Below are positions 1 through 64,000 of a DNA stretch of 64,000 nucleotides, piece after piece. This DNA is from Candidatus Pacearchaeota archaeon (GTDB lineage Archaea; Nanobdellota; Nanobdellia; Pacearchaeales; GW2011-AR1). The stretch spans positions 60 to 64,059 of the forward strand of contig JAGVWS010000033.1 in assembly GCA_018304165.1 (NCBI GenBank). The letters are read 5' to 3'. Every line of letters begins with the position of its first letter. Positions within the stretch are counted from its first letter, which is position 1. The notes below the pieces were generated by a model. It saw only the letters and a list, made by a program, of their open reading frames with translations. It searched no databases and was not told the origin of the DNA. Both the position numbers and the translations under genes were made by a program.

Positions 1-872
1 CAAAGAAAACTATCCTTGAGCTCCAGACAAGGCTCATTCGTATGATAACAACAGGCAACCGCAATTTTAATAACCTCGCCGGCAGTTCGACATGCGCCCA
101 GGCCATTAAGCTCCAGCACGCCATTGAACTTATTGAAACCCAGACTTTAGAAACCGCTTTCCAATATTTAAAAGAACTCTTTGATCAGTCTGCAAAGAAG
201 AAGAGCAAGGCTGTCCAGAATCTTGTCAAACAAAAGGAGTTTAATGAAGCTTACATCTCCCTCACCGAATTAATCTCCAGAAAGGTTGAGCATCCTAAGC
301 TTTCAAGAGTGAAGGACGTTGTTAAAGAGGAGATTAATGACGTAAAGAAAAGAGCTATCATTTTTACCCAATATCGTGCTACAGCCTCCAGAATTTGCAA
401 GGAATTAAATTCCCTGCAAAATATCAATGCCAGAGTCTTTGTAGGACAGCTGAAGAAAGGAGATACAGGCCTTTCACAAAGAGAACAGAAAGAGCTCCTC
501 GATGAATTTCGAGCGGGAAAAATAAATTTGTTGGTCGCGACCTCGATCGGTGAAGAGGGTTTGGACTTGCCGGAGGTTTCCCTCGTGGTTTTCTATGAGC
601 CAATTCCCAGCGCCATCAGAAAAATACAGCGCGGCGGCCGTACAGCCCGCCTCAAGCCCGGGAAGATTATTACTTTAGTAACTCAAAAAACCCGCGATGA
701 AACTTATTACTGGGCTGCATTTCACAAGGAAAAAAGAATGCACAGCGCCATTGACAGCATCAATAAGGATTTCAGGATAAAAGAGCAGGTTATAAATAAA
801 GAGCAGAAGACCTTGGAAGAATTTAATAATAGTGATAGTGTGAAAAATAGCGATGACAAAGAAGAAAAATAA
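1..872 (+). CDS. Hef/FANCM-type helicase, C-terminal part (reading frame open to the window edge; helicase C-terminal domain)
   Basis: Helicase C domain motifs (LLVATSIGEEGLDLPEVSLVVFYEPIPSAIRKIQRGGRTAR). No stop codon in frame back to position 3, so the gene continues upstream of the window. Confidence 0.6.
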   Translation, partial: KKTILELQTRLIRMITTGNRNFNNLAGSSTCAQAIKLQHAIELIETQTLETAFQYLKELFDQSAKKKSKAVQNLVKQKEFNEAYISLTELISRKVEHPKLSRVKDVVKEEINDVKKRAIIFTQYRATASRICKELNSLQNINARVFVGQLKKGDTGLSQREQKELLDEFRAGKINLLVATSIGEEGLDLPEVSLVVFYEPIPSAIRKIQRGGRTARLKPGKIITLVTQKTRDETYYWAAFHKEKRMHSAIDSINKDFRIKEQVINKEQKTLEEFNNSDSVKNSDDKEEK

Positions 873-994
873 TTAGCCGTAATCCTTCTAATAATCTAAG
901 TAGTCTGACTAATGGTTAGTCAAAGTTGAATGCATGAACAGTTAATTATCTTAATTTTCTTATCCGTTAATTATTTATATCTGCTTAATTTTTA

Positions 995-1729
995 TTGTTT
1001 ATTAAAAAAATGATCTTTGAAAACATATTCGGCAAGTTAAAGAGAAAAGCTAATATTAAAAGCAGAACATTAGAAATCGTTGCAGACTACCGCGAGAAGA
1101 ATTCTTTAGTCATTGCAGAGCTTGTAAGCAGCAATATTAGAGTTAAATTTGAAAACCTTCAGGTCGGCGACTTCTTAATAGGGGATGTAGCTATAGAAAG
1201 AAAAACTGTCCGCGATTTTCTGTCAAGCATGATTAATAAGCGTTTGATTATGCAATTAAAAAACCTCCGGAAATACAAGAGAAGGCTGCTCATTATTGAA
1301 GGAATAGATGATGAATACATCTATACAGAAAACGCCGAAGTAACTGGCATTAATGCTAATGCAGTCCGCGGCTTCTTATTGTCAATAATCTTTGAATATA
1401 ATGTTCCCATAGTTCTCTCAAAAGACTCTCAAGACACTGCTAAGTTTATCATCACCATCGCAAAGCGGAACAACAAGAACAAAACACCAATGAGCCTCCG
1501 GGCCTCAAGAAGCAGCCTTTCTGCATCAGAGCAGCTTGCTTATATTTTGGAAGGCTTTCCGGGAATCGGCCCGGTAACCTCAAGAAAACTTCTTAAAAAA
1601 TTCGGAACTTTAAGAGAAATTTTTGACACCAAAAGCAACGAAGAGCAGATAAAGAAAATTATTGGCAAGAAGTTTGATAAGTTTAAGGAATTAATCGAGA
1701 GCGATTATAGATTAGATAAGGCAAAATAA
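995..1729 (+). CDS. XPF/ERCC4-family nuclease with C-terminal HhH2 (Hef nuclease module as a separate ORF)
   Basis: ERCC4 nuclease signature (GDFLIGDVAIERKTVRDFLSS) and HhH2 motif (GFPGIGPVTSRKLLKKFGTL). Confidence 0.7.
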   Translation: MFIKKMIFENIFGKLKRKANIKSRTLEIVADYREKNSLVIAELVSSNIRVKFENLQVGDFLIGDVAIERKTVRDFLSSMINKRLIMQLKNLRKYKRRLLIIEGIDDEYIYTENAEVTGINANAVRGFLLSIIFEYNVPIVLSKDSQDTAKFIITIAKRNNKNKTPMSLRASRSSLSASEQLAYILEGFPGIGPVTSRKLLKKFGTLREIFDTKSNEEQIKKIIGKKFDKFKELIESDYRLDKAK

Positions 1730-1794
1730 ACCTACGGGCAATCCATCATTATCGTCAATACAACTCGCGCTACTTCAACTTATAGCAACAGACT

Positions 1795-1940
1795 TAAATA
1801 TTTGACCATTTTGTCTGTTGCTGCATCAAGATTTAAAAAATCTTGAGTGTGCTCAAGATGCAAGCTCCAGCATCTTGACATATTCGAGAGAACAAAAAAC
1901 ATGGTAAAACATTTTGGTCTCTCGTTATAGTTTAGCTTAA
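1795..1940. repeat. Structured hairpin-rich element; an inverted, rearranged copy lies at 25515-25641
   Basis: Four perfect or near-perfect stem-loops (gcaacagac/gtctgttgc, tcaagattt/aaatcttga, tcaagatgc/gcatcttga, cgagaga/tctctcg). About 40-nt and 45-nt segments are about 90-95% identical to the reverse complement of 25517-25606. Confidence 0.6.
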
Positions 1941-1969
1941 CACAGAGTTGCGGATTACAGTTATTTAGG

Positions 1970-2506
1970 TTAACTCAACTCAAACTCTTCTATAACTTCA
2001 TACTCCGGCCCTTTTTCCGTCAATACTGATTTGATTAAGCTGAACTTATTAACTTTAAACTCTTTTCCTAATTTTATTTTCTTTAGCTCTTCCATTAATT
2101 TTTTTGATGCTATGGGAGTTATGTGTTTTACTCTTGCTATTGTTATATGTGACATAAACCTCTCCTCTTTTTTGAACCCTTCTTTCTCCATCACTGCATC
2201 AATTTGCTTTTGCAGTTCTTCAGCTCCAGCCAGATGCAGCCACACTATTCTTGGCCTGCTCGGTGTGAACAGCCCCGCCCCTTCAAGAGAAGAATTAAAT
2301 GATTTAGATTTAATTTGTTTCAGCGCTTCTTTTATCTCTTCCAGCTTTCCCTCATCCACTTCACCCAAGAATTTCAATGTCAGGTGCAGATTTTCCAGTT
2401 CCGCATACTTTCCGTTAAATAAACCAGATTTTTCTAATTTTCTTTGTATTTCTTCTACTTGTTTTCTTATTTCTTCCGGCAGGAATATTCCTATAAATAA
2501 TCTCAT
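1970..2506 (-). CDS. RNA 2',3'-cyclic phosphodiesterase / 2'-5' RNA ligase family (2H phosphoesterase, ThpR/LigT-like)
   Basis: Two H-x-T-x motifs (HLTLKF, HITIAR) spaced as in the LigT/ThpR family. Confidence 0.8.
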   Translation of the reverse strand: MRLFIGIFLPEEIRKQVEEIQRKLEKSGLFNGKYAELENLHLTLKFLGEVDEGKLEEIKEALKQIKSKSFNSSLEGAGLFTPSRPRIVWLHLAGAEELQKQIDAVMEKEGFKKEERFMSHITIARVKHITPIASKKLMEELKKIKLGKEFKVNKFSLIKSVLTEKGPEYEVIEEFELS

Positions 2507-2548
2507 ATAATCTGTTTGTTTATCTTATTTTTAAAGATGAGTATTCCA

Positions 2549-2820
2549 GGGTATCTCCGATAATCATAAATCAACTATTAAATTTAAGGTCCGTAATTAA
2601 TGTAAATCTTATTCAGCCAGCTTGGTGCTTAACTTGTTGAACATCACGAGCCGCGTTGTGTACAATTAATTATAAACTAGTTATTTATAAAGACGATAAA
2701 TGCTGTTAATGATAGTTGTATTAAACATTAATGCTGTTAATGATAGTTGTATTAAACATTAATGCTGTTAATGATAGTTGTATTAAACATTAGTGTGGGT
2801 TTCTGCGGATCATTTAATTA
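2549..2820. repeat. Composite repeat element: TIR-like left end (GGGTATCTCCGAT), a conserved 85-bp module, 31-bp x3 tandem array, degenerate TTAGTG...GCGGA right module
   Basis: Left end matches the MITE TIR. The 2596-2680 module recurs at 37640-37727. The 31-bp unit aatgctgttaatgatagttgtattaaacatt occurs x3 (2699-2791) and has a related single copy at 55670-55700. Confidence 0.5.
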
Positions 2821-2876
2821 TTAATGGTGTTTTCAACAAAATTGATATGCTCAATTACACTTCGCTATTTCAATTT

Positions 2877-3551
2877 TCATCCCGCTTCTACTTCAATCTC
2901 CATCTTCCATGTCCTTCCATCACCGCTTATTTTTTTGTTAATCACTTTCAGTTCTTTCCTGAACATTGGCTGCCATAGTACGAATGTTTCTGCCTCTCCT
3001 CCTTCAAATCCTAAATGAAAATTGTGCTTCCTGCTCAATCTTTTTAGTTCTTCATAATTTTCTTTGTTTATTTCCATCCCTAGCCATTCTCTTCCTAATC
3101 CTTCTGCCGACACTCTGACAATCATTACTTTAAATCCCAAGTCCAGAATTTCTCTCCAGTATTCTTCAGGATTCTTATGCCATAATGGATTGATGCACCT
3201 TATTTCCAACTCGTCGCATATTCCTTGTATTCTTGATGCCTGATAGACGCTATCCAATGCACCAGTTACTATCCCTTCTATTTTGTATTTATCAATGGCT
3301 CTTTTAATCGCTTTTTTCAAATCAACCAACTCTTCTTCTTTTATTCCCTTAGTCTTTATTTTTATTATCGGTAAGCCCATTGCCTCCGCCTGCTTTTCAG
3401 TCTTGCTTACTGATGCTGTTTGAAACATATAGCTCTCCTTATTTTCAGATATCATCGTTATTAAGCAGATTATTTCATGTCCTGCCTGCTTCGCTAAATA
3501 CATCGAATAATTGCTGTCCTTTCCTCCGGAATATAAAATACCGAGATTCAT
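2877..3551 (-). CDS. PP-loop ATPase of the MJ0570/diphthine-ammonia ligase (Dph6-like) family
   Basis: N-terminal PP-loop LYSGGKDS and overall size/shape of the MJ0570 family. Confidence 0.55.
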   Translation of the reverse strand: MNLGILYSGGKDSNYSMYLAKQAGHEIICLITMISENKESYMFQTASVSKTEKQAEAMGLPIIKIKTKGIKEEELVDLKKAIKRAIDKYKIEGIVTGALDSVYQASRIQGICDELEIRCINPLWHKNPEEYWREILDLGFKVMIVRVSAEGLGREWLGMEINKENYEELKRLSRKHNFHLGFEGGEAETFVLWQPMFRKELKVINKKISGDGRTWKMEIEVEAG

Positions 3552-3553
3552 TT

Positions 3554-4081
3554 TTACTTACTCACCCACTCATTTCCTTTAATATAAAACCTGTAATGCC
3601 TCTCCAAATCCTTAGTTACTCCTATCCTCTTTGATGTTTCCACTTCAATTCTTTCATGCAGGGGTTTAGGAATTATTTTAATCTCACTAATATCCGATAA
3701 GTCTTTTCTGTGTAATTTCTTATTAATCTTTAGCACTTTAGTCAGCCTTCCAGGCCCTCTCGTATTTCCCTTGTAATTTATCGGCTCAACCGCTCTTATT
3801 AATACTGCCTGTGCTCTCCCTTTCCTTCCAGTAACAAAATTTAGCATCCACTGCTGATGAATGCCATAAATTAATATTGTTCCGGGCTTCATCTTCATAG
3901 TCTCTCTTAAATCTCCTCCCTTCACTGCCCTGCTTGCCGGGTCTTTCTCATCAAAATATGCTTCTGTCTCAACAATTCTTGATTTCATTATCTTTTTGCC
4001 AATTTTTCTAATTAAAACATCACCCAATAACGCTCTTGCTACAATATCAGCTTGCCGGCCAAAGTATTTCTCCATGTCCAT
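3554..4081 (-). CDS. 3-methyladenine DNA glycosylase (Mpg/AAG family)
   Basis: Mpg family motifs (GPGRLTKVLKI, VETEAYFDEKDPASRAVKGG). Confidence 0.7.
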   Translation of the reverse strand: MDMEKYFGRQADIVARALLGDVLIRKIGKKIMKSRIVETEAYFDEKDPASRAVKGGDLRETMKMKPGTILIYGIHQQWMLNFVTGRKGRAQAVLIRAVEPINYKGNTRGPGRLTKVLKINKKLHRKDLSDISEIKIIPKPLHERIEVETSKRIGVTKDLERHYRFYIKGNEWVSK

Positions 4082-4132
4082 AATAACCCCCAGTAAAGTA
4101 TTATTTAAATATCATTCATTGTTTCATTATTC

Positions 4133-5044
4133 ATGGCATCCACAAACGCCGGCCCAGAATACGGAAAGGCCCAGAGTAATTACTTAGCAGCCAAAGATAT
4201 TGACGAGAAAATATTCTGGCTTCAGGAAATGATTAAGTTCTGTCCGCGGCACAAATCAAGCGAGAAAATGCTTGCAGAGCTTAAAACTAGGCTGATCAAG
4301 CTTCGCGATAAAAAGGAAAAATCCAGAAGCGTCGGCAAATCCACTGCTAAAGTTATTAGGAAAGAAGGCCCTCAAGCCGTTCTCGTTGGTTTCACTAATT
4401 CAGGGAAGTCCTCAATTCTTAACGTTCTTACTAATGCCCAATCTCCTGTTGCTGATTATGGTTTTACAACTATAGAACCTGTTATTGGTACGATGGATTA
4501 TGACGGCGTTAAAATACAGATTATTGACCTCCCTGCCGTCAACCATGAATCTTTTGACAAGAGCATTGCTAACAGCGCAGATCTGATTCTGATAGTCATT
4601 AACTCTTATGATGATCTGTCAAAGATTTCTCCTTATCTTGAGAGAACTATCGGCAGGAGGCTCATTGTATGGAATAAGTCTGACTTAATGGATTATGATG
4701 CTGCAAGAAAAACAGAAGCCAAGCTCATGATGCTCAGGCAGGATTTTATCAGGTTTTCTTGTGTTAATGCCTTAAATCTTAATGAATTGAAAAAGAAGAT
4801 TTTTGAGAAGTTTGATATAATGAGAATTTACACCAAAGAGCCTCACAAAGAAAGAAGTGAAACTCCCATAATCATGAAGCCAAACTCTGCTGTGGAGGAT
4901 TTGGCAGAAAAAATCTATCATGGCATGTCAAAAAACATTAAGGAAACACGCATCTGGGGCCCCAGCAGCAAGTTTTCGGGCCAGGGCGTAGGTCTGAAAC
5001 ATCAGCTTAAAGATTTGGATGTTGTTGAGTTTAGGACGAAATAG
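4133..5044 (+). CDS. Obg/DRG-family GTPase with C-terminal TGS-like domain
   Basis: G1 GFTNSGKSS, G2/G3 YGFTTIEP...DLPA, NKSD G4; C-terminal TGS-like region. Confidence 0.65.
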   Translation: MASTNAGPEYGKAQSNYLAAKDIDEKIFWLQEMIKFCPRHKSSEKMLAELKTRLIKLRDKKEKSRSVGKSTAKVIRKEGPQAVLVGFTNSGKSSILNVLTNAQSPVADYGFTTIEPVIGTMDYDGVKIQIIDLPAVNHESFDKSIANSADLILIVINSYDDLSKISPYLERTIGRRLIVWNKSDLMDYDAARKTEAKLMMLRQDFIRFSCVNALNLNELKKKIFEKFDIMRIYTKEPHKERSETPIIMKPNSAVEDLAEKIYHGMSKNIKETRIWGPSSKFSGQGVGLKHQLKDLDVVEFRTK

Positions 5045-5046
5045 TT

Positions 5047-5298
5047 TTATTTCAGCCATCTTGTCAAGAATATTATTCCCACTACTCCCAATACTGTAAT
5101 TATTAACGCTGCCACAATATCAACTTCATAGCTTATCGTGCTGTTAACTATTTTTTCTGATAAAGCCTGGAAGAATCTCAGCAATGGCTGCTTCCATGCA
5201 TAAGCTATTAAAAACCCTATTGCTGCAGTTATCCCATACCTTAATTGCCTCTTAAATTCCTTCTTAAAAATCCCGCGCTTCCTCTTTCTCTTGGGCAT
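5047..5298 (-). CDS. Small basic membrane protein (two TM helices)
   Basis: Hydrophobic segments flanked by a lysine/arginine-rich N-terminus; no family recognised. Confidence 0.3.
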   Translation of the reverse strand: MPKRKRKRGIFKKEFKRQLRYGITAAIGFLIAYAWKQPLLRFFQALSEKIVNSTISYEVDIVAALIITVLGVVGIIFLTRWLK

Positions 5299-5373
5299 GA
5301 AAATGACAATATCTTCCTATTTATAAGTTTATAGAAGAGGATTTATCGTCAGAACGCATAGAAAGTATTATTT

Positions 5374-5670
5374 ATGGGTTGTTCTCTTACTACCATGCGC
5401 AAACTCACCAGTTTATACCTTATTCTGTCGCTTATAGGTATCTTAGCATTGCTTTTTATAAACAATTTTAACGCTCAGGAAATCAAAAGTATAATTATTA
5501 ATTATTCAATATCATCCATTTCAGTTATCAATTCTTCAAACAGCACTGTAATCATCTACTGCGATTCCTGCAACTTTGAGCCTTCTATAATTAATAATAA
5601 TGTCTCGGCGATTATAAGGGAATTTGACGGCTCTCTCTTTTTGGAGAAGCTGGAGGTGTTAGATGATTGA
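5374..5670 (+). CDS. Small secreted/membrane-anchored protein of unknown function
   Basis: N-terminal signal/TM segment (LTSLYLILSLIGILALLFI); Asn/Ser/Ile-rich. Confidence 0.25.
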   Translation: MGCSLTTMRKLTSLYLILSLIGILALLFINNFNAQEIKSIIINYSISSISVINSSNSTVIIYCDSCNFEPSIINNNVSAIIREFDGSLFLEKLEVLDD

Positions 5671-5766
5671 GCTATTACTGGCTTTAGTTATAGGCATTAT
5701 ACTGGAGATATCAGATGATTGGGCTATTACTGGCTTTAGTTATAGGCATTATACTGGAGGTATTGG

Positions 5767-6969
5767 ATGATTGAATTGTTTTTAGCTTTCTTTGTTGGCA
5801 TTATTATCGGAATTATTACGGGACTTATTCCGGGATTGCATATTAATCTTGTTGGAAGCATAATTCTTTCTTATCCCGTTCTTTCTTTTGCTGACGGATT
5901 GAGCATTGCGGTCTTTGTTTCCTCCCTTTCCATAACTCACACCTTTCTTGATTTGATTCCCGGAGTTTTTCTCGGCACTCCTAACGACGATAGTGGCTTA
6001 TCCGTTCTTCCGGGCCATCGCCTATTGCTCGTGGGAAGGGGCTTTGATGCTATTGTTCACGCCATGAGGGGCGGGCTTATAGGACTCATAGCATTAGTAC
6101 TACTGCTTCCGGTCATCATCTTAGTCATGCCAAAAATTTATAATTACCTGTTAAATGTCGTCTGGATAATCCTTATTCTCGCTTCTCTATATCTTATTCT
6201 TTCCCAAAGCTCTAAAGTCCTTGCCCTCTTCATATTCCTGCTCTCAGGTTTCCTTGGAGCAGGCACACTCGGTTTGTCTGTTAATCAATCTCTTCTCCCG
6301 CTTCTTTCAGGATTATTCGGGGCTTCCACTATTATCGGCAGCTTGTTGGACAGGAGCGCTATTCCAAAGCAGATTGCCAGCCATATCAATGCGTGGAAAC
6401 TGGGTTTTAAAGAATCTCTTTCCACTTTTAAAACAATTATTATTTCCTCTCCAATTCCTGCCTTCATGCCCGGAATGGGCTCCAGCCAGGCAGTGATTAT
6501 CGGCTCTTCAATGATTGACGATCATAAAAATCCTAAGGGCTTCCTCTCTTTGATTGGAGGAACTAATGTTCTTGTCATGGGCCTTTCTTTCCTTGCCGTC
6601 TTCCTCATTGGCAAGGCCAGGACTGGTTCAGCAGCGGTTATTCTTGAGGTTTTAAAAAACATCACAGCTTATCAATTAACAATTGTGCTCATCAGTGTAA
6701 TAATTGCAGGCATTATCTCCTTCGCTATAGGGATTTTCATTGCCAAGAGGCTCTCCAAGATTATCGGCAGCATTAATTACTCTTACTTATCAATTGCTAT
6801 ACTGCTAATAATTACTGCATTTGTAATTATTTTTTCAGGATTTGTGGGATTATTAGTTTTCATAACTTCCGCCTGTCTTGGTTTATTATGCATGTCTCTA
6901 GATATCAGAAGAACAACCCTCATGGGCGCTTTAATACTTCCGACGATTTGGCTGTACTGGCCGTTTTAA
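5767..6969 (+). CDS. Polytopic membrane protein, TctA/DUF112-like transporter family
   Basis: Multiple TM helices with LIPGL/LIPGVFLG motifs reminiscent of TctA-family permeases. The start region is tandemly triplicated upstream. Confidence 0.4.
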   Translation: MIELFLAFFVGIIIGIITGLIPGLHINLVGSIILSYPVLSFADGLSIAVFVSSLSITHTFLDLIPGVFLGTPNDDSGLSVLPGHRLLLVGRGFDAIVHAMRGGLIGLIALVLLLPVIILVMPKIYNYLLNVVWIILILASLYLILSQSSKVLALFIFLLSGFLGAGTLGLSVNQSLLPLLSGLFGASTIIGSLLDRSAIPKQIASHINAWKLGFKESLSTFKTIIISSPIPAFMPGMGSSQAVIIGSSMIDDHKNPKGFLSLIGGTNVLVMGLSFLAVFLIGKARTGSAAVILEVLKNITAYQLTIVLISVIIAGIISFAIGIFIAKRLSKIIGSINYSYLSIAILLIITAFVIIFSGFVGLLVFITSACLGLLCMSLDIRRTTLMGALILPTIWLYWPF

Positions 6970-7031
6970 ATGTCTCTTAAAACACCCGTAGATGCAACAA
7001 TGCACTACCGAAGAAGTGGTTCTTCATGAAA

Positions 7032-10000
7032 TCAGAACCATTTCTTTAACTCAACCTGCTTATCCTTTTCTTTCCCAAATATGCTCTCAATATAACTCTT
7101 GGCCAAAAAAAGGCTCTGCCTGATATAGGGAGAAACATTGTACTTTGTCGCCAATTCAAGAGCCGGCTCAAGGTATTTTACAATGCTTCCATGAGAAACA
7201 GTAAATATGATCCTCCCCCCGCATTTCAGGCACTTTCCAACCAGGGGCGGCCTCCTGTAAATCTCGTTGCATCCAACGCACCTAAATGTCTGCTGTGAAA
7301 ACTTTCTTAAATTTCCCCTTATGTCTCTTATAAAGTGCCTTTCAATTATCAACCTTGCAACGTCTGATTCATCAACAGCCCTTATTTTCTTGTCTAATTC
7401 CATTTGCTTGTTTACTTTATCACGCATCGTCGGAAGGAATTTATAGGAAGAATTCAAAAGGCCCTTGTTGATATCGTCTGTTTCATGAGTATATCCTATA
7501 TTTGAAAATGCATCTTCTCCTTTTTTTAGGACATCCCTGATAGTCTTCACCTGCACTTCCGAAGAGTGTGCGCCCTTCTCTGAAAGTTCATATAACTGCA
7601 GGGGATATTCCATACCTACTTCAAAATCAAGAATCTGCTCATCAACTTCTCCTGCTCTCAGCCTGGAATTAAGGACAAGAGGCGCATCCTGCGTCCCTCC
7701 GCGATGCGCCGGAAGAAATTCTCTTGAGAAATTCAAAAGGACGTCAAGAAGCAGCATGACCGCGGCTTCATCGCCGTCGCATTGGCGTGTAAGAATTCCA
7801 TTAGCTAACACTACATGATTCTCTACATTTAAACAATAAGTTATTTGTTCCTTTTCGGCAGAAATTTCAATTATTGGATCATAAATAAAATTAGTATCTT
7901 GTTTAAGCCCCATATCCTTGCCGCCTTTTTTGTTTATATCATTGATTGCTATATCATTTATTTTAGAAAAGCTTTCCAAGAAATTAACTCTACAATTATT
8001 CCTATTAAAGAGGGGTCTTAGTCTTGGTAAAATTAAAAGATCTCCGATTTTCAGACCAGATGCAAATGCTGTTTTAATTGTATTCTCTTTAACTAAAAAT
8101 TTATGATTTTCTGTGGTAGTAATCTCTTTTCCTGTTGCAGTTTTTATTTTAATTGTTCTACTGGGAGAATGTTTAGTAAAGTTGTTAATACTAACTATTG
8201 ATAGATTATTTTCATTATCAAATCCAACAGTTTTATAATTTTCTACTTTTATCTCTTTAGTCCCATAATTATCAACAATATTTATTGGATTTAATTTTTC
8301 AACTAATTCTCCGATTTTTATATTATTCCATTGTTGACCATTATAAATTGGAAGCTTGGTATTATAATCAAAACAGTCCCTCCTCATAGCCGCATGTATA
8401 AACGGAGACGCAAGCAATCCCTGAGTCTTGCTGAATCCAATTATTCTTCCCAAAACCCCTGCGCAGTTGTGTGGAGACATGCAGGCGACCAGCTGCCCGA
8501 CAAGCTGGTCCTTCCTTTCAATATTATAAAAGGGCTTTGCTCCATACATTTTAACAAGAAGTTCGTCAATAAATCCGGCTATGTTCAGGAATACCTCTTC
8601 GGACTTCTCATCTTTTGACTCCGGACACGATGGAAGGATTATATCATGCGGTTTTATCTCCAGAATTTGCTCATCACTTGTTAATTCCTTGCCGCAAATA
8701 TCCTTTTCATAACCCATCTCCTTAAGCCTCTTGCTGCTCACTCCAATCTCTTTCGGCTTGAAGTGGGTTACTGGAAGCTCGGTAGCATCATACCTCACAG
8801 TTCCATCTTTATTCACACTAAGATTGTGCTTTGCTCTCAATATTCCTTTAGCCAGATTTTCCATAGAGTGGTTCTTATTGCTCGTTCCCCTGACTCCTTT
8901 TATTAAATGGGGGATATCCTTGCCAGACATTCCTAATTTTTTTGCTGCAGCTGCAAGATAGTTCGTGCTGTCAATTCTCCTGTTCAAATAAGAAGTAATA
9001 TTATTATGCCCTTCCTTGCCGCACTTCTTGGAGTAAATAATCTCCCTGCAGTCGCGGCAGTAATGCCTCTGCTCCGTATTTTTATCACAGCCCTCGCATC
9101 TTGCATAAATAGTATCCCTCCTGCAATTATTGCAGTAGTAAATTGGAAAATCCCCTTTTATAGTTCCTTTCTCGCTGGCCTCATTCACGCTTCTGAACCT
9201 TCCCCCCTCCTCTCCGACAGGAAAGAGAACGCTTGGGCTTCCAACCAGCTTCCTGAGCTTTGCCTTCTCTGGCCTCCCCATCCTGGCCCCTATAAAAGTC
9301 CCTGCCCTGTCTTTTATTGGCACAAATGCCAGTTTGTTAATTATATCCAAAACCTGCATGGAAGGATTTACTTTCAGCTTGAGATGTGCTATATCCTCTT
9401 TAAGAGAATATTGGTTATTTTCAAGAATATCCTGTAAAATTCCGAGATTATAAAGCAATGCCTTGCTCTCCTCTTCCTTAAGCACAACATTCTCCGTGGC
9501 AACTTCATGTGGCACGCCAAGCAATTCCAGCGCCCTCTTGCCTTCGGCAAACTGCTGTTTCTGCGGAAGGGAATAAGGAAGTATGATCTTCTTTTCTATA
9601 TAACTGTTTTCAAGCCAATAAAGCAAAGAGCAAAATAAACTGTAATCAATCTGCGTCCAATAATAAATATACTTTGGATGAAGCGGGATATTATACTCTT
9701 CACTCATCTTTGCCGCTTCATCAAAAGACACTTTGGAGGAGTCTATGTTCAGGGCAGGAACAGCTTTCTTTGCTTCAAGAGCCCACCATTCTTCGACATA
9801 CCCCTGCTTTAGAAGAGGCTGATTTCTATTCAATACATCTCCAAAAGAAAAGAGAATGTCTCCAAGATAAATAATCTCTTCAACATCCTTATAGCAGTTC
9901 TTTGCCTCTTCAATATTATTCACTCTCCTTACACTACCATTATACAATTTAACAATGGGCCCCTCAATGCTGTCGCAAACAGTAACAGCACATCCTTTAA

Positions 10001-11096
10001 TTGGCTTTTCTACTTTGAGTTGGGTTCCTATGGATATAAATCCTGCCGCAATCGCCATGGTAGCAGGATGTATTGAAGCTGCCGAAAACCCTCCAAACCG
10101 GCTCCTCCCGTACCTGAACCTAAAAGAACCTGATGCAGAAGGATGCCCGAATATCGGCCTCCCTGCAACCAGATCTTTAATATATGTGGGCGACAATTCT
10201 TTCTTTCCCTCATCTCTCTTCCTGTGAAGAGAAGTATACTCTTCAAGAAATTCCCACTCAGAAATTTTAAATCCACTCTTCTGAAGCTTTCTCAAAATCC
10301 TCAGGCCTTTCTGGGCCTTTTGCGCCAGCCCCTCTCCCAGAATCAGGCAGAAGCCACCCCTTATAAAATTAGTCTCCACTCTCTTAAGATCCTTGTAATT
10401 TGAAACTTCCCTGTCTTCTGTAGGCTCCCCGGAAACCTGGATTGGAAGATGCCTTGCCAAAAACTCCGCTTCTTCTTCAGTAGGCAGGTATTGTAAATTA
10501 GTAATCCTTTCATGATAATCATAAATCTCTGCTATTGTTCTCTTGATTTCTCTTTCTGTCGGCTTGTACTTTGCATATCCAAATGCCTCCCTGAGGTAAT
10601 CAATTAATATCAGCACTACGCAGGATGCTGTTGTTCCGGCGCTTCTTATTGGTCCTGAAAAGTAGGGCACAAAGTACTCTCCGCCGTCCTCATTCTTGTT
10701 AGTCTTTAATGCAGTATACCCCTCTATGGGGCTGCTTACCACTCCAAGCGTGCTATACGCGAAGCCTATTCTTATTCCTGCATCTATTGCTTCTAACTGG
10801 CTGCTAAAAGAACAAAATTTCTGCCTTGCGATTTCCTCAGCTATCTTAAAAGAAATTTCTGGCGCTAATTGCCCATACTCCTTCTCAAGCTCCATTATTC
10901 TGTTTACTATCTCTTGCTTGTCTATCTGGGGATAAATTGTTGAAATTAATCCAACAGCCTTAGCTGCAAGAGTAGCCGCCAGCTTAACTTCCACTTCCCC
11001 CACAGGATCATATCCTTTGGCTCTTGCTTCTCTTGCTATCTCATACAAAAGATTAACTCTGTCTTGTAACTCCGCAAAGTATTCTTCATTGCTCAT
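7032..11096 (-). CDS. polC: DNA polymerase II (PolD) large subunit DP2, containing a mini-intein
   Basis: 1354 aa with DP2 hallmark regions and Zn-finger clusters (CNNCRRD...CEGC; CVGCNEIYRRPPLVGKCLKCGG). Catalytic CDGDE motif immediately after the intein. Confidence 0.9.
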   Translation of the reverse strand: MSNEEYFAELQDRVNLLYEIAREARAKGYDPVGEVEVKLAATLAAKAVGLISTIYPQIDKQEIVNRIMELEKEYGQLAPEISFKIAEEIARQKFCSFSSQLEAIDAGIRIGFAYSTLGVVSSPIEGYTALKTNKNEDGGEYFVPYFSGPIRSAGTTASCVVLILIDYLREAFGYAKYKPTEREIKRTIAEIYDYHERITNLQYLPTEEEAEFLARHLPIQVSGEPTEDREVSNYKDLKRVETNFIRGGFCLILGEGLAQKAQKGLRILRKLQKSGFKISEWEFLEEYTSLHRKRDEGKKELSPTYIKDLVAGRPIFGHPSASGSFRFRYGRSRFGGFSAASIHPATMAIAAGFISIGTQLKVEKPIKGCAVTVCDSIEGPIVKLYNGSVRRVNNIEEAKNCYKDVEEIIYLGDILFSFGDVLNRNQPLLKQGYVEEWWALEAKKAVPALNIDSSKVSFDEAAKMSEEYNIPLHPKYIYYWTQIDYSLFCSLLYWLENSYIEKKIILPYSLPQKQQFAEGKRALELLGVPHEVATENVVLKEEESKALLYNLGILQDILENNQYSLKEDIAHLKLKVNPSMQVLDIINKLAFVPIKDRAGTFIGARMGRPEKAKLRKLVGSPSVLFPVGEEGGRFRSVNEASEKGTIKGDFPIYYCNNCRRDTIYARCEGCDKNTEQRHYCRDCREIIYSKKCGKEGHNNITSYLNRRIDSTNYLAAAAKKLGMSGKDIPHLIKGVRGTSNKNHSMENLAKGILRAKHNLSVNKDGTVRYDATELPVTHFKPKEIGVSSKRLKEMGYEKDICGKELTSDEQILEIKPHDIILPSCPESKDEKSEEVFLNIAGFIDELLVKMYGAKPFYNIERKDQLVGQLVACMSPHNCAGVLGRIIGFSKTQGLLASPFIHAAMRRDCFDYNTKLPIYNGQQWNNIKIGELVEKLNPINIVDNYGTKEIKVENYKTVGFDNENNLSIVSINNFTKHSPSRTIKIKTATGKEITTTENHKFLVKENTIKTAFASGLKIGDLLILPRLRPLFNRNNCRVNFLESFSKINDIAINDINKKGGKDMGLKQDTNFIYDPIIEISAEKEQITYCLNVENHVVLANGILTRQCDGDEAAVMLLLDVLLNFSREFLPAHRGGTQDAPLVLNSRLRAGEVDEQILDFEVGMEYPLQLYELSEKGAHSSEVQVKTIRDVLKKGEDAFSNIGYTHETDDINKGLLNSSYKFLPTMRDKVNKQMELDKKIRAVDESDVARLIIERHFIRDIRGNLRKFSQQTFRCVGCNEIYRRPPLVGKCLKCGGRIIFTVSHGSIVKYLEPALELATKYNVSPYIRQSLFLAKSYIESIFGKEKDKQVELKKWF
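7782..8375 (-). other. Mini-intein (198 aa, no homing endonuclease domain) inserted between ...HAAMRRD and CDGDEAA of DP2
   Basis: Starts with Cys (CFDYNTKL), TxxH block (TENHKFL), block F/G (YCLNVENHVVLANGILTRQ), ends in Gln followed by Cys+1. Coordinates verified codon by codon (C908=8373-8375, Q1105=7782-7784). Confidence 0.75.
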
Positions 11097-11545
11097 GTTA
11101 ATTATCAGTTAATATGGTTTAATGCCACATTTAGTTTATAACCCCATTTTGTTTATTTTTCATGTTAATTATTGGTTGGTAAGACTTTTATTTTTCATGT
11201 TAATTATTGGTTGGTAAGACTTTTATTTTATAACCATTCTTTATTTATTATCTGGGTTAATTATCAGTTAATATTCGTTAACAGCACATTTAATTTATAA
11301 CCTCATTTTATTTATTGCTCATGTTAATTATTGGTTGATAATTCTCCTCAGCAATTTATAATAATTGTTATGGTGGGTTATTGCAGATATTTATGCTATC
11401 TTTTCAGGATATATCCCATGACTTTAGTATTTCCCTATAATGTCTTGTGCTATATTATTTCCTCAATGCAGACAATAGCTTCAAAGTATATTTATTTTCT
11501 TAATGCAAACGATATTCTCAAAGCATGTTTATTAAAACAAAATTA
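11097..11545. repeat. Intergenic block of duplicated modules, including 3 extra copies of the DP2 start context (catgttaatta)
   Basis: Module gttaattatcagttaata / acatttaRtttataacc / tcatgttaattattggttgg is duplicated (11098-11230 and 11257-11345), with an internal 37-bp tandem duplicate at 11158/11195. Confidence 0.6.
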
Positions 11546-13222
11546 TCAGGCCTGGCTGAAATCAAGCACCCTCATCTTTCTTGTTTTCATATTAAACACA
11601 GGCACTTTGCAGGGGTCCGGATGATTTCCCATTTTCTCTTCAAAGGGCGTTATTGACTGCCAGCATGAAGAGGCTATCATCAAAATATTATTATAAACAT
11701 CAATATCCAATTTATGCAAATCCCCCGTAGCAACTATGTCTGGAACTGTATCAATAAACATAGGATCCCTGTCATGATGAGGGATATATGGGTTGAATGA
11801 ATGCGTTGGGGAAAGGTGCCTTCTTTTAAGAAGGTACTTTATAACTTTCGTCGGCGAATCATGAGCCCTTCCCAGCCTCAATTCATCAATTTCATTGATT
11901 ATATTATGAAAGCTCGCCCCATGATACATTAAAACTCTGAATCCTCTCTTCTCTTTGCTCCTGCCGATTCCTATTTCTACCAGAGAAGGATTGCTCACCA
12001 GTATTAAATTACTTAAGTCATATAATGCCGCCCCATAATCCCTCCCCACAGGGGGCTGCGGCTCTGCTACTCTTACCGCATCGTGCTGTCCCGGGCAGAG
12101 AATGATAGTTATATCCTTTCTTATCATCTTTAAGTATTTTGCAAGCTCTTTGTACTGCTCTTCAATATCCGGCAGCTCCAGAAGCTTTTCCTGGGCAGGA
12201 TAAACTCCCACCCCGTCAATTGTATCCCCAACTATAAACAGATATTTGACCTTCAGGGCCTCTTTTTTCTCCTCTTCCTCCCCCAGCCCTCCATTAATCC
12301 AATTTATAAATCTCAAAAGATTGTCTTTCAGAAACATCTTGCTTCCTACATGAATATCTGATATGAATGCCGCCGATTCATCTTCATCAATCTTTAATTT
12401 GTCTTCTATGAGTGAATCTGGATAAAATATATCATTAACGAAAACAAAATCCTTGTCTCCCATTCCCCTAATTCCGATAACATCATCAAGGAGGATCTCT
12501 TTAGCCAAGTTGTATAACTCCTCCTTGTTCCTGTTGACCAGCACGCTTATTTTTCCGGTGTTGTCCTCCATTTCTAAAATCATGTTCTTGTTCTTCGTTA
12601 TTCTCTTGTCATAAACCAGCCCGATAATAGAAAGTTCCTGTCTCTTAAGCCCTATTTTATTTATGGAAGTAAGGTTATTTAGTCCCTGCCTCTGCTGGAG
12701 TATGCCTTTTATTCCGTTGAATCTCGTACGAAAGTATTTTACAAAATCATCAACTTCTACCTTCTTCGCCAGCCCGCCATACACTGCCAAAACTCTTACT
12801 CTATTCAAGCTCTGCGTGTCAGATAATAACTTATCTCCCGGCGCTTCCAAGCCGGATGGTTGTTTAATTTCCCCTACACCCGCCGCCTCATCTATCTGAT
12901 TGATAATCATTTCTTTCGCCGGGCTTTCTTCGAGAATACCAATTTCCTTTCGTTCTTTAGACAATTCAATATTTATTCCCAAACTTATCCATATCTTTTC
13001 AACTGTTGTTTTTCCAACAACCATCCCAAAAGCATTCTGCAGCTGCTGGGAATTCTTCAAAAGGCTCGATTTGGTTATAACTTTCTGATTCATCCCTTCG
13101 CTAAAAGATTCTATTATCTTTTTAACGGCTTCTAAATTCCCTATTTTTTCAAGAACCTGGCATACTTCAGAATCCACCAAAACTCCTTTCTCAAGACAAA
13201 ATTTTAATATTCTTTGATCCAT
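11546..13222 (-). CDS. polB: DNA polymerase II (PolD) small subunit DP1 (calcineurin-like phosphoesterase)
   Basis: MPP-fold motifs (FLFIVGDTIDG, CPGQHD, MYHGASFH, GDLH) with N-terminal OB-like region. Immediately upstream of DP2. Confidence 0.85.
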   Translation of the reverse strand: MDQRILKFCLEKGVLVDSEVCQVLEKIGNLEAVKKIIESFSEGMNQKVITKSSLLKNSQQLQNAFGMVVGKTTVEKIWISLGINIELSKERKEIGILEESPAKEMIINQIDEAAGVGEIKQPSGLEAPGDKLLSDTQSLNRVRVLAVYGGLAKKVEVDDFVKYFRTRFNGIKGILQQRQGLNNLTSINKIGLKRQELSIIGLVYDKRITKNKNMILEMEDNTGKISVLVNRNKEELYNLAKEILLDDVIGIRGMGDKDFVFVNDIFYPDSLIEDKLKIDEDESAAFISDIHVGSKMFLKDNLLRFINWINGGLGEEEEKKEALKVKYLFIVGDTIDGVGVYPAQEKLLELPDIEEQYKELAKYLKMIRKDITIILCPGQHDAVRVAEPQPPVGRDYGAALYDLSNLILVSNPSLVEIGIGRSKEKRGFRVLMYHGASFHNIINEIDELRLGRAHDSPTKVIKYLLKRRHLSPTHSFNPYIPHHDRDPMFIDTVPDIVATGDLHKLDIDVYNNILMIASSCWQSITPFEEKMGNHPDPCKVPVFNMKTRKMRVLDFSQA

Positions 13223-13261
13223 TTTTCAAATGAGTTTAATTTGTTAAACATTTTGTTATTA

Positions 13262-13400
13262 TTTGTCAAAACTATAGCTGGGAACTTTAATAGCTGAACT
13301 GTTAATCATTGACTACATACTCTGGATACCTCAATAGCTGAACTGTTAATCATTGACTACATACTCTGGATACTTTAATAGCTGAACCGTTAATCATTGA
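13262..13400. repeat. 45-bp tandem repeat x about 2.7 (aatagctgaactgttaatcattgactacatactctggatac) between cdc6 and DP1
   Basis: Direct repeats seen in sequence at 13280, 13325 and 13371. Confidence 0.7.
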
Positions 13401-13509
13401 CTATTAAGTAAAGGACATGCTATTTTGGTTAATTATTTATGTCTTTCACTATATCTCAATAATTTGAATGTACCTTGCCCGTCTGAACTTTTGAATATTA
13501 AATAAAAAA

Positions 13510-14982
13510 TCAAAAGTTCAGGCTGTCTGTTATTATTTCTCTCGCTCTTGGTATTATTTGCTCTGGAATGAGAAGCTTAATCTCCCTGGTTCTTCCATAC
13601 CTTCCCTTGCTTATTACTCTTGCATTTATCAATCCAAGCATGTCAAATTCGGCTATCAGATCTCCCACCCTTCTCTGAGTAAGTATTTCGTTCCTGCTCT
13701 TCCTGCACAGTTCCTGATATAAATTGTATATGTCTCCTGTAAAAATTTTCTGGTTTTTTTGGTTCTGGGCCCGTCTTTTATTATTCATCAACTCCAGTGC
13801 AGCAAGAAGAACTATCTGAAACTGCTTAGGAGCAGAGGAGATTATATCTAATATTTTATCCTTGTCTATTTTCTCATTGGCTATATCAATATGCTTTACA
13901 TCTATTCCACTCTCTCCGGCTCTCTCTGCAATTTCTCCTGCCACTCTTAGCAAGTCTAGAGCTCTTCTTGCATCTCCATGCTCTCTCGCAGCGTACGCTG
14001 CACATTTAGCTATAACTCCCTCTCCCAAAACCCCCTGTTTAAAAGAAACATCTGCTCTTTTCTTTAGAATATCCTGCAACTGCAGGGCATTGTACGGCGG
14101 AAAAATAATTTCTTCTTCAGACAAACTGCTCCTCACTCTTGGATCAATCAAGTCCAGAAATTTTAGATCATTGCTTATCCCTACTATGCTTAATGTTGTT
14201 TTATCTAGCTCAGAATTCATTCTCGTCAGATTATATAAGAAATCACTGGATATTTTCTTGACTGCCTGGTCTATTTCATCCAATATCAGGATGAATGTTT
14301 GTTTTTCTGATTCAATAAGGTCTATAAATTTATTATAAACCTGGTCTGTTGGAAGCCCGGTAGCAGGCACTTCTCCCCCCATCTTTTTAATAAGTTCTGC
14401 AAGAATTCTATATTCCGTATCTGCAACTTTTTTCAGTTTGCAGTTTAAGTATTCTATTTTAAGGGGAATTTCTAATTTTTTAGCCTTGTTTAAAAGTTGC
14501 TCCTTCATATACTTAATGCATATAGTCTTACCGCTTCCCGTCTGCCCGTAAACAAATAAGTTGCTTGTCCTCTCCCCCCTCAAAGCAGGTGCAAGAATGC
14601 TTGCAACCTGCTCAAGCTGCTCATCTCTGTGAATTATTTCATCAGGATGATACTTTGTCTGCAAGTGGCTCTTATCTTGAAATATACTTTCCTTAGCAAA
14701 AGAATCAAAAATCCGGTCTATTTTGCTCTTCATTCCCTGATTATTAATATTATCAGAATTATTTTTTATCCCATGATTAATTAGGTTATTAGAACTATTT
14801 TCCATCTCCCAATTAGTTAGATTATTAACATTACTTTTTATTTCCTGATTAAGTATATTATTAACATTACTTTTTATCTCTGCATTATTAATTTCTCTAT
14901 TATTAATATTATTAACACCCCTCTTTACTTCCTGATTATTAATTACGCTATTATCAATATTATAAATATTATCAACACTCAT
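13510..14982 (-). CDS. cdc6: Orc1/Cdc6 replication initiator (AAA+ plus winged helix), with a repetitive Asn/Ile-rich N-terminal extension
   Basis: Walker A GQTGSGKT, Walker B ILDEID, sensor motifs, C-terminal wH. Canonical Cdc6 N-terminus begins near M84 (IFQDKSHLQTKYHPDEIIHRDEQL). Residues 1-83 are about 12-aa periodic repeats encoded by 36-bp DNA repeats. Confidence 0.9.
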   Translation of the reverse strand: MSVDNIYNIDNSVINNQEVKRGVNNINNREINNAEIKSNVNNILNQEIKSNVNNLTNWEMENSSNNLINHGIKNNSDNINNQGMKSKIDRIFDSFAKESIFQDKSHLQTKYHPDEIIHRDEQLEQVASILAPALRGERTSNLFVYGQTGSGKTICIKYMKEQLLNKAKKLEIPLKIEYLNCKLKKVADTEYRILAELIKKMGGEVPATGLPTDQVYNKFIDLIESEKQTFILILDEIDQAVKKISSDFLYNLTRMNSELDKTTLSIVGISNDLKFLDLIDPRVRSSLSEEEIIFPPYNALQLQDILKKRADVSFKQGVLGEGVIAKCAAYAAREHGDARRALDLLRVAGEIAERAGESGIDVKHIDIANEKIDKDKILDIISSAPKQFQIVLLAALELMNNKRRAQNQKNQKIFTGDIYNLYQELCRKSRNEILTQRRVGDLIAEFDMLGLINARVISKGRYGRTREIKLLIPEQIIPRAREIITDSLNF

Positions 14983-15414
14983 TTTTACCCTCTTACCTCT
15001 TTTCTTTAAAATAGATTAGATTCAACCATTTCTTCATTTTATAAAACTTTAGATACTCTATAATATGGTAACAACTTATATTTATCCTATTTATCTCACC
15101 CTTTTATCTCACTATCTCCCCTTCTTATCTCACACCTCTATTTCTTATGGAAACCATATAATAACAAAAAATTTCCTTGAAAAAAGGTATTTTTTAGTTT
15201 ATATCTGATAAAATTAAAAAATAACAGTTAACCTTTTCTTCCTGTGGAAATATTAAGCTAATATATATTCTAAGTTATATTATATTATATTATAATTATT
15301 TTAATATATATAATATATAATATAAAACTTTTTAAACAAAAAAAGAAAAAAGAAAACCAACTTTCATTTTATAAAGTTTTCTATGAGAAACAAAGGGGTC
15401 AGGGTCTATATTAC
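14983..15414. promoter_or_regulatory. Candidate replication origin (oriC): ORB-like boxes plus extreme AT tract (DUE) upstream of cdc6
   Basis: ttcCTGTGGAAATat (15237) and TGGAAACC (15145) resemble the archaeal mini-ORB core CCAGTGGAAAC. ttatctcac occurs x3 (15092-15135). A (tatat)-rich tract at 15258-15345 is a DUE candidate. Position next to cdc6 and PolD matches typical archaeal origins. Confidence 0.4.
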
Positions 15415-15798
15415 TCAATAACCTAAATTTTTAAGGTAATAAGCTGTATAAGGCGCTAAAGGATGAGGCAAATTGTTGATATCAAACCATTCTAATGCTT
15501 CACACTTATGTAGCTCCATTATCTTTGGTTCTCCTTCTGTTATTTCTGCTTCATATCCACTAAATTCTTCTTCTGCTTCTTCTATCTTCCATTTATAAAC
15601 CCCTAAATTTTTCTTCAAACTTATTATTATTCCTAACTCTTCTTTTGCCTCTCTTACTATTCCATTTTTTATTGTTTCTCCTTCTTCTATTTTTCCACCC
15701 GGGTTTGACCATTGATTATTGAAGAACTTCACATTTTTTCTCTTCATTAATAACACCTTCCCCCCACTAATTATTATGCATCCTCCTCCAATTATCAT
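15415..15798 (-). CDS. Nudix hydrolase
   Basis: Nudix box GGKIEEGETIKNGIVREAKEELGI. Confidence 0.7.
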   Translation of the reverse strand: MIIGGGCIIISGGKVLLMKRKNVKFFNNQWSNPGGKIEEGETIKNGIVREAKEELGIIISLKKNLGVYKWKIEEAEEEFSGYEAEITEGEPKIMELHKCEALEWFDINNLPHPLAPYTAYYLKNLGY

Positions 15799-15842
15799 AC
15801 ATTATTGACTGTAGAAAAGTTTATAAAGAATTTCATTATTAA

Positions 15843-16109
15843 TTGCTTATGGCAATTGATAAGAAGCCTTTCAGCGCTATTCTAAGCAAGCTCATAGTAA
15901 CGAAAGAGGGTAAGAGATTAGGGATGGTTAAGGATATTACATTTGAAACCAGAACAGGAGAATTAATTCATTTAGTTGTTAAAGATCCTACCCCTTACAC
16001 AAAAAACCTGAACTTGGAATCTACACAATCCAAAGAAATTCTCATACCTTATAATTCTATAATTGCTATCGGCGACTTTGTTGTTGTTTCTGAAGAAGAT
16101 TTAGTTTAA
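15843..16109 (+). CDS. PRC-barrel domain protein
   Basis: Size and pattern (GKRLGMVKDITFETRTGELIHLVV...IPYNSIIAIGDFVVV) typical of archaeal PRC barrel proteins. Confidence 0.45.
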   Translation: MLMAIDKKPFSAILSKLIVTKEGKRLGMVKDITFETRTGELIHLVVKDPTPYTKNLNLESTQSKEILIPYNSIIAIGDFVVVSEEDLV

Positions 16110-16154
16110 GTTATTGTTATCAAAATATAAAATAATATCTTCCTTATTTATTCA

Positions 16155-16359
16155 GTATCTCTGATACAGCTATAAATTAGCAATAAGTTCAGAAGCCTGC
16201 AGTTAATGTGAATATTATAAGATAAGCATTAATAGGCAATTTATAATACTTACCATCAGGAATAATTATACTACGTTATCGTCTCAAGATTGATTAATGT
16301 GTTCTATTTATTGATAACCCTAATTCTATTGAATATAATACTATTCATCAGAGATACTT
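16155..16359. mobile_element. MITE-like element (about 205 bp), inverted orientation relative to the copies at 53.4 kb and 60.6 kb
   Basis: Ends GTATCTCTGATACAGC... and ...CATCAGAGATACTT match the family TIR (GAGTATCTCCGAT). Length matches the other copies. Confidence 0.6.
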
Positions 16360-16400
16360 GCTACAACAAACTTTAAAAAGCAATTCTTCCAACCATCCTA

Positions 16401-16847
16401 ATGAAAGTTATAGGATTCGGCCTTACAAAGCAATTTGCAGAAAAGCTTATTGAGCCCCAGAACAATTTTTCAGTTAATACCGGAATAAACATTAAAGATA
16501 TCCAGCCGGCTAAAGTAGACTTTCTCAGGAATGAAGAAGCTCTAAGCTTCAGTTTTGAGCTTAAAATATCGTATGAGAAGGATATAGCTAAACTCTCCTT
16601 TAACGGAAATGTTCTTGTGGCTATGGATAAAAAATCTGCCTCTGATGTTCTTAAAAAGTGGAAAGATAAAAAAATCCCCGACCTGGTAAGAATATCCTTA
16701 TTTAATTTTATTATGGCCCGCTGCACTGTTAAGGCCCTGCAGTTTGAAGAGGAATTTAATCTTCCCAAACATATTCAAATCCCCCAATTCAGGGGGGAAG
16801 CAGCTGAGCCGGAAATGCCCGAAAAGGCCAAAGAAAAGAGCAGATAA
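16401..16847 (+). CDS. Hypothetical protein
   Basis: ORF with no recognised motif. Confidence 0.3.
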   Translation: MKVIGFGLTKQFAEKLIEPQNNFSVNTGINIKDIQPAKVDFLRNEEALSFSFELKISYEKDIAKLSFNGNVLVAMDKKSASDVLKKWKDKKIPDLVRISLFNFIMARCTVKALQFEEEFNLPKHIQIPQFRGEAAEPEMPEKAKEKSR

Positions 16848-16911
16848 TTACTATTTTATTATTCTACTATTCTAAGGCAAGATATAAAAATACTTATCCT
16901 TTCTTCCTATT

Positions 16912-17184
16912 ATGAGCAAGCTATCCAAAGAAAAGAGGGAGAGAATAATGTCTAATATTCTGTCTCTTCTTTATAATATTTTTCCACAATCTCTCTTTAC
17001 AGCGAAAATAAGTGAGGAAGAAGCAAGAGATGAAGAATTCACAAAGGGCCTCTTAATTGAGCTGGAAAAGAGGGGGCTCGTGAAGGCAATAAGGAAAAAC
17101 CCCCATGGCTCTCCCTACTCCAGAAGGATTAGGTGGACTCTTTCTCCGAGAGTTTATAAGATATATAAAGATAAATTTACTTAG
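16912..17184 (+). CDS. Small basic protein, possible winged-helix DNA-binding protein
   Basis: 90 aa, basic C-terminus; weak wH-like pattern. Confidence 0.3.
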   Translation: MSKLSKEKRERIMSNILSLLYNIFPQSLFTAKISEEEARDEEFTKGLLIELEKRGLVKAIRKNPHGSPYSRRIRWTLSPRVYKIYKDKFT

Positions 17185-17447
17185 AACCTGTCCTTATAGG
17201 CAGGGGTTGAAGGCTTTGTCGTTGATAAAAGGTTTATAACCAACCCTGTGCGGATGACTCTAAATATATAATAAAACATCTCAAAGCAAAGAAATCATAA
17301 GATTTCTGGCATTTAAGATTGTAAAAATAAACATATACTCAACAATCTTAATACATAAAAACTTTTCAAGTTTTTTAGCCTTGACATGTAATCAGATATA
17401 TACTAAAACATCTCAAAGTTTATAAAAAACCAATCTTATCCTTAATA

Positions 17448-18404
17448 ATGGATCCTAAAATAAAAGAGGCCTTTGATAAAGTTAAAGAAGATGTTTACCT
17501 CTTGTCTAAAGAAACTTATAATGTAGGGGTATATCTAGAGTCCACAAGAACAGAAATAAGAAGAGATATAAAAGTAGAAATTTCTCAATCCATAGATATC
17601 ATAAATAATCTCTTAAATGAGAAGCTAAATACGCTTAAAATACAGATAGAGAGACTGAATGACCAAATTCTTTCAGTAATCAATATTACTACATCAACCC
17701 CAACCCCGACACCAACATCAACACAAGCCCCAATTTCCCTCCCCACCCCCACACCCCTCCTCACCCTAACTCCAACACAAGACTTCCAAAAATCAACAAC
17801 TCCAACACATAATCCAACAATCCAACAGTTTCAACAGCCCTTAAAACAGCAAAAAACAGCATTTTCCATAGGAAACGAAGGGGTTCCAACAGACAAACCA
17901 ACAGACAAACCAACAGACAAACCAACAGACAAATATGAACCCCCTTTAGTTAAAACAGCACAAATACCCTCACAAAACATAGTGCCTAAAGAACTAAGAA
18001 TAGTAGAAATAGGTACTACAACAGAAAAAACATTTAATGATATAAATAATAGCATAACTAAAAAAAGAAATGATTTTGATGAAGCCATAAAAATCCTCGA
18101 AAGTTTGGACGGAATAAAGAAAGAAATTCGCCGCAAATTCAAGCAATTGACTTCAATGGAGATGAAAGTTTTTTCCCTACTCTACTCTTTGGAGGAAAAA
18201 GGAGAACTTGTCGATTACAGGCTATTAGCCTCAAAATTAGAACTTTCGGAGAGTTCTATAAGAGATTATATTGGCAGAATTATGAATAAAGGAATCCCCA
18301 TCATTAGAGAAAGAGTAAACAATAAAAAAATCCTCCTTAAAATTTCTTTAGATCTCAAAAAAATAGCAACTCTTGACACAATACTTCAATTAAGAGGATT
18401 ATAA
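17448..18404 (+). CDS. Coiled-coil / low-complexity linker / C-terminal winged-HTH protein (paralog of 18626-19297)
   Basis: N-terminal helical region (AFDKVKEDV...), PT-rich and PTDK x4 linker, C-terminal wHTH (MEMKVFSLLYSLEEKGELVDYRLLASKLELSESSIRDYIGRIMNKG). Confidence 0.5.
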   Translation: MDPKIKEAFDKVKEDVYLLSKETYNVGVYLESTRTEIRRDIKVEISQSIDIINNLLNEKLNTLKIQIERLNDQILSVINITTSTPTPTPTSTQAPISLPTPTPLLTLTPTQDFQKSTTPTHNPTIQQFQQPLKQQKTAFSIGNEGVPTDKPTDKPTDKPTDKYEPPLVKTAQIPSQNIVPKELRIVEIGTTTEKTFNDINNSITKKRNDFDEAIKILESLDGIKKEIRRKFKQLTSMEMKVFSLLYSLEEKGELVDYRLLASKLELSESSIRDYIGRIMNKGIPIIRERVNNKKILLKISLDLKKIATLDTILQLRGL

Positions 18405-18625
18405 GGGCTATAAATCCCCTTTTTAGCTTGTTTAATCCTATAATTTCAATTAAGTAGATATTTTGTATAACGAATATCTTTACAAATTTCTTAGTATATT
18501 CTTGCTTTTTAAACCTTATAAGCTTAAAATTTAAGCTTTTTATATTTTTTCACACTTTCCTTACTTTTCTTTCAAATCTTATTTAATTTTCTTTAATTTT
18601 TCTCTGTTTTTCAGTTAGTGCCCTC

Positions 18626-19297
18626 TTAATCTTCTCTTTCCTGTTCTTTTTTAGTCTTTTTAACTCTCACTTTTACATCTTTTAACAAAATTTCCTTAAC
18701 GGAGTCTGGTATAAAGACTCTCTTTTTACCATTTTTTTCAATTATTTCTTCTATTAAGCTCTCACTTTTCTGTTTTATGCTATTTATCTGTCCTCTTATT
18801 GTTGTTCTTGTTTTTCCCAGCATAGCTGAAAGATCATCATAACTAAGCTTTAACTCCGTGTTTATTAAGACATACACTAATGTTCTTTCCATAGAAGAAA
18901 GTCCTCTTAAAAAATCACTACTTCCACCTGTTTGAACACCTGTTTGAACACCTGTTTGAACACCATAAACAGCTGTTTGTTTGCCTTGAACAGCTGTTGG
19001 TTGCTTAAACACCTGTTTAGAAATTCTTCCTCCAGTCAAAAAAACAAAATTTTTTACAGAAATTAAATCCTGCTCTACCGACGATAAACGCAAATCCATC
19101 TCATCAAACCTTTTTTCAGTGTTGTTGTCTGCCTGTTTAAGGTGTTCAAGCCACTTAGAAACACTCTTTATATCTTCTTTAACAATTTCAAAAGCATTCC
19201 TGGTATCTGTTTTTACCCTTTCAACCTCTTTTTTCCTGCCAAAGAGCCATCCAAACATGTTCTCCCTTACATAGCCTTCTTTATAAACCTTTTCCAT
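18626..19297 (-). CDS. Coiled-coil / Q-T-G-V repeat linker / C-terminal winged-HTH protein (paralog of 17448-18404)
   Basis: Same architecture as the 17448-18404 protein (AFEIVKEDI..., C-terminal MERTLVYVLINTELKLSYDDLSAMLGKTRTTIRGQI). The linker is encoded by ctgtttgaacacc repeats. Confidence 0.5.
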   Translation of the reverse strand: MEKVYKEGYVRENMFGWLFGRKKEVERVKTDTRNAFEIVKEDIKSVSKWLEHLKQADNNTEKRFDEMDLRLSSVEQDLISVKNFVFLTGGRISKQVFKQPTAVQGKQTAVYGVQTGVQTGVQTGGSSDFLRGLSSMERTLVYVLINTELKLSYDDLSAMLGKTRTTIRGQINSIKQKSESLIEEIIEKNGKKRVFIPDSVKEILLKDVKVRVKKTKKEQERED

Positions 19298-19379
19298 TAT
19301 TTTTCTTTACCGTCGATAAAAATGGATAAAATTGATATATTTTTTGCAGGTTTTTATGTTTTCTAAACTCTTAGGGATG

Positions 19380-19760
19380 TGTTGGAATGACTCCAACACA
19401 TGGCTGTTTAAACACCATTTTTGTGTGATTTTGACTCTTAAACAGCTGTTTAAACACCTATAAACACCTATAAACACCTATAAACACCCCTAAACAGCAT
19501 TTAATAGCTGTGATGTTATCCTTAAAATTCCCATAAACATCTTTTCTTCACAATATCCTCACTATCTTTATCTTAATTTGTCTTAATTTTGCCTGAAATT
19601 TTTTAAAAGTAGATTAAAAGCAGACTTGTCGTCGGCAAATTTTTATTCCCACCAAAGATTATTTAAACACCTCAACGTTCTTAAAAATACCCTGTTCTGA
19701 GATAGTTTTAAATACTCATTATTATTTATTCTATTTAGGGGGTGTTTAAAATGGCTAAGT
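19380..19760. promoter_or_regulatory. Array of palindromic GGTGTTTAAACACC-type sites and a GTGTTGGA-n5-TCCAACAC palindrome upstream of the wHTH gene
   Basis: ctgtttaaacacc at 19397 and 19447; ctataaacac x3 at 19456-19485; gtgtttaaa at 19669 and 19743; perfect inverted repeat gtgttggaatgactccaacac at 19380. Confidence 0.45.
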
Positions 19761-19909
19761 TAACTGCCTGGTTGATGACTCTCATAGGAGTTTTATGGGT
19801 TCTTCCATTACTCGGGCTCGATATTGGAGCGGTTATCAGCAACTGGCTAATAGCTCTTTCATTCCTAGTAATAGGTGTGAGCAAGCTAATGAGGAATTAC
19901 AAGAAGTAA
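19751..19909 (+). CDS. Small membrane protein (52 aa, 2 TM), paralog of 20174-20314
   Basis: Below the ORF-track cutoff. MAKLTAWLMTLIGVLWVLPLLGLDIGAVISNWLIALSFLVIGVSKLMRNYKK; stop verified at 19907-19909. Confidence 0.45.
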   Translation: MAKLTAWLMTLIGVLWVLPLLGLDIGAVISNWLIALSFLVIGVSKLMRNYKK

Positions 19910-20044
19910 TCCTCTTGCGAAAGTTGTTTTTTGTTTTTGATTAAAACTTTTGACGCAGAAAAAGATGTGTAGGAAAAGATACGTAGAAAGGGCTTGAGCT
20001 TCATATGATGCAATGATAGCTTTTACAACAGCAAAACAACTATA

Positions 20045-20142
20045 TTAATTGAGATACATTAATTGAGATACATTAATTGAGATACATTAATTGAGATACA
20101 TTAATTGAGATACATTAATTGAGATACATTAATTGAGATACA
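20045..20142. repeat. 14-bp tandem repeat x7 (ttaattgagataca)
   Basis: Perfect tandem copies seen directly, immediately upstream of the small membrane protein gene at 20174. Confidence 0.8.
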
Positions 20143-20173
20143 AGTAGAGGAAGTAATTGAGAGGAAATAAATA

Positions 20174-20314
20174 ATGGTAACAATAAATCTCGCAATCTCG
20201 GGCATCCTAGCCATTCTTGTCGGGCTTTTAATCCTGATTGTTCCGCGTTTGCTGAGGTGGGCCATAGGGTTATATCTGATAATCGTAGGAATTCTAAGCT
20301 TCATACCTATGTAA
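20174..20314 (+). CDS. Small membrane protein (46 aa, 2 TM), paralog of 19751-19909
   Basis: MVTINLAISGILAILVGLLILIVPRLLRWAIGLYLIIVGILSFIPM. Overlaps the antisense ORF 20101-20433, which is probably spurious. Confidence 0.45.
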   Translation: MVTINLAISGILAILVGLLILIVPRLLRWAIGLYLIIVGILSFIPM

Positions 20315-20477
20315 GAATCAAATCGGGTTGAATCTTTTAGTTTTTGCTTAAAACTTTCTGCATGAATAAACTCTGTAAAAAGCCGGCCAAAAACGACTAA
20401 AAATCGCCAAAAAGATGAGCTTTTTGATAACATTGTAGTATAGAAATAGTTAAAAAGTATTCCAATCTATCTAATCA

Positions 20478-20768
20478 ATGGCCTACAAACCTTTCAATAT
20501 ACCTCGGCCAAACAAAGATACCTTAAAAATTGGCGACTATGTTATTGGGTTAAAAGACTCTACTAATTCTGATATTGTCAAGATTGAGAGTGTAGAAAGA
20601 GATAAATTTAGTTACGTTGATTTAGAAGGCAACAGGCACTTTATAAATTATGTACGCGCTGGAGCCAGGCACAGTCCTCCAGTAATCTTTATGAGGATTC
20701 ATGGAACTGGCTTAGAGGTTGTTGCAGCCTCATTATGGCTCAATGAGGAACTTGAAAAACTACTTTAA
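20478..20768 (+). CDS. Hypothetical protein
   Basis: ORF with no recognised motif. Confidence 0.3.
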   Translation: MAYKPFNIPRPNKDTLKIGDYVIGLKDSTNSDIVKIESVERDKFSYVDLEGNRHFINYVRAGARHSPPVIFMRIHGTGLEVVAASLWLNEELEKLL

Positions 20769-21127
20769 ATCTTTCTATCAACGCTTAAAACTTCCTACAT
20801 AAATCACAAAGAGGCAAAGAGGGCTAATAAACAACTTAATAAACAACCCAATAAACCTTGAAAAACCCTCTAAAGTTTGCACAAGGTTTATTGTGCATAC
20901 ATTAGTTTTTGATGGTTTTTGATGATATCGTCCCTTACATTATCTTACGGAGCTCTACTTTCCTCTATTAATCACTTAATAGCGGCTCGCTAAACAAATT
21001 ATAATCTCTTTAAAATACTATAACCTTGCAATGATTGTGTCCACTTACAACCTTCAGGTTATATACCATTATATTATGAGTGTTTAGATTAGATAATTCC
21101 TGATGCCTAAATTCTTTTATATCCTCT

Positions 21128-22000
21128 TTGCTGTCACTACTCATGCCTTTAGAGATTATTCTGCCAAGTTTCTATGAAAGCTCAAGGAATTCTAAAGATA
21201 TTATAATCTCAATTCTTACCAGGAACCACCCATTAAGTATAAAGAAAGTTTACAACAAAATGAGGTCCGGCCACAAATATGGAGGTACGTTTCAGTCAGT
21301 TTTCAAGAGCATTAAAGAGCTTCAGTTACAGAATATCCTAATGCGGGCAGGAAAAGAGTATTCCCTCAATCCAAACTGGATTGAAAAAATAAGAAGCTTT
21401 GCTAATGAACTGCATAGAGGTTACTTTGAGCCGATAAACAAAGAGGAAGCAGATATCAGCGAGATGTCTCTTAAGAAGGAAGTCCACAAATTTGAATTCA
21501 ACAACCTCTCTAATCTATATTTTTTTGTTAAGAATATAGAGAAGAGTTACATAGACAATTCGCAGGGAAAAAAGAGATGTCTGTGGATAATGTCTCATTA
21601 TTGGCCTACTTTTCTATTTCCTCATGAAGAGCATGACAGGGGCATATTCCTCAGCTCAAAGAAAGTCAATTATTATATCACTCACAAGTCCGAAAATGCA
21701 TTGGACAAATGGGCGCTGAAGATTTTTTCCGGAAAGGGAGTTAATATTCTCTGTAAAGCAGGCATTTCAGAGCGTTCTGATGTAGGTGTATATGGAGATT
21801 GGGTGGTTGAAGTTTACTATTCGGAATCTTTTAAGAATATTCATAAATATTTCAGGGAAGTTTCAAATATTTCAGAGATAGATTTAAGCAGTTTTATCGG
21901 AGATCTAAAAAAAGATTACAAGATTGTAGTAGTCATGCACAAAGATAAATTTGTAGCAGATCAAATCTGGGATTCCATATATAAAAAAATATTAGCTTAA
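21128..22000 (+). CDS. Hypothetical protein with possible N-terminal wHTH
   Basis: N-terminal region (IISILTRNHPLSIKKVYNKMRSG) resembles a wH fold. The 3' end of the gene is tandemly duplicated at 21961-22075. Confidence 0.3.
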   Translation: MLSLLMPLEIILPSFYESSRNSKDIIISILTRNHPLSIKKVYNKMRSGHKYGGTFQSVFKSIKELQLQNILMRAGKEYSLNPNWIEKIRSFANELHRGYFEPINKEEADISEMSLKKEVHKFEFNNLSNLYFFVKNIEKSYIDNSQGKKRCLWIMSHYWPTFLFPHEEHDRGIFLSSKKVNYYITHKSENALDKWALKIFSGKGVNILCKAGISERSDVGVYGDWVVEVYYSESFKNIHKYFREVSNISEIDLSSFIGDLKKDYKIVVVMHKDKFVADQIWDSIYKKILA

Positions 22001-22232
22001 AACATAAATGGTATTCCATATATAAAAAAATATTAGCTTAAAACATAAATGGTATTCCATATATAAAAAAAAATTTATCATGGTAATTCAACTTTTTAGT
22101 TTACTGAATTAAACATTATAGTTTAATGAGTTAAATAAATCTCTTTAATTTCCATTAAACCTCATCTTTATTACTTATTTTGTCCACTTAGACTCAGCAA
22201 AAAACGGATGTTTATTAAAAGGGTGATGATTT

Positions 22233-24101
22233 ATGGGGATAAATTTTTTCAAAAAACCATGGTTTATAATCTTGGCTGTAGTTGTTTTGGTAATTCTCTT
22301 CTTAGTCATTGCATATGCAAGCGGCTCTAAAGTGGTTAATGAGCCTGAGATTCAATGGGTATCTCATACAGAGTACTGGAGCGGAGGCGATGCTTCTACT
22401 ATAGTGAGGCTGGTAGATTATAAGGGAAGGCCGATTGAGGGTGCTGCATGTACAGCAAGCATATTCAGGCCCGATGGAAGTATTTTTGTAAGCGGGCAGC
22501 CCATGCAGGCTTCTGCAATTGCGGGCAATTTTGAGAGAAAGGACTCGCTGGGAGGGCAGCCCGTCGGAACATACCAGCAGGAAGTAACATGTGTCTATGG
22601 AGGAAATACTATCAGGACTTCGGAGTCGTTCCATGTAAATCCCGCTCTTGAGAATATCAGAGAAGCAACGACTAATTTGTCTTTGTTAAGAAATGAGTTG
22701 AGCAACGTTAATATTTCAGTAAGCGCTCTTGTAACTTCCACAGGAGAGAGCATCAATCTCAAAATAGATTCAACGAGAACAAACCTCACTGAATTGATGA
22801 GGGCTGTTGAAAGCAGCATAATCAGCGATATAGGCAGCACTAAAGCCAATCTAACAACGCAGTTGAGCAGTATTAATGTCTCTTTAAGCGGAAACATTGC
22901 AGATACCCGTGCAGCTGTAACAACACAGCTCTCAAATGTTAATGCAAGCATAACTAACTTAATTACCAATACACTTCAGCCGGCGCTGGAAGCAAAGATA
23001 GAAGAGCAGATAGCAATTCTTACCACTCTTCTTAATAATGTTAATGCCTCAATAACTGCTACTGTAACTTCCACAGGAGAGAGCATCAATTTAAACATTG
23101 ACATGACAAGAACCACTCTCTCTGGCCTTCTTGACACTGCAGAATCCAATGTAATGAGCAACATTGACACGACGCGGGCGTCTTTAAGCACTCAATTAAG
23201 CAATGTCAACATCTCCTTGACAAGCAATCTGGCAAATACAGAAAACAGAATTTCCACACAGCTTTCAAATGTTAATGGGAGCATAAGTACTTTAATTACC
23301 AATACACTTCAGCCGGCTCTTGAAGCAAAGATAGAAGAGCAGATTGCATTGTTAATGGCTCAGATGAGCAACATTAATGCTTCCTTGACAGCAGTTGTGA
23401 CTTCTACAGGAGAGAATATTAATTTGAACGTTGACACGACAAGAACAAGCCTGACAAACACTCTGAACAGCGTCGAGACAAATGTTCTTAACAGCATTAC
23501 AAGCACACAGGCAAATCTTGGAACTCAGCTAAGCAATATTAATGTATCTTTGACAAACAATCTTGCCAGCACTCAAAACGTTCTTTCAACACAGCTCTCT
23601 GTGGTAAATACAAATATAAGCAGCTTAATTACAGACACTCTCAGGCCGGGGCTCGAGTCTTTAATGAACCAGCATTACAACAACTTAAGCACAGCGATAA
23701 CAAATGTTTATACAGATACACAATGGCTTGTTTCCAATTCTATGAATCAGCAGGATATGGCGGAGATATCAGGCAGGTTTGACAGCATTGACTCCAACCT
23801 TGCGGTGATAGAGGCATTTTGCGGAAATCCGGAAACCACAAACTCTGCTCTTTGTAATGAACTGGACACAATAAACGCCGCCATAGACACTCTTCAGTCT
23901 GAGCAAAACACAAGGCTTAGTGAGATAAATGCCACAGTCTCAAACACGTGGGAATTGCTGAGCGGAACAATCACAGACAACATAAACACCATCCTGGTAG
24001 ATTTGAACATTATAAAGTCAAGGACAGGAGAAATTAATACAACTGTTTACTCAATAAAAGAAACTGTAGAGAGCGCAGTAGATATAAGAGTGATATCTTA
24101 A
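22233..24101 (+). CDS. Membrane-anchored surface protein with three long internal repeats of about 115 aa (Ser/Thr/Asn-rich)
   Basis: N-terminal TM, then repeats LSNVN(I/A)S...TSTGESINL(K/N)ID.TRT.L...QLS.VN.S...LITNTLQPALEAKIEEQIA. Antisense ORFs 22302-23191 are repeat artefacts. Confidence 0.55.
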   Translation: MGINFFKKPWFIILAVVVLVILFLVIAYASGSKVVNEPEIQWVSHTEYWSGGDASTIVRLVDYKGRPIEGAACTASIFRPDGSIFVSGQPMQASAIAGNFERKDSLGGQPVGTYQQEVTCVYGGNTIRTSESFHVNPALENIREATTNLSLLRNELSNVNISVSALVTSTGESINLKIDSTRTNLTELMRAVESSIISDIGSTKANLTTQLSSINVSLSGNIADTRAAVTTQLSNVNASITNLITNTLQPALEAKIEEQIAILTTLLNNVNASITATVTSTGESINLNIDMTRTTLSGLLDTAESNVMSNIDTTRASLSTQLSNVNISLTSNLANTENRISTQLSNVNGSISTLITNTLQPALEAKIEEQIALLMAQMSNINASLTAVVTSTGENINLNVDTTRTSLTNTLNSVETNVLNSITSTQANLGTQLSNINVSLTNNLASTQNVLSTQLSVVNTNISSLITDTLRPGLESLMNQHYNNLSTAITNVYTDTQWLVSNSMNQQDMAEISGRFDSIDSNLAVIEAFCGNPETTNSALCNELDTINAAIDTLQSEQNTRLSEINATVSNTWELLSGTITDNINTILVDLNIIKSRTGEINTTVYSIKETVESAVDIRVIS

Positions 24102-24141
24102 TCCTAAAAATCAATTATATTTATCCTGATCCTTACAAAAT

Positions 24142-24891
24142 GTGCATGGGATGGAATATTACGACAGAAAAAATGAAAGAGTAAAAAATATCTTAAAATA
24201 CTTAGTCATTGCTATAATTCTTGCTGGTTTTATTTTTTCTATGTATTATTTTTCTGACAGGATCTTGTTTAGTCCCAATGAGCCAACACTCAAAATGGTT
24301 TCCGGAACAGAGTATATAAGCTCTGAAGAAGGCCAGATAATCGTAAGGCTTGCGGATTACCAGGGAAATTCTATTGAAGGAGCAGATTGCGTAGCCTCAG
24401 TTTTATACCCCGATAAATCTTATTTCTTTATAGACAGAATAATGTATTCAACTACAGTTCCTGGCAATTATTATACAAGCTTCACAACTCCATCGACATC
24501 AGGAGTATATGAAGAGCATATAAGCTGCATTATAAGGGATGGAGACTCATTCAGGACAATAAAAGTATCATCATCTTTTCATGTTTCAGAAGGGCTGAAT
24601 ACTGTTTTGGAGATATCACGATCCCAAAGAGAGCAGTACACAGATATAGTCGGCAGGATAAATACAATAAATTTAAGTTACAATGAATTAAATGAAAGAA
24701 TTGACGGACTTAATGATTCCATACAAAACCAATTTTATCTCTTCTATGAAAGCTTCGGGGCTGCAACTCAAGCCATGGCAGACGTTTTAAGAGCAGCAGG
24801 AGGCAACAGGACTTTTTACTTGCCCCCCCAGCAAAACGGCTCGGGAGAATCAAACAACTCTCAAAATAATGCTTCTAACAGCTCTGGCTGA
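24142..24891 (+). CDS. Membrane-anchored surface protein, paralog of the N-terminal domain of 22233-24101
   Basis: SGTEYISSEEGQIIVRLADYQGNSIEGADCVASV compared with SHTEYWSGGDASTIVRLVDYKGRPIEGAACTASI. Asn/Ser-rich C-terminus. Confidence 0.5.
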   Translation: MHGMEYYDRKNERVKNILKYLVIAIILAGFIFSMYYFSDRILFSPNEPTLKMVSGTEYISSEEGQIIVRLADYQGNSIEGADCVASVLYPDKSYFFIDRIMYSTTVPGNYYTSFTTPSTSGVYEEHISCIIRDGDSFRTIKVSSSFHVSEGLNTVLEISRSQREQYTDIVGRINTINLSYNELNERIDGLNDSIQNQFYLFYESFGAATQAMADVLRAAGGNRTFYLPPQQNGSGESNNSQNNASNSSG

Positions 24892-24901
24892 TAATATTCT
24901 G

Positions 24902-25235
24902 GGACGTTATAATAATTATTCGCGTCGATAAGTTACTTTGAAACCAGAAGTGATTAACTGATAACATATAAAACAATAATTAGCGTCGATAAGTTACTTT
25001 GAAACCAAGGAATCAAGGATAATTAACTAATATTAATTGATAAACTGCAAAACATAAAACGCTGCTCTAATCTGAATGTATGATTCAACACTATTGATAA
25101 ATCTCTAATAAGCTAATATCTGAATGTATGATTCAACACTATTGATAAATCTCTAATAAACTAATTTATTATTATAAGAACTATTGCGATAGATATATTA
25201 AAAATTAGTGCGGAATTTACCTAATCACCTATAGT
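24902..25235. repeat. Mosaic repeat region homologous to 55480-55735
   Basis: Both carry ataagttacYttRaaacca...aattaactgataa x2, a 47-bp direct duplicate (25071/25120), and the module TTAGTGCGGAATTTASCTAATCAC. Confidence 0.55.
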
Positions 25236-25420
25236 GAAAGACATAATTCTTTCCCTAAATAGCCAATGACAAATCAGGGAAATATTAAAGTCCTTGGCTA
25301 TAATGTTAATATTAATCAGATATTAAGTATAAGCAAGCAAAGTATAGCATCTATCCTCGTCAATAACATAGCAGCCTTATCGTATCAAAAACTCGTCTTA
25401 GTCATCAAAAATGTTAATCA

Positions 25421-25641
25421 TCAAGGATGTTAATCCTTGACTGCGCTCAAGAATTGTAAATTCTTGACGTTTTGAATGTGCTCAAGAACTAATGTTCTTG
25501 ACATTTTGAGCATACTTATAACGAGAGACCAAAATATTTCACCATGTTTTTTGTTCTCTCGAATACAGCAACAGACAAAATGGTCAAATATCTAAGTCTG
25601 TTGCCGTAAGATGCAAGCTCCAGCATCTTGATTATGCTGGC
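25421..25641. repeat. Hairpin array (GCTCAAGA-Nn-TCTTGAC units x3) followed by an inverted copy of the 1795-1940 structured element
   Basis: Units tcaaggatgttaatccttgac, tcaagaattgtaaattcttgac, tcaagaactaatgttcttgac with compensatory inner-stem changes. 25517-25606 is the reverse complement of segments of 1795-1920. Confidence 0.6.
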
Positions 25642-25928
25642 GTCTTCACTACAATGTCTTCCCTGCTTTTTCTGGTCGTTTCATCAACCCATGTTGGAGG
25701 CCCGCCCCTCATTCTTTGGAAAACAGCTTCATACACAGGGCAATTTCCTTTAAGTATTGTGCATAATACTTTTCCTTCATTTTCTCCGGAACAATCTCCG
25801 ATGCCATCATCGCAATTAAAATTATAAGGGGTAATCATATCACCCCTTTTGGCATCAGCAATACTAGCTACTTTATGGAACCTTTCACACTTAACAGTAT
25901 ATATCACAGCCATATTACATAGAAGCAA
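25632..25928 (-). CDS. Small Cys-rich protein of unknown function
   Basis: Seven Cys in 98 aa (CDDGIGDCSGENEGKVLCTILKGNCP). Confidence 0.3.
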   Translation of the reverse strand: MLLCNMAVIYTVKCERFHKVASIADAKRGDMITPYNFNCDDGIGDCSGENEGKVLCTILKGNCPVYEAVFQRMRGGPPTWVDETTRKSREDIVVKTPA

Positions 25929-25959
25929 GTATGGTATTTAATCATTTATGTCCTGAAAA

Positions 25960-27768
25960 CTACAGCGCCAGAGATTTTTCTTCTACCATCTTTTTTATTC
26001 TTTCAGCGATTTTCTCAATCTTCATCTCTCCGATAATTTCTCCGCCTCTCAATCTTACATTAGCTGTTCCTGCTTTTTCTTCCTTCTCTCCAACAATAAG
26101 CATATAAGGAATCTTCTTGAGTTGGGCATTTCTTATTTTTTTCTGCAGAGTTTCGTTGCTTAAATCAATCTTAACTCTCAGTCCGGGAATTAATTTTTTT
26201 AATTTATTGGTTGTTTTTTCTGCTGATTTTGTGAATTTCTCGCTTATTGGCAGTATTATTGCCTGATTCGGCGAAAGCCATACTGGAAACGCTCCGGCAA
26301 AGTGCTCAAGCATAATCATCATAAACCTCTCCGGAGACCCTATAATTGCACGATGTATCATCACTGGGCGCTTTATCGTTCCGTCCCTGGCAGCATATTC
26401 CAGTCCAAAACGCTCCGGCATCACAAAATCTATTTGTATTGTAGACAACTGCCATTCTCTTCCCAGTGCGTCTGTTGCTATAAGGTCCATCTTTGGAGCA
26501 TAGAATGCTGCCTCTCCAGGACCATCAAAATATTCTATTTTATTCCTCTTCATTATTTTGACTGCCCATGCTTCCACTCTATCCCATATTTCTGGATTAC
26601 CTAAATATTTTTCAGGATGCTTTTGATCGCGCGTTGACAAACGATACTTATATTTCAGCCCAAAAGTATTTATTATTTCTTTAGTCATTGTTAAGGCTTT
26701 GTCAATTTCTTCATCCACCTGTTCTTCTGTACAGAAGATGTGGCAGTCATCCTGAGAGAATGCCCTTACCCTGGATAATCCGCTTAGCTCTCCCGGCTTT
26801 TCATCTCTGTAGAGCATGGAGAAATCTGAAAATCTCAATGGCAAATCACGGTAACTATGGGGTTCAGCAGAATATATCTGGGTATGCTGAGGACAGTTCA
26901 TGGGCTTGAGGAAGAACTCTTCATTAGAATAACTGCTTGATACTTTAAACATAGCGTCTTTATACTTGTCATAATGTCCTGATATTTTAAACAGTTTCGC
27001 CTTTGTCATCTGTGGAGTCCAGACCTGCGTATAATCCTGCGCAGACTGGACAGATTCTACATAATTATTAACTGCAATCCTGACGAAAGCACCGTCGGGA
27101 GTATATAACGGCAAGCCGCTTCCTACCAATTCTGAAAATGTAAACAATCCCAGCTCCTTTCCTAATTTTCTATGGTCCCTCTTTTCTGCTTCTTCAATCC
27201 TCTTCAGATGCTCATCAAGCTCTTTCTGCGTCGGAAAGCAAGTTCCGTAAATACGCGTAAGCATTTTGTTCTTCTCACTTCCCCTCCAGTATGCTCCTGC
27301 TATTTTTAATAGTTTGAATGCTGTTATATCTTTCGAAGGATTATCAACATGCCCGCCCCTGCATAAATCAGTGTAATTGCCGCTCTTGTAAAGAGTTAGT
27401 TTTTGCCCGTCCTTTGAGAATTCATCAATGAGTTCTAATTTATATTCGTTATTCTTGAATTCTTTCTTGGCTTCCGATGCAGTTACTTCCTTTCTCTGAA
27501 AACTTTTCCACGTCTTCAATATCTCCGCCATTCTGCCTTCAATCCCCGGCAGATCGCCGTCTTTTAATTCAACTTCTCCGAAATCAAAATCATAGTAAAA
27601 TCCGTTTTCTATTGGAGGCCCTATAGTTCTCTTCGCTTTTGGAAACAGCCCGATCACTGCTGCGGCAAGAAGATGAGCGCAGCTGTGTCTCAATCTGTCG
27701 AGATATTCATTTGAATATTCCTTGCTCTTTTTCCTGTCTGGCATCTCATTATATCTTATAAAGAGCAT
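25960..27768 (-). CDS. thrS: Threonyl-tRNA synthetase (class II; SAD HxxxH domain, catalytic core, anticodon-binding domain; no N-terminal TGS/editing domain)
   Basis: SCAHLLAAAV (HxxxH), class II motifs (FRLSTRDQ, HRDLPLRFSDFSMLYRDEKPGELSGLSRVRAFSQDDCHIF, GFGLEY). Confidence 0.9.
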   Translation of the reverse strand: MLFIRYNEMPDRKKSKEYSNEYLDRLRHSCAHLLAAAVIGLFPKAKRTIGPPIENGFYYDFDFGEVELKDGDLPGIEGRMAEILKTWKSFQRKEVTASEAKKEFKNNEYKLELIDEFSKDGQKLTLYKSGNYTDLCRGGHVDNPSKDITAFKLLKIAGAYWRGSEKNKMLTRIYGTCFPTQKELDEHLKRIEEAEKRDHRKLGKELGLFTFSELVGSGLPLYTPDGAFVRIAVNNYVESVQSAQDYTQVWTPQMTKAKLFKISGHYDKYKDAMFKVSSSYSNEEFFLKPMNCPQHTQIYSAEPHSYRDLPLRFSDFSMLYRDEKPGELSGLSRVRAFSQDDCHIFCTEEQVDEEIDKALTMTKEIINTFGLKYKYRLSTRDQKHPEKYLGNPEIWDRVEAWAVKIMKRNKIEYFDGPGEAAFYAPKMDLIATDALGREWQLSTIQIDFVMPERFGLEYAARDGTIKRPVMIHRAIIGSPERFMMIMLEHFAGAFPVWLSPNQAIILPISEKFTKSAEKTTNKLKKLIPGLRVKIDLSNETLQKKIRNAQLKKIPYMLIVGEKEEKAGTANVRLRGGEIIGEMKIEKIAERIKKMVEEKSLAL

Positions 27769-27788
27769 TTAAAACTTTCCTTAAGATA

Positions 27789-28054
27789 AGTATCTCCGAT
27801 GGATTGCTATTACATATTAGAAATAAGAGATATAGAATCTATTAATTAATTTTGAAACACCAGCCATCTAGTTCTTAACGATGATAAATACTGGCAAGCC
27901 ATCTAGTTCTTAACGATGATAAATACTGGCAAGCCATCTAGTTCTTAACGATGATAAATACTGGCAAGCCATCATCCAAGTTATCCTAATCTGATTTACA
28001 ATATTAATTGAGCCCTGAATCTATTACTAAGCTATATTTGTATTGGAGATACTT
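27789..28054. mobile_element. MITE-like element carrying an internal 35-bp x3 tandem array, abutting the 3' end of tRNA-Ala
   Basis: Ends AAGTATCTCCGATGG (27789) and GTATTGGAGATACTT (28040) match the family TIR. 35-bp unit ccatctagttcttaacgatgataaatactggcaag x3 at 27864-27968. Confidence 0.55.
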
Positions 28055-28060
28055 AAGATA

Positions 28061-28134
28061 TGGACCTATCGGGAATCGGACCCGAATCTCGTCGTTGCGA
28101 ACGGCGCGTAATTAAGCCATTATACTATAGGCCC
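28061..28134 (-). tRNA. tRNA-Ala (anticodon CGC); CCA not encoded
   Basis: Manual fold: acceptor GGGCCTA/TAGGTCC with G3:U70 (Ala identity pair), A73, anticodon loop TTCGCAA, T-stem TCGGG/CCCGA. One C.A mismatch in the anticodon stem and a non-canonical T-loop (TCCGATT). Confidence 0.6.
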
Positions 28135-28184
28135 TCTTCTGCTTTTACCAGCTATAAGCTTTGCGCTCTGTGAACTACCCTTAC

Positions 28185-29363
28185 CTAACATTCTGTTGAG
28201 GTTAGGGCTTCTTGCTTCATAGAACTTGTTTGCTCCAACGGAGTATTGACAGATTTCTCCACACAGGACAATTCCTGCCCTGCTAATTTATTTAGTATGT
28301 TTATCGCCGAGTTGTAATCTCTGTCTATGACAAAGCCACATTCAGCACACTCGTAAGTTCTCTTATATAGGGACATATCCTGAATATGTCCACATTGAGA
28401 ACAGATTTTACTTGTGTTTCTTGGGTCTATCTTAACTATCTGACAACCAGCGTTCTCAGCTTTGAAGTCCAGTAGTTGAGCAAATTTACCCCAAGAAGCA
28501 TCCATCATATTTTTAGCGTTGAAATATTTTTGTTGTGACATTTGCTTTATGTCCAAATTTTCCATAACAATTATCTTACATTCCTTTATTAATTTTGTTG
28601 TAATCTTATGCAAGAAATCTGTTCTTTGATTTGTGATTTTGAGATGAAGTTTTGATAATCTTATTCTTGCCTTTTTTCTGTTAGAACTTCCTTTCTTTTT
28701 TCTTGACAAATCTTTCTGTAGATGCTTTAACTTTGATAAATTTTGCTCCAAGATTTTGGGGTTTTCTATTTTGTTTCCTTCGCTGTCAACGAGATAATTA
28801 TTTATCCCTAAATCAATTCCCACAACTTTATTTCCGCAAATAATTTGCTTTTTCTCGTCGGTAATTATAATAGCGTACCATCTGTCGATCTCTTTCTTTA
28901 TCTGAATTTGCTTTATGTTTCCATTCACTTCCCTATGAACTTTAATTTTTATATCCCCTATTTTTGAAAGATGAAGTTTATTATCTTCCAGAGAAAAACC
29001 ACTTTGATTATAATTTATTGTCTTGAACCATCCCTTTCCTTTGAACCTCAATCTCCCAACTTTTTTATGATTTCCTTTCAAAACTTTTAATGCTGATAAA
29101 TTAGAAAATAATCTATAACATTCGTATTGAAGTGTTTTAGAATAAACTTCTCTGAATCTCGGCTCACAGATTTTTAAGTCCGGGAGAATTGCCTGAATCA
29201 TATTTCTGTCTATAACAACTTGGTCTCTTAATTCTCCGAGCATCATATTATAAGCCCGTCTACATGTATCCAAAGCAAATTCTAACTTATCAGTTTGCTC
29301 TTTGTTTGGATATAGTCTGAATTTATTTGCTAACATTTTTTGGTTCTCCCTGACTTTCAACAT
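28185..29363 (-). CDS. tnpB: TnpB (IS605 OrfB; RuvC-like RNA-guided nuclease family)
   Basis: C-terminal RuvC-III plus zinc finger region (CSQCGHIQDMSLYKRTYECAECGFVIDRDYNSAINI). Overlaps tnpA by 41 nt. Confidence 0.8.
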   Translation of the reverse strand: MLKVRENQKMLANKFRLYPNKEQTDKLEFALDTCRRAYNMMLGELRDQVVIDRNMIQAILPDLKICEPRFREVYSKTLQYECYRLFSNLSALKVLKGNHKKVGRLRFKGKGWFKTINYNQSGFSLEDNKLHLSKIGDIKIKVHREVNGNIKQIQIKKEIDRWYAIIITDEKKQIICGNKVVGIDLGINNYLVDSEGNKIENPKILEQNLSKLKHLQKDLSRKKKGSSNRKKARIRLSKLHLKITNQRTDFLHKITTKLIKECKIIVMENLDIKQMSQQKYFNAKNMMDASWGKFAQLLDFKAENAGCQIVKIDPRNTSKICSQCGHIQDMSLYKRTYECAECGFVIDRDYNSAINILNKLAGQELSCVEKSVNTPLEQTSSMKQEALTSTEC

Positions 29364-29751
29364 ATTTTTTTAGAACATCAAGAGTTACCTGTCCTGATGT
29401 TATAAGACAATAACTTCCGCTCCAAAATACATCTTTCCAAAGTTTGTCTTTTATCTTGTCTCTGAATTTGTTTCTTAATGCTTTTGAAGTTGCTGATTTC
29501 CAGTTGTTTATGAACTTTAATAAATCTGTTTGTGGCTTGGCTATAAACAAAATATGAACGTGGTCTAAATCGCTTTCTATCGCTGTTATTTTTATTCCAT
29601 AAATTTCTGCAATCTTGTGGGTTCTTGATTTTAGTTCATCAATTATCTCTGGAAAAGATAATACTTTTCTTCTGTATTTTATGCACTGAACTAAGTGATA
29701 ATTCAGTGTATATACTGAATGTGCGTTCTTATCAAATTTGTATATTCCCAT
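29323..29751 (-). CDS. tnpA: IS200-like Y1 (HuH) transposase TnpA
   Basis: HuH motif HVHILF and catalytic Tyr region (WSGSYCLITSG); 142 aa. Confidence 0.8.
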   Translation of the reverse strand: MGIYKFDKNAHSVYTLNYHLVQCIKYRRKVLSFPEIIDELKSRTHKIAEIYGIKITAIESDLDHVHILFIAKPQTDLLKFINNWKSATSKALRNKFRDKIKDKLWKDVFWSGSYCLITSGQVTLDVLKKYVESQGEPKNVSK

Positions 29752-29900
29752 AGTTTTTATTATTCTTTCTCCTTGATATATCTTGTGTTTGGCTACTCAA
29801 ATTCATCTATAACCTAATGAGATTTAGGATATAGACTTCTTGGAGACGAAGTTAAATTTTTTATTACTGCCATAGGATAAACAAGGTTTTAATACCTGCT

Positions 29901-30905
29901 ATGATTATATCTATACGCATGATATTGAAAAGGTTGGGAGCTTCCCTGGCCGCGCTTTGCGCGGGCTCCATTGGAGTGGGATGCGTTAGTGATGTAAATG
30001 CAATTACAAGAGAGATTGAGAGCTATGAGCGGACTAAGATAATTCTTGAGGAATTAATTGAGCACTTTGAGAGGCAGAGAGATCAGAGAGATAATACATA
30101 CTCAAATAAAGATGATTCATATCACTATGCATCTTCTGAACAGTTATCAGAGCAGCTTTCAGAACATGAGAATTCTGCACCCGTTATAGAGCCGGACAGG
30201 AGCAGCCTTTTTTACAGAATAATTCCCGGCGTGAACGCTCTGCAAAGAAGCAATACAAACAATATGAACAGATTAAACAGCAGTGCAAGCAGTATCAACA
30301 ATGCAACAATGAGTATCAACAATGCAACAATGAGTATCAACAATGCAACAAGCAGTTTGCAAAACAGCATTTTATCTGGGCATAACAATATCAGGGCCCA
30401 AAATGCCGTTGATGCAACTCTTAACAGCCTTGATGATCCAAAAAGAGATTTTGACGAGGGAGATGCTAAGCGAGTAGCCCTGACTCTTCTTACCGGCCAG
30501 GACATAGGGGCTGTCGTTGAGTGGGGTTATTCTCAGGTAGATGAAGTCAGGAGAGTAAAGAAAGAATGGCTGGAAAAGCCTCTCGAAGAATATACTGGAG
30601 TTAAATGGGGCTTCTCATTTAGCGGAGGCATTTCCGGTGAGGTTGATGCAGGGATCAGGGCAAGAAAGAAACTTAATGTCTTTGGACTTTCCGGTGAATT
30701 ATCCCTTGAATTAAAAGAACAGTCCTGGAGCGATTTTGCTTACGGAAATTCTCAAGCTTCCGCTCTTACCTCTTCTTATGCATATAGATACAGAGAACCA
30801 GTTCTTAACTCTCCACTATGGCTCATGGCTCTTAGTGATGAAGATGAATCTCCCACTATTACTCTTGCTTACACCATAAAATTCCCTTCCGGAAAAAGGC
30901 GCTGA
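29901..30905 (+). CDS. Secreted/lipoprotein-like protein of unknown function
   Basis: Signal peptide with lipobox-like GVGC; SEQLSEQLSE and NNATMSINNATMSINNAT repeats. Confidence 0.35.
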   Translation: MIISIRMILKRLGASLAALCAGSIGVGCVSDVNAITREIESYERTKIILEELIEHFERQRDQRDNTYSNKDDSYHYASSEQLSEQLSEHENSAPVIEPDRSSLFYRIIPGVNALQRSNTNNMNRLNSSASSINNATMSINNATMSINNATSSLQNSILSGHNNIRAQNAVDATLNSLDDPKRDFDEGDAKRVALTLLTGQDIGAVVEWGYSQVDEVRRVKKEWLEKPLEEYTGVKWGFSFSGGISGEVDAGIRARKKLNVFGLSGELSLELKEQSWSDFAYGNSQASALTSSYAYRYREPVLNSPLWLMALSDEDESPTITLAYTIKFPSGKRR

Positions 30906-31172
30906 TTTCTGATACAATCCCAATTTAGCAGGAAGATTTAAAGAATCAACCAATAATGTAAATCCTCTTAATAAGCACGAACAGGCATGAGCAAGCCTTT
31001 GTTAGCCTTTGTTAGCAATTACCATCGATTGAACTCGTTGATAAAGGTCATACCTAATTAATAATGGAATTATTTCTGATAGTTATATCATTCTTATGCT
31101 ACTAAAATAATTACCCATTGGAGATGCTGGCTCTTAACCAACACTTATAAAGAAGTATGCACAATCCATTGG

Positions 31173-32009
31173 ATGAAAAAAGAGGATTTTCTGAAAAAAA
31201 TTGAAATAGAATTAAGAATTTCAAAGAACAGCCCATACACTATAAGAAATTATCTGAAAGCGAATGAAGAGCTTCTTGACTTTGCGAAGAAAAACCCGGA
31301 AAATATTGAGCAGAATGATGTCAAGAGCTTTCTTGCAGAAAACTCAGGTAAAGCTTCAAGCTCTATAATCCTGATTCTTGCAGCAATAAGATTTGCATAT
31401 ACCTCTCTACTTCAAAAAGATCCTACGGTGAGCATCAAGAGGCCGAAGAAGGAAAGAACTCTCCCCGACGTTTTAACGAAAGAAGAAGTTCTCAAGCTTA
31501 TTGAAAACACAAAGACATGGAAGAGCCGCCTGATAGTCAGCTTGTTATACGCCTCTGGAATGAGGGTGTCTGAATTAATAAACCTTCGGCTGAAGAACCT
31601 TCATTTCGAAGAGAAAATCGGGCATATAAAGAAAGCCAAGGGAAACAAAGACAGAATTTTCAATATACCTAATTATTTGATTGAAGATTTGAAGAGGCAG
31701 GCTGAGGAGCAGAAGCAAAAGGGCAGGGAATTTTTATTCACAGGCCGTGAGGGAAAGCAGATTTCCGCCCAAAACCTCCAGAAAATTGTAAGGCTTGCAG
31801 CAAAGCGGGCAGGAATTAAAAAAAGCGCCCATTGTCACACCCTGCGTCATAGCTACGCGACACATCTCTTGGAGTCCGGAACAGATATTAGACTGATACA
31901 AACCCTGCTTGGACACAGTTCAATCTCCACGACGGAAATTTACACCCACATTTCTACCGCGCAGTTAAAGAGAGTTGTTTCTCCTCTGGATGAGCTGATG
32001 AAGAAATAA
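31173..32009 (+). CDS. Tyrosine recombinase, XerA/XerCD-like
   Basis: Catalytic residues in context (R..., HTLRHSYATHLLESGTDIRLIQTLLGHSSISTTEIYTH). 278 aa, as for archaeal XerA. Confidence 0.8.
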   Translation: MKKEDFLKKIEIELRISKNSPYTIRNYLKANEELLDFAKKNPENIEQNDVKSFLAENSGKASSSIILILAAIRFAYTSLLQKDPTVSIKRPKKERTLPDVLTKEEVLKLIENTKTWKSRLIVSLLYASGMRVSELINLRLKNLHFEEKIGHIKKAKGNKDRIFNIPNYLIEDLKRQAEEQKQKGREFLFTGREGKQISAQNLQKIVRLAAKRAGIKKSAHCHTLRHSYATHLLESGTDIRLIQTLLGHSSISTTEIYTHISTAQLKRVVSPLDELMKK

Positions 32010-32176
32010 AATTATCATTAAGGGTTATTGATTATTATTTGGATAATAAATCATAATTAACTAATAATCTATAAGACTTAGACATAATCTGATGCAATTG
32101 TCCGGCATATTAAGGGCTATCAATAATGGCTATACTAAAAGTTATTTTGAATTTATATTAATCAATAGAATTATTC

Positions 32177-32584
32177 TCACCTGTACGACTTCTGTCTCTT
32201 CGTCCTTGCCTTGGAATCTCCGGGCTTGTAAGCTTCCTTTCTCCTTACATCCGCCACAAGCAGGGCCTTGTCATAAGTGAGGTAAGCTCTCTTCAGCGCT
32301 TCTGACTTGCTGAATTTTACAATTGCTCTTGCAATAGCCAGCCTTGCAGCTTCTGTCTGGCTTTCCTTCCCTCCTCCCCTTGCAATAACACTTACATCAT
32401 AATTATTGTTTCCTAAAGTTTCCATAGCAATGTTTATAGGCTCTTCAATGTACAGCCTCCTCAATTTAGGGAGTGCCGTGTAGGGAACTTTATTAATAGT
32501 AACTTTGCCCTTTCCTTCTGTTATCGTCGCTGTAGCTTTTGAAGACTTTCTCTTCCCGGAAGCAATAATGCCTTTAATTTTCAT
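32177..32584 (-). CDS. rps9: 30S ribosomal protein uS9
   Basis: uS9 signature with C-terminal ...RTKRQKSYR. Confidence 0.9.
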   Translation of the reverse strand: MKIKGIIASGKRKSSKATATITEGKGKVTINKVPYTALPKLRRLYIEEPINIAMETLGNNNYDVSVIARGGGKESQTEAARLAIARAIVKFSKSEALKRAYLTYDKALLVADVRRKEAYKPGDSKARTKRQKSYR

Positions 32585-32585
32585 T

Positions 32586-33029
32586 TTATCCTCTGTATTT
32601 TAGTCCCCCGGATAATTTTTCCAGAGATATTGATTTAATTGGGGCAGTGCTCCTGCTTGATTTTACCATCCTGAAATTTTTAAGTTCCTCCGGAATTCTT
32701 ATATAGCACCTTACTCTCTTTAAAGCATCCCTTCCCCTGCCTTTCTTTTGTGGCAGCATTCCTCTTATAATTCTTTTAAGAAGCCTGTCCGGGCCGGAAG
32801 GAAAAAACGGGCCTTTCATGGCGCTCCCTCCCTTTCTTCTTAATATTAAATATTTATTCAATATATCTCTTTCATTGCCTATTATTACTGCCTTTTCAGA
32901 ATTAACGATTTTTATTTTCTTGCCTAAGAGAAGCTGCTTTGCAGTATAACTGGCTAATCTTCCCGCAATGGCGTTTTCCGCATCTATAACAACCTCTTCC
33001 ATCCCTGCAGGTGCATTTTCTTTTTTCAT
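32586..33029 (-). CDS. rpl13: 50S ribosomal protein uL13
   Basis: uL13 pattern (VIDAENAIAGRLAS...). Conserved position L18e-L13-S9. Confidence 0.9.
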   Translation of the reverse strand: MKKENAPAGMEEVVIDAENAIAGRLASYTAKQLLLGKKIKIVNSEKAVIIGNERDILNKYLILRRKGGSAMKGPFFPSGPDRLLKRIIRGMLPQKKGRGRDALKRVRCYIRIPEELKNFRMVKSSRSTAPIKSISLEKLSGGLKYRG

Positions 33030-33154
33030 AGTGTTATATTTTTGCCTCTTGATTGATAATTGATAAATTTATTCTTCTTAATTAATAATTGATAAATTTA
33101 TTTTGATAAATCTTTGTTTCTTAATTAATAAATTTATTTTCATAGTATTAAATT

Positions 33155-33529
33155 TTATAAAATTATTTTTATTCCGGAAGCTTTAGGATTTATCTTTATT
33201 TCTTCAATTATTGCAGCCACCCCGCATTTTTTATTCTTAAGTTTAGCAGCTGCTTCCTGTGAAAATTTGAATGCACAAACTCTTATCTTCTTGGTTATTT
33301 CTCCGCTTCCCAAGACTTTTCCCGGTATTACTATAGTGTCGCCTTCTTCAGCATTAGAATCTATTTTTGACAGGTTAACCTCTTTCATTTCCTTTGTTGG
33401 CGAAGACAAATGCCTCGCAACTTCAATCCATCCGGAATTTTTCTTCGCAGTATTTATGGTTTCTACCAGCTCGGTGTTAGTTTTCTTCCTCATTCTCTTC
33501 TTTATCCTTGTTTTTGATGCCCTTTTCAT
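33155..33529 (-). CDS. rpl18e: 50S ribosomal protein L18e
   Basis: Basic 124-aa protein in the conserved rpoD-L18e-L13-S9 position. Confidence 0.7.
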   Translation of the reverse strand: MKRASKTRIKKRMRKKTNTELVETINTAKKNSGWIEVARHLSSPTKEMKEVNLSKIDSNAEEGDTIVIPGKVLGSGEITKKIRVCAFKFSQEAAAKLKNKKCGVAAIIEEIKINPKASGIKIIL

Positions 33530-33607
33530 ATTGGTTTTATCGGCGCAGTTTCATTAATTTTATCTGTTCTCTCAAAGGAGAGTTGATAAGGAACCTTTGG
33601 TTCCTTA

Positions 33608-33691
33608 TGCGGGAGAAAGGATTCGAACCTTTGCAGGCACTAAGCCATGTGGTCCTTAGCCACACCCGTTTGACCACTCCGGCACTCCCGC
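33608..33691 (-). tRNA. tRNA-Leu, type II, anticodon read as AAG (A34 unusual in Archaea); CCA not encoded
   Basis: Acceptor GCGGGAG/CTCCCGC, A73, D-arm CCG/CGG, anticodon stem TGTGG/CCACA with loop CTAAGGA, 15-nt variable arm, T-arm AAAGG-TTCGAAT-CCTTT. Confidence 0.75.
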
Positions 33692-33741
33692 CCGGATGGT
33701 ATTAAGGTGAAGCTTTAGTTTAAAAACCTTCCAGAGTTATA

Positions 33742-34506
33742 TTAATTCTTCATGAAAGGCTCAAGATTCTTCTTTAGAGCTTCTATAGCCCCGATAACAA
33801 TTTCTTCTGCCTTTATCTGTCCAAAAGACTCGGCGAAGAATATTATTCCCTTCCCTTTTTCTATAGAGACATTGCTTTTAAGCTCTTCATACATCTCCCT
33901 GGTATTCTTCCCATTCTTGAATTTGTACCTTTCAAATTCGGGTTCTTCTCCGTTTTCCCCGGGGTTTATTATTAATATGGGGAAATTCTCTAAAAATTCT
34001 TTATCCGCATCCTTTCCTTTTTTTGGGATGACTTCATAAAACTCTCTATAGTAAAACATTCCCGGGGAATATTTGGCATGCTCAATGCCCTTTCCAAGAG
34101 CGGCTGTTGCAACCAGTTCTATTTCATGTCCCTTTTTTAATACAGTAAGAGGCATTTCCTTGAATACAACTTCTGCTCCTCCCCCAATATCTCCGGAATA
34201 AACTATGCATGGACCCTTCTTTGAAAGCTTGAGCTTGGCTTCGTAAAGCATTCCCTCTTCTTTCTTTTCAGAACTCTTCTTCTTCCTGCTTTTTTCAAGC
34301 ATAGTTTTGTCTGTTTTTAAGGGAAGGAGCCCAAGCCTGTGAGCAAGAACCTCGTCATACAAAACAGAATCATTCTTGAAAACCTCTATTTCATCTATGG
34401 CCAGAATCGGGATTTCCTGGACAGAACGCCTTATGGCATTGGCCAATGGCTCTTCTATGTCCGCAGAAAAAACTGCATCTTCCGGAGTTTTTTTATAAAT
34501 TTTCAT
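33742..34506 (-). CDS. rpoD: DNA-directed RNA polymerase subunit D (Rpb3 homolog)
   Basis: N-terminal dimerisation-domain pattern ([42 protein letters not shown]). Conserved operon position after S11. Confidence 0.85.
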
Positions 34507-34554
34507 TTTTATTGCTTGTATGTTCCCTACATATTTTATCTGTAATTTGCTTTT

Positions 34555-34944
34555 TTAAACTCTTCTTCCGCGCTTTCCTCCCTTTTTCTTTGGCCCGCCT
34601 CTGGGTATCTTAGTTACATCAGAGATGCTTATTATCTTAAAACTCTCTCTTGACAGAGATTTTATTATGGCATGGGCGCCGGGGCCGGGAGAGGTATTTC
34701 CCGTCTTTGCTCTTATCCTGACATATAAATTTTTCATTCCAATCTCATTTGCAGATTCAGCTATCTTCTTAGCTATGAACATTGCAACAGTCGGATTGGC
34801 TTTTAACCTGTCCTGTTTTGTTATCATTCCTCCGGAAACTCTCGCTATCGTATGGCCCGATAAATCAGTCAGGTTAACAAGAGTATTATTAAAGCTGGTG
34901 AATATATGCACGATCCCTGTATTTTCCTGAAGATTCTTACTCAT
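34555..34944 (-). CDS. rps11: 30S ribosomal protein uS11
   Basis: GIVHIFTSFNNTLVNLTDLSGHTIARVSGGM... uS11 signature. Confidence 0.9.
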   Translation of the reverse strand: MSKNLQENTGIVHIFTSFNNTLVNLTDLSGHTIARVSGGMITKQDRLKANPTVAMFIAKKIAESANEIGMKNLYVRIRAKTGNTSPGPGAHAIIKSLSRESFKIISISDVTKIPRGGPKKKGGKRGRRV

Positions 34945-35461
34945 TTTTCACTCCTGTCAAATCTGTTTTCTTAACTTCCTGAGCAACAGCATTGTTTTTT
35001 ACAGCTTTTTTGCTTTCCACCACTTCTATCTTATCCTCTTCATCCACTCTCACGATATAAGATGGCTGGTTAACAATCCGCCCTTTAATCTTTACTCTCT
35101 TATGAACTATTAATTGTCTTGCATGGGGTGGCGTCCTGGCTAATTTTTTCCTGAGCAGAACACTTTGTAATCTCCTCTTTATCCAGTCTCTCTTCTCCAG
35201 AGCAAGGACTTCCGGAATGGAAGAAACCTTGAGTCCAATCTTGTTCAGCTTGTTGAAAAGTTCTTCCTGCTCTTTTTGGCTGGAGGTTATAAGCTTCTTT
35301 GCTATTCTTCTCAACCTGCTTATCGCAGCTTCAGCCTTCCATATCTCTCTCTTGTTTTTAAGCCCATATTCTTTTATTATCTCATTTTCTTCTTCTATTC
35401 TCTGCTTTTCAAAAGGCTTTTTCGGCCTAGAGTACCTCTTGTGCTTTCTTGTCCAGGCCAT
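34937..35461 (-). CDS. rps4: 30S ribosomal protein uS4
   Basis: uS4 N-terminus (KRYSRPKKPFE...), S4 domain. Confidence 0.9.
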   Translation of the reverse strand: MAWTRKHKRYSRPKKPFEKQRIEEENEIIKEYGLKNKREIWKAEAAISRLRRIAKKLITSSQKEQEELFNKLNKIGLKVSSIPEVLALEKRDWIKRRLQSVLLRKKLARTPPHARQLIVHKRVKIKGRIVNQPSYIVRVDEEDKIEVVESKKAVKNNAVAQEVKKTDLTGVKNE

Positions 35462-36003
35462 TATCTGCCTCCTGACTTTCCTTCAACAGGTTTATTCTTT
35501 GATGCGCCAACTCCCACACTGATTCTGGACTTCTTATTTTCCCTAAAGTGGCTCTTAGTCCTCTGTCCTCTTGTTGGAAGCCCAAGAGCATGCCTCAATC
35601 CCCTGTAACTTCTTATCTTCTTCAATAGCTTGATATCAAATTCCTTCCTTAAGTCCAAATCAGTGCTTGTCAGATGCCTGTCCTCTCCGGTATTAGCATC
35701 CTTTCTTCTATTCAGCAGGAAAGAAGGCAATTTTGGATTTTTTATAAACTCTTCAATTGTTTTTATCTCTTCTTTGCTCAAATCGCCTATCTTTTTTGCA
35801 GGATTTATTTTGATAGCAGAGCATATTCCGTTGGATACGGCCCATGAGACGCCTTTTATTCTTGTCAGCCCAACTATTACTTTCTTGCTGCTTTTTATGT
35901 CTTTATCGAGAATTCTTATTAGAGATTCTGTCTGCTGTTCCGCCGACGGGCGATCTTTTATTTTATCTTCTTTTACTTTCTCTTTCGTTTCTTGTTTTTT
36001 CAT
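35461..36003 (-). CDS. rps13: 30S ribosomal protein uS13 with KE-rich N-terminal extension
   Basis: uS13 core (GLTRIKGVSWAVSNGICSAI...GLRHALGLPTRGQRTKS). Confidence 0.85.
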   Translation of the reverse strand: MKKQETKEKVKEDKIKDRPSAEQQTESLIRILDKDIKSSKKVIVGLTRIKGVSWAVSNGICSAIKINPAKKIGDLSKEEIKTIEEFIKNPKLPSFLLNRRKDANTGEDRHLTSTDLDLRKEFDIKLLKKIRSYRGLRHALGLPTRGQRTKSHFRENKKSRISVGVGASKNKPVEGKSGGR

Positions 36004-36004
36004 T

Positions 36005-36550
36005 TTACCTCACAAACAATCTGTGCCTCTCATTTTGTGTTAACTCCTCAAATATTCTTTTCTCTACTGCTTTAACAGGATTTGGCAGGGAATGCAGCCT
36101 TTCTCTTATATCTTTAAAACTTTCGAAGGGCTTTTTCTCCCTTTCCTTTAAGATTTCTGTAGTGTGCTTTCTTCCGAAGCCGGGAAGCAATTCCAATTGA
36201 TGCATTCGCGTGTTTATAGCATCTGCCTTGTTGAAAAATTCAATAAACCTTTTCTCGTTTTCCTCAACTATTGATGCAATAATTTCTGCAAGATTTATCT
36301 TGGCAGTTTCTGTCAGATTCTCTCCGGGTAATCTTCCCAGGATATAATATACCTTGTCTCTCTTTCCCTCTCCTATATATACCTTTTCTTTAAGTGCTAA
36401 GGACATGCCCTTCCTTGGCACCAGATGAAGCAGGGTAAATCCAGAAAGCCCCATAGCTTGGGCTACAGGAGTCCTTTTCTTTTCTAGCGGATAACCATAT
36501 GGCAGGTAATCTAGCACAATAGCATACTCTTCCCTTTCCATCTTCATCAC
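36005..36550 (-). CDS. DUF655-family protein (predicted HhH RNA-binding protein; conserved neighbour of L21e/RpoF)
   Basis: Characteristic start EEYAIVLDYLPYGYP and HhH region (LELLPGFGRKHTTEILKER). Confidence 0.6.
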   Translation of the reverse strand: MMKMEREEYAIVLDYLPYGYPLEKKRTPVAQAMGLSGFTLLHLVPRKGMSLALKEKVYIGEGKRDKVYYILGRLPGENLTETAKINLAEIIASIVEENEKRFIEFFNKADAINTRMHQLELLPGFGRKHTTEILKEREKKPFESFKDIRERLHSLPNPVKAVEKRIFEELTQNERHRLFVR

Positions 36551-36858
36551 TTGTATTTCTTGACAAGTTCAAGTATTTTATTGATTTCATCTTTTGACAA
36601 TCCCGTATCAGCGAATATTTTCAATATGTCTGCCTCATCTTCCGGCAGAGTGTCAATTATTTTTATGACATGCTCTGGTTTTACTTTTAGATAGTCAAGC
36701 TTTTCTATTTCATCCCTCAGACTCTTTGCATCTTTGACGCTTATTTTATTGAACTTCTTTATGAAAGCCATTATCTCTTTCTTTTCTTCTTTGTCACCGG
36801 CATTTTCAATTATCTCTTCCGATTCGCTCAAGCTCAATGGTTTAATGTCAATTATCAT
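36547..36858 (-). CDS. Probable RNA polymerase subunit F (Rpb4 homolog)
   Basis: Acidic helical 103-aa protein in the conserved L21e-RpoF-DUF655 arrangement. Confidence 0.45.
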   Translation of the reverse strand: MIIDIKPLSLSESEEIIENAGDKEEKKEIMAFIKKFNKISVKDAKSLRDEIEKLDYLKVKPEHVIKIIDTLPEDEADILKIFADTGLSKDEINKILELVKKYK

Positions 36859-36913
36859 TTTTCTGTTTTATCTGGTTTCTGATTTAATGTCAATTATCAT
36901 TTTTCTGTTTTAT

Positions 36914-37186
36914 CTAAGCAAGTTTTTTTAAATGAACGGGATGTATTATATGTGTTTTTTCCTGGTCGTAATCCATTATCCTGACAATATAGAACTTTCC
37001 TTTCTTGCCGTCAACAGTTCCTGTCCTGCCCTGCAGAGTCTTTGGAAATTTAGGCATTTCCGAAAGTTCCCTGACTACTGCTACCCTGTCGCCTTTATTA
37101 AGCTCTTTGAAGTATTCACTAAGCCTCAGCTTCCCTCTCCGACGGATTCGTTTTCTCTTCATCATTTTGCTTTTTATCCCAGTCAA
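36914..37186 (-). CDS. rpl21e: 50S ribosomal protein L21e
   Basis: KGDRVAV...QGRTGTV...KFYIV... pattern and size (90 aa) typical of L21e. Confidence 0.7.
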   Translation of the reverse strand: MTGIKSKMMKRKRIRRRGKLRLSEYFKELNKGDRVAVVRELSEMPKFPKTLQGRTGTVDGKKGKFYIVRIMDYDQEKTHIIHPVHLKKLA

Positions 37187-37354
37187 TTAAAATATTTCTC
37201 TTTCTACCTTTTTAAGCTTATCTCTTCGTCATCTTATAGTGCTAATATAAGTAAGATATAAATTGTGTATATAATTGAATAACTCATGATATGACCTAAA
37301 ATAAATAAGACAGCAGATTCTATACACAATATTCTAAATAATCTTTGCTGTAAC

Positions 37355-37552
37355 CTACATCCTCTTTGACATCCGAGGGTAGTTTGTTTCCACACTTCCC
37401 TGCATTAAATCTCCTCTTTCCCTGGCATCCTGCATGCTCTTTACGATTGTATTGAACATCTTTTCCCCCCATACACCCTTCCCGCAGTCGTTGCAGAAGT
37501 CTATGACAGAATTCTCATCAATCTCTTTTTTGCAGTAGATGCATTTTTTCAT
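37355..37552 (-). CDS. Zinc-ribbon protein (two CxxC pairs)
   Basis: CIYCKKEI...CNDCGKGVWG. Confidence 0.4.
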   Translation of the reverse strand: MKKCIYCKKEIDENSVIDFCNDCGKGVWGEKMFNTIVKSMQDARERGDLMQGSVETNYPRMSKRM

Positions 37553-37597
37553 CTGTTCGTCTAATAGAATGCTTTTTTTAAATCTTTCTTTATTTCA

Positions 37598-37727
37598 GTA
37601 TCTTATGTGCTTAATTAGAAGTTAAACTTAAAGTATACTGCTAATGTAAATCCTATTTGTTTATTCTAATGCTCTGGCTTGTTGAACATCACGAGCCGCG
37701 GCGTATATAATTAATTATAAGAGGATT
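37598..37727. repeat. Conserved about 85-bp module shared with 2596-2680, preceded by a degenerate TIR-like end
   Basis: taatgtaaatcYtat...cttgttgaacatcacgagccgcg..gt.ta.aattaattataa is shared. Both copies lie about 130 bp upstream of minus-strand genes (2506 and 37552). Confidence 0.55.
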
Positions 37728-37798
37728 AGAATATTATATCTTATTTATTAAAGATATATTCATCTTTTAAGCAATTCTATCAGAAATGCTCAATTTCA

Positions 37799-38134
37799 TC
37801 ACTCATACCTTAGGGCATCAACGGGCTTTAGATTTGAAGCTCTCAATGCGGGCACTACTCCTGAAAATGCTCCAATAAGGAAGGAGAATGCAAGGCAGCT
37901 AATTATTAAAGGAGCCCCGATATATGCTTTGAGCAAATTCGTTTCAAGTTGGTTTATTGCTATAAATTCAACGGTCTTGCTTACTCCAATCCCCAGTAAA
38001 ACTCCAACAATTCCTCCAACCAGTCCTATTAACCCCGCTTCAATGAGGAAAATCATCATAATGTCTTTATTCTTAGCCCCAACAGCCTTCATCACTCCAA
38101 TATCCTTTGTTCTTTCAAGCACTGAAGTAAACAT
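37799..38134 (-). CDS. FtsX/MacB-type ABC permease, C-terminal fragment (TM3-TM4), paralog 1
   Basis: Starts at the conserved FTSVLERTKDIG loop motif; two TM helices. Its N-terminal partner is ORF 38115-38915, in another frame. Confidence 0.55.
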   Translation of the reverse strand: MFTSVLERTKDIGVMKAVGAKNKDIMMIFLIEAGLIGLVGGIVGVLLGIGVSKTVEFIAINQLETNLLKAYIGAPLIISCLAFSFLIGAFSGVVPALRASNLKPVDALRYE

Positions 38135-38915
38135 TTCCGAGGAGTTCTTCCGGAGTTAAAATATTAAAATCCTGAGTTTTTTCAGTTACTCCTCTTGCTT
38201 TCCTTAACTCTTCTTCCACATCTCCTGCAACTTTAATTAAATCCTCTCCCTCATCAACCTGTATGACGCTCCAGTCCACTCTTTCAGATATATTGAAGAA
38301 CTCCCTGAATCTTTCTATGTCCATTATTATTAATCTGTCATCGTCTGGGTTTCCAATTTTCTTTATAATGCCTCTCACCTTGAATTTTTCTTCGTTAAGA
38401 GAGAGCGAATCGCCCGATCTGATTTCCCTGCCAAATAGGTTTCCTGTCTTGTGCAAATTCCCCAAAACTATCCCGCTCTCCCCCTTTCTTATGAATCTTC
38501 CCTCATCTATCTTGTAATTTCCCATTTCAATATACAGTTCTGTTTCAGTCTTCATTCCCCAGACCATCATGTATCTTACATTGTCATTAAATTCCACCCT
38601 TGCATTTCCAACGACTGCAGGAAGAACATCTCTTACTCCTTTCACATTTTCTATAACTCTTACATCTTCATCTGTAAGAATCACTCCCCCGACGCTTCCC
38701 GGAGGTCCTAAAAAGCCTGTTCCTGGCTGAATGAAGAATTTGTCCGTCCCAAGAGATTTAAATTGCTCCTCAACGGCGTTTTGCAGCCCCAATGATAAAC
38801 TGATAAGCATGAAGATTGTCGCAACAGAAACAAAAATTCCTATTATAGCGAGGGCAGTCCTAAGCTTCCGCCTCTTCAGATTCTTTAACGCCAGTAACAT
38901 ATAGTCTCTCATCAT
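38115..38915 (-). CDS. FtsX/MacB-type ABC permease, N-terminal fragment (TM1 plus extracytoplasmic domain), paralog 1
   Basis: N-terminal TM (LRTALAIIGIFVSVATIFMLISLSLG) plus MacB-like periplasmic core. Ends 20 nt inside the next ORF; TM2 is absent. Confidence 0.55.
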   Translation of the reverse strand: MMRDYMLLALKNLKRRKLRTALAIIGIFVSVATIFMLISLSLGLQNAVEEQFKSLGTDKFFIQPGTGFLGPPGSVGGVILTDEDVRVIENVKGVRDVLPAVVGNARVEFNDNVRYMMVWGMKTETELYIEMGNYKIDEGRFIRKGESGIVLGNLHKTGNLFGREIRSGDSLSLNEEKFKVRGIIKKIGNPDDDRLIIMDIERFREFFNISERVDWSVIQVDEGEDLIKVAGDVEEELRKARGVTEKTQDFNILTPEELLGNVYFSA

Positions 38916-38957
38916 TTTGCTTTCCTTTATCTCATTTTTTATCTTTGTTCATTCTCT

Positions 38958-39290
38958 TTATTTTCTTAAAGCTTCAACCACATTTAGTCTGCTTGCCCTT
39001 CTCGCAGGAGTTATTCCGGATAATACTCCTATGAAGAACGAAAATACCACTGCTCCTATAAGCAGGGGATAGGATATTTCTGCCGCAAGAAGCTCTACCC
39101 CCAAAGCCCGGTTTGCCATTGCAGAAACTCCGAGAGCTGCTCCAATACCAATCACTGCTCCCACTACTCCTCCTATAAGCCCGAACAATCCTGCTTCAAT
39201 GAGGAAAATCATCATAATGTCTTTATTCTTAGCCCCAACAGCCTTCATCACTCCAATATCCTTTGTTCTTTCAAGCACTGAAGTAAACAT
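38958..39290 (-). CDS. FtsX/MacB-type ABC permease, C-terminal fragment, paralog 2
   Basis: First 35 codons and about 100 bp of DNA are identical to paralog 1 (39185-39290 versus 38035-38134). Confidence 0.55.
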   Translation of the reverse strand: MFTSVLERTKDIGVMKAVGAKNKDIMMIFLIEAGLFGLIGGVVGAVIGIGAALGVSAMANRALGVELLAAEISYPLLIGAVVFSFFIGVLSGITPARRASRLNVVEALRK

Positions 39291-40111
39291 TTTACTATGT
39301 CAAGGATAGTGCTTACAGATTCCAGGGCCTGAAGAGGAGTTTCAACGCTGAAGCTCTCCTCTCCAAATTTTTCGTTCCTGTCCTTTCTCATCTTTTTTTC
39401 AATTTCAGAAGCTACCTTTTCAATATTATCCTCTTCATGGACTTTTGCGACAATGAGGTCATATTCATCTCCTATACCAAGAGTTTCCTTCATGTCCCTG
39501 TTTGGCATTAATATTGCTCCATTGACTGCGAAGGTGCTCGCAGGCTCGAGGATTCCGATGACTTCAAAATTCCTTCCGTTAATCCTGAGCTTGCTTCCAA
39601 CCCTTATCTTCTTTTCAAAAATATTTTCCTTAGCTATCTCCGAGCCGAGCATTATCTTACTTTTGTCATCATTTCTTAGAAGCCTGCCTTCGCCAATCCT
39701 TGCGTCTATTACATCATATACGACATCCGCATCTTCTTCATCCTGCGGCAAGTCTCCAACATAAACAAATCTTGATACTTTGTTATATTCAACGCTTGTG
39801 ACTCTTATCAGTCGCGTGATTGTATTCCTTACTCCTGAAACTTCTTCTATAATCTTCAAATCATTATTATTCAACTTCTCAACAACTGCGCTTCCCGGTG
39901 GGGCGAAGCCAGTCTGCTTATTCTGTATTGTCAGAACATCCAATGAAAGCCCTCCAAACTGCCCCGTTATCGCTCTCTCAAGCCCGCTTCCGAGAGTAAT
40001 TAAGGAAACAACTGCCGCAATGCCTATAAAAATTCCAAGCAGGGTCAGCCAGCTCCTCAATCCTCTGTGCCTTAGGTCGCTCATCGCAAGAGAGAAATAA
40101 TTTTTAATCAT
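39248..40111 (-). CDS. FtsX/MacB-type ABC permease, N-terminal fragment, paralog 2
   Basis: TM1 (LRSWLTLLGIFIGIAAVVSLITLGSGL) plus periplasmic domain. Reads through the start of the C-terminal fragment in another frame. Confidence 0.55.
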   Translation of the reverse strand: MIKNYFSLAMSDLRHRGLRSWLTLLGIFIGIAAVVSLITLGSGLERAITGQFGGLSLDVLTIQNKQTGFAPPGSAVVEKLNNNDLKIIEEVSGVRNTITRLIRVTSVEYNKVSRFVYVGDLPQDEEDADVVYDVIDARIGEGRLLRNDDKSKIMLGSEIAKENIFEKKIRVGSKLRINGRNFEVIGILEPASTFAVNGAILMPNRDMKETLGIGDEYDLIVAKVHEEDNIEKVASEIEKKMRKDRNEKFGEESFSVETPLQALESVSTILDIVKCLLQCLKEQRILE

Positions 40112-40183
40112 AAAAATTCTTCCAGGATTTGAATTTTTTGGCTTAAAAATTTAGAAATCCGAAAATTTTTAATCATGGGCTCA

Positions 40184-41077
40184 TCACCCCCTGCTCATCA
40201 TCTTCTTTCTCGCTCTTCTCTTTTTTATAATTCTCCAGACGCTCCATAAAATTATAACCAGTGCAATTAATAAAATTATTATTCCCGTATTGCTCTCTTT
40301 TATTATCCCCAGCTCAACTGCTCTTTCTCTGCTATATACTGTTAAGAGTATCTGTATATTCTCAACTATTTTCTTGTTATCAAAGTCCCTGTATTCTACT
40401 GCAGCGTTCATGACAGGAGAAAGGCTGTTCAGGTAAACATCAAAGCCCGCAGTTTCAAAATCATCTGAATCAACACTCCCTATATAAACTTCTTCATCTG
40501 AAAGAAGAGTGTAACCCTGCGGAGTTAATTTCACTGAGACAAATCTTGCATCAGCAAATCCCTTATTAATTATTTTGAGATTTATTCTTGTCTGTTCGTT
40601 AATAACGGGCCTTTCAATTGAAGCAGAGTATTCAAGTGAAGGATTTCCCCTTATTGTTATCCCTATATTTCCATTTTCAGTTTTTGTCACATTCTCCAAT
40701 TCATATTTAATGATATAAGGAATAACATAATCCCCCGGCTTTGCGGAGCCTGAAGCCTTTATTTCAAATGTGAATGTTTCATCATCATCTTCATTTATCT
40801 CATCGGCAGAATCCTGCGAGCTTCCAATGACTGAAAAAGGAGTTCCCGCAGTATTGACTGACAAAGAAACATCTTTAACGTCTCTTGAGAAATCATTATC
40901 CACTTTAATTGTCAGGGCGCTCTGGCTTCCCGGAGTTAAAGTAGAATAATCCACTGATTTTATAGTAAGAGCAGAAGCATAACCTGCACTTGCCAATACT
41001 ATTATTATAGCTGTGATTGATAATAGTGCAAGAGCTACTTTGATATTCCTGCCATTCATGCCATCCATGCCATCCAT
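40184..41077 (-). CDS. Cell-surface protein with N-terminal signal/TM and C-terminal TM anchor plus basic tail
   Basis: ALALLSITAIIIVLASAGYA N-terminal; C-terminal IIILLIALVIILWSVWRIIKKRRARKK. Confidence 0.45.
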   Translation of the reverse strand: MDGMDGMNGRNIKVALALLSITAIIIVLASAGYASALTIKSVDYSTLTPGSQSALTIKVDNDFSRDVKDVSLSVNTAGTPFSVIGSSQDSADEINEDDDETFTFEIKASGSAKPGDYVIPYIIKYELENVTKTENGNIGITIRGNPSLEYSASIERPVINEQTRINLKIINKGFADARFVSVKLTPQGYTLLSDEEVYIGSVDSDDFETAGFDVYLNSLSPVMNAAVEYRDFDNKKIVENIQILLTVYSRERAVELGIIKESNTGIIILLIALVIILWSVWRIIKKRRARKKMMSRG

Positions 41078-41170
41078 ATAACTCCCAATTTGGCCAGCTT
41101 TAAAAACCTTATGTAATAGTCATTTAAAAGTTAGGACAAAGTTTAAATACTCCTCCCTCATAGAAAAAAC

Positions 41171-41992
41171 ATGGAAATTTATAAAAGGCACAGGGGAAAT
41201 TTTGCAGTTGCTCTAGGAAAATTAGCCAGAGCTAAAACAAAGCAAGCCTTTGCAACACCTGCGCAGGGTATGCAGGAAAGAATGCGGCAGGGAATTGAAG
41301 CGGATATTTCTACAGAGGGAGCATGGTATAATGCAAGCTTTAATGAAGTTGGCGGAAGAATTCTCGGAACAAGGGCAGAATTTAATCCATTAATTGATTG
41401 CGCTGAACAGGCAGTAGAATCCACGAGAATAGGAGAGTTTTATTTAGAAGGAGTTTTAATTAATGGAAATCCTGCATCAGAAGTTCTTGCTGAAGCTGCG
41501 GAAAGAGATGCACAAAAACCAATTCATAAAAGACGGGTTGCAGATTTTGGGCAGATGAAGACCCATGATGTTCCGGCTGACTGCTTTGGAGATGATGATA
41601 CAATTGTATTTCTTGCAGAAAGCAAGGCAGGAGCGAATAAGTATGGGTCATGGTTGAGAAAAAATGCAGGAGTTAAGGAATCAAGAGTCCGTATGCAGGA
41701 TATAGATGGGAAGGATAAATCAAGAGGATTTTGGCTTGGCAGGCTTGCTGATGACGGCAGGTCTGATTTCTATTGCGACGACAGGTTCCTCGGCAATGGC
41801 GGCGGCTCTCTGTTTGGGGTATATGAAAGTGCCGAAGGCACACAAAAAATTTCTGAACAGCATGAACATGCTGAACAAAGAAGAATCATTTCTCCGAATT
41901 TGTCAGACATGCTTAAATATTCAAGGCCCTTTGTTCATTCAAGAGACTGGAAAGATTTTGAAAGAGGATTAAGGGCAAAATTTGAAAAGTGA
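41171..41992 (+). CDS. GC-rich (about 45-50% GC) protein of unknown function, probably horizontally acquired
   Basis: Composition clearly above the about 33% background. A decaying partial copy of its 3' part lies at 42330-42430. Confidence 0.45.
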   Translation: MEIYKRHRGNFAVALGKLARAKTKQAFATPAQGMQERMRQGIEADISTEGAWYNASFNEVGGRILGTRAEFNPLIDCAEQAVESTRIGEFYLEGVLINGNPASEVLAEAAERDAQKPIHKRRVADFGQMKTHDVPADCFGDDDTIVFLAESKAGANKYGSWLRKNAGVKESRVRMQDIDGKDKSRGFWLGRLADDGRSDFYCDDRFLGNGGGSLFGVYESAEGTQKISEQHEHAEQRRIISPNLSDMLKYSRPFVHSRDWKDFERGLRAKFEK

Positions 41993-42329
41993 TATTTTTT
42001 AAAGTATATCTCTGTCTAATTGAGTTCTGGCGCAGCCAGAACTACACGCCGGTTTACTAGGGCATATTTAACTTCATTTTACGCCATAAAATTCAGAAGC
42101 GACATTGAGTAGCGATGAAGAAACTAAGAGTGCGCAGAGCGAAACTGAGAAAACAAAAGTTTTCGAGGACTCAAGATGTCAAAATTAAAATAATTTTGAG
42201 CACATTCAAAAATTAACATTTTTGATGAGTGACCTTCTTGAAGTATGAAGCTTCAGTGTGCAGATTAAATTCTGCTCTGTACGGGCAAGATTCTCGGCAT
42301 GAAAGAAATTTCATGAGGTAAACTGGCTA

Positions 42330-42430
42330 CACTGTGTCTTGGCTCAACAGGCTTGCTGATGACAACAGGTCTGATTTCAATTGCAACAACAGGAACCTCG
42401 ACAATGACGACGGCTCTCTGTTTGGAATAG
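42330..42430 (+). pseudogene. Decaying partial duplicate of the 3' region of gene 41171-41992
   Basis: About 85% identity to 41727-41825; the differences are predominantly G-to-A (ggc to gac/aac). Confidence 0.6.
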
Positions 42431-42525
42431 TTTTGGCTGCCAGAACATTGTTGTGGATAAATAATCTGCGGAATATCTAATGCTGAAAACAGCTAATTGT
42501 CAAAACTTTTTAAGAATTTGACAGA

Positions 42526-43230
42526 TTACTTTTTCTTCCTTGATTTTGTTATTCTCTCCACTCTTCCATCCTTGACGTGATAGATTGTCCTTGCATGCTT
42601 CTTTGCCAGTTCAGCATCATGGGTTACCATTATTATTGTCTTTCCTTTTTTGTTTAATTCTTCCAGAAATTTCATTATTTTTTCTCCGGTCTTTGTATCA
42701 AGGTTTCCCGTAGGCTCGTCGGCCAGTATTACATCAGGATTATTAGCAAGGGCTCTTGCTATTGCAACTCTCTGCTGCTGCCCTCCGGAAAGCTGGCCGG
42801 GATAGTGGTTTGCTCTGTCAGATAATTCCACTAATTCTAGCAGCTCATCAGCCCTGGCCTCTCTTTCACTCTCATCAATGTCCTGGAAGAGCATCGGGAG
42901 CATTATGTTTTCCCTTGCTGTCAGATTCGGCACGAGATTGAACTGCTGGAAAATAAATCCTATTTTTCTCCCCCTTATCTGCGCGAGGTCTGATTCCGGA
43001 AGATGTTCTATATTGAGCCCATCAAGATAAATATCTCCCTTCGTCGCCAGGTCCAGGCTTCCTACTAAATTCATAGCACTTGATTTCCCGCTTCCGCTCG
43101 GACCCATTATCGCCACAAAATCACCCTTGTTAATTTCAAGATTAATGCCATCTATTGCTTTGACGATAGCCTCTCCCATCTCATAATACTTCGCGACGTT
43201 TTCCAGGCGGATTAATTCTCTGTTATTCAT
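42526..43230 (-). CDS. ABC transporter ATP-binding protein (MacB/LolD-like)
   Basis: Walker [10 protein letters not shown], signature [15 protein letters not shown], Walker [12 protein letters not shown]. Start set at MNNRELIRL (43228-43230) because the longer ORF to 43500 would overlap rpoN. Confidence 0.8.
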
Positions 43231-43281
43231 AAGATTATCATGAGAGGAAAGCTTTAAAAATATGCTTTTTATGAAGAATAT

Positions 43282-43479
43282 ATGATCATAGTCATCCGTT
43301 GTATGAGCTGCGGCAAACCCATTGCGCACTTGTACGAAAAGTTTAAACAGCGTACTGCCAATGGAGAATCTGCGCGGGACGTTCTTGATGATCTTGGACT
43401 CAAGAGATATTGCTGCCGCTCCGCTTTCATGGGTCAGGTTGATTTGATTGAGGAGATTTCTAAATTCAAAAAATCTTGA
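43282..43479 (+). CDS. rpoN: DNA-directed RNA polymerase subunit N (Rpb10 homolog)
   Basis: IRCMSCGKPI...LGLKRYCCR... zinc-bundle signature; 65 aa. Confidence 0.85.
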   Translation: MIIVIRCMSCGKPIAHLYEKFKQRTANGESARDVLDDLGLKRYCCRSAFMGQVDLIEEISKFKKS

Positions 43480-43584
43480 AGATTTGATTTTTTGAGCCAC
43501 GAAAATTGAAAATTTTTGATGTTTAAGAAGAGTTAAAAAATCCTTATCTGATAAGCTCCATAATCAACCTAATATGTGTAATCC

Positions 43585-43752
43585 GCTCAGATTATAATAA
43601 GTTGCATGATTTGTATTAGTGATAATTAATTCTGCAAAACGCTCAGATTATAATAAGTTGCATGATTTGTATTAGTGATAATTAATTCTGCAAAACGCTC
43701 AGATTATACTATGTTGTATGATTTGTATTAGTGATAATTAATTCTGCAAAAT
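43585..43752. repeat. 56-bp tandem repeat x3
   Basis: cgctcagattataataagttgcatgatttgtattagtgataattaattctgcaaaa repeated; third copy slightly diverged. Confidence 0.8.
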
Positions 43753-43774
43753 TAGTTGACATATAAAATATTGG

Positions 43775-44032
43775 TTATTTTATTGCCCATCTTCTCTTCG
43801 TTCCACAATTACTGCACACAATTACTTTCAGATTATTTTTTATTCTTATCTTATCATTAAAGTTATAGATGCGATAGCACTTCTGGCAGAACCTTCTTTT
43901 AAGCTTTCCAAGTTTAAAATTAATTGACATAGCTTTCTTCTTGATCTTTCTTATCTGTTCAGGTGTTTTATCTTTAAGATTTTCAAAGAACTTGTCAACC
44001 TCGTTCTTTATTTCTTCGCGGTTTTTGGGCAT
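43775..44032 (-). CDS. RNase P protein subunit Rpr2/Rpp21-like (zinc ribbon)
   Basis: Basic helical N-terminus, then FCQKCYRI...CSNCGTKRR zinc ribbon; 85 aa. Confidence 0.55.
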   Translation of the reverse strand: MPKNREEIKNEVDKFFENLKDKTPEQIRKIKKKAMSINFKLGKLKRRFCQKCYRIYNFNDKIRIKNNLKVIVCSNCGTKRRWAIK

Positions 44033-44087
44033 GAAAGACTAAATATCTTCACTTATAAAAACCTTGGGTGCTCAAAATTAAAGAATG

Positions 44088-44205
44088 ACGAAGACAGCAC
44101 CCAAGCTTCGCCTCTTGTGGGAGACTAACACAGTAGGCGTAACCTGCTTGACTTCCGAGTTCGGGATGAGTTCGGGTATTTCCAGGTTACTATGGCCGTC
44201 TTCTG
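44088..44205 (-). rRNA. rrf: 5S ribosomal RNA (unlinked)
   Basis: Reverse complement reads GAAGACGGCCATAGTAACCTGGAAATACCCGAACTCATCCCGAACTCGGAAGTCAAGC...GGGTGCTGTCTTC, with the CCCGAAC...GGAAGT.AAGC core and a 9-bp terminal helix I. Confidence 0.8.
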
Positions 44206-44265
44206 GATTAGGGAAACTTAAAGGTATTTAAAGCTTGTGTTATGCAATATTTTAGGGAAGTTGAA

Positions 44266-44349
44266 GCAGGAGTAGCGAAGTGGTCAAACGCGCGGGACTC
44301 AAGATCCCGTCCTTTAGTAGGTTCGGAGGTTCAAATCCTTCCTCCTGCA
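44266..44349 (+). tRNA. tRNA-Leu (anticodon CAA), type II
   Basis: Acceptor GCAGGAG/CTCCTGC, A73, anticodon stem CGGGA/TCCCG with loop CTCAAGA, long variable arm, T-loop TTCAAAT. Confidence 0.85.
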
Positions 44350-44358
44350 TCTTGGAAA

Positions 44359-44850
44359 ATGTATGACTCACAAAAAGCACACTATATTGTTGTAACTGGA
44401 ATAATCATAAAAGATGGAAAATTCCTAATTACTAAAAGAGCACCAACAGAGAAGGCGTTCCCAAATCAATGGACTGTTCCAGGAGGAAAATTAGAATTAA
44501 AAGATTATCTAAATAGGCCAAAGGACACTTCCTCTCATTGGTACAATATCTTTGAAGAATTGTTAAAAAGAGAGGTCATGGAGGAAGTCGGACTGAAAAT
44601 TAAGAATCTTGGTTATTTGACAAGCCTTTCTTATATTCGTTCAGATAGCATTCCCACAATAATAGTCAGCCTTTTTGCTGATTATGATGATGGAGAAATA
44701 AAACTCTGCTCAGCACTTACAGAGTATGCTTGGGTTACATTAGAAGAAGCAAAGAGTTATGACTTGATTGAAGGAATCTATGAAGAATTAGGAATGCTGG
44801 ATAGGCTTCTAAAGGGTGATTCTGCTGGTACTTGGGAAAAGAGAGGTTAA
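44359..44850 (+). CDS. Nudix hydrolase
   Basis: Nudix box region (GGKLELKDY...FEELLKREVMEEVGL). Start set at Met 44359 because ORF 44242 reads through tRNA-Leu. Confidence 0.6.
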   Translation: MYDSQKAHYIVVTGIIIKDGKFLITKRAPTEKAFPNQWTVPGGKLELKDYLNRPKDTSSHWYNIFEELLKREVMEEVGLKIKNLGYLTSLSYIRSDSIPTIIVSLFADYDDGEIKLCSALTEYAWVTLEEAKSYDLIEGIYEELGMLDRLLKGDSAGTWEKRG

Positions 44851-44905
44851 ACTTCTTTCTACATAAAAGATACTTTTAAAATACAAACTCTCTTGTTTAA
44901 TTCAT

Positions 44906-44981
44906 GCACTCGTAGCTCAGCTTGGATTAGAGCGAAAGGTTCCTAACCTTTAGGTCGCAGGTTCAAATCCTGCCGAGTGCG
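44906..44981 (+). tRNA. tRNA-Arg (anticodon CCT)
   Basis: Acceptor GCACTCG/CGAGTGC, anticodon stem AAAGG/CCTTT with loop TTCCTAA, T-arm GCAGG-TTCAAAT-CCTGC. Confidence 0.85.
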
Positions 44982-45088
44982 TTTTTGAATTACGACAGGA
45001 TTTTCGATTATCTTTAAAACTCCTCGAGAGAGTTTTAAACCTATAACAAGAAACATTTAAAACTCTCTTAAATCAAATAAATTATAAA

Positions 45089-45160
45089 GCATCGGTCGTA
45101 TAGTGGTTAGTATCTCAGCCTTCCAAGCTGATGACCGGGGTTCAAATCCCCGCCGATGCA
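45089..45160 (+). tRNA. tRNA-Gly (anticodon TCC)
   Basis: Acceptor GCATCGG/CCGATGC, anticodon stem TCAGC/GCTGA with loop CTTCCAA, T-arm CGGGG-TTCAAAT-CCCCG. Confidence 0.85.
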
Positions 45161-45173
45161 TAAAAGATAAGAA

Positions 45174-46328
45174 ATGGACAAGGAAAAATTATCAAAATTG
45201 TATGATAAGTATTACCTGCTCTTAGCGCTGATTCCTGTTGTTCTGGTAATTAGCTCTCTTGTATATCTTGCTGGCTTTTATTCTCAGAACGGCAGTTTTA
45301 TCGCTAAGGATGTTTCTCTGTCAGGAGGAACTACTATCACTCTTACTGATCCTTCAACCCTTTCTGATCTCTCTGATGCCGAGTTCCTTCTCAGTTCAAA
45401 GATTCCTGATGCTAATTTCAGAAGACTGACCGATATCAGGACTAGCTCTCCCCTGGCTCTTGTTCTTGAATCTTCTCTTAGTCCTGAAGAGCTGAAACCA
45501 CTTATCAAAGAAGCTCTTGGTTATGAGTTAACTTCTGAGAATTCAAGTATAGAATTTAGCGGGCCATCAATCAGTAATTCTTTTTATTCTGAGCTTTTAA
45601 GAGTTGTTCTATTATCCTTCATCCTCATGGGTCTTGTTGTCTTCATGATTTTTGGCACCAGCAGGTTCTTTAAATCTCTTGCCCTTTTATTATCTGTTCT
45701 TGCTATAAGGCTGACTTTTCCCCTTAGTTCTGGCTTGATGATTTTTGTTATCCTTGTTGTTACAGGTTCTTTGGTTTACTGCTTGCTGAAACTTGAGAAG
45801 AAGAAGCAGAATTATCTTATTCTGCTTCTTGGTATTGTTTTTGCTGTAGTCTCAATAATTTATCCTGCCTATTTTTTGATTTATGTTCTTTTAGTCTTTT
45901 TATTGCTGGTTTACATCTTTAACAGCGTCCCAAGCATAGCTGTTATTTTTGCCGCTTTTTCTGACTTAGTGTTGACTGCCGCAGTTATTGATATTCTTGG
46001 CATTAGGGTTTCTGCTCCCGGACTTGTCGCTTTCCTGATGCTCATTGGTTATAGTGTTGATACGGATATATTGCTTACTAATAAAGCCCTGAGAGGTTCC
46101 GGAAGCATTAACTCCAGAATTTATGATGCTTTCAGGACAGGATCCTTCATGACCCTTACAGCTCTTGCGGCTGTCCTTCCTGCATTCTTACTGATTACAG
46201 GCCTTCCCGATGCTTTCAGGCAGATCTTTCTCGTTGTTTCCATTGGATTAGTTGCTGACTTGTTCAATACATGGCTTACTAATTCAGGCATAATTAAATG
46301 GTACTGCCAAAGGAAGGGGATGATATGA
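45174..46328 (+). CDS. secF: Protein-export membrane protein SecF
   Basis: TM1, periplasmic region with the G-x-D-x-x-GG-like motif (DVSLSGGTTITL), then five C-terminal TM helices. Confidence 0.65.
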   Translation: MDKEKLSKLYDKYYLLLALIPVVLVISSLVYLAGFYSQNGSFIAKDVSLSGGTTITLTDPSTLSDLSDAEFLLSSKIPDANFRRLTDIRTSSPLALVLESSLSPEELKPLIKEALGYELTSENSSIEFSGPSISNSFYSELLRVVLLSFILMGLVVFMIFGTSRFFKSLALLLSVLAIRLTFPLSSGLMIFVILVVTGSLVYCLLKLEKKKQNYLILLLGIVFAVVSIIYPAYFLIYVLLVFLLLVYIFNSVPSIAVIFAAFSDLVLTAAVIDILGIRVSAPGLVAFLMLIGYSVDTDILLTNKALRGSGSINSRIYDAFRTGSFMTLTALAAVLPAFLLITGLPDAFRQIFLVVSIGLVADLFNTWLTNSGIIKWYCQRKGMI

Positions 46329-47839
46329 TAAAATTTTCTCTTAGAGTTTGGATTCTGATCATTGCTCTTGCCCTGTCTTTATTGGCAATTTCTCCCAGCT
46401 TTTCTGATGGGGTGATTATTAAGAGTGTTGAGAAAAACTCTTCTTCCTATGATGAGGGTCTTCGTCCTGGCATGATTATCAAGTCTGTTAATGGAGCCCT
46501 TATATCCAACATGGCAGATTATTCTGATGTTCTAAGGGAAATTTTTAATGATAGTTTTGAGAAGAAAGTTTCTGTTAATACTGATAAAGGGGCATTCATC
46601 ATTTTTAGTGCCAGTGAGCCTAACATCACTATTGGTGACAAGCCTAAAACTAAGCTTAAAATGGGTTTGGATCTTCTGGGCGGAGCGAGGGCTCTTGTTC
46701 AGCCCGAAGGGGTTCTTTCCAATCAGGAATTGACTGATTTGATTGATGTTACAAGCAACAGATTGAACATTTTTGGTCTTAGTGATGTGACCATAAGGCC
46801 GGTTACTGATATTTCTGGAAATAAATACATGCTTATTGAAATTGCGGGGGCTACTCCTTCGGATATCAGGGACCTAGTTGCTAAGCAGGGGAAGTTTGAG
46901 GCCAAGATTGGTAATGATACTGTGTTTAGGGGGGGTGAGGAGGATATAAAGGAGGTCTGCCGTTTTGATGCTACTTGTTCCGGAATCAGGTCTTGCAGTC
47001 CTCAACCAGATGGTACTACTGTTTGTCAATTCGCATTCGTGGTATATCTCTCTCCTGAAGCTGCTCAGAGGCATGCCAACATTACATCTAAACTCAAGCT
47101 GGATCCTGGCCAGGGGGGAAGATATCTTGATAAGAAGCTCGACTTATTAATTGATGATGTCCTTACTGATTCTTTATTGATAAGTGAAGGATTGAAAGGC
47201 CAGGTAACAACCGAAATCAGCGTTCAGGGTTCCGGCGTTGGTGCTAATCAGGAGGAAGCATTCCAGTCAGCTACCGAGTCAATGAACAAGCTTCAGACTA
47301 TAATGATTACCGGAAGTCTTCCTTATAAAATAAATATTGTAAAACTTGACAGTCTTTCGCCAAATCTTGGTCATGAATTCACAAAGAATATTCTTCTCTT
47401 GGGGTTGATGGTCTTCGCGATAGTTTCTTTAATCATATTCATAAGATATAGAAAGATTAAAATTACTCTGTCAGTTATTCTTACGATGTTTTCCGAGGCT
47501 TTCATAACTCTTGGCGTTGCTGCTCTTATTGGCTGGAATCTTGACGCTCCAAGCATTGCCGGAATAATCGCCGGAATTGGTACTGGTGTCAATGACCAGA
47601 TAATTATTCTTGCAGAATCGACAAGCCGGGGCCAAAGGAGCATTAAAGAAAGGATTAGGAGTGCTTTATTCGTAATTTTTGCTGCTTTCTCAACGATTGT
47701 TGTTGCCATGATACCTCTGTTCTGGACTGGTGCCGGCCTTCTGAAAGGATTTGCGTTCACAACAATTGTCAGCATCAGCATAGGAATTTTGATAACGAGG
47801 CCGGCCTTTGCAGACATAATAAAAAAGATGGAGTCATAA
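46298..47839 (+). CDS. secD: Protein-export membrane protein SecD
   Basis: Large periplasmic domain with GLDLLGGARALVQPE (LDLxGG); six TM helices in total. Confidence 0.7.
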   Translation: MVLPKEGDDMIKFSLRVWILIIALALSLLAISPSFSDGVIIKSVEKNSSSYDEGLRPGMIIKSVNGALISNMADYSDVLREIFNDSFEKKVSVNTDKGAFIIFSASEPNITIGDKPKTKLKMGLDLLGGARALVQPEGVLSNQELTDLIDVTSNRLNIFGLSDVTIRPVTDISGNKYMLIEIAGATPSDIRDLVAKQGKFEAKIGNDTVFRGGEEDIKEVCRFDATCSGIRSCSPQPDGTTVCQFAFVVYLSPEAAQRHANITSKLKLDPGQGGRYLDKKLDLLIDDVLTDSLLISEGLKGQVTTEISVQGSGVGANQEEAFQSATESMNKLQTIMITGSLPYKINIVKLDSLSPNLGHEFTKNILLLGLMVFAIVSLIIFIRYRKIKITLSVILTMFSEAFITLGVAALIGWNLDAPSIAGIIAGIGTGVNDQIIILAESTSRGQRSIKERIRSALFVIFAAFSTIVVAMIPLFWTGAGLLKGFAFTTIVSISIGILITRPAFADIIKKMES

Positions 47840-47874
47840 AAAGATGGAGTCATAAACACAAGTTCAATTTTAAA

Positions 47875-48336
47875 ATGCTTCCGAAATACCACCTTCTCTA
47901 TGGAGCTATTTTTGCATCTGTCCTGCTTGCCGTTTTTCCGCAGATTACTTTAGTTGGAGCTATTGTAATCCTTGCTTCAACTTTTTTCATAGATGGCGAT
48001 CATTATCTTGTCTATGTTTTCAGGAAGAGAGATATAAGTTTGAGAAATGCCCTGAATTATTACATGGAAATAAGGAGGAAGTATGGCCTGACGCATAAGA
48101 AAGGGGTGAAGATGCCCCTTCTTTACTTCCATATTGGTGAAGCAGTAATTCTTGCTGCTATCCTTTCTTTAAGATATGAACTCTTCCTGTGGATTTTAAT
48201 AGGTTTTTTATTCCATATCTTTTTGGATTTCATAGACATGAAGAGGCTTGGTGTTTTAGGCCAGAGAGATTACTTTGCTCTGCAGAGATTTATGAGAAAA
48301 AGATTTTCTAAGAAAGACTATTACAAGTATGTTTGA
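47875..48336 (+). CDS. Membrane protein of unknown function
   Basis: Four predicted TM segments; no family recognised. Confidence 0.3.
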   Translation: MLPKYHLLYGAIFASVLLAVFPQITLVGAIVILASTFFIDGDHYLVYVFRKRDISLRNALNYYMEIRRKYGLTHKKGVKMPLLYFHIGEAVILAAILSLRYELFLWILIGFLFHIFLDFIDMKRLGVLGQRDYFALQRFMRKRFSKKDYYKYV

Positions 48337-48763
48337 TAAGGGGATTAGTAAAATTTGATAGCCATGATAATTATTAAACAAATATGTTTTACGTTATAAT
48401 TGATTATTAAACTTTGATAGCCATGATAATTATTAAACAAATCTGCAATAATCATAAAATAATGGTGCAGTTCAGAATTTGGTGAGCAGTGTAAATTCAC
48501 ACTAAGTTTTGATATAACTATTATTAATAGCTTTTATGCTCACTATAAACAACTATCTTAATATTAATTAATATGTCGGACACTTGCATGCGGCTTATGT
48601 CTGTGTTTTACAGTTATCAGTTAATTATTCTTGGTTCTAACAGTCTATCCGCATAGGTTTAGTTATAGGCAACTTGTTAAGGGCAAAACAACCTAACCTA
48701 TGCCTATAATGACAGATTCTAAGGTAACTTATTGGTCTGTTATTGCTATAATCCCCCAGAACC

Positions 48764-50218
48764 TTAATCAACAATCCTGTAACTATCAAACCTTTCCTTT
48801 AGCTTATTCCAATTCTCCGGATTCTCCCCGCTGATTATATGCTCATAAGTGCGGAGAGCCATGTCCCATGAATGGTCTGTATTGTTGTAATTAAACCTTC
48901 CCGGCCTCCCGATTGTGTACAATCCTTTTATCGAATCGCAGTAATTTAATACTGCATTTAAAGGCTCTAAAAAGCCCCTTAGATAAACAGGGTATACTCT
49001 TGGGCCTGTTTTAACAATATACTCCTGAATTTCTTTCCTGCTTTTTAATATTCCTGCTTCTTCCAGCTGCTTAAAAATTAAATCTATATTCTCCTTAGTC
49101 GGCTCTTTTGTAGTTTCAACCATCAATCCTGTTTTTCCCGGAGGACATGTCAGTTTAGAGAAAGCTTTCTGCTCGCTTACTCTTTGAAACAGGAATTCCT
49201 TTTCAGGAAAGAACACCCAGCAGTCTTCCATTGCGCGCTCTTTATTTAAAATAATGTAAATTATGCTGACAGGACGGTAAGTTAAATTAAGTGTTGCTTC
49301 TCTAGCCCTTGAATACTCTGAACCATTATCTTTAACTATGCCAAGAAGATAATCAAGGTAGATGGTAGATATAACATAGTCCGGCTTGAGCTTTACTTTC
49401 TTTATTTTTACGTAATTTATTTTTTTATCTGTTACATTAATCTCTGAAATTTCTGTTTCCAGAAGGACCTGCCCGCCATTTTTTTCTATATTCTTAACTA
49501 AGTCTTCAGCAATCTGCTTCATCCCATGGGGAGGATAATGAAAAAACTGGGCTGAAAACTTGGAGCTGTCGCCAAAAACTGCTCCTTTAATGAGTTGGAA
49601 GATGTTGGAAACTGCAACTCTTCTTATAGCAAGCTCCCTGTCAAGGTTGCCTGCTTCAGTGTTCCATACTTTTTCAGCATAGCCTTTAAAAGAAAGATTA
49701 TAAAGAGTTCTTCCAAATCTGTTTGTCAGGTAATTCTCGTAAGAATCATCTGGCCGCCTGCTTATCAATTTTCCCGCAATGTCCAGCATCGCTCTTGCGG
49801 CAATGACAGGCATCTTTGTCATTATTTGTGACATTTTAAGGGGAAATTCAAAGTAATTATTGCGCAGGTAAATTCTGTTTTTCTTTTTTACTTTAAGGAG
49901 AGGCGTAACTTTATCCATTTCTTCAAGAATTCCCTGCAGAATAGTGTATATTTTGTGCGGGCCAAAATCAAAATGAAATCCCTTGTAGTCAAAACCCCTT
50001 GCCAATCCGCCGACATAATCCTGCCTTTCAACAACGAAAACTTCATATTCTGGATTCTGCGAAAAGTAGTATCCAGCAGCAAGTCCCGCAATTCCTGCTC
50101 CAATAATAACAACTTTCTTTTTATTCTTAACAGTAGATTCTTTAGCAACCATTTTATTCTTAACAGTAGATTCTTTAGCAACCATTTTATTCTTAACAGT
50201 AGATTCTTTAGCAACCAT
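48764..50218 (-). CDS. FAD/NAD(P)-binding oxidoreductase (amine oxidase / phytoene desaturase-like) with MVAKESTVKNK x3 N-terminal repeat
   Basis: Rossmann dinucleotide motif VVIIGAGIAGLAAGYY. 33-bp tandem repeats x3 at the 5' end (50120-50218). Confidence 0.55.
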   Translation of the reverse strand: MVAKESTVKNKMVAKESTVKNKMVAKESTVKNKKKVVIIGAGIAGLAAGYYFSQNPEYEVFVVERQDYVGGLARGFDYKGFHFDFGPHKIYTILQGILEEMDKVTPLLKVKKKNRIYLRNNYFEFPLKMSQIMTKMPVIAARAMLDIAGKLISRRPDDSYENYLTNRFGRTLYNLSFKGYAEKVWNTEAGNLDRELAIRRVAVSNIFQLIKGAVFGDSSKFSAQFFHYPPHGMKQIAEDLVKNIEKNGGQVLLETEISEINVTDKKINYVKIKKVKLKPDYVISTIYLDYLLGIVKDNGSEYSRAREATLNLTYRPVSIIYIILNKERAMEDCWVFFPEKEFLFQRVSEQKAFSKLTCPPGKTGLMVETTKEPTKENIDLIFKQLEEAGILKSRKEIQEYIVKTGPRVYPVYLRGFLEPLNAVLNYCDSIKGLYTIGRPGRFNYNNTDHSWDMALRTYEHIISGENPENWNKLKERFDSYRIVD

Positions 50219-50395
50219 TATCAGAACATGAAATTCAGAGTTTATTTAAAGATTTGTTTACTTGATTGCTCAGTTGCCCAATGATTTATTATAACTTGTA
50301 CTGGCAACTATTAGCGGACCATTTCTATTATAAATTTACCAAACATCAATCAATTATTATATGCTTAACTATATTACTAAACATTAATCCAAACA

Positions 50396-51100
50396 TCAAT
50401 CAATTATCCTGTACTTAATTAATGTCCACACGGCTTCCAAGCCATCGCGCCAGTTTATCTTCTTTCCCTCGGCGACAGTTCTTGGATGATAGCTTATTGG
50501 AACCTCAAGAATCTTATAGCCTTTTTTGAGGACTTTTGCAGTAACTTCGGGGCAGAATTCAAAGCGGTTGGATTTTAAATCAAGGGATTTTAGAACTTTA
50601 GCATCAAAAGTCTTGTAACATGTTGGCTCGTCGGTGATGTTGGCGTCGTAGAGGAGATTAGCCAGAAAAGTTAAAACTCTGTTTCCAATGAAGAACTTAT
50701 TCAATAAAGAAGGCATTTTCTTTGTCTTTGGAAACCTTGTTCCGTAAACAACCTTTGAGCTTCCTTCCAATATGGGCCTGACAAGTTTATAATAGTCCTG
50801 CGGATCATACTCCAAATCTGCATCCTGAATTATAATAATATCCCCTCTGGCCTCTTTAATCCCTCTCCTGACAGAATAGCTCTTCCCCACATTCTTCCTG
50901 TTCAAAAATATTCTTATATCACTCTCCTTAATGCCCTTCAAAATCTCTCTTGTTGAGTCTTTAGAGCCGTCATCAATGATTATTATCTCTTTTGGAATTT
51001 TTACTGCCTTGACTTTTTTTATTATTTCTTTTATTGTTTTTTCTTCGTTGTAAGCGGGCATCACAACCGAGAGCTTTATACTGCGGGACTTCTTGTTCAT
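50396..51100 (-). CDS. Family 2 glycosyltransferase (dolichyl-phosphate sugar synthase-like)
   Basis: VVMPAYNEE...IIIDDGSKDST...DADLEYDP (DxD) signature. Confidence 0.8.
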   Translation of the reverse strand: MNKKSRSIKLSVVMPAYNEEKTIKEIIKKVKAVKIPKEIIIIDDGSKDSTREILKGIKESDIRIFLNRKNVGKSYSVRRGIKEARGDIIIIQDADLEYDPQDYYKLVRPILEGSSKVVYGTRFPKTKKMPSLLNKFFIGNRVLTFLANLLYDANITDEPTCYKTFDAKVLKSLDLKSNRFEFCPEVTAKVLKKGYKILEVPISYHPRTVAEGKKINWRDGLEAVWTLIKYRIID

Positions 51101-51156
51101 AAGAAGAATTGTAGAGGAGCATATTTAAAATTTGCCTTAAGAGATTATAGAATGAA

Positions 51157-51426
51157 TTATAAGGAGTCTTGGGTTAACTCTACAGTTCCGTGCTTGAGTC
51201 TGCACTGGCAGGAAAGCCTCTTACCGCCTTTTAAATCAATTCCCATAACCTTTTCTGCCTCTGTTGGAGGGGTAAGATTTTCTTTTCCTTTAACCACTCT
51301 TACTTCACAAGTTCCGCAAACCCCCTCCTGACAGGCTATTAAAATTCCCAATGATTCGCAGGTTTCCCTAATCTCGCTGCCATCAGCAACTTCCGCACTG
51401 CTGCTGCCAATTTTTACAAAGCCCAT
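51157..51426 (-). CDS. 2Fe-2S ferredoxin-like protein
   Basis: Cys pattern CQEGVCGTCEV...CQC. Confidence 0.5.
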   Translation of the reverse strand: MGFVKIGSSSAEVADGSEIRETCESLGILIACQEGVCGTCEVRVVKGKENLTPPTEAEKVMGIDLKGGKRLSCQCRLKHGTVELTQDSL

Positions 51427-51578
51427 TGCAGGAAAAAAATAACAGAGTATAAAAGGTTTACTAAAATCTGGACTGGTGATCAGAGGATTTCACCAGCGCT
51501 TCATTTCCAGATCTAAAACAATTCCAACAATTTTCTGTATCATTTGTGTTCAAAATTACGCCAATTTTCATAGTTAGT

Positions 51579-51974
51579 CTAACTCGCATTATTCACCATT
51601 TCAATTACATCTTTTTCAACTTGTTCGGCTTCCTTCCTGTCTACTTCTGGAAAGAATTGAGAAATCATGGTCGGTTTCATTCCAACAATTTTTACTTTTT
51701 TGTATTCCTCCAGAACATTAATTTTACATGGCATGCAGAGAGAGATAAGCCTATTCTTGTTCAAAAATTGGTTAGCATATTTTCCAGAGCATATCTCAAT
51801 AATTTTTAGCGGTTTTTGACTAAATCCTTTAGCAGCCAGCCTTTCCTTTACATCATAAATCTGAAATAATGCCCAGCCTTTTTGCTCAACGGCCTTCAAA
51901 ACTGAAACAACCGCATCATCAAAACTCTTTTTTGTTTCAACAATGTATGCGAAATCATCAGTTTTCATTATCAT
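51579..51974 (-). CDS. DUF302-family protein
   Basis: Size and pattern (FDDAVVSVLKAVEQKGWALFQIYDVKERLAAKGF) of DUF302. Confidence 0.5.
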   Translation of the reverse strand: MIMKTDDFAYIVETKKSFDDAVVSVLKAVEQKGWALFQIYDVKERLAAKGFSQKPLKIIEICSGKYANQFLNKNRLISLCMPCKINVLEEYKKVKIVGMKPTMISQFFPEVDRKEAEQVEKDVIEMVNNAS

Positions 51975-51977
51975 ACC

Positions 51978-52277
51978 TCACTTCAGTTCTTTTTTCATTT
52001 CTTCATATTGCTTCTTCTTTATTTCTCCTGATGCATACCTTTTTTTGAGTATGTTTAATGAATCTTCCTCTTTCTTGCCTGACTGAGCCGCATTGATAAG
52101 AGTAACAACCAGCCATATTAACACTCCCCAAAAAAGCAGCATAAAAAGGAATCCGAATCCCATTCCAAATCCCATCATGCCGTAGCTACCCATTCCAAAA
52201 CTGCCAAATAAGAGCAGTACTGCTACTGCAACAAGAACTAATACCCAAACATTTTTGTTTTCTTCCATAAATATCAC
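51978..52277 (-). CDS. Small membrane protein with C-terminal SHOCT domain
   Basis: TM region, then LNILKKRYASGEIKKKQYEEMKKEL. Confidence 0.5.
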   Translation of the reverse strand: MIFMEENKNVWVLVLVAVAVLLLFGSFGMGSYGMMGFGMGFGFLFMLLFWGVLIWLVVTLINAAQSGKKEEDSLNILKKRYASGEIKKKQYEEMKKELK

Positions 52278-52855
52278 TCCCCAAACTCCTTTTTCATGTC
52301 TTCAAACTCTTTTTTTGTTATTTCTCCTTTAATAAATCTCTTTTTCAGAATATTGAGAGGCGTCTTAGAGGCAGTATTTCTTATCCAAAATCTAGGAGTA
52401 ATCCACACTATTAAAAAAATGACTGCTGCAAAAAGCAATATCCAGAAAATGTTCCAATAACCATAATTGCTATAAGCATAACTAGTTGGGTAAATGCCCA
52501 TCATTCCTCTACCCATCATATTCATCATGCCTCCAGAACCCATCATTCCATAGCTGATATAGACATTATCATTACAGTAAATCCTTTTTGCCATGTTGAT
52601 ATGCACTTGTTTCAAGGATTCAGAGCCTTCTCCGCCCATCATGTTGTCCATAATTTCATGGGCTTCTCCGGGATGCATTTGCTCCATGTAATAATCCCCA
52701 ATAGCCTCAAGTTGTTCATTACTTAGCTTGTTGCAGCTTATCTTGCTTTCCACAAGCTTCTTGCCTTCCTCAATTTCATTATTATGGCCTTCTTGCGCCA
52801 AAACTGCAGCAGTGCTCAACAAAAATATTGCTAAAATCAATATAGTCTTTTTCAT
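52274..52855 (-). CDS. Secreted Met-rich protein (candidate metal-binding) with C-terminal TM and SHOCT domain
   Basis: Signal peptide; Met-rich motifs (MHPGEAHEIMDNMMGGEG, MMGSGGMMNMMGRGMMG); SHOCT LNILKKRFIKGEITKKEFEDMKKEF. Confidence 0.5.
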   Translation of the reverse strand: MKKTILILAIFLLSTAAVLAQEGHNNEIEEGKKLVESKISCNKLSNEQLEAIGDYYMEQMHPGEAHEIMDNMMGGEGSESLKQVHINMAKRIYCNDNVYISYGMMGSGGMMNMMGRGMMGIYPTSYAYSNYGYWNIFWILLFAAVIFLIVWITPRFWIRNTASKTPLNILKKRFIKGEITKKEFEDMKKEFGE

Positions 52856-52864
52856 GGTTTCACT

Positions 52865-53164
52865 TTAGAGCATCCTACTCCTCAATCTTTCGCTTAACAC
52901 TTCCTTTATTATATCAAAAGCTTTGATGATTTTCGGATTTATGAGTTTGTAATAGACATTCTTGCCCTTCCTATTTGATATAACAATACCTTTGGACTTC
53001 ATAATTGACAAATGCTGGGAAATATTGGCTTGGCTTAATTTTGTTTTTTCAATAAGTTCTGTTACTGACATTTCTTTATCTTTCAAAAGATTCAATATTT
53101 CTAATCTTGTAGGATTTGAGAATGTCTTACATAATTCAGCGTGTATTTTGTATAATTCCTTCAT
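52865..53164 (-). CDS. ArsR/SmtB-family metalloregulator
   Basis: HTH region NPTRLEILNLLKDKEMSVTELIEKTKLSQANISQHLSIMKSKGIV. Confidence 0.8.
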   Translation of the reverse strand: MKELYKIHAELCKTFSNPTRLEILNLLKDKEMSVTELIEKTKLSQANISQHLSIMKSKGIVISNRKGKNVYYKLINPKIIKAFDIIKEVLSERLRSRML

Positions 53165-53422
53165 AATAACATATTAGAATATCATAATATTTAAATACTT
53201 TTCGGTTAAAAACTAAGGTGGGGCTTCCTAACAACTAACTGAAAACGAAAAAACGCTCGGGGGCAAACTCTGATTTTTTCCTGCAGAACGTTGCACTAAA
53301 AATCCAACTTCTGACAAGGGCAACTAACAGGAATTATACCCGACGCTAACCTTACAGCTCACTAAAATCCATATATAAGCCGGTAAATTCTTTTACATTA
53401 CTTATGAAATTAACCATGAGTG

Positions 53423-53639
53423 GAGTATCTCCGATGAATAGCATTATAGTCAATAGAAGTACAGTTATTAAGAAATAGAGCATGTTAATTAACCTTGAAA
53501 AGATGACATAGTATGATTATTATCAATGGTAAGTGCTATAAAACGCTTACTAATAATTATCAAGTCATATTCACATTAATTGTAAATTCGGGGGTTTATT
53601 GCTACTTATTACTAATTTATGGCTGTATCGGAGATACTC
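53423..53639. mobile_element. MITE-like element (217 bp) with 13-bp terminal inverted repeats GAGTATCTCCGAT
   Basis: Left GAGTATCTCCGATGAATAG and right CTGTATCGGAGATACTC (reverse complement GAGTATCTCCGATACAG). Contains the small ORF 53513-53740, which is probably spurious. Confidence 0.65.
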
Positions 53640-53650
53640 AAATGAATGCC

Positions 53651-55435
53651 CTACTCCCTGATGCTCTTCTTAAGCATCCTGAATATGAGCACTATGCAAG
53701 CCAGTGCAATTATCAGGCTTGCCCAGATGATGAGCTTTGATATAAAAAAAAGCAAATTGTCAGGAATTCCTTTAACGCTGTAATTGTCAAGAACCTGTGA
53801 TTTAGGGGTATATCGTTCAGGATAGTAAAAGAAGCTGTGTGTTGAATCTATGACATTAACAATTCCCGGCTTGAGAGAGATTGTTGCAGAATAGATATTG
53901 AAGTATGGCTCTGAGCTGCTGCGTGTGCCTTCTCTCCTGCCATAGATGGTTTTTTCCAGCTGCATGTCTGGCTTTATGGAATCAAGCATTTTCTCTACAG
54001 ATTCATTCAGCTCCTTTCCGACAGTGCCCCATCCGCAGTCATCAATAACGCACTCTGCAAGGTATATCTTCTGGGGGATATTCTGCCCGGGAAGCTGCTC
54101 ATTGGTATTAAAAATATCCCCAAGATAGCTTGACTCAAGGTAATGCTTGTCAAGGAACATCCATGATATTCTTCCGCGATAAATCCTTGCATCAGCTATT
54201 ACAATAGAATTACTATCAACGTTTTCATTAACATAGCTTCTCATGGATGCAACAGCAGACTTTTGGGTTATGTATGGCCATGCAGAGTAGATGCTTGTTA
54301 AAGTAAAGATAATTAATATAATGGAGATGAGCGTCTTTGGCTTTACTTTAGAAGAATATTTATCTGACAGCCAGCCAATTAATCCTGCCGAGTAAACAGC
54401 GAATATTGGTGAAAAAATAGCAAAATGCGTTGTAAGCCTGTTAGTATACACTAACAGCAGGAAAGGTATCATTTGAAACAAAAGGAAAAAGACAGATAAC
54501 CTCTTTTTTCTGTAAACAAAGAACAACAAAGCTATGAGTCCTGCAATCAGGTTTAAAGGGTCTGTCTTTAAATAGTATTTTGATATCTCCCAGCTCCCCT
54601 TAATCAATTCGCCAACTTTGAATCCCTGGTTAATTCCCTGAATTGTGCTGTAAACCTCTCTTGACTTGCCAACATCAAAGTACTGCGCAAGGTAAGCGTC
54701 AACCATCCCTGAATCCTTGTACCAAAGGTAGTTATGGACGATTACTGGGGAGAAAACGAGAAGAATTATTAATACAAATTTAGCTACATTAATAATCTCT
54801 TCTTTCCTGAAAAGCTTCTTCCTGTGCATCCAATAACCAATCAGGAATACCGGAATAAAGAACAGCGTTAGAGTCTTAATTAATGCTGCAACTCCAAGAA
54901 GAACTGCGGACATCTTGGACATTTTTCCGCTGGATTTTAATTCTCTGATAAATGTAAATGCTGCAAGAAGGATGAAGAAAATTGCGGGAATATCCATTTC
55001 TATCATTGTATAAATCACATGGTAGGATGATATTGCCAGAAGGAATGATGCTATAATAGCTGTTTTGTTGCTGTTAAACAGCTCCTTTGCAATAAGAAAT
55101 ACTAAAATTATTGTGAGGCTGCCAAAAAGAAAGGAAAGGAATCTCGTGCTGAACATGCTTATCCCGAGAATAATCTGAAATAAGTCAGTCATGTAAGACC
55201 AAAGGACCGACTGCCAAACCCTTCCTATAACTCCTGCCTGAATAATGCCTGACGCATGGGGTCCATGAACCATCTCGTCAGCGTTTGGCTCAACTCCTAC
55301 GGCTGCAAAATATCTCAGGACAATCCCGAGCAGGAATATTAAAAGAATGATAACAAGAGTTTTGTTATTGAACGCCCAGTCTATTACGCTGCCAAGAGAA
55401 TCATTCTCTTTTTTGTTGCTATTTTCTTCAGCCAT
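53651..55435 (-). CDS. Polytopic membrane glycosyltransferase (GT39/PMT- or ArnT-like, GT-C fold)
   Basis: At least 11 TM helices; N-terminal loop with the acidic DE motif (VEPNADEMVHG) typical of GT-C mannosyl/arabinosyl transferases. Confidence 0.55.
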   Translation of the reverse strand: MAEENSNKKENDSLGSVIDWAFNNKTLVIILLIFLLGIVLRYFAAVGVEPNADEMVHGPHASGIIQAGVIGRVWQSVLWSYMTDLFQIILGISMFSTRFLSFLFGSLTIILVFLIAKELFNSNKTAIIASFLLAISSYHVIYTMIEMDIPAIFFILLAAFTFIRELKSSGKMSKMSAVLLGVAALIKTLTLFFIPVFLIGYWMHRKKLFRKEEIINVAKFVLIILLVFSPVIVHNYLWYKDSGMVDAYLAQYFDVGKSREVYSTIQGINQGFKVGELIKGSWEISKYYLKTDPLNLIAGLIALLFFVYRKKRLSVFFLLFQMIPFLLLVYTNRLTTHFAIFSPIFAVYSAGLIGWLSDKYSSKVKPKTLISIILIIFTLTSIYSAWPYITQKSAVASMRSYVNENVDSNSIVIADARIYRGRISWMFLDKHYLESSYLGDIFNTNEQLPGQNIPQKIYLAECVIDDCGWGTVGKELNESVEKMLDSIKPDMQLEKTIYGRREGTRSSSEPYFNIYSATISLKPGIVNVIDSTHSFFYYPERYTPKSQVLDNYSVKGIPDNLLFFISKLIIWASLIIALACIVLIFRMLKKSIRE

Positions 55436-55479
55436 TCTGTTCTTTACAAAAAGTATTATAGAAGATAAAAGAAATAGCT

Positions 55480-55735
55480 ATTATTAAACTTGGTGATTGA
55501 TGCAATTTAGCACCAATAAGTTACCTTAAAACCAATAATAATTAACTGATAAGCACCAATAAGTTACCTTAAAACCAATAATAATTAACTGATAAGCTGT
55601 AAAACATTAACATAAGTTGCATGCAATTATCTGACATGTAGCTAATTAATGTTAAGAATGCCGTTTATAATGAGCATAAATGCTATTGATAATAGTTATA
55701 TCAAAACTTAGTGCGGAATTTAGCTAATCACTTAA
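55480..55735. repeat. Mosaic repeat region homologous to 24902-25235 (43-bp x2 tandem, module TTAGTGCGGAATTTAGCTAATCAC)
   Basis: Shared modules seen directly; also contains a relative of the 31-bp unit of 2699-2791. Confidence 0.55.
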
Positions 55736-56535
55736 ACTTTCTCAGCAACGCAAAAAACACTCAGGCCGAAGGGGGGCCTTACTATTGTCTCGCAGAGCTT
55801 GAAAACAGGCACTAAAGAGTTATAGAGCCCAAAAGTTCCCTTGGAGTAAATTCTCTTCTTCATCAGGACATTTATTACATACCATCCAAGAGCCCCTGGA
55901 AGATTGAAGTAATGCAGTCTTTTTATCTTAAAGCCGGCTTTCTTTATTCTTTGTGATATTTCTGATGTTGTATACCTCCTAAAATGCCCACCTTCATAGT
56001 CAAGAATTGAGTAGAGAAAGCCCATTGCAGGAACAATTATCAGGAATTTTCCACCCTTCTCTAAAATCCTGTAAGCATTGTCAAAGGCGGGCTGGTCATT
56101 CTTTATGTGCTCCAAGGTGTTCATTGTAATAATTGTATCAAACTTGTATTTTTTTATAGCATCTGCAGCTTTCTTATCCGTAGCATCCATGAGAATTGAT
56201 TTTACGTTGGGCTTGCCTTTAAACCGCTCATTGAATCTTCTTATATAATCCTCGGAATAATCGAGGCCCACAAGAAGTTCTTTGTCCAGGAAGAAGGCAG
56301 ATAAATTGCCATTGCCGCAGCCAAAGTCAAGAATTCTTTTGCCGGCATACTTCCTCATCAACCCTCCTATCCATTTGTAATAATTATCCATTGTTGACAG
56401 GATATCCATATTCTCAACTAAAGTTGAGTCAAACTTTGCTATTTTCTCGTATGCTTTAAGATTTGCTTCAGGCATGACACTCTTAGGTCTTAAGGATTTA
56501 AAAGCTTTTATGGCATAGAGTGATAAATTCTTCAC
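55732..56535 (-). CDS. Class I SAM-dependent methyltransferase
   Basis: Motif I ILDFGCGNGNLS. Confidence 0.7.
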   Translation of the reverse strand: MKNLSLYAIKAFKSLRPKSVMPEANLKAYEKIAKFDSTLVENMDILSTMDNYYKWIGGLMRKYAGKRILDFGCGNGNLSAFFLDKELLVGLDYSEDYIRRFNERFKGKPNVKSILMDATDKKAADAIKKYKFDTIITMNTLEHIKNDQPAFDNAYRILEKGGKFLIIVPAMGFLYSILDYEGGHFRRYTTSEISQRIKKAGFKIKRLHYFNLPGALGWYVINVLMKKRIYSKGTFGLYNSLVPVFKLCETIVRPPFGLSVFCVAEKV

Positions 56536-56645
56536 AGAAATCAGGGAAGATTAATGATTGCTGCGAATATCTTTCACAGAAATCAGGGAAGATTAATATT
56601 TGCTGCGAATATCTTTCACAGAAATCAGGGAAGATTGATGCATGC
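56533..56645. repeat. 42-bp tandem repeat x about 2.7
   Basis: tcacagaaatcagggaagattaatgattgctgcgaatatctt repeated. Confidence 0.8.
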
Positions 56646-56705
56646 TAATCAAATTTCTCTCCTTTCTTGGAAGAGTTTAAAAACATAAAATCCTACTAGT
56701 GAATT

Positions 56706-58280
56706 ATGCTGAAGAATGATGGTAAAAAACTAAGCACTTCTCTGAAATTTCTTGCAAAGAGTTCTCTTGTTGTCTTAATAGGACTCCTTTTATCAAAGCT
56801 CTTCAATTATATATACAGAATAGTTATAGCAAGATATTTTGGCGCAGAAGAATACGGCCTTTTTTCTCTGGCGGTCATACTTTTTATCCTGTTTATCGCA
56901 GCCTCTTCATTGGGCCTGTCTGACGGGGTTTTAAGGTTTATCTCTTTTTATAGAGGGAAGAAGCAGCTGGGAAAAATAAATTTCATTATCAAGTTTTCTC
57001 TTGCAACGACCCTTGTTTCAGGGATTTTGGCAGGCATTATCCTTTATTTAACTTCAGGGATGATTGCAGAGAAGATAGTTCATAATCAGGGCATTCTGAT
57101 ATACTTAAAAGTGTTCAGCTTTTTAATACCCGTCAGTGTTCTGTCAAATGTCCTGCTCTATATTCTCCGGGCACACGAGAAAGTAAAACTTTATTCGTTT
57201 TCGATGAATATTTTCCAGAACTTCACCAAAGTATTTTTCCTTGTTTTATTTGTTTTTATCGGCTTGAAATTTAATCCAATAATCGCCTCTTTTTTCCTGA
57301 GCGCGGTTCTTCTGCTGTTGCTTGCTTTTTTTCTCTGTAAGTATAAACTGCCGGGCGTTTTCATAAAGCGCTTTATTTCAAAAAAACAGAAAGGGCAGAT
57401 TTCCAGAGAGCTTTTTTCTTATTCATGGCCCTTCATCTTTGTAGGGGTTATCTCAAATATCTTCTATTGGACGGATTCTTTGGTTTTAGGATATTTTAAG
57501 TCGGCTTTTGATGTGGGGATATATAATGTTGCCATACCTCTGGCATCGCTTTTAGGAATAGCCCCGGAATTGTTTATGCAGCTCTTTTTTCCCATGATCA
57601 GTTTTGAATATTCAAGAAAGAACTTCCCGCTGATTAGGGAGATTAGCAAGCAGATTGGCAAGTGGATATTCATCATAAACCTTCCCCTGTTTTATCTGAC
57701 GGCTTTCTTTCCGGAGGTGCTCATTAATGTTCTTTTCGGCAGCGAATACCTGCCGGCAGTAAATGTCCTGAGGATGCTGTCTCTTGGGGCTCTTATTGGC
57801 ACCAGCTTTACTATCTCCAACAGCCTCCTGTCAATGGCAGGCAAGTCAAAGCTAATCCTGCTGAACTTCAGCATCATTGCGGTGTTTAACCTTGTTTTAA
57901 ACATTCTCTTAGCTCCGAAGTATGGCATGAACGGCACTGCTTTCTCAACACTCTTGTCGTTCTTTCTTCTTACATTGATAGTTACTATGCAGGCCAGAAA
58001 ATACACGGGCATACTCCCCTTTAGGCGAAAAATGTTCAGGATATTGATAGTATCTTTAATTCTGCTTGTTCCTGCACTGATTATTAAATCCTTCTTTGAT
58101 CTGAGTTTAATTGCTATTCTGGTTTCTTTCATAGTCTTTTTAATTGCTTATGCAGCTATGATTTACTTCTCAGGCTGCTTAGACAGCAATGACCTTGAAG
58201 TTTTAGGGGCTGTAAAGAGAAAACTGCGCGATTATAAGCCGTTGCATAAATCTTTAAATATATCAAATAACAGCTCTTGA
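56706..58280 (+). CDS. Polysaccharide biosynthesis protein / flippase (Wzx-like, MOP superfamily)
   Basis: About 14 TM helices and size typical of Wzx/MATE-like flippases, inside a glycan cluster. Confidence 0.65.
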   Translation: MLKNDGKKLSTSLKFLAKSSLVVLIGLLLSKLFNYIYRIVIARYFGAEEYGLFSLAVILFILFIAASSLGLSDGVLRFISFYRGKKQLGKINFIIKFSLATTLVSGILAGIILYLTSGMIAEKIVHNQGILIYLKVFSFLIPVSVLSNVLLYILRAHEKVKLYSFSMNIFQNFTKVFFLVLFVFIGLKFNPIIASFFLSAVLLLLLAFFLCKYKLPGVFIKRFISKKQKGQISRELFSYSWPFIFVGVISNIFYWTDSLVLGYFKSAFDVGIYNVAIPLASLLGIAPELFMQLFFPMISFEYSRKNFPLIREISKQIGKWIFIINLPLFYLTAFFPEVLINVLFGSEYLPAVNVLRMLSLGALIGTSFTISNSLLSMAGKSKLILLNFSIIAVFNLVLNILLAPKYGMNGTAFSTLLSFFLLTLIVTMQARKYTGILPFRRKMFRILIVSLILLVPALIIKSFFDLSLIAILVSFIVFLIAYAAMIYFSGCLDSNDLEVLGAVKRKLRDYKPLHKSLNISNNSS

Positions 58281-58323
58281 ATAAGCCGCTGCATAAATCT
58301 TTAAATATATCAAATAACAGCTC

Positions 58324-59718
58324 TTGAGCATGGAAAAGAAAGTCTTTTTGTTCAGCCCAAATTCAGAAGATGATCTTGATCCTTCTCTCGTATCTTACTC
58401 TCTTGCATTGGGCTTCCTGGCCGCTTATGCGGAAAAAGCTGGCTGGATTCCGATAGTCAGGGACTGTTATTGCTCAAACTGGGAGAATACAAAAAGCCAG
58501 ATTATTGATATTATTCGGAAGGAGAATCCTTCAGTTATAGGGATAAACTGCGTTACTATGAACCGCATGGCTGCTTATAAGTCAGTAGACCTCATTAAAA
58601 GAATAAAACCCGAAATAAAAGTCATTCTTGGAGGAGTTCATCCAACAATATACCCTCAACATTTCCTGATAAATCATAATGCTGATGTCATAGTTCTGCA
58701 TGAGGGAGAGGAAACTTTTGAAGAGCTTCTTAATCATTATTCTCAGGGTAAGCCAATAACAGATATTAAGGGAATTGCTTACAAAAACAAGAAAGGCGAA
58801 GTTGTAATTAATCCCCCGAGGGAACAGATTAAAGATATTAATCAGATACCTTTCATGAAGCATGATTCTTTCCTGAATCCAGACAGCACAAAAGCTTACT
58901 TTTTTACTTCCCGCGGCTGTCCCAGCAATTGCAACTTCTGCTCTGCTTCAGTGCATTGGGGGAGGAGGTGGAGGTTCAGAACTCCAAAAAATGTTGTTGA
59001 CGAAATTGAGTTCGTTATCAAAAAATTTCCCAAGATTAATGAAATAAGATTCATGGATGATACATTTACTCTGGATAATAAAAGGGTTATTGAGATATGC
59101 AAGGAGATGATTAATAGAAATATTAATGTAAGGTGGAGATGCTCAGGGAGAGTCCACCCGGTTTCTGTTGAAATGATTCAGTGGATGGAGAAAGCAGGGT
59201 GCATCATGATTAGCTTTGGCGTGGAGACGGGGTCTGTAAGGCTTCTTGGAGAGATGGGCAAGAATCAGACCGTTGAGCAGATTTTTAATGCATTCAAGAT
59301 AGTTTATGAGAATTCTAATATTACTCCGGAGATGTTCATCATTCTTGGCCTTCCAAATGAGAATAAGGGAACTGTTGATGAAACTATTGCTCTCATCAAG
59401 AGGGTTATTAAAGTATCTAAAAAGCCCCTGATTTTGACTGCCGCAAGAATTCTTGAGATCTACCCCGGCACCAGGATTTATAGCCTGACCAAATCAAGAG
59501 GATTAATTGATGATTCTTACTGGCTTACTAATCCCAAGACCCCCCAGTTTTTGGAGCAGACTCCTAAATGGCTTAAGCATCAAAGGAATAGAATATTATT
59601 TGTCAACTGGACTTATGCCGGCTTGCTTCCTGTAGTGCAATTATTCTTTGAAAAGAAGATGTGGAAGCCAAGGAAGATTTACAATATAATCCGCCCCTAC
59701 CTCAAGGGGCTTAATTAG
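58324..59718 (+). CDS. B12-binding domain radical SAM enzyme
   Basis: N-terminal cobalamin-binding-like domain and CPSNCNFC (CxxxCxxC) radical SAM motif. Confidence 0.8.
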   Translation: MSMEKKVFLFSPNSEDDLDPSLVSYSLALGFLAAYAEKAGWIPIVRDCYCSNWENTKSQIIDIIRKENPSVIGINCVTMNRMAAYKSVDLIKRIKPEIKVILGGVHPTIYPQHFLINHNADVIVLHEGEETFEELLNHYSQGKPITDIKGIAYKNKKGEVVINPPREQIKDINQIPFMKHDSFLNPDSTKAYFFTSRGCPSNCNFCSASVHWGRRWRFRTPKNVVDEIEFVIKKFPKINEIRFMDDTFTLDNKRVIEICKEMINRNINVRWRCSGRVHPVSVEMIQWMEKAGCIMISFGVETGSVRLLGEMGKNQTVEQIFNAFKIVYENSNITPEMFIILGLPNENKGTVDETIALIKRVIKVSKKPLILTAARILEIYPGTRIYSLTKSRGLIDDSYWLTNPKTPQFLEQTPKWLKHQRNRILFVNWTYAGLLPVVQLFFEKKMWKPRKIYNIIRPYLKGLN

Positions 59719-59949
59719 TAATTTCAGCTCATCAAGTACTTGTTGACATTTTATTGATAATTTCAAAATCGGCGGCAACCCCCATTTTTAACTATACACG
59801 CGACGACTCTAAAATTTTGCCTTTGGCATCGTTGCACTAAATTTTAGCCCCTCGGGGAATATAACATGCATTAGTTTCAATAAGAGAACAAGCTAAAAGA
59901 TAGTCAAATTTTCAATTTTGAAGAATTAATAAAATAGAGCAGGCATTTT

Positions 59950-60351
59950 TTATTTTCCAAGTAATTCTATCTCATCACTCGGAACACTTCCAATTCTGTC
60001 TCTTGAAAAGTAATCTCTGTCTTTACCACCCCAATGATTTGTCTTGAATTTTATTCTATCTCCAACTTCAATTGCTTCTGCCAAAGCAGCAAGTGGTTTA
60101 GAATATCTTCCTTCTACATTAATTGTATACTTTCCTTGGTCTGTTTCGACAGTTAGAACATAATTTGGATTTCCAAATTTTACAGATTCATTTCCAAAAA
60201 GAGCTCCACTTGATTCTACAATATTAACAACTGTTCCGCTCTCTTTTGTTACTTTTCCCTCTTGGTATTGTGGGTGATGAGAACACCCCACTCCAACTAA
60301 AGCTAATGCTCCGGTTAAAACAATATCTGCCAAAGTTTTTTTGATTGTCAT
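59950..60351 (-). CDS. Lipoprotein of unknown function
   Basis: Signal peptide with lipobox LVGVGC. Confidence 0.35.
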   Translation of the reverse strand: MTIKKTLADIVLTGALALVGVGCSHHPQYQEGKVTKESGTVVNIVESSGALFGNESVKFGNPNYVLTVETDQGKYTINVEGRYSKPLAALAEAIEVGDRIKFKTNHWGGKDRDYFSRDRIGSVPSDEIELLGK

Positions 60352-60558
60352 ACAATTAATAATTAATAGTGTATTTATAAATGTTTTGGTTCTTTACTAC
60401 TATAAAAATACAACGTCCAACCTCTCTAAAAGCTAAAAGCTCGAGACTCAACATTCTTCATTGCTGACACTTTCTGACCACGCTGAGCTCTTACTTCAAT
60501 TTGTTTTGTTTAGGTCTGCTAACAAATATTAGATCACTTTTACTTAATACTCTTCATC

Positions 60559-60776
60559 GAGTATCTCCGATGGATAGTTATTATAATAGCATAAGAATGA
60601 TATAGCCATTAGAGGCAATTCTATTATTAATCAGATACTATGTTTATAGTCAGTTTAATCGAGGGTAATTGCTAACAAATGCTAACCAAAGCTTAGTCAT
60701 GCCTATTAAGCGAATTTACATTATTAATTGATTCTTTAAATCTTCTTGCTAAATTGTGGCTGTATCAGAGATACGC
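60559..60776. mobile_element. MITE-like element (218 bp) with GAGTATCTCCGAT-type TIRs, directly upstream of gmd
   Basis: Left CGAGTATCTCCGATGGATAG and right CTGTATCAGAGATACGC. Internal similarity to the 53.4 kb copy (cgRgggtWattgcta). Confidence 0.65.
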
Positions 60777-60819
60777 CCATCATAATAATCTTTATATAGC
60801 TGATTCTTTAAAATAGTTC

Positions 60820-63273
60820 ATGCAAAAGAAAGTTGCATTTATTACAGGAATTGGCGGCCAGGACGGCTCTTATCTGGCAGAATTCCTGCTGGAAAAAGGG
60901 TATCTTGTCAGGGGAATTATCAGGAGGGCCAGCTATCCGAACACATCTCGTTTTGAACACCTGCTGAAGAAGTATGGTTTCGGCAGCGGGGATGAGAATA
61001 ATCCTTTCATTGTTAAATATGCTGATTTGACTGACCCTGCAAGCGTAAATGCTGTTCTTGATGAGTTCAAGCCAGACGAAATTTATAATATTGCTGCCCA
61101 GAGCCACGTGGGGATAAGCTTTGACAATCCTCATACTACTATCAGCATTAATACTCTCGGAGTGCTCAATATTCTTGAGTATCTGAGGAGGAATAAATCC
61201 CGCTGTAAGTTTTATCAGGCTTCATCTTCAGAGATGTTTGGAATTTCCCCGCCTCCCCAGAATGAGGAAACGCCAATGCTCCCCCAAAGCCCTTATGGCA
61301 TTGCTAAGCTTGCTTCTTATCATCTGACAAGACTTTACAGGAATGCTTACGGAATTTTTGCCTGCAACGGAATACTTTTCAATCACGAATGTGTGTCTGA
61401 AAATATTCCTATAATCGTCAGAAACAAAAGCACTCAAGTAATTTCTGTGAAGAGAATCAAAGACCTTAGAAGAGCCAGAGACAAAGGCAGCAATATTCAG
61501 CAGTGGGTTATTGGCGATGTAGAGATTTGGGATGGAGATAATTTTGTTGATTTATTGTTAGTCACTGCTACTAAGAGGAAGAAGGATGACGAATCTTTCT
61601 CCTGCAAGACCATGAATACAAGGCATGGAATTATTGAAGCTACTAATCACCATAACATGCTATTGAGTAACGAGCACAAGATAAAGTCTAAAGAAGTGAT
61701 GATTGGCGACGAGCTTCTTCACAGGGCATTTCCCGAATTCAGTGAGTTGTCCAGCGTGACTAATGAGGAAGCATTATTCCTGGGGATGATGGTTGGTGAT
61801 GGCTATATAAGCAAGGAAGGCGGGGGGCAGTTCACTAATAATAATCCAGAGGTTATGGGATTATTTGAGAAGATTTGGAAGAAAGTTGGCCTTGGAACTA
61901 TCACTAAGAGAGAATTCAAAACTGAATACGGTAGGGCTGCTCAGGCTAAGCTGAACAGCAATCATGGCTATCTTAGGCTTTTAAGAGAAGAGATTTATAC
62001 TTATGACGGTTTCAAGAAAATTCCTGATAGGATACTAAATGCAGGTAAGGAAGCCAAGAGGGCATTCTTATCAGGTTATAACCTTACTGACGGGCTTAAG
62101 TCTAATCCCTGCACTTATGAGTTCAAGAACTTCAAGACGAATTCTGTAATTTTAGCTCAGGGGTTATTATTAATAATGAATGAAGTGACCGGCCAGGACT
62201 ACAATATTACTTTTGAGTATGACGAAAAAAATTATGGTTACTATTCTATTAATCTGTTAAGCCCGATTGATAATTCTGCTAAAGAGATGCAGATTATTGA
62301 ACTCTTATCTTCCGGTATGAGCCAGAGAGAAATTTGCAGGCAGAGCGGCATTTCCCGGACATTTATTAGAAAGATTCAGAATGGCGGTCATGCTGAAACT
62401 GTTCATCATTTGGCCCTGGAGAAAAATGTTGTTAAAAAGATGTTTTATCATACTCAACAACCTGTGTGGGTTTATGACATTGAGACTAGTTCAGGAAAAT
62501 TCATGGCCGGAACCGGCAATATAGTCATTGCTAATTCTCCCCGCCGCGGCCACAACTTCGTCACTAAAAAAGTTACCAATCAACTGGCAAAGATTCTTGT
62601 TGGCGAGGATGATGAGCTTGTGCTTGGCAATCTTGATTCTAAGAGAGACTGGGGCTTTTCCAAGGAATATGTTCAGGTCATGTGGGCTATACTCCAGCAT
62701 TACGAGCCGGACGATTTTGTAATAGCTACTCAGGAGACTCACACTGTTGAAGAATTTGTTAAGGAGTGTTTTAGCCTTGTAGGGCTTGACTACAAAGATT
62801 TTTTGAAAACTAATCAGCGTTTCAGAAGGCCGGCAGAAGTTCCGGCATTGCTTGGCGACGCTACTAAGGCCAGAAAAGTTCTTGGCTGGACTCCAAAAGT
62901 TAAGTTCAAGGAGATTGTCAGAATGATGGTTATTGAAGACATTAAGAAAAAGCTCATCGAGAAGAACATAGTTCCAATAGAGTCGGGAGTGGAAAGAGAT
63001 GATGAGTTTTATCTTGAAAAGGCAAGGGAGCTCGCTAAGAGGATTGCTCATAACAAGTTTGGCGAGCTTGCCAAAAAGTTTATTGAAGTAGAGCAGAAGA
63101 TAAAGTCCGCAGTTCCGGAATTCTTGCAGAAAGAGTATCTCTTAAATAATGAGAACGGGGGTCATATAGAGAAGGCAAGGGAATTATCCAAGGTCTTTGT
63201 TGATAATACCTCCCTTTTTGATAGTTACTCTGCGGATAGGCTTAAGAAGTTGCCTAATCTTAGTGATAATTAA
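60820..63273 (+). CDS. gmd: GDP-mannose 4,6-dehydratase containing a 382-aa LAGLIDADG intein and an about 100-aa C-terminal extension
   Basis: GMD N-terminus (KVAFITGIGGQDGSYLAEFLLEKGY), catalytic region ...GILFNHE[intein]SPRRGHNFVTKK. Confidence 0.85.
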   Translation: MQKKVAFITGIGGQDGSYLAEFLLEKGYLVRGIIRRASYPNTSRFEHLLKKYGFGSGDENNPFIVKYADLTDPASVNAVLDEFKPDEIYNIAAQSHVGISFDNPHTTISINTLGVLNILEYLRRNKSRCKFYQASSSEMFGISPPPQNEETPMLPQSPYGIAKLASYHLTRLYRNAYGIFACNGILFNHECVSENIPIIVRNKSTQVISVKRIKDLRRARDKGSNIQQWVIGDVEIWDGDNFVDLLLVTATKRKKDDESFSCKTMNTRHGIIEATNHHNMLLSNEHKIKSKEVMIGDELLHRAFPEFSELSSVTNEEALFLGMMVGDGYISKEGGGQFTNNNPEVMGLFEKIWKKVGLGTITKREFKTEYGRAAQAKLNSNHGYLRLLREEIYTYDGFKKIPDRILNAGKEAKRAFLSGYNLTDGLKSNPCTYEFKNFKTNSVILAQGLLLIMNEVTGQDYNITFEYDEKNYGYYSINLLSPIDNSAKEMQIIELLSSGMSQREICRQSGISRTFIRKIQNGGHAETVHHLALEKNVVKKMFYHTQQPVWVYDIETSSGKFMAGTGNIVIANSPRRGHNFVTKKVTNQLAKILVGEDDELVLGNLDSKRDWGFSKEYVQVMWAILQHYEPDDFVIATQETHTVEEFVKECFSLVGLDYKDFLKTNQRFRRPAEVPALLGDATKARKVLGWTPKVKFKEIVRMMVIEDIKKKLIEKNIVPIESGVERDDEFYLEKARELAKRIAHNKFGELAKKFIEVEQKIKSAVPEFLQKEYLLNNENGGHIEKARELSKVFVDNTSLFDSYSADRLKKLPNLSDN
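61390..62535 (+). other. Intein with LAGLIDADG homing endonuclease domain (residues 191-572 of the GMD ORF)
   Basis: Inserted between LFNHE and SPRRG (contiguous in intein-free GMDs). Cys1, TxxH block (TNHH), LAGLIDADG-like LGMMVGDGY and LSGYNLTDG, block F/G VWVYDIETSSGKFMAGTGNIVIAN with Ser+1. Penultimate residue is Ala, not His. Confidence 0.75.
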
Positions 63274-63335
63274 TAATAAAAAGGATTTTTTAGACAATAG
63301 TAATCTTTAAAAAGTGACGACTATTAAGGCATATC

Positions 63336-63899
63336 ATGGTAACTTATAATACTAAGTCGTACTTTATCCATGAATCATGGCCTTCTGATGGCTTTGTTGA
63401 TATTGCACAGTTAAGAGCAGGATCTCTTGATGATGCCCAATTCTCCCTAGTTCATCGTAATGTGATAGTCCCTTGTCATGATGCTTTCATTGAGTATGAA
63501 CTTGAAGGTAAAACAGGGATATTGTTGAGTAGGAGGACTACTTTTCCTCTTAGAGGTTTTTGGTGGACTTTTGGTGGTAAGAGAACTCGTGGTTTGGATC
63601 CTGAAGAGTCTTTGAGAAGGAGAATCCGCACAGAATCTGGTCTTGAGCTTGAAAACCTCATTTATCTTGGGTGGGCCGATACCATCATGGATGCTGATCC
63701 GCTGGGCCATGACCACGGCACTCATACTACTGACCTTCAATACTTTGCTAAGGGTGTTGGAGAATTAAAGACTGATAGGACTCATTCTGAAGTAAGGGTT
63801 GTGACTCCTTATGAATATCTTGGGGGATTCAGAGGGACTCTTCATCCAAGGCTTACTGATTTCATGGACTTAATTCCCGGATATCAGCCTAGAGATTAA
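63336..63899 (+). CDS. Nudix-like hydrolase (possible GDP-mannose mannosyl hydrolase, by context next to gmd)
   Basis: Degenerate Nudix box GGKRTRGLDPEESLRRRIRTESGLE. Confidence 0.45.
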   Translation: MVTYNTKSYFIHESWPSDGFVDIAQLRAGSLDDAQFSLVHRNVIVPCHDAFIEYELEGKTGILLSRRTTFPLRGFWWTFGGKRTRGLDPEESLRRRIRTESGLELENLIYLGWADTIMDADPLGHDHGTHTTDLQYFAKGVGELKTDRTHSEVRVVTPYEYLGGFRGTLHPRLTDFMDLIPGYQPRD

Positions 63900-64000
63900 T
63901 TTTTGTTGAATAAATCCTAATCTATCATCTTATTCATTTCTATAACTTGTACTATTGTCCCCAATAACTTCGCGTTAGGTTCTAATAGCTAATGGTTGAG

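Follow-up and report, generated by a model that had tools for sequence, protein, structure and literature searches.

What are the three palindromes that lie side by side at positions 25421-25502 of the window, the 64,000-nt stretch of Candidatus Pacearchaeota DNA analysed here? A sequence-only reading had described them as consecutive units sharing the outer half-sites TCAAG and CTTGA, with inner stems that differ from unit to unit and yet remain complementary. All three were present on the + strand: unit 1 at 25421-25440 (TCAAGGAT-gtta-ATCCTTGA), unit 2 at 25447-25467 (TCAAGAATT-gta-AATTCTTGA) and unit 3 at 25482-25501 (TCAAGAAC-taat-GTTCTTGA). The inner stems are indeed different and self-complementary, with the correction that the unit 1 stem, which had been read as gatg/catc, is ggat/atcc. 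The spacers of 3 and 11 nt given for the array are correct when the units are taken as GCTCAAGA..TCTTGAC. The three hairpins are therefore real, and they belong to a family of small, non-coding hairpin elements dispersed between genes.

The half-site pattern TCAAG-N5-20-CTTGA was found six times in the window against an expectation of 2.55 ± 1.5, and six matches were reached in 3 of 100 shuffles, so that the enrichment of the bare pattern, taken alone, is only weakly significant. Five of the six matches sit in two clusters, at 1826-1878 and 25421-25501, which gave folding z-scores of −5.6 to −6.3 relative to shuffled sequences on either strand; further folding z-scores ranged from −5.8 to −8.1. 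Units at 1833-1885 and 42176-42260 had been proposed as relatives of the array, and they are true relatives: the covariance model R1 assigned 68.9 bits to 1824-1880, 66.9 bits to 25419-25469 and 65.2 bits to 42177-42227, all three copies having belonged to its training set.

The repeating entity is a double-hairpin core of 50-57 nt, made up of CA, a type I hairpin, the linker GTGYGC, a type II hairpin and C(R), with TCAAG/CTTGA at the base of both hairpins. We aligned 10 distinct core copies, taken from the window and from further contigs that represent this Rifle population or close relatives of it. Eight of the 16 stem pairs had changed on both sides, and 98.7% of cells were paired. This covariation score was matched by none of 500 shuffles, and shifting the partner by one column lowered the pairing to 43-55%. 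The compensatory variation first seen in the inner stems of the three units was thus upheld in a larger sample, in which two-sided changes keep the pairing. The few SNPs between strains within the array were unpaired and uninformative.

The array as a whole exceeds the region that had been described, extending from 25385 to 25631, and the hairpins at 25421-25502 correspond to levels 1 and 2 in a nest of cores on the + strand. The innermost, level-2 core (25419..25469) comprises units 1 and 2, i.e. a type I hairpin (25421-25440), the linker CTGCGC and a type II hairpin (25447-25467), and is also found in a paralogous array at L083:12603-12653. The level-1 core (25403..25503) is split by level 2 into a 5′ half, CATCAAAAATGTTAAT (25403-25418), and a 3′ part (25470-25503) that reads TTTTGA-ATGTGC-type II hairpin-CA, scores 18.8 bits with R1 and contains unit 3 as its type II hairpin (25482-25501). 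When level 2 is removed, the level-1 type I hairpin and linker become identical to those of the un-nested core at 42177-42227 in reverse complement, CATCAAAAATGTTAAT|TTTTGAATGTGC. The outermost, level-0 core (25385..25631) is interrupted by levels 1-2 and by a 92-nt element, leaving the pieces TCAAAAACTCGTCTTAGT (25385-25402), TTTTGAGCATACT (25504-25516) and AGATGCAAGCTCCAGCATCTTGA (25609-25631). Its un-nested form is present at L065:3962-4025, the level-0 array and L083:12573-12705 agree at 97% across the 132 nt that they have in common, and its hairpin ends 1 nt before the stop codon of the ORF at 25632-25928.

Two further hairpin types, at 25517-25608, had been missed by the earlier reading. 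Together they form the 92-nt element, a minimal MITE on the − strand (25517..25608) that consists of an M2 hairpin (25517-25565) and an M1 hairpin (25566-25608), matching the terminal-repeat consensus in BLAST at 100% and 97%, respectively. A standard MITE of 149 nt lies on the + strand at 1781..1929, between the convergent ERCC4 and LigT genes; it has an M1 hairpin at 1781-1823, a core at 1824-1880 (type I 1826-1846, type II 1853-1878) and an M2 hairpin at 1881-1929. Every MITE copy combines an M1-type end with an inverted M2 end. These ends are two related hairpins, of 43 nt (M1 or M1′) and 49 nt (M2), with a similarity of about 75-79%, and each has a 9-bp stem and a conserved loop of 19-23 nt. 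The termini are TATAGCAACAGAC... at one end and ...CTCTCGTTATA at the other, the element beginning TATAG.. and finishing ..TTATA. Its length is 92 nt when empty and 148-150, 164 or 205 nt with cargo. The elements are thus short, non-coding and multi-copy, with terminal inverted repeats (TIRs) and TA...TA ends, and they carry or adjoin the hairpins; this is the anatomy of a MITE and not that of a REP.

The stems of the terminal hairpins also vary. Positions 2-5 have two to four standard pair types each across variants, and the loop-proximal AGAC/GTCT bases are largely invariant. For the inner stems of the array, it had been argued that covariation points away from recognition of a DNA duplex. 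Covariation does show that pairing is kept, but as an argument against duplex recognition it is not airtight: in the terminal hairpins only the outer stem pairs covary, and conservation is seen in the loops and in the stem bases next to them.

A scan for the conserved M1/M2 loop returned 29 loci, about 19 of which were real, and yielded at least 15 distinct MITE sites with unrelated flanks, including the two copies in the window. Since the scan was restricted to exact matches of a single loop pattern, the copy number and the range of contexts are lower bounds; the loci are from Rifle contigs and possibly from more than one genome. All MITE copies are bounded by TA..TA. The base 5′ of TATA is a pyrimidine at 14 of the 15 sites and the base 3′ of TATA is a purine at 13. 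The 92-nt MITE, with TA copies at 25517-25518 and 25607-25608, occupies a TA within the type II hairpin of level 0. Where the paralogous L083 array has the uninterrupted sequence GAGCATGCTCAAGAATC, the window has GAGCATACT-TA[...]TA-AGATGC, and the two lengths agree only with a 2-bp TA duplication. This nested copy and its paralogue, together with the Y-TATA...TATA-R flanks, suggest that the MITE duplicates a TA target. The 92-nt copy entered level 0 later.

The core occupies two kinds of site. One is the exact junction of two MITE ends, where it is joined without duplication or loss, and the other lies inside another core, at the 3′ edge of its type I hairpin loop, where the join is again seamless. 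A nested core is always directly 5′ of TTTTGA, (A)TCTTGA or TATTCGA, and nests up to three levels deep can still be folded as an onion of stems. For five of the seven nested cases there are paralogous empty forms with exactly matching junctions, although from such filled and empty pairs insertion would be indistinguishable from site-specific excision. The three-level nest is present at two different loci with 97% identity, and the 205-nt composite MITE is also present at two sites, so that nested units must have been recopied whole.

Further members of the family lie elsewhere in the window. A solitary core on the − strand (42177..42227) is nested in a TCAAGA..TCTTGA host hairpin within a 124-nt expansion of a hairpin in RT-16 RNA, a DGR-associated RNA (42025-42335, + strand); the Rfam RT-16 alignment has 124 nt at a position where the model has 6. 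The sequence 43464..43521 on the − strand, at or over the 5′ end of an ABC ATPase ORF, gave a weak match to R1 (15.7 bits, E 0.04) and is probably a degenerate core, its type II hairpin being TCAAAAAATC..GATTTTTTGA. A terminal-hairpin variant (TATAGCCAAGGAC..GTCATTGGCTAT) joined to a truncated inverted partner was found at 25226..25298 on the − strand, with a homologous copy at L072:2270-2345. Two solo hairpins complete the set: a decayed terminal-type hairpin at 11410..11456 on the + strand, with TATA on both sides and a BLAST match of 92.6% over 27 nt to the M1′ consensus, and a distant relative of the terminal hairpin at 13404..13455 on the − strand, an inverted repeat (TATAGTGAAAGAC..GTCCTTTAC) that adjoins 44-nt repeats beside cdc6. 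The density is about 5-7 elements per 64 kb.

The gene content of the window is archaeal (PolD, Cdc6, diphthamide synthase), and the family-bearing contigs are from Rifle aquifer (groundwater) metagenomes, the host being Candidatus Pacearchaeota of the DPANN archaea, the name under which NCBI lists identical proteins. All 15 MITE sites are non-coding, in sequence of which about 78% is coding, and the solitary core sites are all non-coding except the weak copy at 43464-43521, which overlaps an ORF start. Copies occur in both orientations. The expected intergenic placement was therefore seen at every MITE site, but the expected bias towards convergent genes and 3′ ends was not: three sites are convergent, eight tandem, two divergent and two could not be assigned. 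The proposal that the units are a dispersed intergenic hairpin family that behaves like mobile DNA is supported by these data.

The family is lineage-restricted. LigT and ERCC4 are 240 nt apart here, whereas in three related species they overlap or are separated by 1 or 3 nt, and no family members were found in 24 kb of sequence from relatives. A 20-mer from M1 gave two chance matches, both in bacterial coding regions, among species-representative genomes (a set that does not include the source genome), a scan of viral contigs returned nothing real, and no Rfam family matched either array. All sampled strains carried the same insertions: neither sites A and B nor the copy in the RT-16 RNA showed presence/absence polymorphism. 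The LigT scaffold variant L100 was considered as an empty site and joins two different MITE loci instead. The large inverted repeat 1776-1940 / 25506-25613 was rejected as the edges of a 23.6-kb island, because its modules are found again at more than 13 further sites.

We consider it probable that the hairpins are modules of a two-layer, non-autonomous mobile DNA family in this Pacearchaeota genome. Its anatomy, dispersal, nesting, intergenic and lineage restriction and covariation are observed directly; the enzymes and the strandedness of the intermediates are proposed. In the outer layer, the MITE would move by cut and paste through a TA-specific DDE transposase of the IS630/Tc1-mariner type encoded elsewhere, targeting Y-TA-R and duplicating the TA. 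In the inner layer, the core may move at the level of a single strand or hairpin, either through template switching from one hairpin to another or by a seamless HuH-like peel-and-paste activity. A need for folding during propagation would explain why the subfamilies differ by paired, compensatory stem changes. No transposase with ends matching either layer was found in about 320 kb examined, and mobilisation is for this reason proposed from anatomy only. We found no autonomous IS with the MITE termini either in the window or across about 260 kb of family-bearing loci, and the window contains neither a DDE transposase nor a reverse transcriptase. The ORF at 29901-30905 was examined as a candidate transposase and had no informative match in Pfam, NCBIfam, PHROGs or PDB. 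The nearby tyrosine recombinase has only generic Phage_integrase-family Pfam matches; the hairpins are not integron attC sites, whose R″/R′ core sites (RYYYAAC/GTTRRRY) adjoin cassettes and an IntI gene, as they misfit these core sites and have no cassette architecture. Nor are they a CRISPR array, in which identical repeats alternate with unique spacers, there being no regular spacer architecture.

It is conceivable, at perhaps a minority chance, that the core is a distinct, ultra-small archaeal mobile element that reads DNA (or RNA) structure and not sequence and inserts seamlessly and recursively at the loop/3′-arm boundaries of hairpins, among them MITE ends and a hairpin of a DGR-associated RNA gene, moved by a putative enzyme. 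It is rather unlikely that cores are not mobile at all and are by-products of replication or repair, nested and mosaic palindromes being created by template switching or abortive gap repair between hairpin-rich MITE copies, with only the outer, TA-duplicating element transposing. Such by-products would fit the independent assortment of type I and type II hairpins, which makes the copies mosaic, the 41-nt deletion between GAGTGTGCTCAA direct repeats that distinguishes L065 from L066, and the TTGA/TCGA context, resembling microhomology, at all junctions. Neither an enzyme nor a conserved target motif was found for the cores: the 5′ flanks are GCTG, GATA, AAAA, TAAT, TAGT and CACT, those on the other strand AAAA, AGAT and AATA, and no conserved motif adjoins the core on either strand. 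However, the exact boundaries CATCA...TTGACR recur in seven independent contexts, among them two terminal-hairpin lineages and the non-MITE hairpin of the RT-16 RNA. In addition, the junctions lack the flanking direct repeats that slippage predicts, and solitary cores are found far from any M1 or M2 end.

The array had also been likened to bacterial REP/BIME clusters, i.e. extragenic palindromes that a domesticated Y1 HuH transposase (RAYT) spreads after recognising their single-stranded hairpin form. Several features fit. The palindromes are short (20-26 nt) and imperfect, strictly extragenic and arranged in mosaic clusters, and their compensatory stem changes have a counterpart in those published for REPINs (PMC3116915). 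The seamless, duplication-free insertion of the core is what HuH chemistry predicts (IS200/IS605 features: PMC10055086), and the type II hairpin of the beta and gamma subfamilies begins, on the opposite strand, with CGTCAAG, CGTC being one of the two published REP tags, GTAG (or CGTC) at one foot of the palindrome (PMC3733652). Nevertheless, GTAG is absent, CGTC is confined to these two subfamilies and is replaced by TGTC in others, such as alpha, and most copies are carried within an element that has 43/49-nt TIRs and TA ends. Nor did we find a RAYT. The sole Y1 protein, which is paired with tnpB, scored 122 bits with the IS200 model and 30 bits with the RAYT model (NF047646, cut-off 80 bits), and no TnpA or TnpB homologue was found in 259 kb of family-bearing contigs. 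The resident IS200/IS605 is single-copy, and its end hairpins (CCTAA..TTAGG and CCTAAC..GTTAGG) differ from the family, as had been noted. Membership of the REP/BIME class and mobilisation by a RAYT are both improbable, and what survives of the idea of hairpin-based HuH mobilisation is that a seamless, HuH-like peel-and-paste could act on the core.

A role for the host, with the hairpins selected in place as terminators, RNA-stability elements or a small RNA gene, is very unlikely. Both large copies in the window have convergent neighbours, one copy being just 1 nt after a stop codon, folding is strong on both strands, and the terminal hairpins contain runs of T4-T6; T runs are archaeal termination signals. 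However, the mixture of convergent, tandem and divergent sites (3, 8 and 2) is close to random intergenic placement and both orientations are used. The elements are absent from the orthologous sites of three relatives, in which the genes abut, the number of modules per site varies from 0 to 4 with nesting, and there is no Rfam match. Individual copies may nevertheless have been exapted by the host. That the units are duplex operators for a dimeric protein reading TCAAG/CTTGA half-sites would account for the conserved outer half-sites and variable centres, but is highly implausible given half-site spacings of 9 to 16 nt that are ill-suited to one dimer geometry, centres that are always self-complementary, which a spacer does not need to be, and the scattering of units within transposon-like elements.

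The two-layer mobile family that we favour is a tidy variant of a well-known kind of genomic parasite and not a new system. RUP of S. pneumoniae is attributed to IS630-Spn1. Like RUP and the Correia/NEMIS elements of Neisseria, the MITE is non-coding, shorter than 200 bp, A+T-rich and mostly intergenic, with TIRs, 5′-TA-3′ at both termini, a probable duplication of TA upon insertion, and transcripts or strands that fold into stable stem-loops. The anatomy agrees with published traits of bacterial MITEs, namely a length <200 bp, terminal inverted repeats, TA termini and target duplication, and the 107-bp and 155-bp Correia forms, which differ by a 50-bp internal block (PMC2229807), parallel the present forms of 92 nt and 148-150 nt, set apart by the 56-57-nt core. 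Unlike in Correia or RUP, there are two distinct end types (M1 and M2), each terminal repeat is a 9-bp-stem hairpin with a conserved loop and a covarying stem, and the internal block, a discrete double hairpin, is found on its own as well and shows recursive nesting. The host here is a DPANN archaeon, and no matching IS was found.

The core has looser affinities. It shares with REP/BIME/REPIN sequences the proposed recognition as a single strand, but differs in its association with TA-duplicating TIRs and in nesting recursively at a loop edge, where REPs form head-to-head or tail-to-tail arrays (PMC3733652). Like PATEs, which are non-autonomous derivatives of IS200/IS605, the core has a hairpin of similar sequence at each end (PMC10055086, PMC3119063) and seamless junctions without target duplication, documented in the five filled/empty paralogue pairs, and its host genome also carries an IS200/IS605 element. 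In contrast to PATEs, the core boundaries are just 1-2 nt from the hairpin feet, which leaves no room for guide segments, there is no conserved transposon-adjacent motif, and the end hairpins of the resident TnpA are unrelated. The SDRs of Nostoc and other cyanobacteria, reportedly described by Elhai et al. in 2008 (Genome Res 18:1484; cited in PMC3116915), are said to be tiny (21-27 nt) mobile repeats of bacteria that have no known transposase and are nested in repeats or hairpins; we regard their likeness to the cores as a lead only. Among archaea, the SM elements of Sulfolobus are MITEs. In a census of archaeal MITEs, DPANN genomes were among the densest, with 105 per Mb in one Woesearchaea genome (PMC11602168). 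Our literature search for the family returned no relevant paper, and to our knowledge neither the family nor its hairpin termini and nested double-hairpin cargo have been described before.

DPANN archaea have small, compact genomes. The coding fraction of this Pacearchaeon is about 78%, compared with about 93% in a relative, and part of this difference comes from hairpin elements that have bloomed in this lineage and have opened up junctions at which the genes of its relatives abut. With filled and empty forms side by side, the family offers a natural model of how tiny palindromic modules are nested and shuffled, and it predicts that these organisms encode a TA-specific transposase and possibly a hairpin-targeting activity. 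The elements also bear on the annotation of metagenome-assembled genomes, where they can give rise to spurious small-ORF calls, chimeric scaffolds and expansions in structured RNA genes such as RT-16. The sole ORF called inside a MITE was a spurious call of 36 aa.

We noted that three consecutive palindromes at 25421-25502, TCAAGGAT-gtta-ATCCTTGA, TCAAGAATT-gta-AATTCTTGA and TCAAGAAC-taat-GTTCTTGA, are real. The bare TCAAG-N5-20-CTTGA pattern is only mildly over-represented in the window (six matches against 2.55 expected; 3 of 100 shuffles reach six). Five of the six matches sit in two clusters, 1826-1878 and 25421-25501, and both fold far above shuffled sequence on either strand (z -5.6 to -6.3). 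The true span of the second cluster extends beyond the three units to 25385-25631 and includes two longer hairpins, M2 (25517-25565) and M1 (25566-25608). All four module types recur at 1781-1929, differently ordered and oriented.

Public metagenome contigs were scanned with the loop sequence common to M1 and M2, giving 29 loci, ∼19 of them real, every one from Rifle samples. At every real locus an M1-type hairpin stands opposite an M2 hairpin in inverted orientation. M1 and M2 are ∼75-79% similar and are therefore genuine terminal inverted repeats of a MITE; each can also fold alone. There are 15 distinct sites, including the window's two copies, with unrelated flanks. The layout is 5'-TATAGCAACAGAC-loop-GTCTGTTGCTG [cargo] TATTCGAGAGAAC-loop-GGTCTCTCGTTATA-3', and the element measures 92 nt without cargo, 148-150 nt with one unit, 164 nt as a hybrid and, when two units are nested, 205 nt. 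A pyrimidine precedes the first TATA in 14 of the 15 sites and a purine follows the last TATA in 13. The window's 92-nt copy has the context GAGCATACT-TA[...]TA-AGATGC, whereas the paralogous array in another metagenome contig, L083 (97% identical), reads GAGCATGCTCAAGAATC uninterrupted. The two lengths can be reconciled only by duplication of one TA, so target duplication is likely but not proven, the comparison being with one paralogue rather than an orthologous empty site. Bacterial MITEs, Correia and RUP among them, have as published hallmarks TA termini, terminal inverted repeats, a length below 200 bp and A+T richness; an internal block of 50 bp distinguishes the 155-bp form of Correia from the 107-bp form (PMC2229807), and the window family likewise has short and long forms differing by an internal block.

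The MITE cargo is a 50-57-nt core composed of CA, a type I hairpin (TCA-rrr-aTGyTAAT-yyy-TGA), GTGYGC, a type II hairpin (TCAAG...CTTGA) and C(R). This core, with its TCAAG hairpins, is an inner module separate from the outer MITE. Its position in the MITE is precisely the M1|M2 junction: empty elements read ...GTTGCTG|TATTCGAG..., filled elements ...GTTGCTG|CATCA...TTGACA|TATTCGAG..., and the lineage with the terminal hairpin M1' shows the same core boundaries. Where one core lies within another, it is in every case found at the 3' edge of the host core's type I loop, immediately 5' of TTTTGA or (A)TCTTGA. Five of the seven nested cases have a paralogous empty form, and the junctions match exactly, with nothing duplicated and nothing lost. 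CATCAAAAATGTTAAT|TTTTGAATGTGC, for instance, is unbroken at 42177-42227 and split in the 25385-25631 array and L083, while GTCAAAAACTTGTCTTAGT|TTTTGAGCATGC is unbroken in a further family-bearing contig (L065:3962) and split in L083. A covariance model built from ten cores found more solitary and nested copies in other contigs, without M1/M2 ends.

Within 25385-25631, the innermost core (level 2, 25419-25469) corresponds to the first two palindromes. The level 1 core consists of a 5' half (25403-25418) and a 3' part (25470-25503), whose type II hairpin (25482-25501) is the third palindrome. None of the three falls in the outermost core (level 0; 25385-25402, 25504-25516 and 25609-25631), which the 92-nt MITE entered later, at a TA arising in the level 0 type II hairpin (TCAAG to TTAAG). 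As a single strand, the homologous L083 array is predicted to fold into stems layered like an onion. Two loci carry the three-level nest (97% identity) and two sites the 205-nt composite MITE; nests were thus later copied as wholes. A 36-aa ORF called wholly within the 92-nt MITE (25516-25626, minus strand; equivalent to 12143-12253 of contig L003) is likely to be a false gene in public annotations.

In the ten-core alignment, 98.7% of cells are paired and 8 of 16 pairs have changed on both sides; the covariation score was reached by 0 of 500 shuffles, and a one-column shift of the partner lowered pairing to 43-55%. For the terminal hairpins (M1, M1', M1'', M2 and two solo copies), two to four standard pair types occur at each of stem positions 2-5, and the AGAC/GTCT bases nearest the loop are mostly invariant. 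Loop sequences are well conserved, which suggests that they are read by something. The paired two-sided changes in cores and terminal hairpins therefore indicate that hairpin or palindrome integrity is maintained. Compensatory change was already apparent in the sequence-only reading and is stronger than that reading could see; its further claim of selection on single-stranded hairpins is not proven by covariation, because arm-to-arm correction in palindromes or co-evolving symmetric protein contacts yield the same pattern.

All 15 MITE sites lie in non-coding DNA, in sequence that is ∼78% coding, and the solitary core sites are also non-coding, the sole exception being a weak copy (43464-43521) that overlaps an ORF start. 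A bias towards 3' ends or convergent genes was absent among the 15 sites (three convergent, eight tandem, two divergent, two undetermined). In the window, the convergent LigT and ERCC4 genes are 240 nt apart and enclose the 149-nt element at 1781-1929; in three relatives, whose LigT is 67-75% identical, the two genes are separated by 1 nt, by 3 nt or overlap. No family members were found in 24 kb from two of these three relatives. The family is therefore lineage-specific, alongside a general loosening of the genome. The coding fraction is ∼0.78 in the window compared with 0.93 and 0.82 in two related Pacearchaeota contigs, and genes that abut in relatives are set apart by repeat-filled spacers in the window. 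On a 1.1-kb scaffold (ANAN16-1_SAMN03842430 scaffold_87044; L100), the repeat links sequence from the LigT side of element 1781-1929 to the flank of another MITE locus (L066:487), either through an assembly chimera or through recombination between copies.

No transposase was identified for the MITE or the core. By analogy with IS630-linked MITEs (PMC2229807), the outer MITE would have been moved in trans by a TA-specific DDE transposase. The core resembles IS200/IS605 peel-and-paste elements in its seamless filled/empty pairs (PMC10055086), but it lacks a conserved motif alongside and leaves guide segments no space, and it therefore fails as a member of that type. For the core, the main alternative is template switching from one hairpin to another. 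The single-copy IS200/IS605 element in the window carries tnpA and tnpB, neither of which has a homologue in 259 kb of family-bearing contigs, and its end hairpins, CCTAA(C)/(G)TTAGG, differ as previously stated. Its TnpA is of ordinary IS200 type and was ruled out as a RAYT; membership of the REP/BIME-RAYT class is not supported, and hairpin-dependent mobile DNA remains a tenable idea. The repeats are best described as a two-layer, lineage-specific hairpin MITE family with recursively nesting double-hairpin cargo in a Pacearchaeon. As MITEs are already known in Archaea, with DPANN genomes among the densest (PMC11602168), it is a variant on known elements.

The suspected relative at 42176-42260 proved to be a true one: here a core is nested in a TCAAGA..TCTTGA hairpin, in a 124-nt expansion of a stem-loop of the Rfam RT-16 RNA (42025-42335) where the model has 6 nt. 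On either side of this RNA lie the variable (41731-41817) and template (42339-42425) repeats of a diversity-generating retroelement, with 13 of 14 differences between them at template adenines. ORF 41171-41992 has the variable repeat at its 3' end, and the template repeat is 608 nt downstream. No reverse transcriptase gene was found in the 64-kb window, and the 41731-42425 region looks like a retroelement of this kind without its enzyme.

Genes in the window include those for archaeal PolD (DP1 and DP2), Cdc6/Orc1, diphthamide synthase and ERCC4 nuclease, identical proteins carry the NCBI name Candidatus Pacearchaeota archaeon, and the contigs come from Rifle aquifer metagenomes; the host is therefore a DPANN archaeon. 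Its G+C content is ∼38%. Inteins are present in the PolD large subunit (7032-11096; 1354 aa, compared with 1157 aa and no listed intein domain in a related species) and in GDP-mannose dehydratase (60820-63273), the latter with a LAGLIDADG domain. A 44-nt repeat in three tandem copies and a very AT-rich stretch lie either side of cdc6, beside the PolD genes (13278-13409 and 15250-15330), and form a plausible replication origin. A lone 5S rRNA gene (44089-44203) lies amid tRNA genes, with 16S and 23S rRNA absent nearby.

A second intergenic repeat family of ∼250 nt occurs at 24920-25226, 55480-55735, 48482-48760 (inverted) and 946-1156 of contig L088. Tandem 43-nt units lie inside it, and in two copies MITE-type elements adjoin its conserved end, ...aaaacttagtgcggaatttagctaatcac. 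Short intergenic tandem repeats are numerous and lie at 20027-20156 (period 14 nt), 27862-27973 (35 nt), 43577-43751 (56 nt), 2696-2795 (31 nt), 50119-50219 (33 nt) and 5650-5805 (52 nt). The gap around the 56-nt array is 56 nt shorter in comparison locus L106 than in L105, and strains seem to differ by one unit in this array. A ribosome-binding site and start codon are repeated in the 52-nt array, which precedes the TctA gene. Inverted ∼220-nt copies of another intergenic module (78-86% identical) are found at 30905-31130 and 60560-60772, one upstream of a tyrosine recombinase gene, the other upstream of that for GDP-mannose dehydratase.

Follow-up and report, generated by a model that had tools for sequence, protein, structure and literature searches.

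MITE-like elements of a Pacearchaeota archaeon lie mostly at a fixed distance upstream of core promoters, as does an ISH3-like insertion sequence with matching ends

We refer to the whole stretch of DNA analysed here, 64,000 nucleotides from a contig assigned to Candidatus Pacearchaeota, as the window. Neighbouring genes on it encode Orc1/Cdc6, both DNA polymerase D subunits and archaeal ribosomal proteins, which together with the assignment identify the host as a DPANN archaeon. Because the host is an archaeon, we read its promoters as BRE/TATA elements and not as sigma-70 boxes. Among the TATA-like motifs upstream of first ATGs in the window, the 5′ end of the TATA lies at −28 to −30 in 20 of 24 matches, so that the genes are largely leaderless, with the ATG as the transcription start. 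Contigs near-identical to the window come from Rifle-type groundwater metagenomes.

Dispersed through the window are five full elements of 207–267 bp with 13-bp inverted ends (RAGTATCTCYGAT) and two decayed ones. The original prediction of a MITE-like family with 13-bp terminal inverted repeats (TIRs) held when the copies were aligned and the motif was counted: the 13-mer GAGTATCTCCGAT has 10 matches in the window at two mismatches or fewer, against about 1.0 expected, and none of 100 shuffles reached 10. Nine of these matches are ends of repeat units; the remaining one, at 7487, lies inside the PolD gene and was set aside as chance. The TIR consensus is N-AGTATCTCYGAT (13 bp), which is perfect in copy A of the window, in L011 and L013b on the metagenome contigs described below, and in others. 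Family members are 205–267 bp long and non-coding, the sole ORF placed by gene callers (43 aa) lying mostly outside copy A. They form two subfamilies with 75–91% identity within each (A, B, L012 and L014; C, D, L011, L013a, L013b and L016), and the internal sequence is poorly conserved between the subfamilies.

The three copies predicted as full-length were all found as described. Copy A (53423–53639, forward strand; 217 bp, subfamily 1) has perfect 13-bp TIRs and sits, as predicted, downstream of a glycosyltransferase gene (PMT_2 type), the stop codon of which precedes it by 12 bp, and upstream of arsR, at a distance of 259 bp; no recognisable TATA box adjoins it. Copy B (16153–16359, reverse strand and thus inverted; 207 bp, subfamily 1) faces with its end at 16359 a TATA at 16372–16379 and then the ATG at 16401 (+42) of a 148-aa gene. 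Copy C (60559–60776, forward strand; 218 bp, subfamily 2) faces with its right end a TATA at 60791–60798 and then the ATG at 60820 of the gene for an 817-aa GDP-mannose dehydratase/epimerase fusion (gmd), which confirms its predicted place upstream of gmd at a distance of 44 nt (+44).

A repeat scan and profile search added a copy that the original prediction had overlooked. Copy D (30903–31129, reverse strand; 227 bp, subfamily 2) has decayed TIRs and is 78–80% identical to copy C across its full length. Its end at 31129 faces a TATA at 31145–31152 and then the ATG at 31173 (+44) of a XerA-like tyrosine recombinase gene, and its other end overlaps the stop codon of a 334-aa ORF.

Two further regions had been predicted to combine the same left end with a related right end and internal arrays, and this proved right for one of them. 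Copy E, predicted at 27789–28054, is complete at 27788–28054 (forward strand; 267 bp), with both TIRs (the right one AAGTATCTCCAAT) and perfect 5-bp duplications, AAGAT, at 27783–27787 and 28055–28059. Its left end faces a TATA on the reverse strand at 27767–27774 and then the start of the threonyl-tRNA synthetase (ThrRS) gene at 27744 (+44; the NCBI start is identical), and its right end lies 6 bp from the 3′ end of a tRNA-Ala gene. The internal tandem array (27862–27973, 3 × 35 bp) has three units in the window, two in contig L019 and one in contig L022; this variation marks the array as a secondary expansion that was absent from the ancestral element. For copy F (2549–2876, forward strand), predicted at 2549–2820, only the left TIR is secure (2549–2561, GGGTATCTCCGAT). 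We rejected F as a full copy: the family profile search detects nothing beyond its left end, and its right half (2696–2816) is part of another family of dispersed repeats, one that contains a 31-bp tandem array. The left TIR faces a TATA on the reverse strand at 2528–2535 and then the ATG at 2506 (+43) of a LigT-type 2′-5′ RNA ligase gene.

A degenerate end had also been predicted at 37598. The end found there, CAGTATCTTATG, starts at 37596 and belongs to a decayed remnant, copy G (37596–37798, forward strand), the right boundary of which is uncertain. It faces a TATA on the reverse strand at 37574–37581 and then the ATG at 37552 (+44) of a 65-aa ORF. Copy G is probably a real remnant of the family, as its distance to the promoter is exactly that of the good copies and its interior has blocks in common with that of copy F. 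As the original prediction stated, no TIR-matching transposase was seen in the window, where the resident element is of the IS200/IS605 type (TnpA, 29323–29751; TnpB, 28185–29363). The ends of this element do not match those of the MITE.

Beyond the window, a scan of metagenome contigs with the two-ended TIR pattern returned seven more copies on six contigs, L011–L016, from the same groundwater metagenomes. These contigs have nothing else in common with the window, and the copies lie at unrelated loci. The scan gives a lower bound, in that it returned only these seven intact copies and missed contig L004, which contains copy A. Altogether, the family comprises at least 13 insertions at unrelated loci. 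The same pattern had no match in species-representative genomes, a collection in which no relative of the neighbouring PMT_2 protein was confirmed either, so the lineage is absent from that collection. Two TIR patterns searched in viral contigs also gave no matches.

Consistent with insertion by a transposase, an alignment of 12 copies revealed 5-bp duplications directly outside the TIRs. They are perfect in E (AAGAT), L011 (AGGAC), L012 (GTTCA), L013b (GTTTT) and L016 (GTCTT), agree at four of five positions in C (TCATC/CCATC) and in L014, and have decayed at A, B and L013a. Empty sites were found in two related Pacearchaeota genomes, L037 and L039, which were reached through ThrRS homologues of 78–81% identity and are syntenic with the window; 2 × 21 kb of these genomes contained no member of the MITE family. 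The promoters of their XerA-like recombinase gene (TTATAAAG...ATG) and ThrRS gene (GAAGGAAAGC-TTTATATG) are recognisably orthologous to those of the window and lack the element exactly at the D and E positions, respectively. The B site in L039 was unusable as an empty site, as the neighbouring gene is not orthologous. Among near-identical strains there was no presence/absence polymorphism: all five window sites were filled in every contig examined, and only the number of tandem-array units varied (one, two or three in E; by one unit in F). Contig L035 departs from the window within the TctA gene; no IS or MITE junction was found at that point, and the contig is probably chimeric or rearranged. 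The elements of the window are thus insertions, and there is no sign of very recent movement of the MITE, the copies of which, at 75–91% identity, are old. The extra copies, the duplications and the empty orthologous sites, together with the matching-end insertion sequence (IS) described below, support the original view of the family as mobile and non-autonomous.

The insertions are placed with precision relative to promoters. Outward from one MITE end, the duplication of 5 bp comes first, followed by an A-rich, BRE-like tract of about 9 bp, the TATA motif TTTATAAA and the ATG of an ORF. In 10 of the 13 insertions, the TATA lies at +13 to +17 and the ATG at +42 to +45 from that end: +42 for B, +43 for F, +44 for C, D, E, G, L013a, L013b and L016, and +45 for L011. 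An intergenic position drawn at random from the window has a TATA at that spacing on one side or the other with a frequency of 0.033 (binomial p ~4e-13) and a gene start at +42 to +46 with a frequency of 0.024 (p ~2e-14). The genes downstream are unrelated to one another and include the gmd fusion, the recombinase, ThrRS, the RNA ligase and unknowns. On contig L013, the end of an older, decayed copy is separated by exactly 5 bp from a younger one, itself at +44, which is the arrangement that two successive insertions measured from one promoter would leave. The three other insertions, A, L012 and L014, lie away from promoters at the 3′ ends of genes; a TATA-like box near L012 was not counted because ORF context places this copy between convergent genes. 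With respect to the promoter, the MITE is found in both orientations, in a ratio of 7:3. The suggestion that copies may disrupt promoters was not borne out, as the elements stand at the upstream edge and leave BRE and TATA intact. With the IS junctions described below included, the evidence on targeting comes from metagenome assemblies throughout and amounts to some 13 junctions for the MITE and some 30 for the IS.

The original prediction had proposed a search for a TIR-matching transposase elsewhere, and such an element, with many relatives, was found. Pfam searches of the ORFs on MITE-bearing contigs returned DDE_Tnp_1 transposases on L013 and L016. The element on L013 is an IS1634-family IS whose ends, CTAATTACCTRAG, are unrelated to those of the MITE; this IS also occurs on a contig that extends the window. 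The element on L016 occupies positions 6594–7977 (1384 bp), has the ends TAGTATCTCCGAA and CAGTATCTCCGAA and is flanked by a perfect TAGTT duplication. Copies of this IS are 1384–1385 bp long and contain two ORFs, for a 51–52-aa DUF2080 protein and a 336–349-aa DDE transposase. On L016, the 51-aa protein scores above the cut-off for DUF2080 ‘transposase-associated’ proteins in both NCBIfam and Pfam, and the 349-aa transposase matches PF01609 (DDE_Tnp_1). The best NCBIfam match of the transposase is ISH3 (NF033541; E 1.7e-23, profile positions 8–296 of 298), with a score of 83.3 bits that is below the curated cut-off of 225, so that the partner IS is a distant member or a sister group of ISH3. 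The transposase carries YKKRWRIETQFR, that is, Y-2-R-3-E-3-R. A search of solved structures gave no usable match for DUF2080, and the matches of the transposase to ATAD2 and L-lactate oxidase were weak, partial and to unrelated proteins, and were taken as chance.

The right end of the IS is CAGT and the left end TAGT or CAGT, and its flanking genes are archaeal. Further perfect duplications flank copies on L044 (ATATC), L051 (TAAGA) and L071 (TATGG). In many of the contigs that contain the IS, assembly has joined different copies into chimeras, so that the verified IS duplications number four. Homologues of the transposase number 1,280; most of them lie on contigs as long as the IS itself, and a single protein sequence recurs unchanged on at least 53 contigs, as is characteristic of an IS that is multi-copy and has been active recently. 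The MITE and the IS share AGTATCTCCGA exactly, that is, the terminal 11–12 bases, with similarity of 84% over up to 25 bp, and have the same 5-bp duplication. As only the termini match, the MITE is a passenger that has the ends of the IS, and a recent origin by deletion from the IS copies seen is not supported. The IS and a MITE copy occur together on one contig, L016; no copy of the IS was found on a contig known with certainty to come from the genome of the window. These data suggest that this ISH3-like IS of the same community, or a close relative, is most likely the actual mobiliser of the MITE.

The IS follows the same positional rule. We collected IS loci for four variants of the transposase and one distant relative and collapsed identical junctions. 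At the end downstream of the transposase gene there are about 20 distinct junctions, 12 of which have a TATA motif at +15 to +17, and four more have a near-match to the TATA; one of these four is a tRNA-Lys promoter, with the gene starting at +48. An ORF ATG lies at +44 to +46 from eight junctions of this end, the genes being those for enolase, eIF5A, L35Ae and others. By contrast, a TATA is absent from all 11 junctions of the opposite IS end. The polarity is therefore single, with the transposase gene oriented like the target gene. A relative from another study, L071 (1548 bp, 59% transposase identity), with its perfect TATGG duplication, has TTTATTAA at +15 and an ATG at +44. The pooled target logo reads as N5, seven A-rich nucleotides, NN and TTTATAAA, with A at position 11 in 18 of 22 sites. 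On L051, a leftward gene has the IS inserted at −13, inside the stretch from its TATA to its ATG, and yet the IS keeps the usual distance to the TATA, which suggests that the BRE/TATA region itself is measured, and not the start codon. The fixed polarity speaks for recognition of something asymmetric, either the BRE side or TFB.

Taken together, these observations are best explained if the MITEs are moved by the transposase of the ISH3-like IS and if both elements choose their targets relative to the archaeal core promoter, a reading to which we give a probability of roughly three in four. It is possible, but in our judgement unlikely, that the repeats are true MITEs moved by a different, unseen transposase and that the 11–12 terminal bases reflect distant common ancestry with ISH3-like IS. 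The similarity between MITE and IS ends after about 12 bp, MITE copies are old (75–91% identity) where IS copies are near-identical, and MITE orientation is mixed where IS orientation is fixed, all of which would fit a separate enzyme. However, the MITE and the IS agree in their terminal core, in the 5-bp duplication and in a target position that is unusual; the two occur together on L016, and the only other transposable elements seen, the IS1634-family IS of L013 and the IS200/IS605 element of the window, do not have matching ends.

A second alternative, which we consider quite improbable, is that insertion is random or merely AT-biased and that the constant position results from survivorship, because in a compact genome only those insertions persist that spare genes and core promoters. 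Intergenic regions in the relatives are very compact, and several of the spacers were very short before insertion (about 44 bp from stop codon to ATG at D, about 50 bp from tRNA to ATG at E and about 84 bp at B). However, the spacing is equally sharp (+42 to +45) at C, where the pre-insertion spacer was a divergent region of about 246 bp, and at L013a, where it exceeded 300 bp, so that a shortage of room does not explain it. The random-intergenic null given above is essentially the survivor model, and it yields p ~1e-13. Furthermore, selection does not account for one particular IS end facing the TATA (12–16 of about 20 junctions versus 0 of 11), and the insertion at −13 on L051 is not harmless, yet it lies at the usual distance from the TATA. 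The positional bias is therefore best read as reflecting target choice and not selection.

It is very improbable that the repeats are immobile, conserved cis-regulatory palindromes (operator or activator sites) upstream of promoters. Their fixed place just upstream of the BRE is one where archaeal activators can bind, the inverted 13-mers resemble a dimer-binding site and no strain-level polymorphism was seen; but the ends are flanked by direct duplications of 5 bp whose sequences are unrelated, the corresponding promoters of related genomes lack the element, and an IS that encodes a transposase has the same ends. Moreover, the genes downstream serve housekeeping functions that have nothing to do with one another (ThrRS, gmd, recombinase, RNA ligase), and three copies lie away from promoters. 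Equally slight is the chance that the repeats encode a structured non-coding RNA: the fold of copy A is better than that of shuffled sequences (z −4.1, chiefly owing to pairing between the TIRs and to one hairpin in the interior), but copy C does not stand out (z −1.2 and −0.8 for the two strands), there is no Rfam match at the gathering score, the interior is poorly conserved between subfamilies and there is no promoter directed into the element from a constant position.

Under the preferred reading, in which the ISH3-like transposase moves both elements, a DDE cut-and-paste reaction with a 5-bp staggered cut would produce the 5-bp duplications. The cut site lies some 9 bp before the TATA, at the outer border of the A-rich BRE-like tract and 42–45 nt before the leaderless ATG. 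As BRE, TATA and gene are left intact, the site is a ‘safe haven’ in a very compact genome, a strategy with a parallel in the retrotransposons of compact eukaryotic genomes. As to how the site is found, we tentatively consider it possible, though less likely than not, that the transposase, perhaps with its 52-aa DUF2080 partner, reads no DNA sequence but docks on the TBP–TFB–promoter complex and inserts the element, always in one polarity, at the upstream edge of that complex. The data fit equally well with a transposase or a DUF2080 protein that reads the A-rich tract and TTTATAAA directly as with contact with TBP/TFB. One observation runs against the preferred reading: the MITE is inserted both ways round and the IS only one way, a difference for which a single tethering mechanism does not account.

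Targeting of this kind has functional analogues in eukaryotes. The yeast element Ty3 integrates at Pol III start sites via TFIIIB, which contains TBP and Brf1, homologues of archaeal TBP and TFB; TRE5-A of Dictyostelium inserts about 48 bp upstream of tRNA genes; and Tf1 of Schizosaccharomyces pombe inserts at Pol II promoters. These are retroelements with integrases, and tethering to a factor has been shown for them experimentally. The analogy is one of function only. They too insert at a fixed short distance from an initiation site in a compact genome and spare its genes, whereas the elements described here are a DDE transposon and its MITE in an archaeal host, the position of which is known from sequence. 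Here the distance is likewise fixed, with the TATA at +15 (+13 to +17) and the ATG at +42 to +46. Tn7 provides another comparison: at attTn7, which is recognised by TnsD, it makes a 5-bp duplication, inserts at a fixed distance and in one orientation and leaves the recognised neighbouring sequence intact. Tn7 uses one site per genome, a dedicated target selector and a multi-protein, heteromeric transposase; the partner IS, by contrast, has many promoter targets and encodes a single DDE transposase and a 52-aa protein.

As an element, the MITE is of a known type. The SM1–SM4 elements of Sulfolobus are MITEs that have the TIRs of resident IS and typical duplications and are mobilised in trans. 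In Halobacterium, ISH2 and the MITEHsal elements are short and non-coding, have TIRs that match a resident IS family and family-typical duplications, and are mobilised in trans, and MITEHsal2 disrupts the 5′ region of the bop gene (PMC7002104). The MITE of the window has the same build as these archaeal elements, for which no fixed promoter distance has been reported. The ISH3 family, to which the partner IS is distantly related, is defined by a size of 1225–1500 bp, ends with CRGT, 4–5-bp duplications, archaeal hosts and a DDE transposase in which Y-(2)-R-(3)-E-(3)-R replaces YREK (PMC2266710); ISHsal1 also makes 5-bp duplications (PMC7002104). The partner IS resembles members of this family (ISH3/ISH27/ISH51 and ISHsal1 of Halobacterium; ISC1359/ISC1439 of Sulfolobus) in size, C/T-AGT ends, 5-bp duplications, signature and archaeal host, although L071, at 1548 bp, is slightly above the published size range. 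It differs from them in its transposase, which is distant from the curated model, in its DUF2080 accessory ORF, in its DPANN host, and in its position at the upstream edge of BRE/TATA and its orientation preference, which are absent from the reports on ISH3 (PMC2266710, PMC7002104). A keyword search of the open literature returned no report of promoter-anchored targeting by an archaeal IS or MITE, an absence that is no proof. Thus, the MITE is a known type of element and its partner a distant ISH3-family IS, and the insertion rule has no earlier description in the literature searched.

A MITE alone would be routine; the point of interest is the insertion rule, with its base-pair precision at the upstream edge of the core promoter. 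For the host, the rule means that about one promoter in 10 in the window (6 of roughly 68 ORFs) has some 220 bp of foreign DNA directly upstream of its BRE. These insertions spare the core promoter and remove everything upstream of about −45, and they must therefore cut the promoters off from any regulatory sites farther upstream. For uncultured archaea, the junctions also mark promoters and true start codons at no extra cost, as with the 594-aa ThrRS, the start of which they support. More broadly, the rule raises the question of whether TBP/TFB or BRE/TATA guides the transposase, and of the function of the widespread DUF2080 protein. If docking on the promoter complex proved true, these elements would be an archaeal DNA-transposon counterpart of Ty3/TFIIIB targeting, and the more than 1,000 metagenomic relatives of the IS, together with their MITEs, would be natural markers of active archaeal promoters.

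On one metagenome contig carrying further copies of the MITE (L013), the element appears to have struck the same place twice. A well-preserved copy (4784-5001) and a decayed one, about 311 bp long (5007-5317, ends AACATCTCCAATG ... TATCGGATACTG), sit upstream of one promoter with exactly 5 bp between them, and the pair looks like successive hits on a single target. Within the window, the gene at 17448 has a direct repeat, ATATA.TAAAACATCTCAAAG (17261-17287 and 17396-17425), that flanks about 135 bp immediately upstream of its TATA box. At the -44 position of this gene, the usual MITE insertion point relative to the start codon, is a degenerate TIR-like sequence, ATCAGATATATACT. Either a scar left by an earlier insertion or a duplicated promoter may account for the 17261-17425 arrangement.

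An IS200/IS605 element (28185-29751), comprising a Y1 TnpA (29323-29751) and TnpB/OrfB (28185-29363), is placed between tRNA-Ala and a gene encoding 334 amino acids, and it is missing at the syntenic position in two related Pacearchaeota genomes, L037 and L039. On L013, another MITE copy lies 20 bp away from an IS1634-family element (6424-7913) with a 460-aa transposase and ends CTAATTACCTRAG. A contig that extends the window (L033) stops some 2.2 kb outside position 1 of the window; its final 40 bp are the end of that same IS, which is probably why that assembly breaks there.

The spacers hold other repeats as well. A second dispersed intergenic family of about 250 bp (window 48482-48759 (-), 55489-55735 (+), 24921-25240 (+) and 2696-2816; 442-862 on metagenome contig L016) has no obvious TIRs and frequently carries tandem arrays of its own; the right half of F, the unit starting at 2549, is a member of it. 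Two copies of a third repeat (1776-1940 and 25506-25613) are mutually inverted and 88-90% complementary, each holding short hairpin-forming inverted repeats (CGAGAGAAC...GTCTCTCG). Perfect or near-perfect tandem arrays with units of 14-56 bp occur in nearly all longer intergenic regions of the window (40 TRF rows; for example 2699-2792, 13289-13403, 20044-20142, 27862-27973, 43584-43751, 55509-55597 and 56531-56640). Their copy number varies among strains that are otherwise 99.6-100% identical: a 35-bp unit in the MITE copy between tRNA-Ala and the ThrRS gene is present once, twice or three times depending on the strain, and strains are one copy apart in the number of 31-bp units in F. Spacers in L037 and L039 are much more compact than those of the window.

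One ORF (41171-41992) carries at its 3' end an 87-bp repeat (41731-41817) that recurs downstream (42339-42425), with an RT-16 RNA motif (RF03019; 42025-42335, 69 bits) between both copies. The copies differ at 13 positions, 12 of which are adenine in the downstream copy, the pattern that marks a template and a variable repeat. The ORF looks like the target of a diversity-generating retroelement, and no reverse transcriptase was found among the scanned ORFs neighbouring the repeat pair.

Within the TctA gene (window ~6783), a strain contig (L035, 1-1561) departs from the window and continues as unrelated sequence. Its junction shows neither an IS end nor a MITE end; rearrangement or assembly chimera is possible. 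Nearby, precomputed Pfam matches place an intein in the DNA polymerase D large subunit (7032-11096 (-)), the Intein_splicing tag separating two catalytic-domain matches. For ThrRS (25960-27744 (-)), MITE/TATA geometry and the NCBI annotation support a start giving 594 aa over the 602-aa ORF. The enzyme is of bacterial type and shares 64-69% identity with ThrRS of the candidate phyla radiation, which suggests that its gene was acquired by inter-domain transfer.

Follow-up and report, generated by a model that had tools for sequence, protein, structure and literature searches.

A very probable class-1 intein with a LAGLIDADG endonuclease domain in the GDP-mannose 4,6-dehydratase gene of a Candidatus Pacearchaeota archaeon

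What divides the active-site segment LFNHE-SPRRG of the GDP-mannose 4,6-dehydratase (GMD) encoded by a Candidatus Pacearchaeota archaeon, and is the intervening segment an intein that can still splice and move? The gene lies at 60820–63273 on the forward strand of the window (the whole 64,000-nucleotide stretch of contig JAGVWS010000033.1 that was analysed), as a single open reading frame of 817 residues plus stop. An original prediction, made from the letters alone, had placed a LAGLIDADG intein in this gene, and we followed it up with profile searches, structure prediction and comparison with homologues. We conclude that residues 191–572 very probably form a class-1 intein—with a two-motif LAGLIDADG endonuclease and an accessory helix-turn-helix (HTH)—that sits in a DPANN-type GMD and is predicted to splice and to home.

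The host protein was identified from several matches: the open reading frame matches Pfam GDP_Man_Dehyd (PF16363) at 8.4e-113 in two stretches, NCBIfam gmd (TIGR01472) at 3e-117 and the GMDs of the PDB at 1e-85 to 5e-104 (5e-104 for 1n7g), and its nearest homologues carry GMD names. The N-extein (residues 1–190; 60820–61389, forward strand) supplies the Rossmann/NADP-binding and catalytic part, aligns to residues 28–216 of 1n7g and ends in ...GILFNHE; direct reading of its translation reveals GxxGxxG, SSSE and YxxxK motifs. The GMD part of the C-extein (residues 573–718; 62536–62973, forward strand) opens with the Ser+1 of the native SPRRG and corresponds to residues 217–362 of 1n7g and to positions 185–332 of PF16363. 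The GMD catalytic motifs are intact and the reading frame runs uninterrupted and in frame over 2451 nt. GMD homology stops near residue 718 and the protein continues to residue 817, so that the predicted C-terminal extension of about 100 residues past the GMD fold is indeed present (62974–63270, forward strand); it contains a repeated EKAREL(A/S)K motif and matched no Pfam family. Three intein-free DPANN GMDs (P0188, P0219 and P0222) share its DDxFY(L/I)EK(A/G)REL motif, which shows that the extension does not depend on the intein.

The insertion point can be fixed to the residue. The 382 residues from Cys1 to Asn382 of the intein occupy 61390–62535 on the forward strand, with the codon of Cys191 starting at nucleotide 61390 and that of Asn572 at 62533–62535, and the junctions read ...GILFNHE/CVSENIPIIV... 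and ...GNIVIAN/SPRRGHNF...; at the DNA level, the fused extein junction is ...CTGTTTAATCATGAA/AGTCCA.... Residues 3–191 of the query align to residues 28–217 of the 1n7g chain and residues 573–718 to residues 217–362, with chain residues 216 and 217 adjacent, and because this solved GMD aligns contiguously around the insert, the 382 residues represent a clean single-point insertion. NHESPRR is likewise contiguous in 117 of the 120 nearest GMD homologues, as it is in solved GMDs. The element therefore interrupts GMD exactly at the conserved LFNHE/SPRRG active-site loop that serves substrate and cofactor, at the coordinates and between the two motifs named in the original prediction, and alignment with an intein-free GMD gave the exact junction that the prediction had called for.

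Recognition of the insert as an intein depended on profiles and folds. As a single sequence, it gave no Pfam match to Intein_splicing or Hint at E ≤ 1, scored 22.3 bits against LAGLIDADG_3 (cut-off 22.5 bits), yielded no more in NCBIfam than faint matches to models of intein-containing DnaB and RNA polymerase A'' and, when searched alone against the PDB with phmmer, returned nothing significant (best intein PI-PkoII, E 0.53). A family profile built from 17 sequences matched the TliVMA intein at 4.6e-16, PI-PkoII at 3.3e-13 (aligned up to its terminal ...YAHN) and the TFIIB mini-intein (5o9i) at 2.3e-11, this last match covering Hint-N (query 2–120) together with blocks F and G; blocks F and G of the insert align to both PI-PkoII and the TFIIB intein. 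The AlphaFold (AF2) model of the insert is confident (pLDDT 91.8, pTM 0.87) and, when it was compared with the PDB using Foldseek, the 13 best matches were all endonuclease-bearing inteins; next in rank came I-SceI and I-DmoI, which are free LAGLIDADG enzymes. The leading matches—TliVMA (5e-19), PhoVMA, PI-TkoII, PI-PfuI and PI-SceI—all had a probability of 1.00. The assignment to Hint and LAGLIDADG profiles, on which the prediction had staked itself, is thus upheld by family profile and fold, with the caveat that single-sequence searches are weak; their misses do not refute it, because the profile and fold searches are decisive.

The Pfam results for the single sequence speak for the view that the segment is no intein at all and represents instead a lineage-specific insertion domain of GMD or an artefact of assembly or gene fusion. 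Against this stand the fold and profile matches to inteins, the canonical Cys1, TxxH and terminal Asn followed by Ser+1, and the recurrence of the protein: the identical 817-residue sequence was found on ten metagenome contigs, and ENA and Logan data sets yielded it from independent assemblies. Other organisms, too, have homologous inserts at this residue, by the dozen. The inteins at this GMD site form a large family of 53 or more clusters (at 50% identity), whose members come from DPANN archaea, Omnitrophota, Patescibacteria, Bacteroidota and Chloroflexota, often represented by metagenome-assembled genomes. We give this view practically no weight.

All of the motifs listed in the original prediction were found: Cys1, the TxxH block, two LAGLIDADG motifs, an HTH and a terminal ...IVIAN followed by Ser+1. 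The Hint-N subdomain (intein residues 1–120; 61390–61749, forward strand), which forms beta strands in the AF2 model, opens with Cys1 in block A (CVSENIPIIV) and carries T85-N-H-H88 in block B (61642–61653); the Hint-C subdomain (residues 346–382; 62425–62535, forward strand) holds blocks F and G in VWVYD363IETSSGKFMAGTGNIVIA381-N382. Cys1, T85-x-x-H88, Asp363, Asn382 and the following Ser+1 are the residues of a class-1 intein. In a 54-member alignment of the inserts at the GMD site, position 1 is a nucleophile in 51 members (33 Cys, 11 Ser and 7 Thr), the other three being register shifts, and the remaining Hint residues are kept almost throughout: T85 in 52/54, H88 in 54/54, D363 in 52/54, G374 in 54/54 and N382 in 53/54. 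Ser occupies the +1 position in 49/53.

These residues would allow a four-step splicing reaction after translation. Cys1, aided by T85, H88 and D363, would undergo an N-to-S acyl shift; the resulting thioester would be attacked by Ser+1, the native Ser of SPRRG, giving a branched intermediate; cyclisation of Asn382 would then release the intein; and a final O-to-N shift would restore the LFNHE-SPRRG bond and with it an active GMD of 435 residues.

One doubt concerns the third of these steps. As the original prediction had correctly read, the penultimate residue (block G:6) is Ala381, not His, and the position at which many inteins have their block-F His is here occupied by Gly369/Lys370/Met372, so that neither of the residues that usually assist Asn cyclisation is there, and cleavage at the C-terminus could be slow or impaired as a result. 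This leaves room for a decayed intein, one that has kept the Hint fold and lost or crippled its splicing, so that this gmd copy would effectively be a pseudogene or yield only cleavage products. Composition fits such a history in that it is ameliorated, which suggests long residence: GC3 is 0.42 in the intein, 0.44–0.46 in the exteins and 0.34–0.45 in other genes, and since the intein matches both the exteins and the other genes in this respect, it does not stand out as foreign and there is no sign of recent arrival. However, the penultimate His is a usual and not an obligatory helper, and Ala381 does not disqualify the intein. Efficient DnaE split inteins terminate in AAN or ASN. Inteins that lack the penultimate His have been documented to splice (Chen, Benner & Perler, 2000, as cited in PMC4031507), and within the family the penultimate position reads His in 33, Ala in 8, Gly in 7 and Ser in 6 members of the 54-member alignment. 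Ala, Gly or Ser is found there in 20/53 independent clusters at the site and is combined with Cys1 in 19 of these 20, a conserved pairing that is at odds with random decay; in addition, the reading frame is unbroken, every other catalytic residue is present and the catalytic motifs of the host are intact. Decay therefore seems to us quite improbable, and we favour an intein that is competent to splice.

Between the two Hint subdomains lies a LAGLIDADG homing-endonuclease domain (intein residues 121–292; 61750–62265, forward strand), supported by the profile match to TliVMA over residues 98–293 and by Foldseek matches to I-DmoI, I-SceI and I-Tsp061I (E 2e-7 to 5e-6). Motif 1 runs from A128 to D137-G138 (61771–61803, forward strand) and includes FLGMMVGDG (130–138); motif 2 runs from A225 to D234-G235 (62062–62094, forward strand) and includes FLSGYNLTDG (226–235). 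Both acidic residues, D137 and D234, are present and the AF2 secondary structure of residues 125–290 follows the pseudo-dimeric order alpha-beta-beta-alpha-beta-beta-alpha. The endonuclease thus looks intact, and its sequence predicts that it can cleave DNA. Once freed, the intein would cut intein-free gmd alleles where the codons of LFNHE and SPRRG are fused, and repair would then copy it in.

Downstream of the endonuclease, an accessory HTH (intein residues 296–331; 62275–62382, forward strand) consists of helices 296–307, 312–319 and 323–330 in the AF2 model, with the segment MSQREICRQSGISRTFIRKIQNG covering intein residues 310–332, and has weak Pfam matches to HTH_28 and HTH_7 (E 2e-4 to 4e-4) and also to HTH_23. 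This module, which might lengthen the DNA contact of the endonuclease, is present in just 15/54 family members and is lacking in the close relative P0004. Its conservation inside one subclade, together with a composition that bears no mark of recent mobility and the presence of WhiA structures (8dy7 and 3hyi, E about 1e-5 to 2e-5) among the fold matches, would suit an intein that splices and has an endonuclease that no longer homes, being either inactive or turned to another role, with the HTH serving, for example, to bind DNA or to regulate. WhiA, a transcription factor, has the same domain order, with its HTH C-terminal to the LAGLIDADG fold, but is free-standing and has no Hint domain, whereas the GMD intein is an embedded unit that keeps both catalytic Asp residues; WhiA is catalytically dead and has lost the LAGLIDADG acidic residues. 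Across the 54 diverged members, position 137 is acidic in every case (46 Asp and 8 Glu), D234 is kept in 53/54, the LAGLIDADG Gly residues vary hardly or not at all, and K237 and the KTNS segment (249–252) are also conserved, all of which fits an active enzyme. The presence of the intein is moreover sporadic: the nearest exteins (68–73% identity) have none, and those of other intein bearers share 41–57% identity, with P0246 and P0258 reaching about 70%. Such patchiness among close GMDs fits ongoing gain and loss. We consider loss of homing unlikely, although less so than loss of splicing, and retain a homing intein as the preferred reading.

Among known systems, the closest in fold and profile are the TliVMA and PhoVMA inteins (7qss, 7qsu and 7qst), PI-TkoII, which is the same as PI-PkoII (2cw7), and PI-PfuI (1dq3). 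They share with the GMD intein the succession of Hint-N, two-motif LAGLIDADG, extra segment and Hint-C, with blocks A, B, F and G alignable, but identity is only 12–16%, their hosts are V-ATPase, DNA polymerase or RNR, and the GMD intein differs from them in its three-helix HTH before Hint-C and in its penultimate Ala in place of His. PI-SceI from yeast VMA1 (1vde and 1lws; fold match E 4e-10), the prototype of the bifunctional intein/endonuclease, is likewise of class 1 with Cys1...Asn, but has a eukaryotic host protein and a His-Asn end, whereas the GMD intein has a C-terminal HTH; the extra DNA-recognition region of PI-SceI lies in its splicing domain.

Inteins concentrate in replication and repair proteins, and the only sugar-nucleotide enzyme in the archaeal host table of Novikova et al. 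(2016; PMC4760082) is a UDP-glucose/GDP-mannose dehydrogenase from Euryarchaeota. Those inteins are a precedent in an archaeal nucleotide-sugar enzyme outside replication, and are set apart by their description: their host belongs to COG1004 and is not an SDR-type 4,6-dehydratase, and the insertion site is another. Our literature searches met with no account of an intein in GMD, with the proviso that the supplements of Novikova et al. (2016) could list one. The intein is of a well-known kind, in a host protein for which we found no paper that describes it as an intein host. That GMD is an uncommon host, as first proposed, holds for the literature, where we found no paper, but not for metagenomes, where this very site is occupied by an intein in dozens of clusters.

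Two further claims concerned the rest of the window. The proposed DP2 mini-intein was recovered in the open reading frame at 7032–11096 on the reverse strand, which has PolC_DP2 domains and an Intein_splicing match of 46.9 bits over residues 924–1101; to call the genome permissive for inteins is over-reading, since the statement rests on two inteins. A MITE had been placed 44 bp upstream of the GMD gene. A 214-bp MITE-like repeat does lie there, outside the intein (60561–60774), ending 45 bp before the ATG; it has imperfect terminal inverted repeats of 11 nt and is paired with a second, inverted copy at 30905–31128 (about 83% identity). This bears out the claim in part. The repeat matched nothing in an Rfam scan, and it shows no obvious target-site duplication, so that the MITE label stays unproven.

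Relatives of the intein have other hosts, namely a DNA polymerase B, a subtilase and a glycosyltransferase of type GT4, which also speaks for its being an intein. As a possibility somewhat less likely than not, we put forward that it belongs to an undescribed 'GMD-a' family that is still homing and has spread across domains, with one subclade having gained an HTH that extends target recognition.

For annotation, the practical point is that standard domain scans miss the GMD intein. The genes concerned go under the plain name GMD, score less than the equivalog model requires (TIGR01472 gives 391.6 bits with the intein in place, against a cut-off of 415 bits) or are fragmented. That databases call these proteins plain GMD probably reflects the failure of single-sequence Pfam searches to see Hint. 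One gene fragment carries the name "XRE family transcriptional regulator", probably for the same reason.

The finding leaves the understanding of intein mechanism unchanged. It does widen the list of host proteins, by a well-conserved endonuclease intein in an enzyme that makes a precursor of cell-surface glycans, an intein found again at one site in many uncultured archaea and bacteria. The family also offers natural variants for the study of splicing chemistry, in which position 1 is Cys, Ser or Thr and the residue before the terminal Asn is His, Ala, Gly or Ser. For the Thr1 relatives, such as P0045, P0050 and P0063, we make no firm claim of novelty, because PMC4031507, which does not list Thr among natural step-1 nucleophiles, and PMC7765530 disagree on whether Thr1 occurs naturally. 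If the Cys1 subgroup with Ala, Gly or Ser before the terminal Asn splices well with neither helper His, it would represent a natural variant of Asn cyclisation.

The host gene is the sole long ORF at the site (60820-63273, + strand, 817 aa). Its product matched Pfam GDP_Man_Dehyd (8.4e-113), split over two separated stretches, and NCBIfam TIGR01472 gmd (3e-117), the latter at 391.6 bits, slightly below the 415-bit equivalog cut-off. On alignment with MUR1 of Arabidopsis (1n7g), a solved GDP-mannose 4,6-dehydratase (GMD), chain residues 28-217 corresponded to query residues 3-191 and chain residues 217-362 to query residues 573-718. As the alignment to solved GMDs breaks cleanly, residues 191-572 (382 aa; nt 61390-62535, + strand) form an insertion at a single peptide bond, LFNHE/SPRRG, exactly where originally predicted. 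The motifs named in that prediction are all legible in translation (intein numbering): Cys1, T85-N-H-H88, FLGMMVGDG, FLSGYNLTDG, MSQREICRQSGISRTFIRKIQNG and ...GNIVIAN|S.

In isolation, the insert was hard to classify using standard HMMs: as a single sequence, it scored 22.3 bits against Pfam LAGLIDADG_3 (cut-off 22.5), gave weak matches to several HTH families and had no match to Hint or Intein_splicing at E <= 1, while phmmer against the PDB returned only PI-PkoII at E 0.53. Homologues were therefore gathered. A word-indexed search returned 39 proteins, every one a GMD or GMD fragment, and HMMER, run exhaustively over 1.8 billion cluster representatives, yielded 578 matches at E <= 1e-3, including 40 at E <= 1e-30. 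An AlphaFold model built on an alignment of 40 sequences was confident (mean pLDDT 91.8, pTM 0.87). When this was compared with the PDB using Foldseek, the best 13 matches were all endonuclease-bearing inteins (among them TliVMA at 5.3e-19, PhoVMA, PI-TkoII (2cw7), PI-PfuI and PI-SceI); I-SceI, I-DmoI and I-Tsp061I, all free LAGLIDADG enzymes, came next, along with WhiA. A family profile of 17 sequences, restricted to the intein part, matched TliVMA (4.6e-16, spanning the endonuclease domain), PI-PkoII (3.3e-13, an alignment starting at residue 116 and reaching the final residue, with blocks F/G matching blocks F/G) and the M. jannaschii TFIIB mini-intein (2.3e-11, covering Hint-N 2-120 and the F/G blocks). 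Given these fold and profile matches to known inteins, the original reading of the insert as an intein stands: it is a Hint domain plus a LAGLIDADG domain, and a GMD-specific structural insertion domain is ruled out. Judged on sequence and modelled structure, it passes as an intein of class 1 whose homing endonuclease is a monomeric LAGLIDADG enzyme; the sole tested feature that it lacks is the penultimate His, which is not a defining one.

Conservation was assessed on 54 rows: 53 retrieved inserts with both GMD exteins, plus the intein from the window. Position 1, the step-1 nucleophile, was Cys in 33 rows, Ser in 11 and Thr in seven, with three rows one residue off. Block B retained T85 (52/54) and H88 (54/54); LAGLIDADG motif 1 retained G132 (54/54), catalytic D137 (Asp in 46, Glu in eight) and G138 (53/54); and motif 2 retained catalytic D234 (53/54) and G235 (54/54). 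Towards the C-terminus, D363 of block F (52/54), G374 of block F/G (54/54) and the terminal N382 (53/54) were similarly kept. The +1 residue was Ser in 49 of the 53 homologous inserts; this Ser belongs to the SPRRG loop of GMD itself, and such a position is typical, since inteins normally lie directly ahead of a Cys, Ser or Thr of their host. Retention of both acidic residues among members just 25-61% identical argues that the endonuclease has probably been under selection and, together with the intact host motifs, that splicing is likely to be required and to occur.

Seven of the 53 intein clusters at this site, all outside the window (P0027, P0045, P0050, P0052, P0063, P0065 and P0066), begin with Thr (NHE|T[MVI]xxF/NMP...) and have a canonical HN|S end. 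No second conserved nucleophile lies near Thr1 in these seven, so Thr1 seems to act as the step-1 nucleophile. A 2014 JBC review allows only Cys1/Ser1 as natural step-1 nucleophiles (PMC4031507); a 2020 review instead gives ‘Ser1, Thr1 or Cys1’ (PMC7765530).

The intein in the window ends in Ala-Asn. Across inteins at the GMD site, the penultimate residue is His in 33, Ala in eight, Gly in seven and Ser in six. Of the 20 non-His homologues, 19 have Cys1, so the non-His residue is a stable variant and not a product of decay. Fast DnaE split inteins have a C-terminal AAN or ASN. Inteins are known to splice even when the penultimate His is absent (Chen, Benner & Perler, 2000, as cited in PMC4031507). 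The block-F His of many inteins is missing too, with Gly369, Lys370 and Met372 around Phe371 instead. With neither His present, assistance to Asn cyclisation is the main mechanistic uncertainty.

In the model, the HTH consists of three short helices (296-307, 312-319 and 323-330) after the last endonuclease strand and before block F, topologically the same place as the extra segment of PI-PkoII. It was found in just 15 of 54 inteins at the GMD site and is absent from P0004, a fairly close relative, and from P0027, so it is an accessory module, most economically read as an added DNA-binding element widening homing-site contact. WhiA likewise has LAGLIDADG followed by HTH; a regulatory role is conceivable, though nothing supports it. 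The HTH evidently also accounts for the name ‘XRE family transcriptional regulator’ given to P0008, an NCBI fragment of an intein-bearing GMD gene.

The window is archaeal, carrying PolD DP2 and DP1 and Cdc6/Orc1 at 7-15 kb, and names on the nearest GMD homologues indicate a DPANN organism. The 120 GMDs nearest to the spliced exteins were 51-73% identical, with named entries from Pacearchaeota, Nanoarchaeota or Diapherotrites. NHESPRR was contiguous in 117 of these and only two, P0246 and P0258, bore the intein (exteins ~70% and inteins ~58% identical to those in the window); other intein bearers have exteins just 41-57% identical. A GTDB scan, at one genome per species, found 25 loci, the best at 64, 63 and 61% identity in Nanoarchaeota and Woesearchaeota MAGs and the others at 32-39%, plus one partial match (50%) in a Sungiibacteriota MAG. 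The more distant hosts were Omnitrophota, Patescibacteria (Peribacteria, Saccharibacteria, Sungiibacteriota), Saprospiraceae and other Bacteroidota, Chloroflexota, Vulcanimicrobiota and one Cellvibrionaceae MAG. The distribution is therefore patchy, as would be expected of an element gained by homing and then lost, and vertical descent with frequent loss inside the lineage may also account for it. GC3 of the intein (0.42) resembles that of its surroundings and so gives no sign of recent arrival. A GMD protein identical to that in the window occurs on 10 metagenome contigs.

Two GMDs, P0084 (1087 aa) and P0098 (1043 aa), carry two inteins each; their second Intein_splicing match begins near residue 155, marking a second insertion site in the N-extein besides NHE|SPRRG. 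Kindred LAGLIDADG inteins also occur in a GT4 glycosyltransferase and a subtilase (S8) (P0112 and P0127), so non-replication hosts recur among relatives.

The neighbourhood of gmd is one of glycan biosynthesis, with a PMT-type glycosyltransferase, methyltransferase, Wzx-like flippase and B12-radical-SAM enzyme upstream and a NUDIX hydrolase gene immediately 3' (63336-63899, + strand; gap 63 bp). This order is reminiscent of gmd-fcl-gmm clusters, in which GMD is accompanied by a NUDIX GDP-mannose mannosyl hydrolase; no fcl was seen between gmd and the end of the window. The ~100-aa C-terminal extension claimed for GMD is real (62974-63270, + strand; aa 719-817), with a repeated EKAREL motif and no Pfam family. 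Its DDxFY(L/I)EK(A/G)REL motif is also C-terminal, sometimes twice, in the intein-free DPANN GMDs P0188, P0219 and P0222; the extension is a lineage feature with no tie to the intein.

The proposed upstream MITE is a 214-bp intergenic repeat (60561-60774) that has imperfect terminal inverted repeats of 11 nt and an inverted intergenic copy (~83% identity) at 30905-31128. Neither an Rfam match nor a clear target-site duplication was seen for this repeat, which is thus a plausible but unproven MITE. The window also has many near-perfect tandem direct repeats, 35-59 nt long with 2-3 copies each and lying chiefly between genes or at gene ends (5650-5805, 13278-13409, 21968-22090, 25070-25165, 27862-27973, 43577-43751, 48343-48445, 55509-55594, 56531-56656 and 58234-58327, the last spanning the flippase ORF stop to the radical-SAM ORF start). 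Counting also the 14-nt x 7 array (20027-20156), tandem-repeat density is unusually high for 64 kb. Three diverged 333-nt direct repeats (22704-23555; 68-75% identity) within ORF 22233-24101 point to a protein of 111-aa repeat units.

The mini-intein predicted in the PolD large subunit DP2 (7032-11096, - strand, adjoined by DP1 and Cdc6/Orc1 at 11546-14982) was confirmed: it spans ~180 aa (about 7794-8327, - strand; aa 924-1101) and matches Pfam Intein_splicing at 46.9 bits.

Our literature search, with the supplements of Novikova et al. (2016) outside its reach, found no published description of an intein in GMD; the survey in that paper includes a sugar-nucleotide host, UDP-glucose/GDP-mannose dehydrogenase (PMC4760082). 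Public databases already contain many intein-bearing proteins named plainly as GMD. The finding is thus correct and tidy, and a GMD intein, mechanistically unsurprising, is of mild interest to intein specialists.
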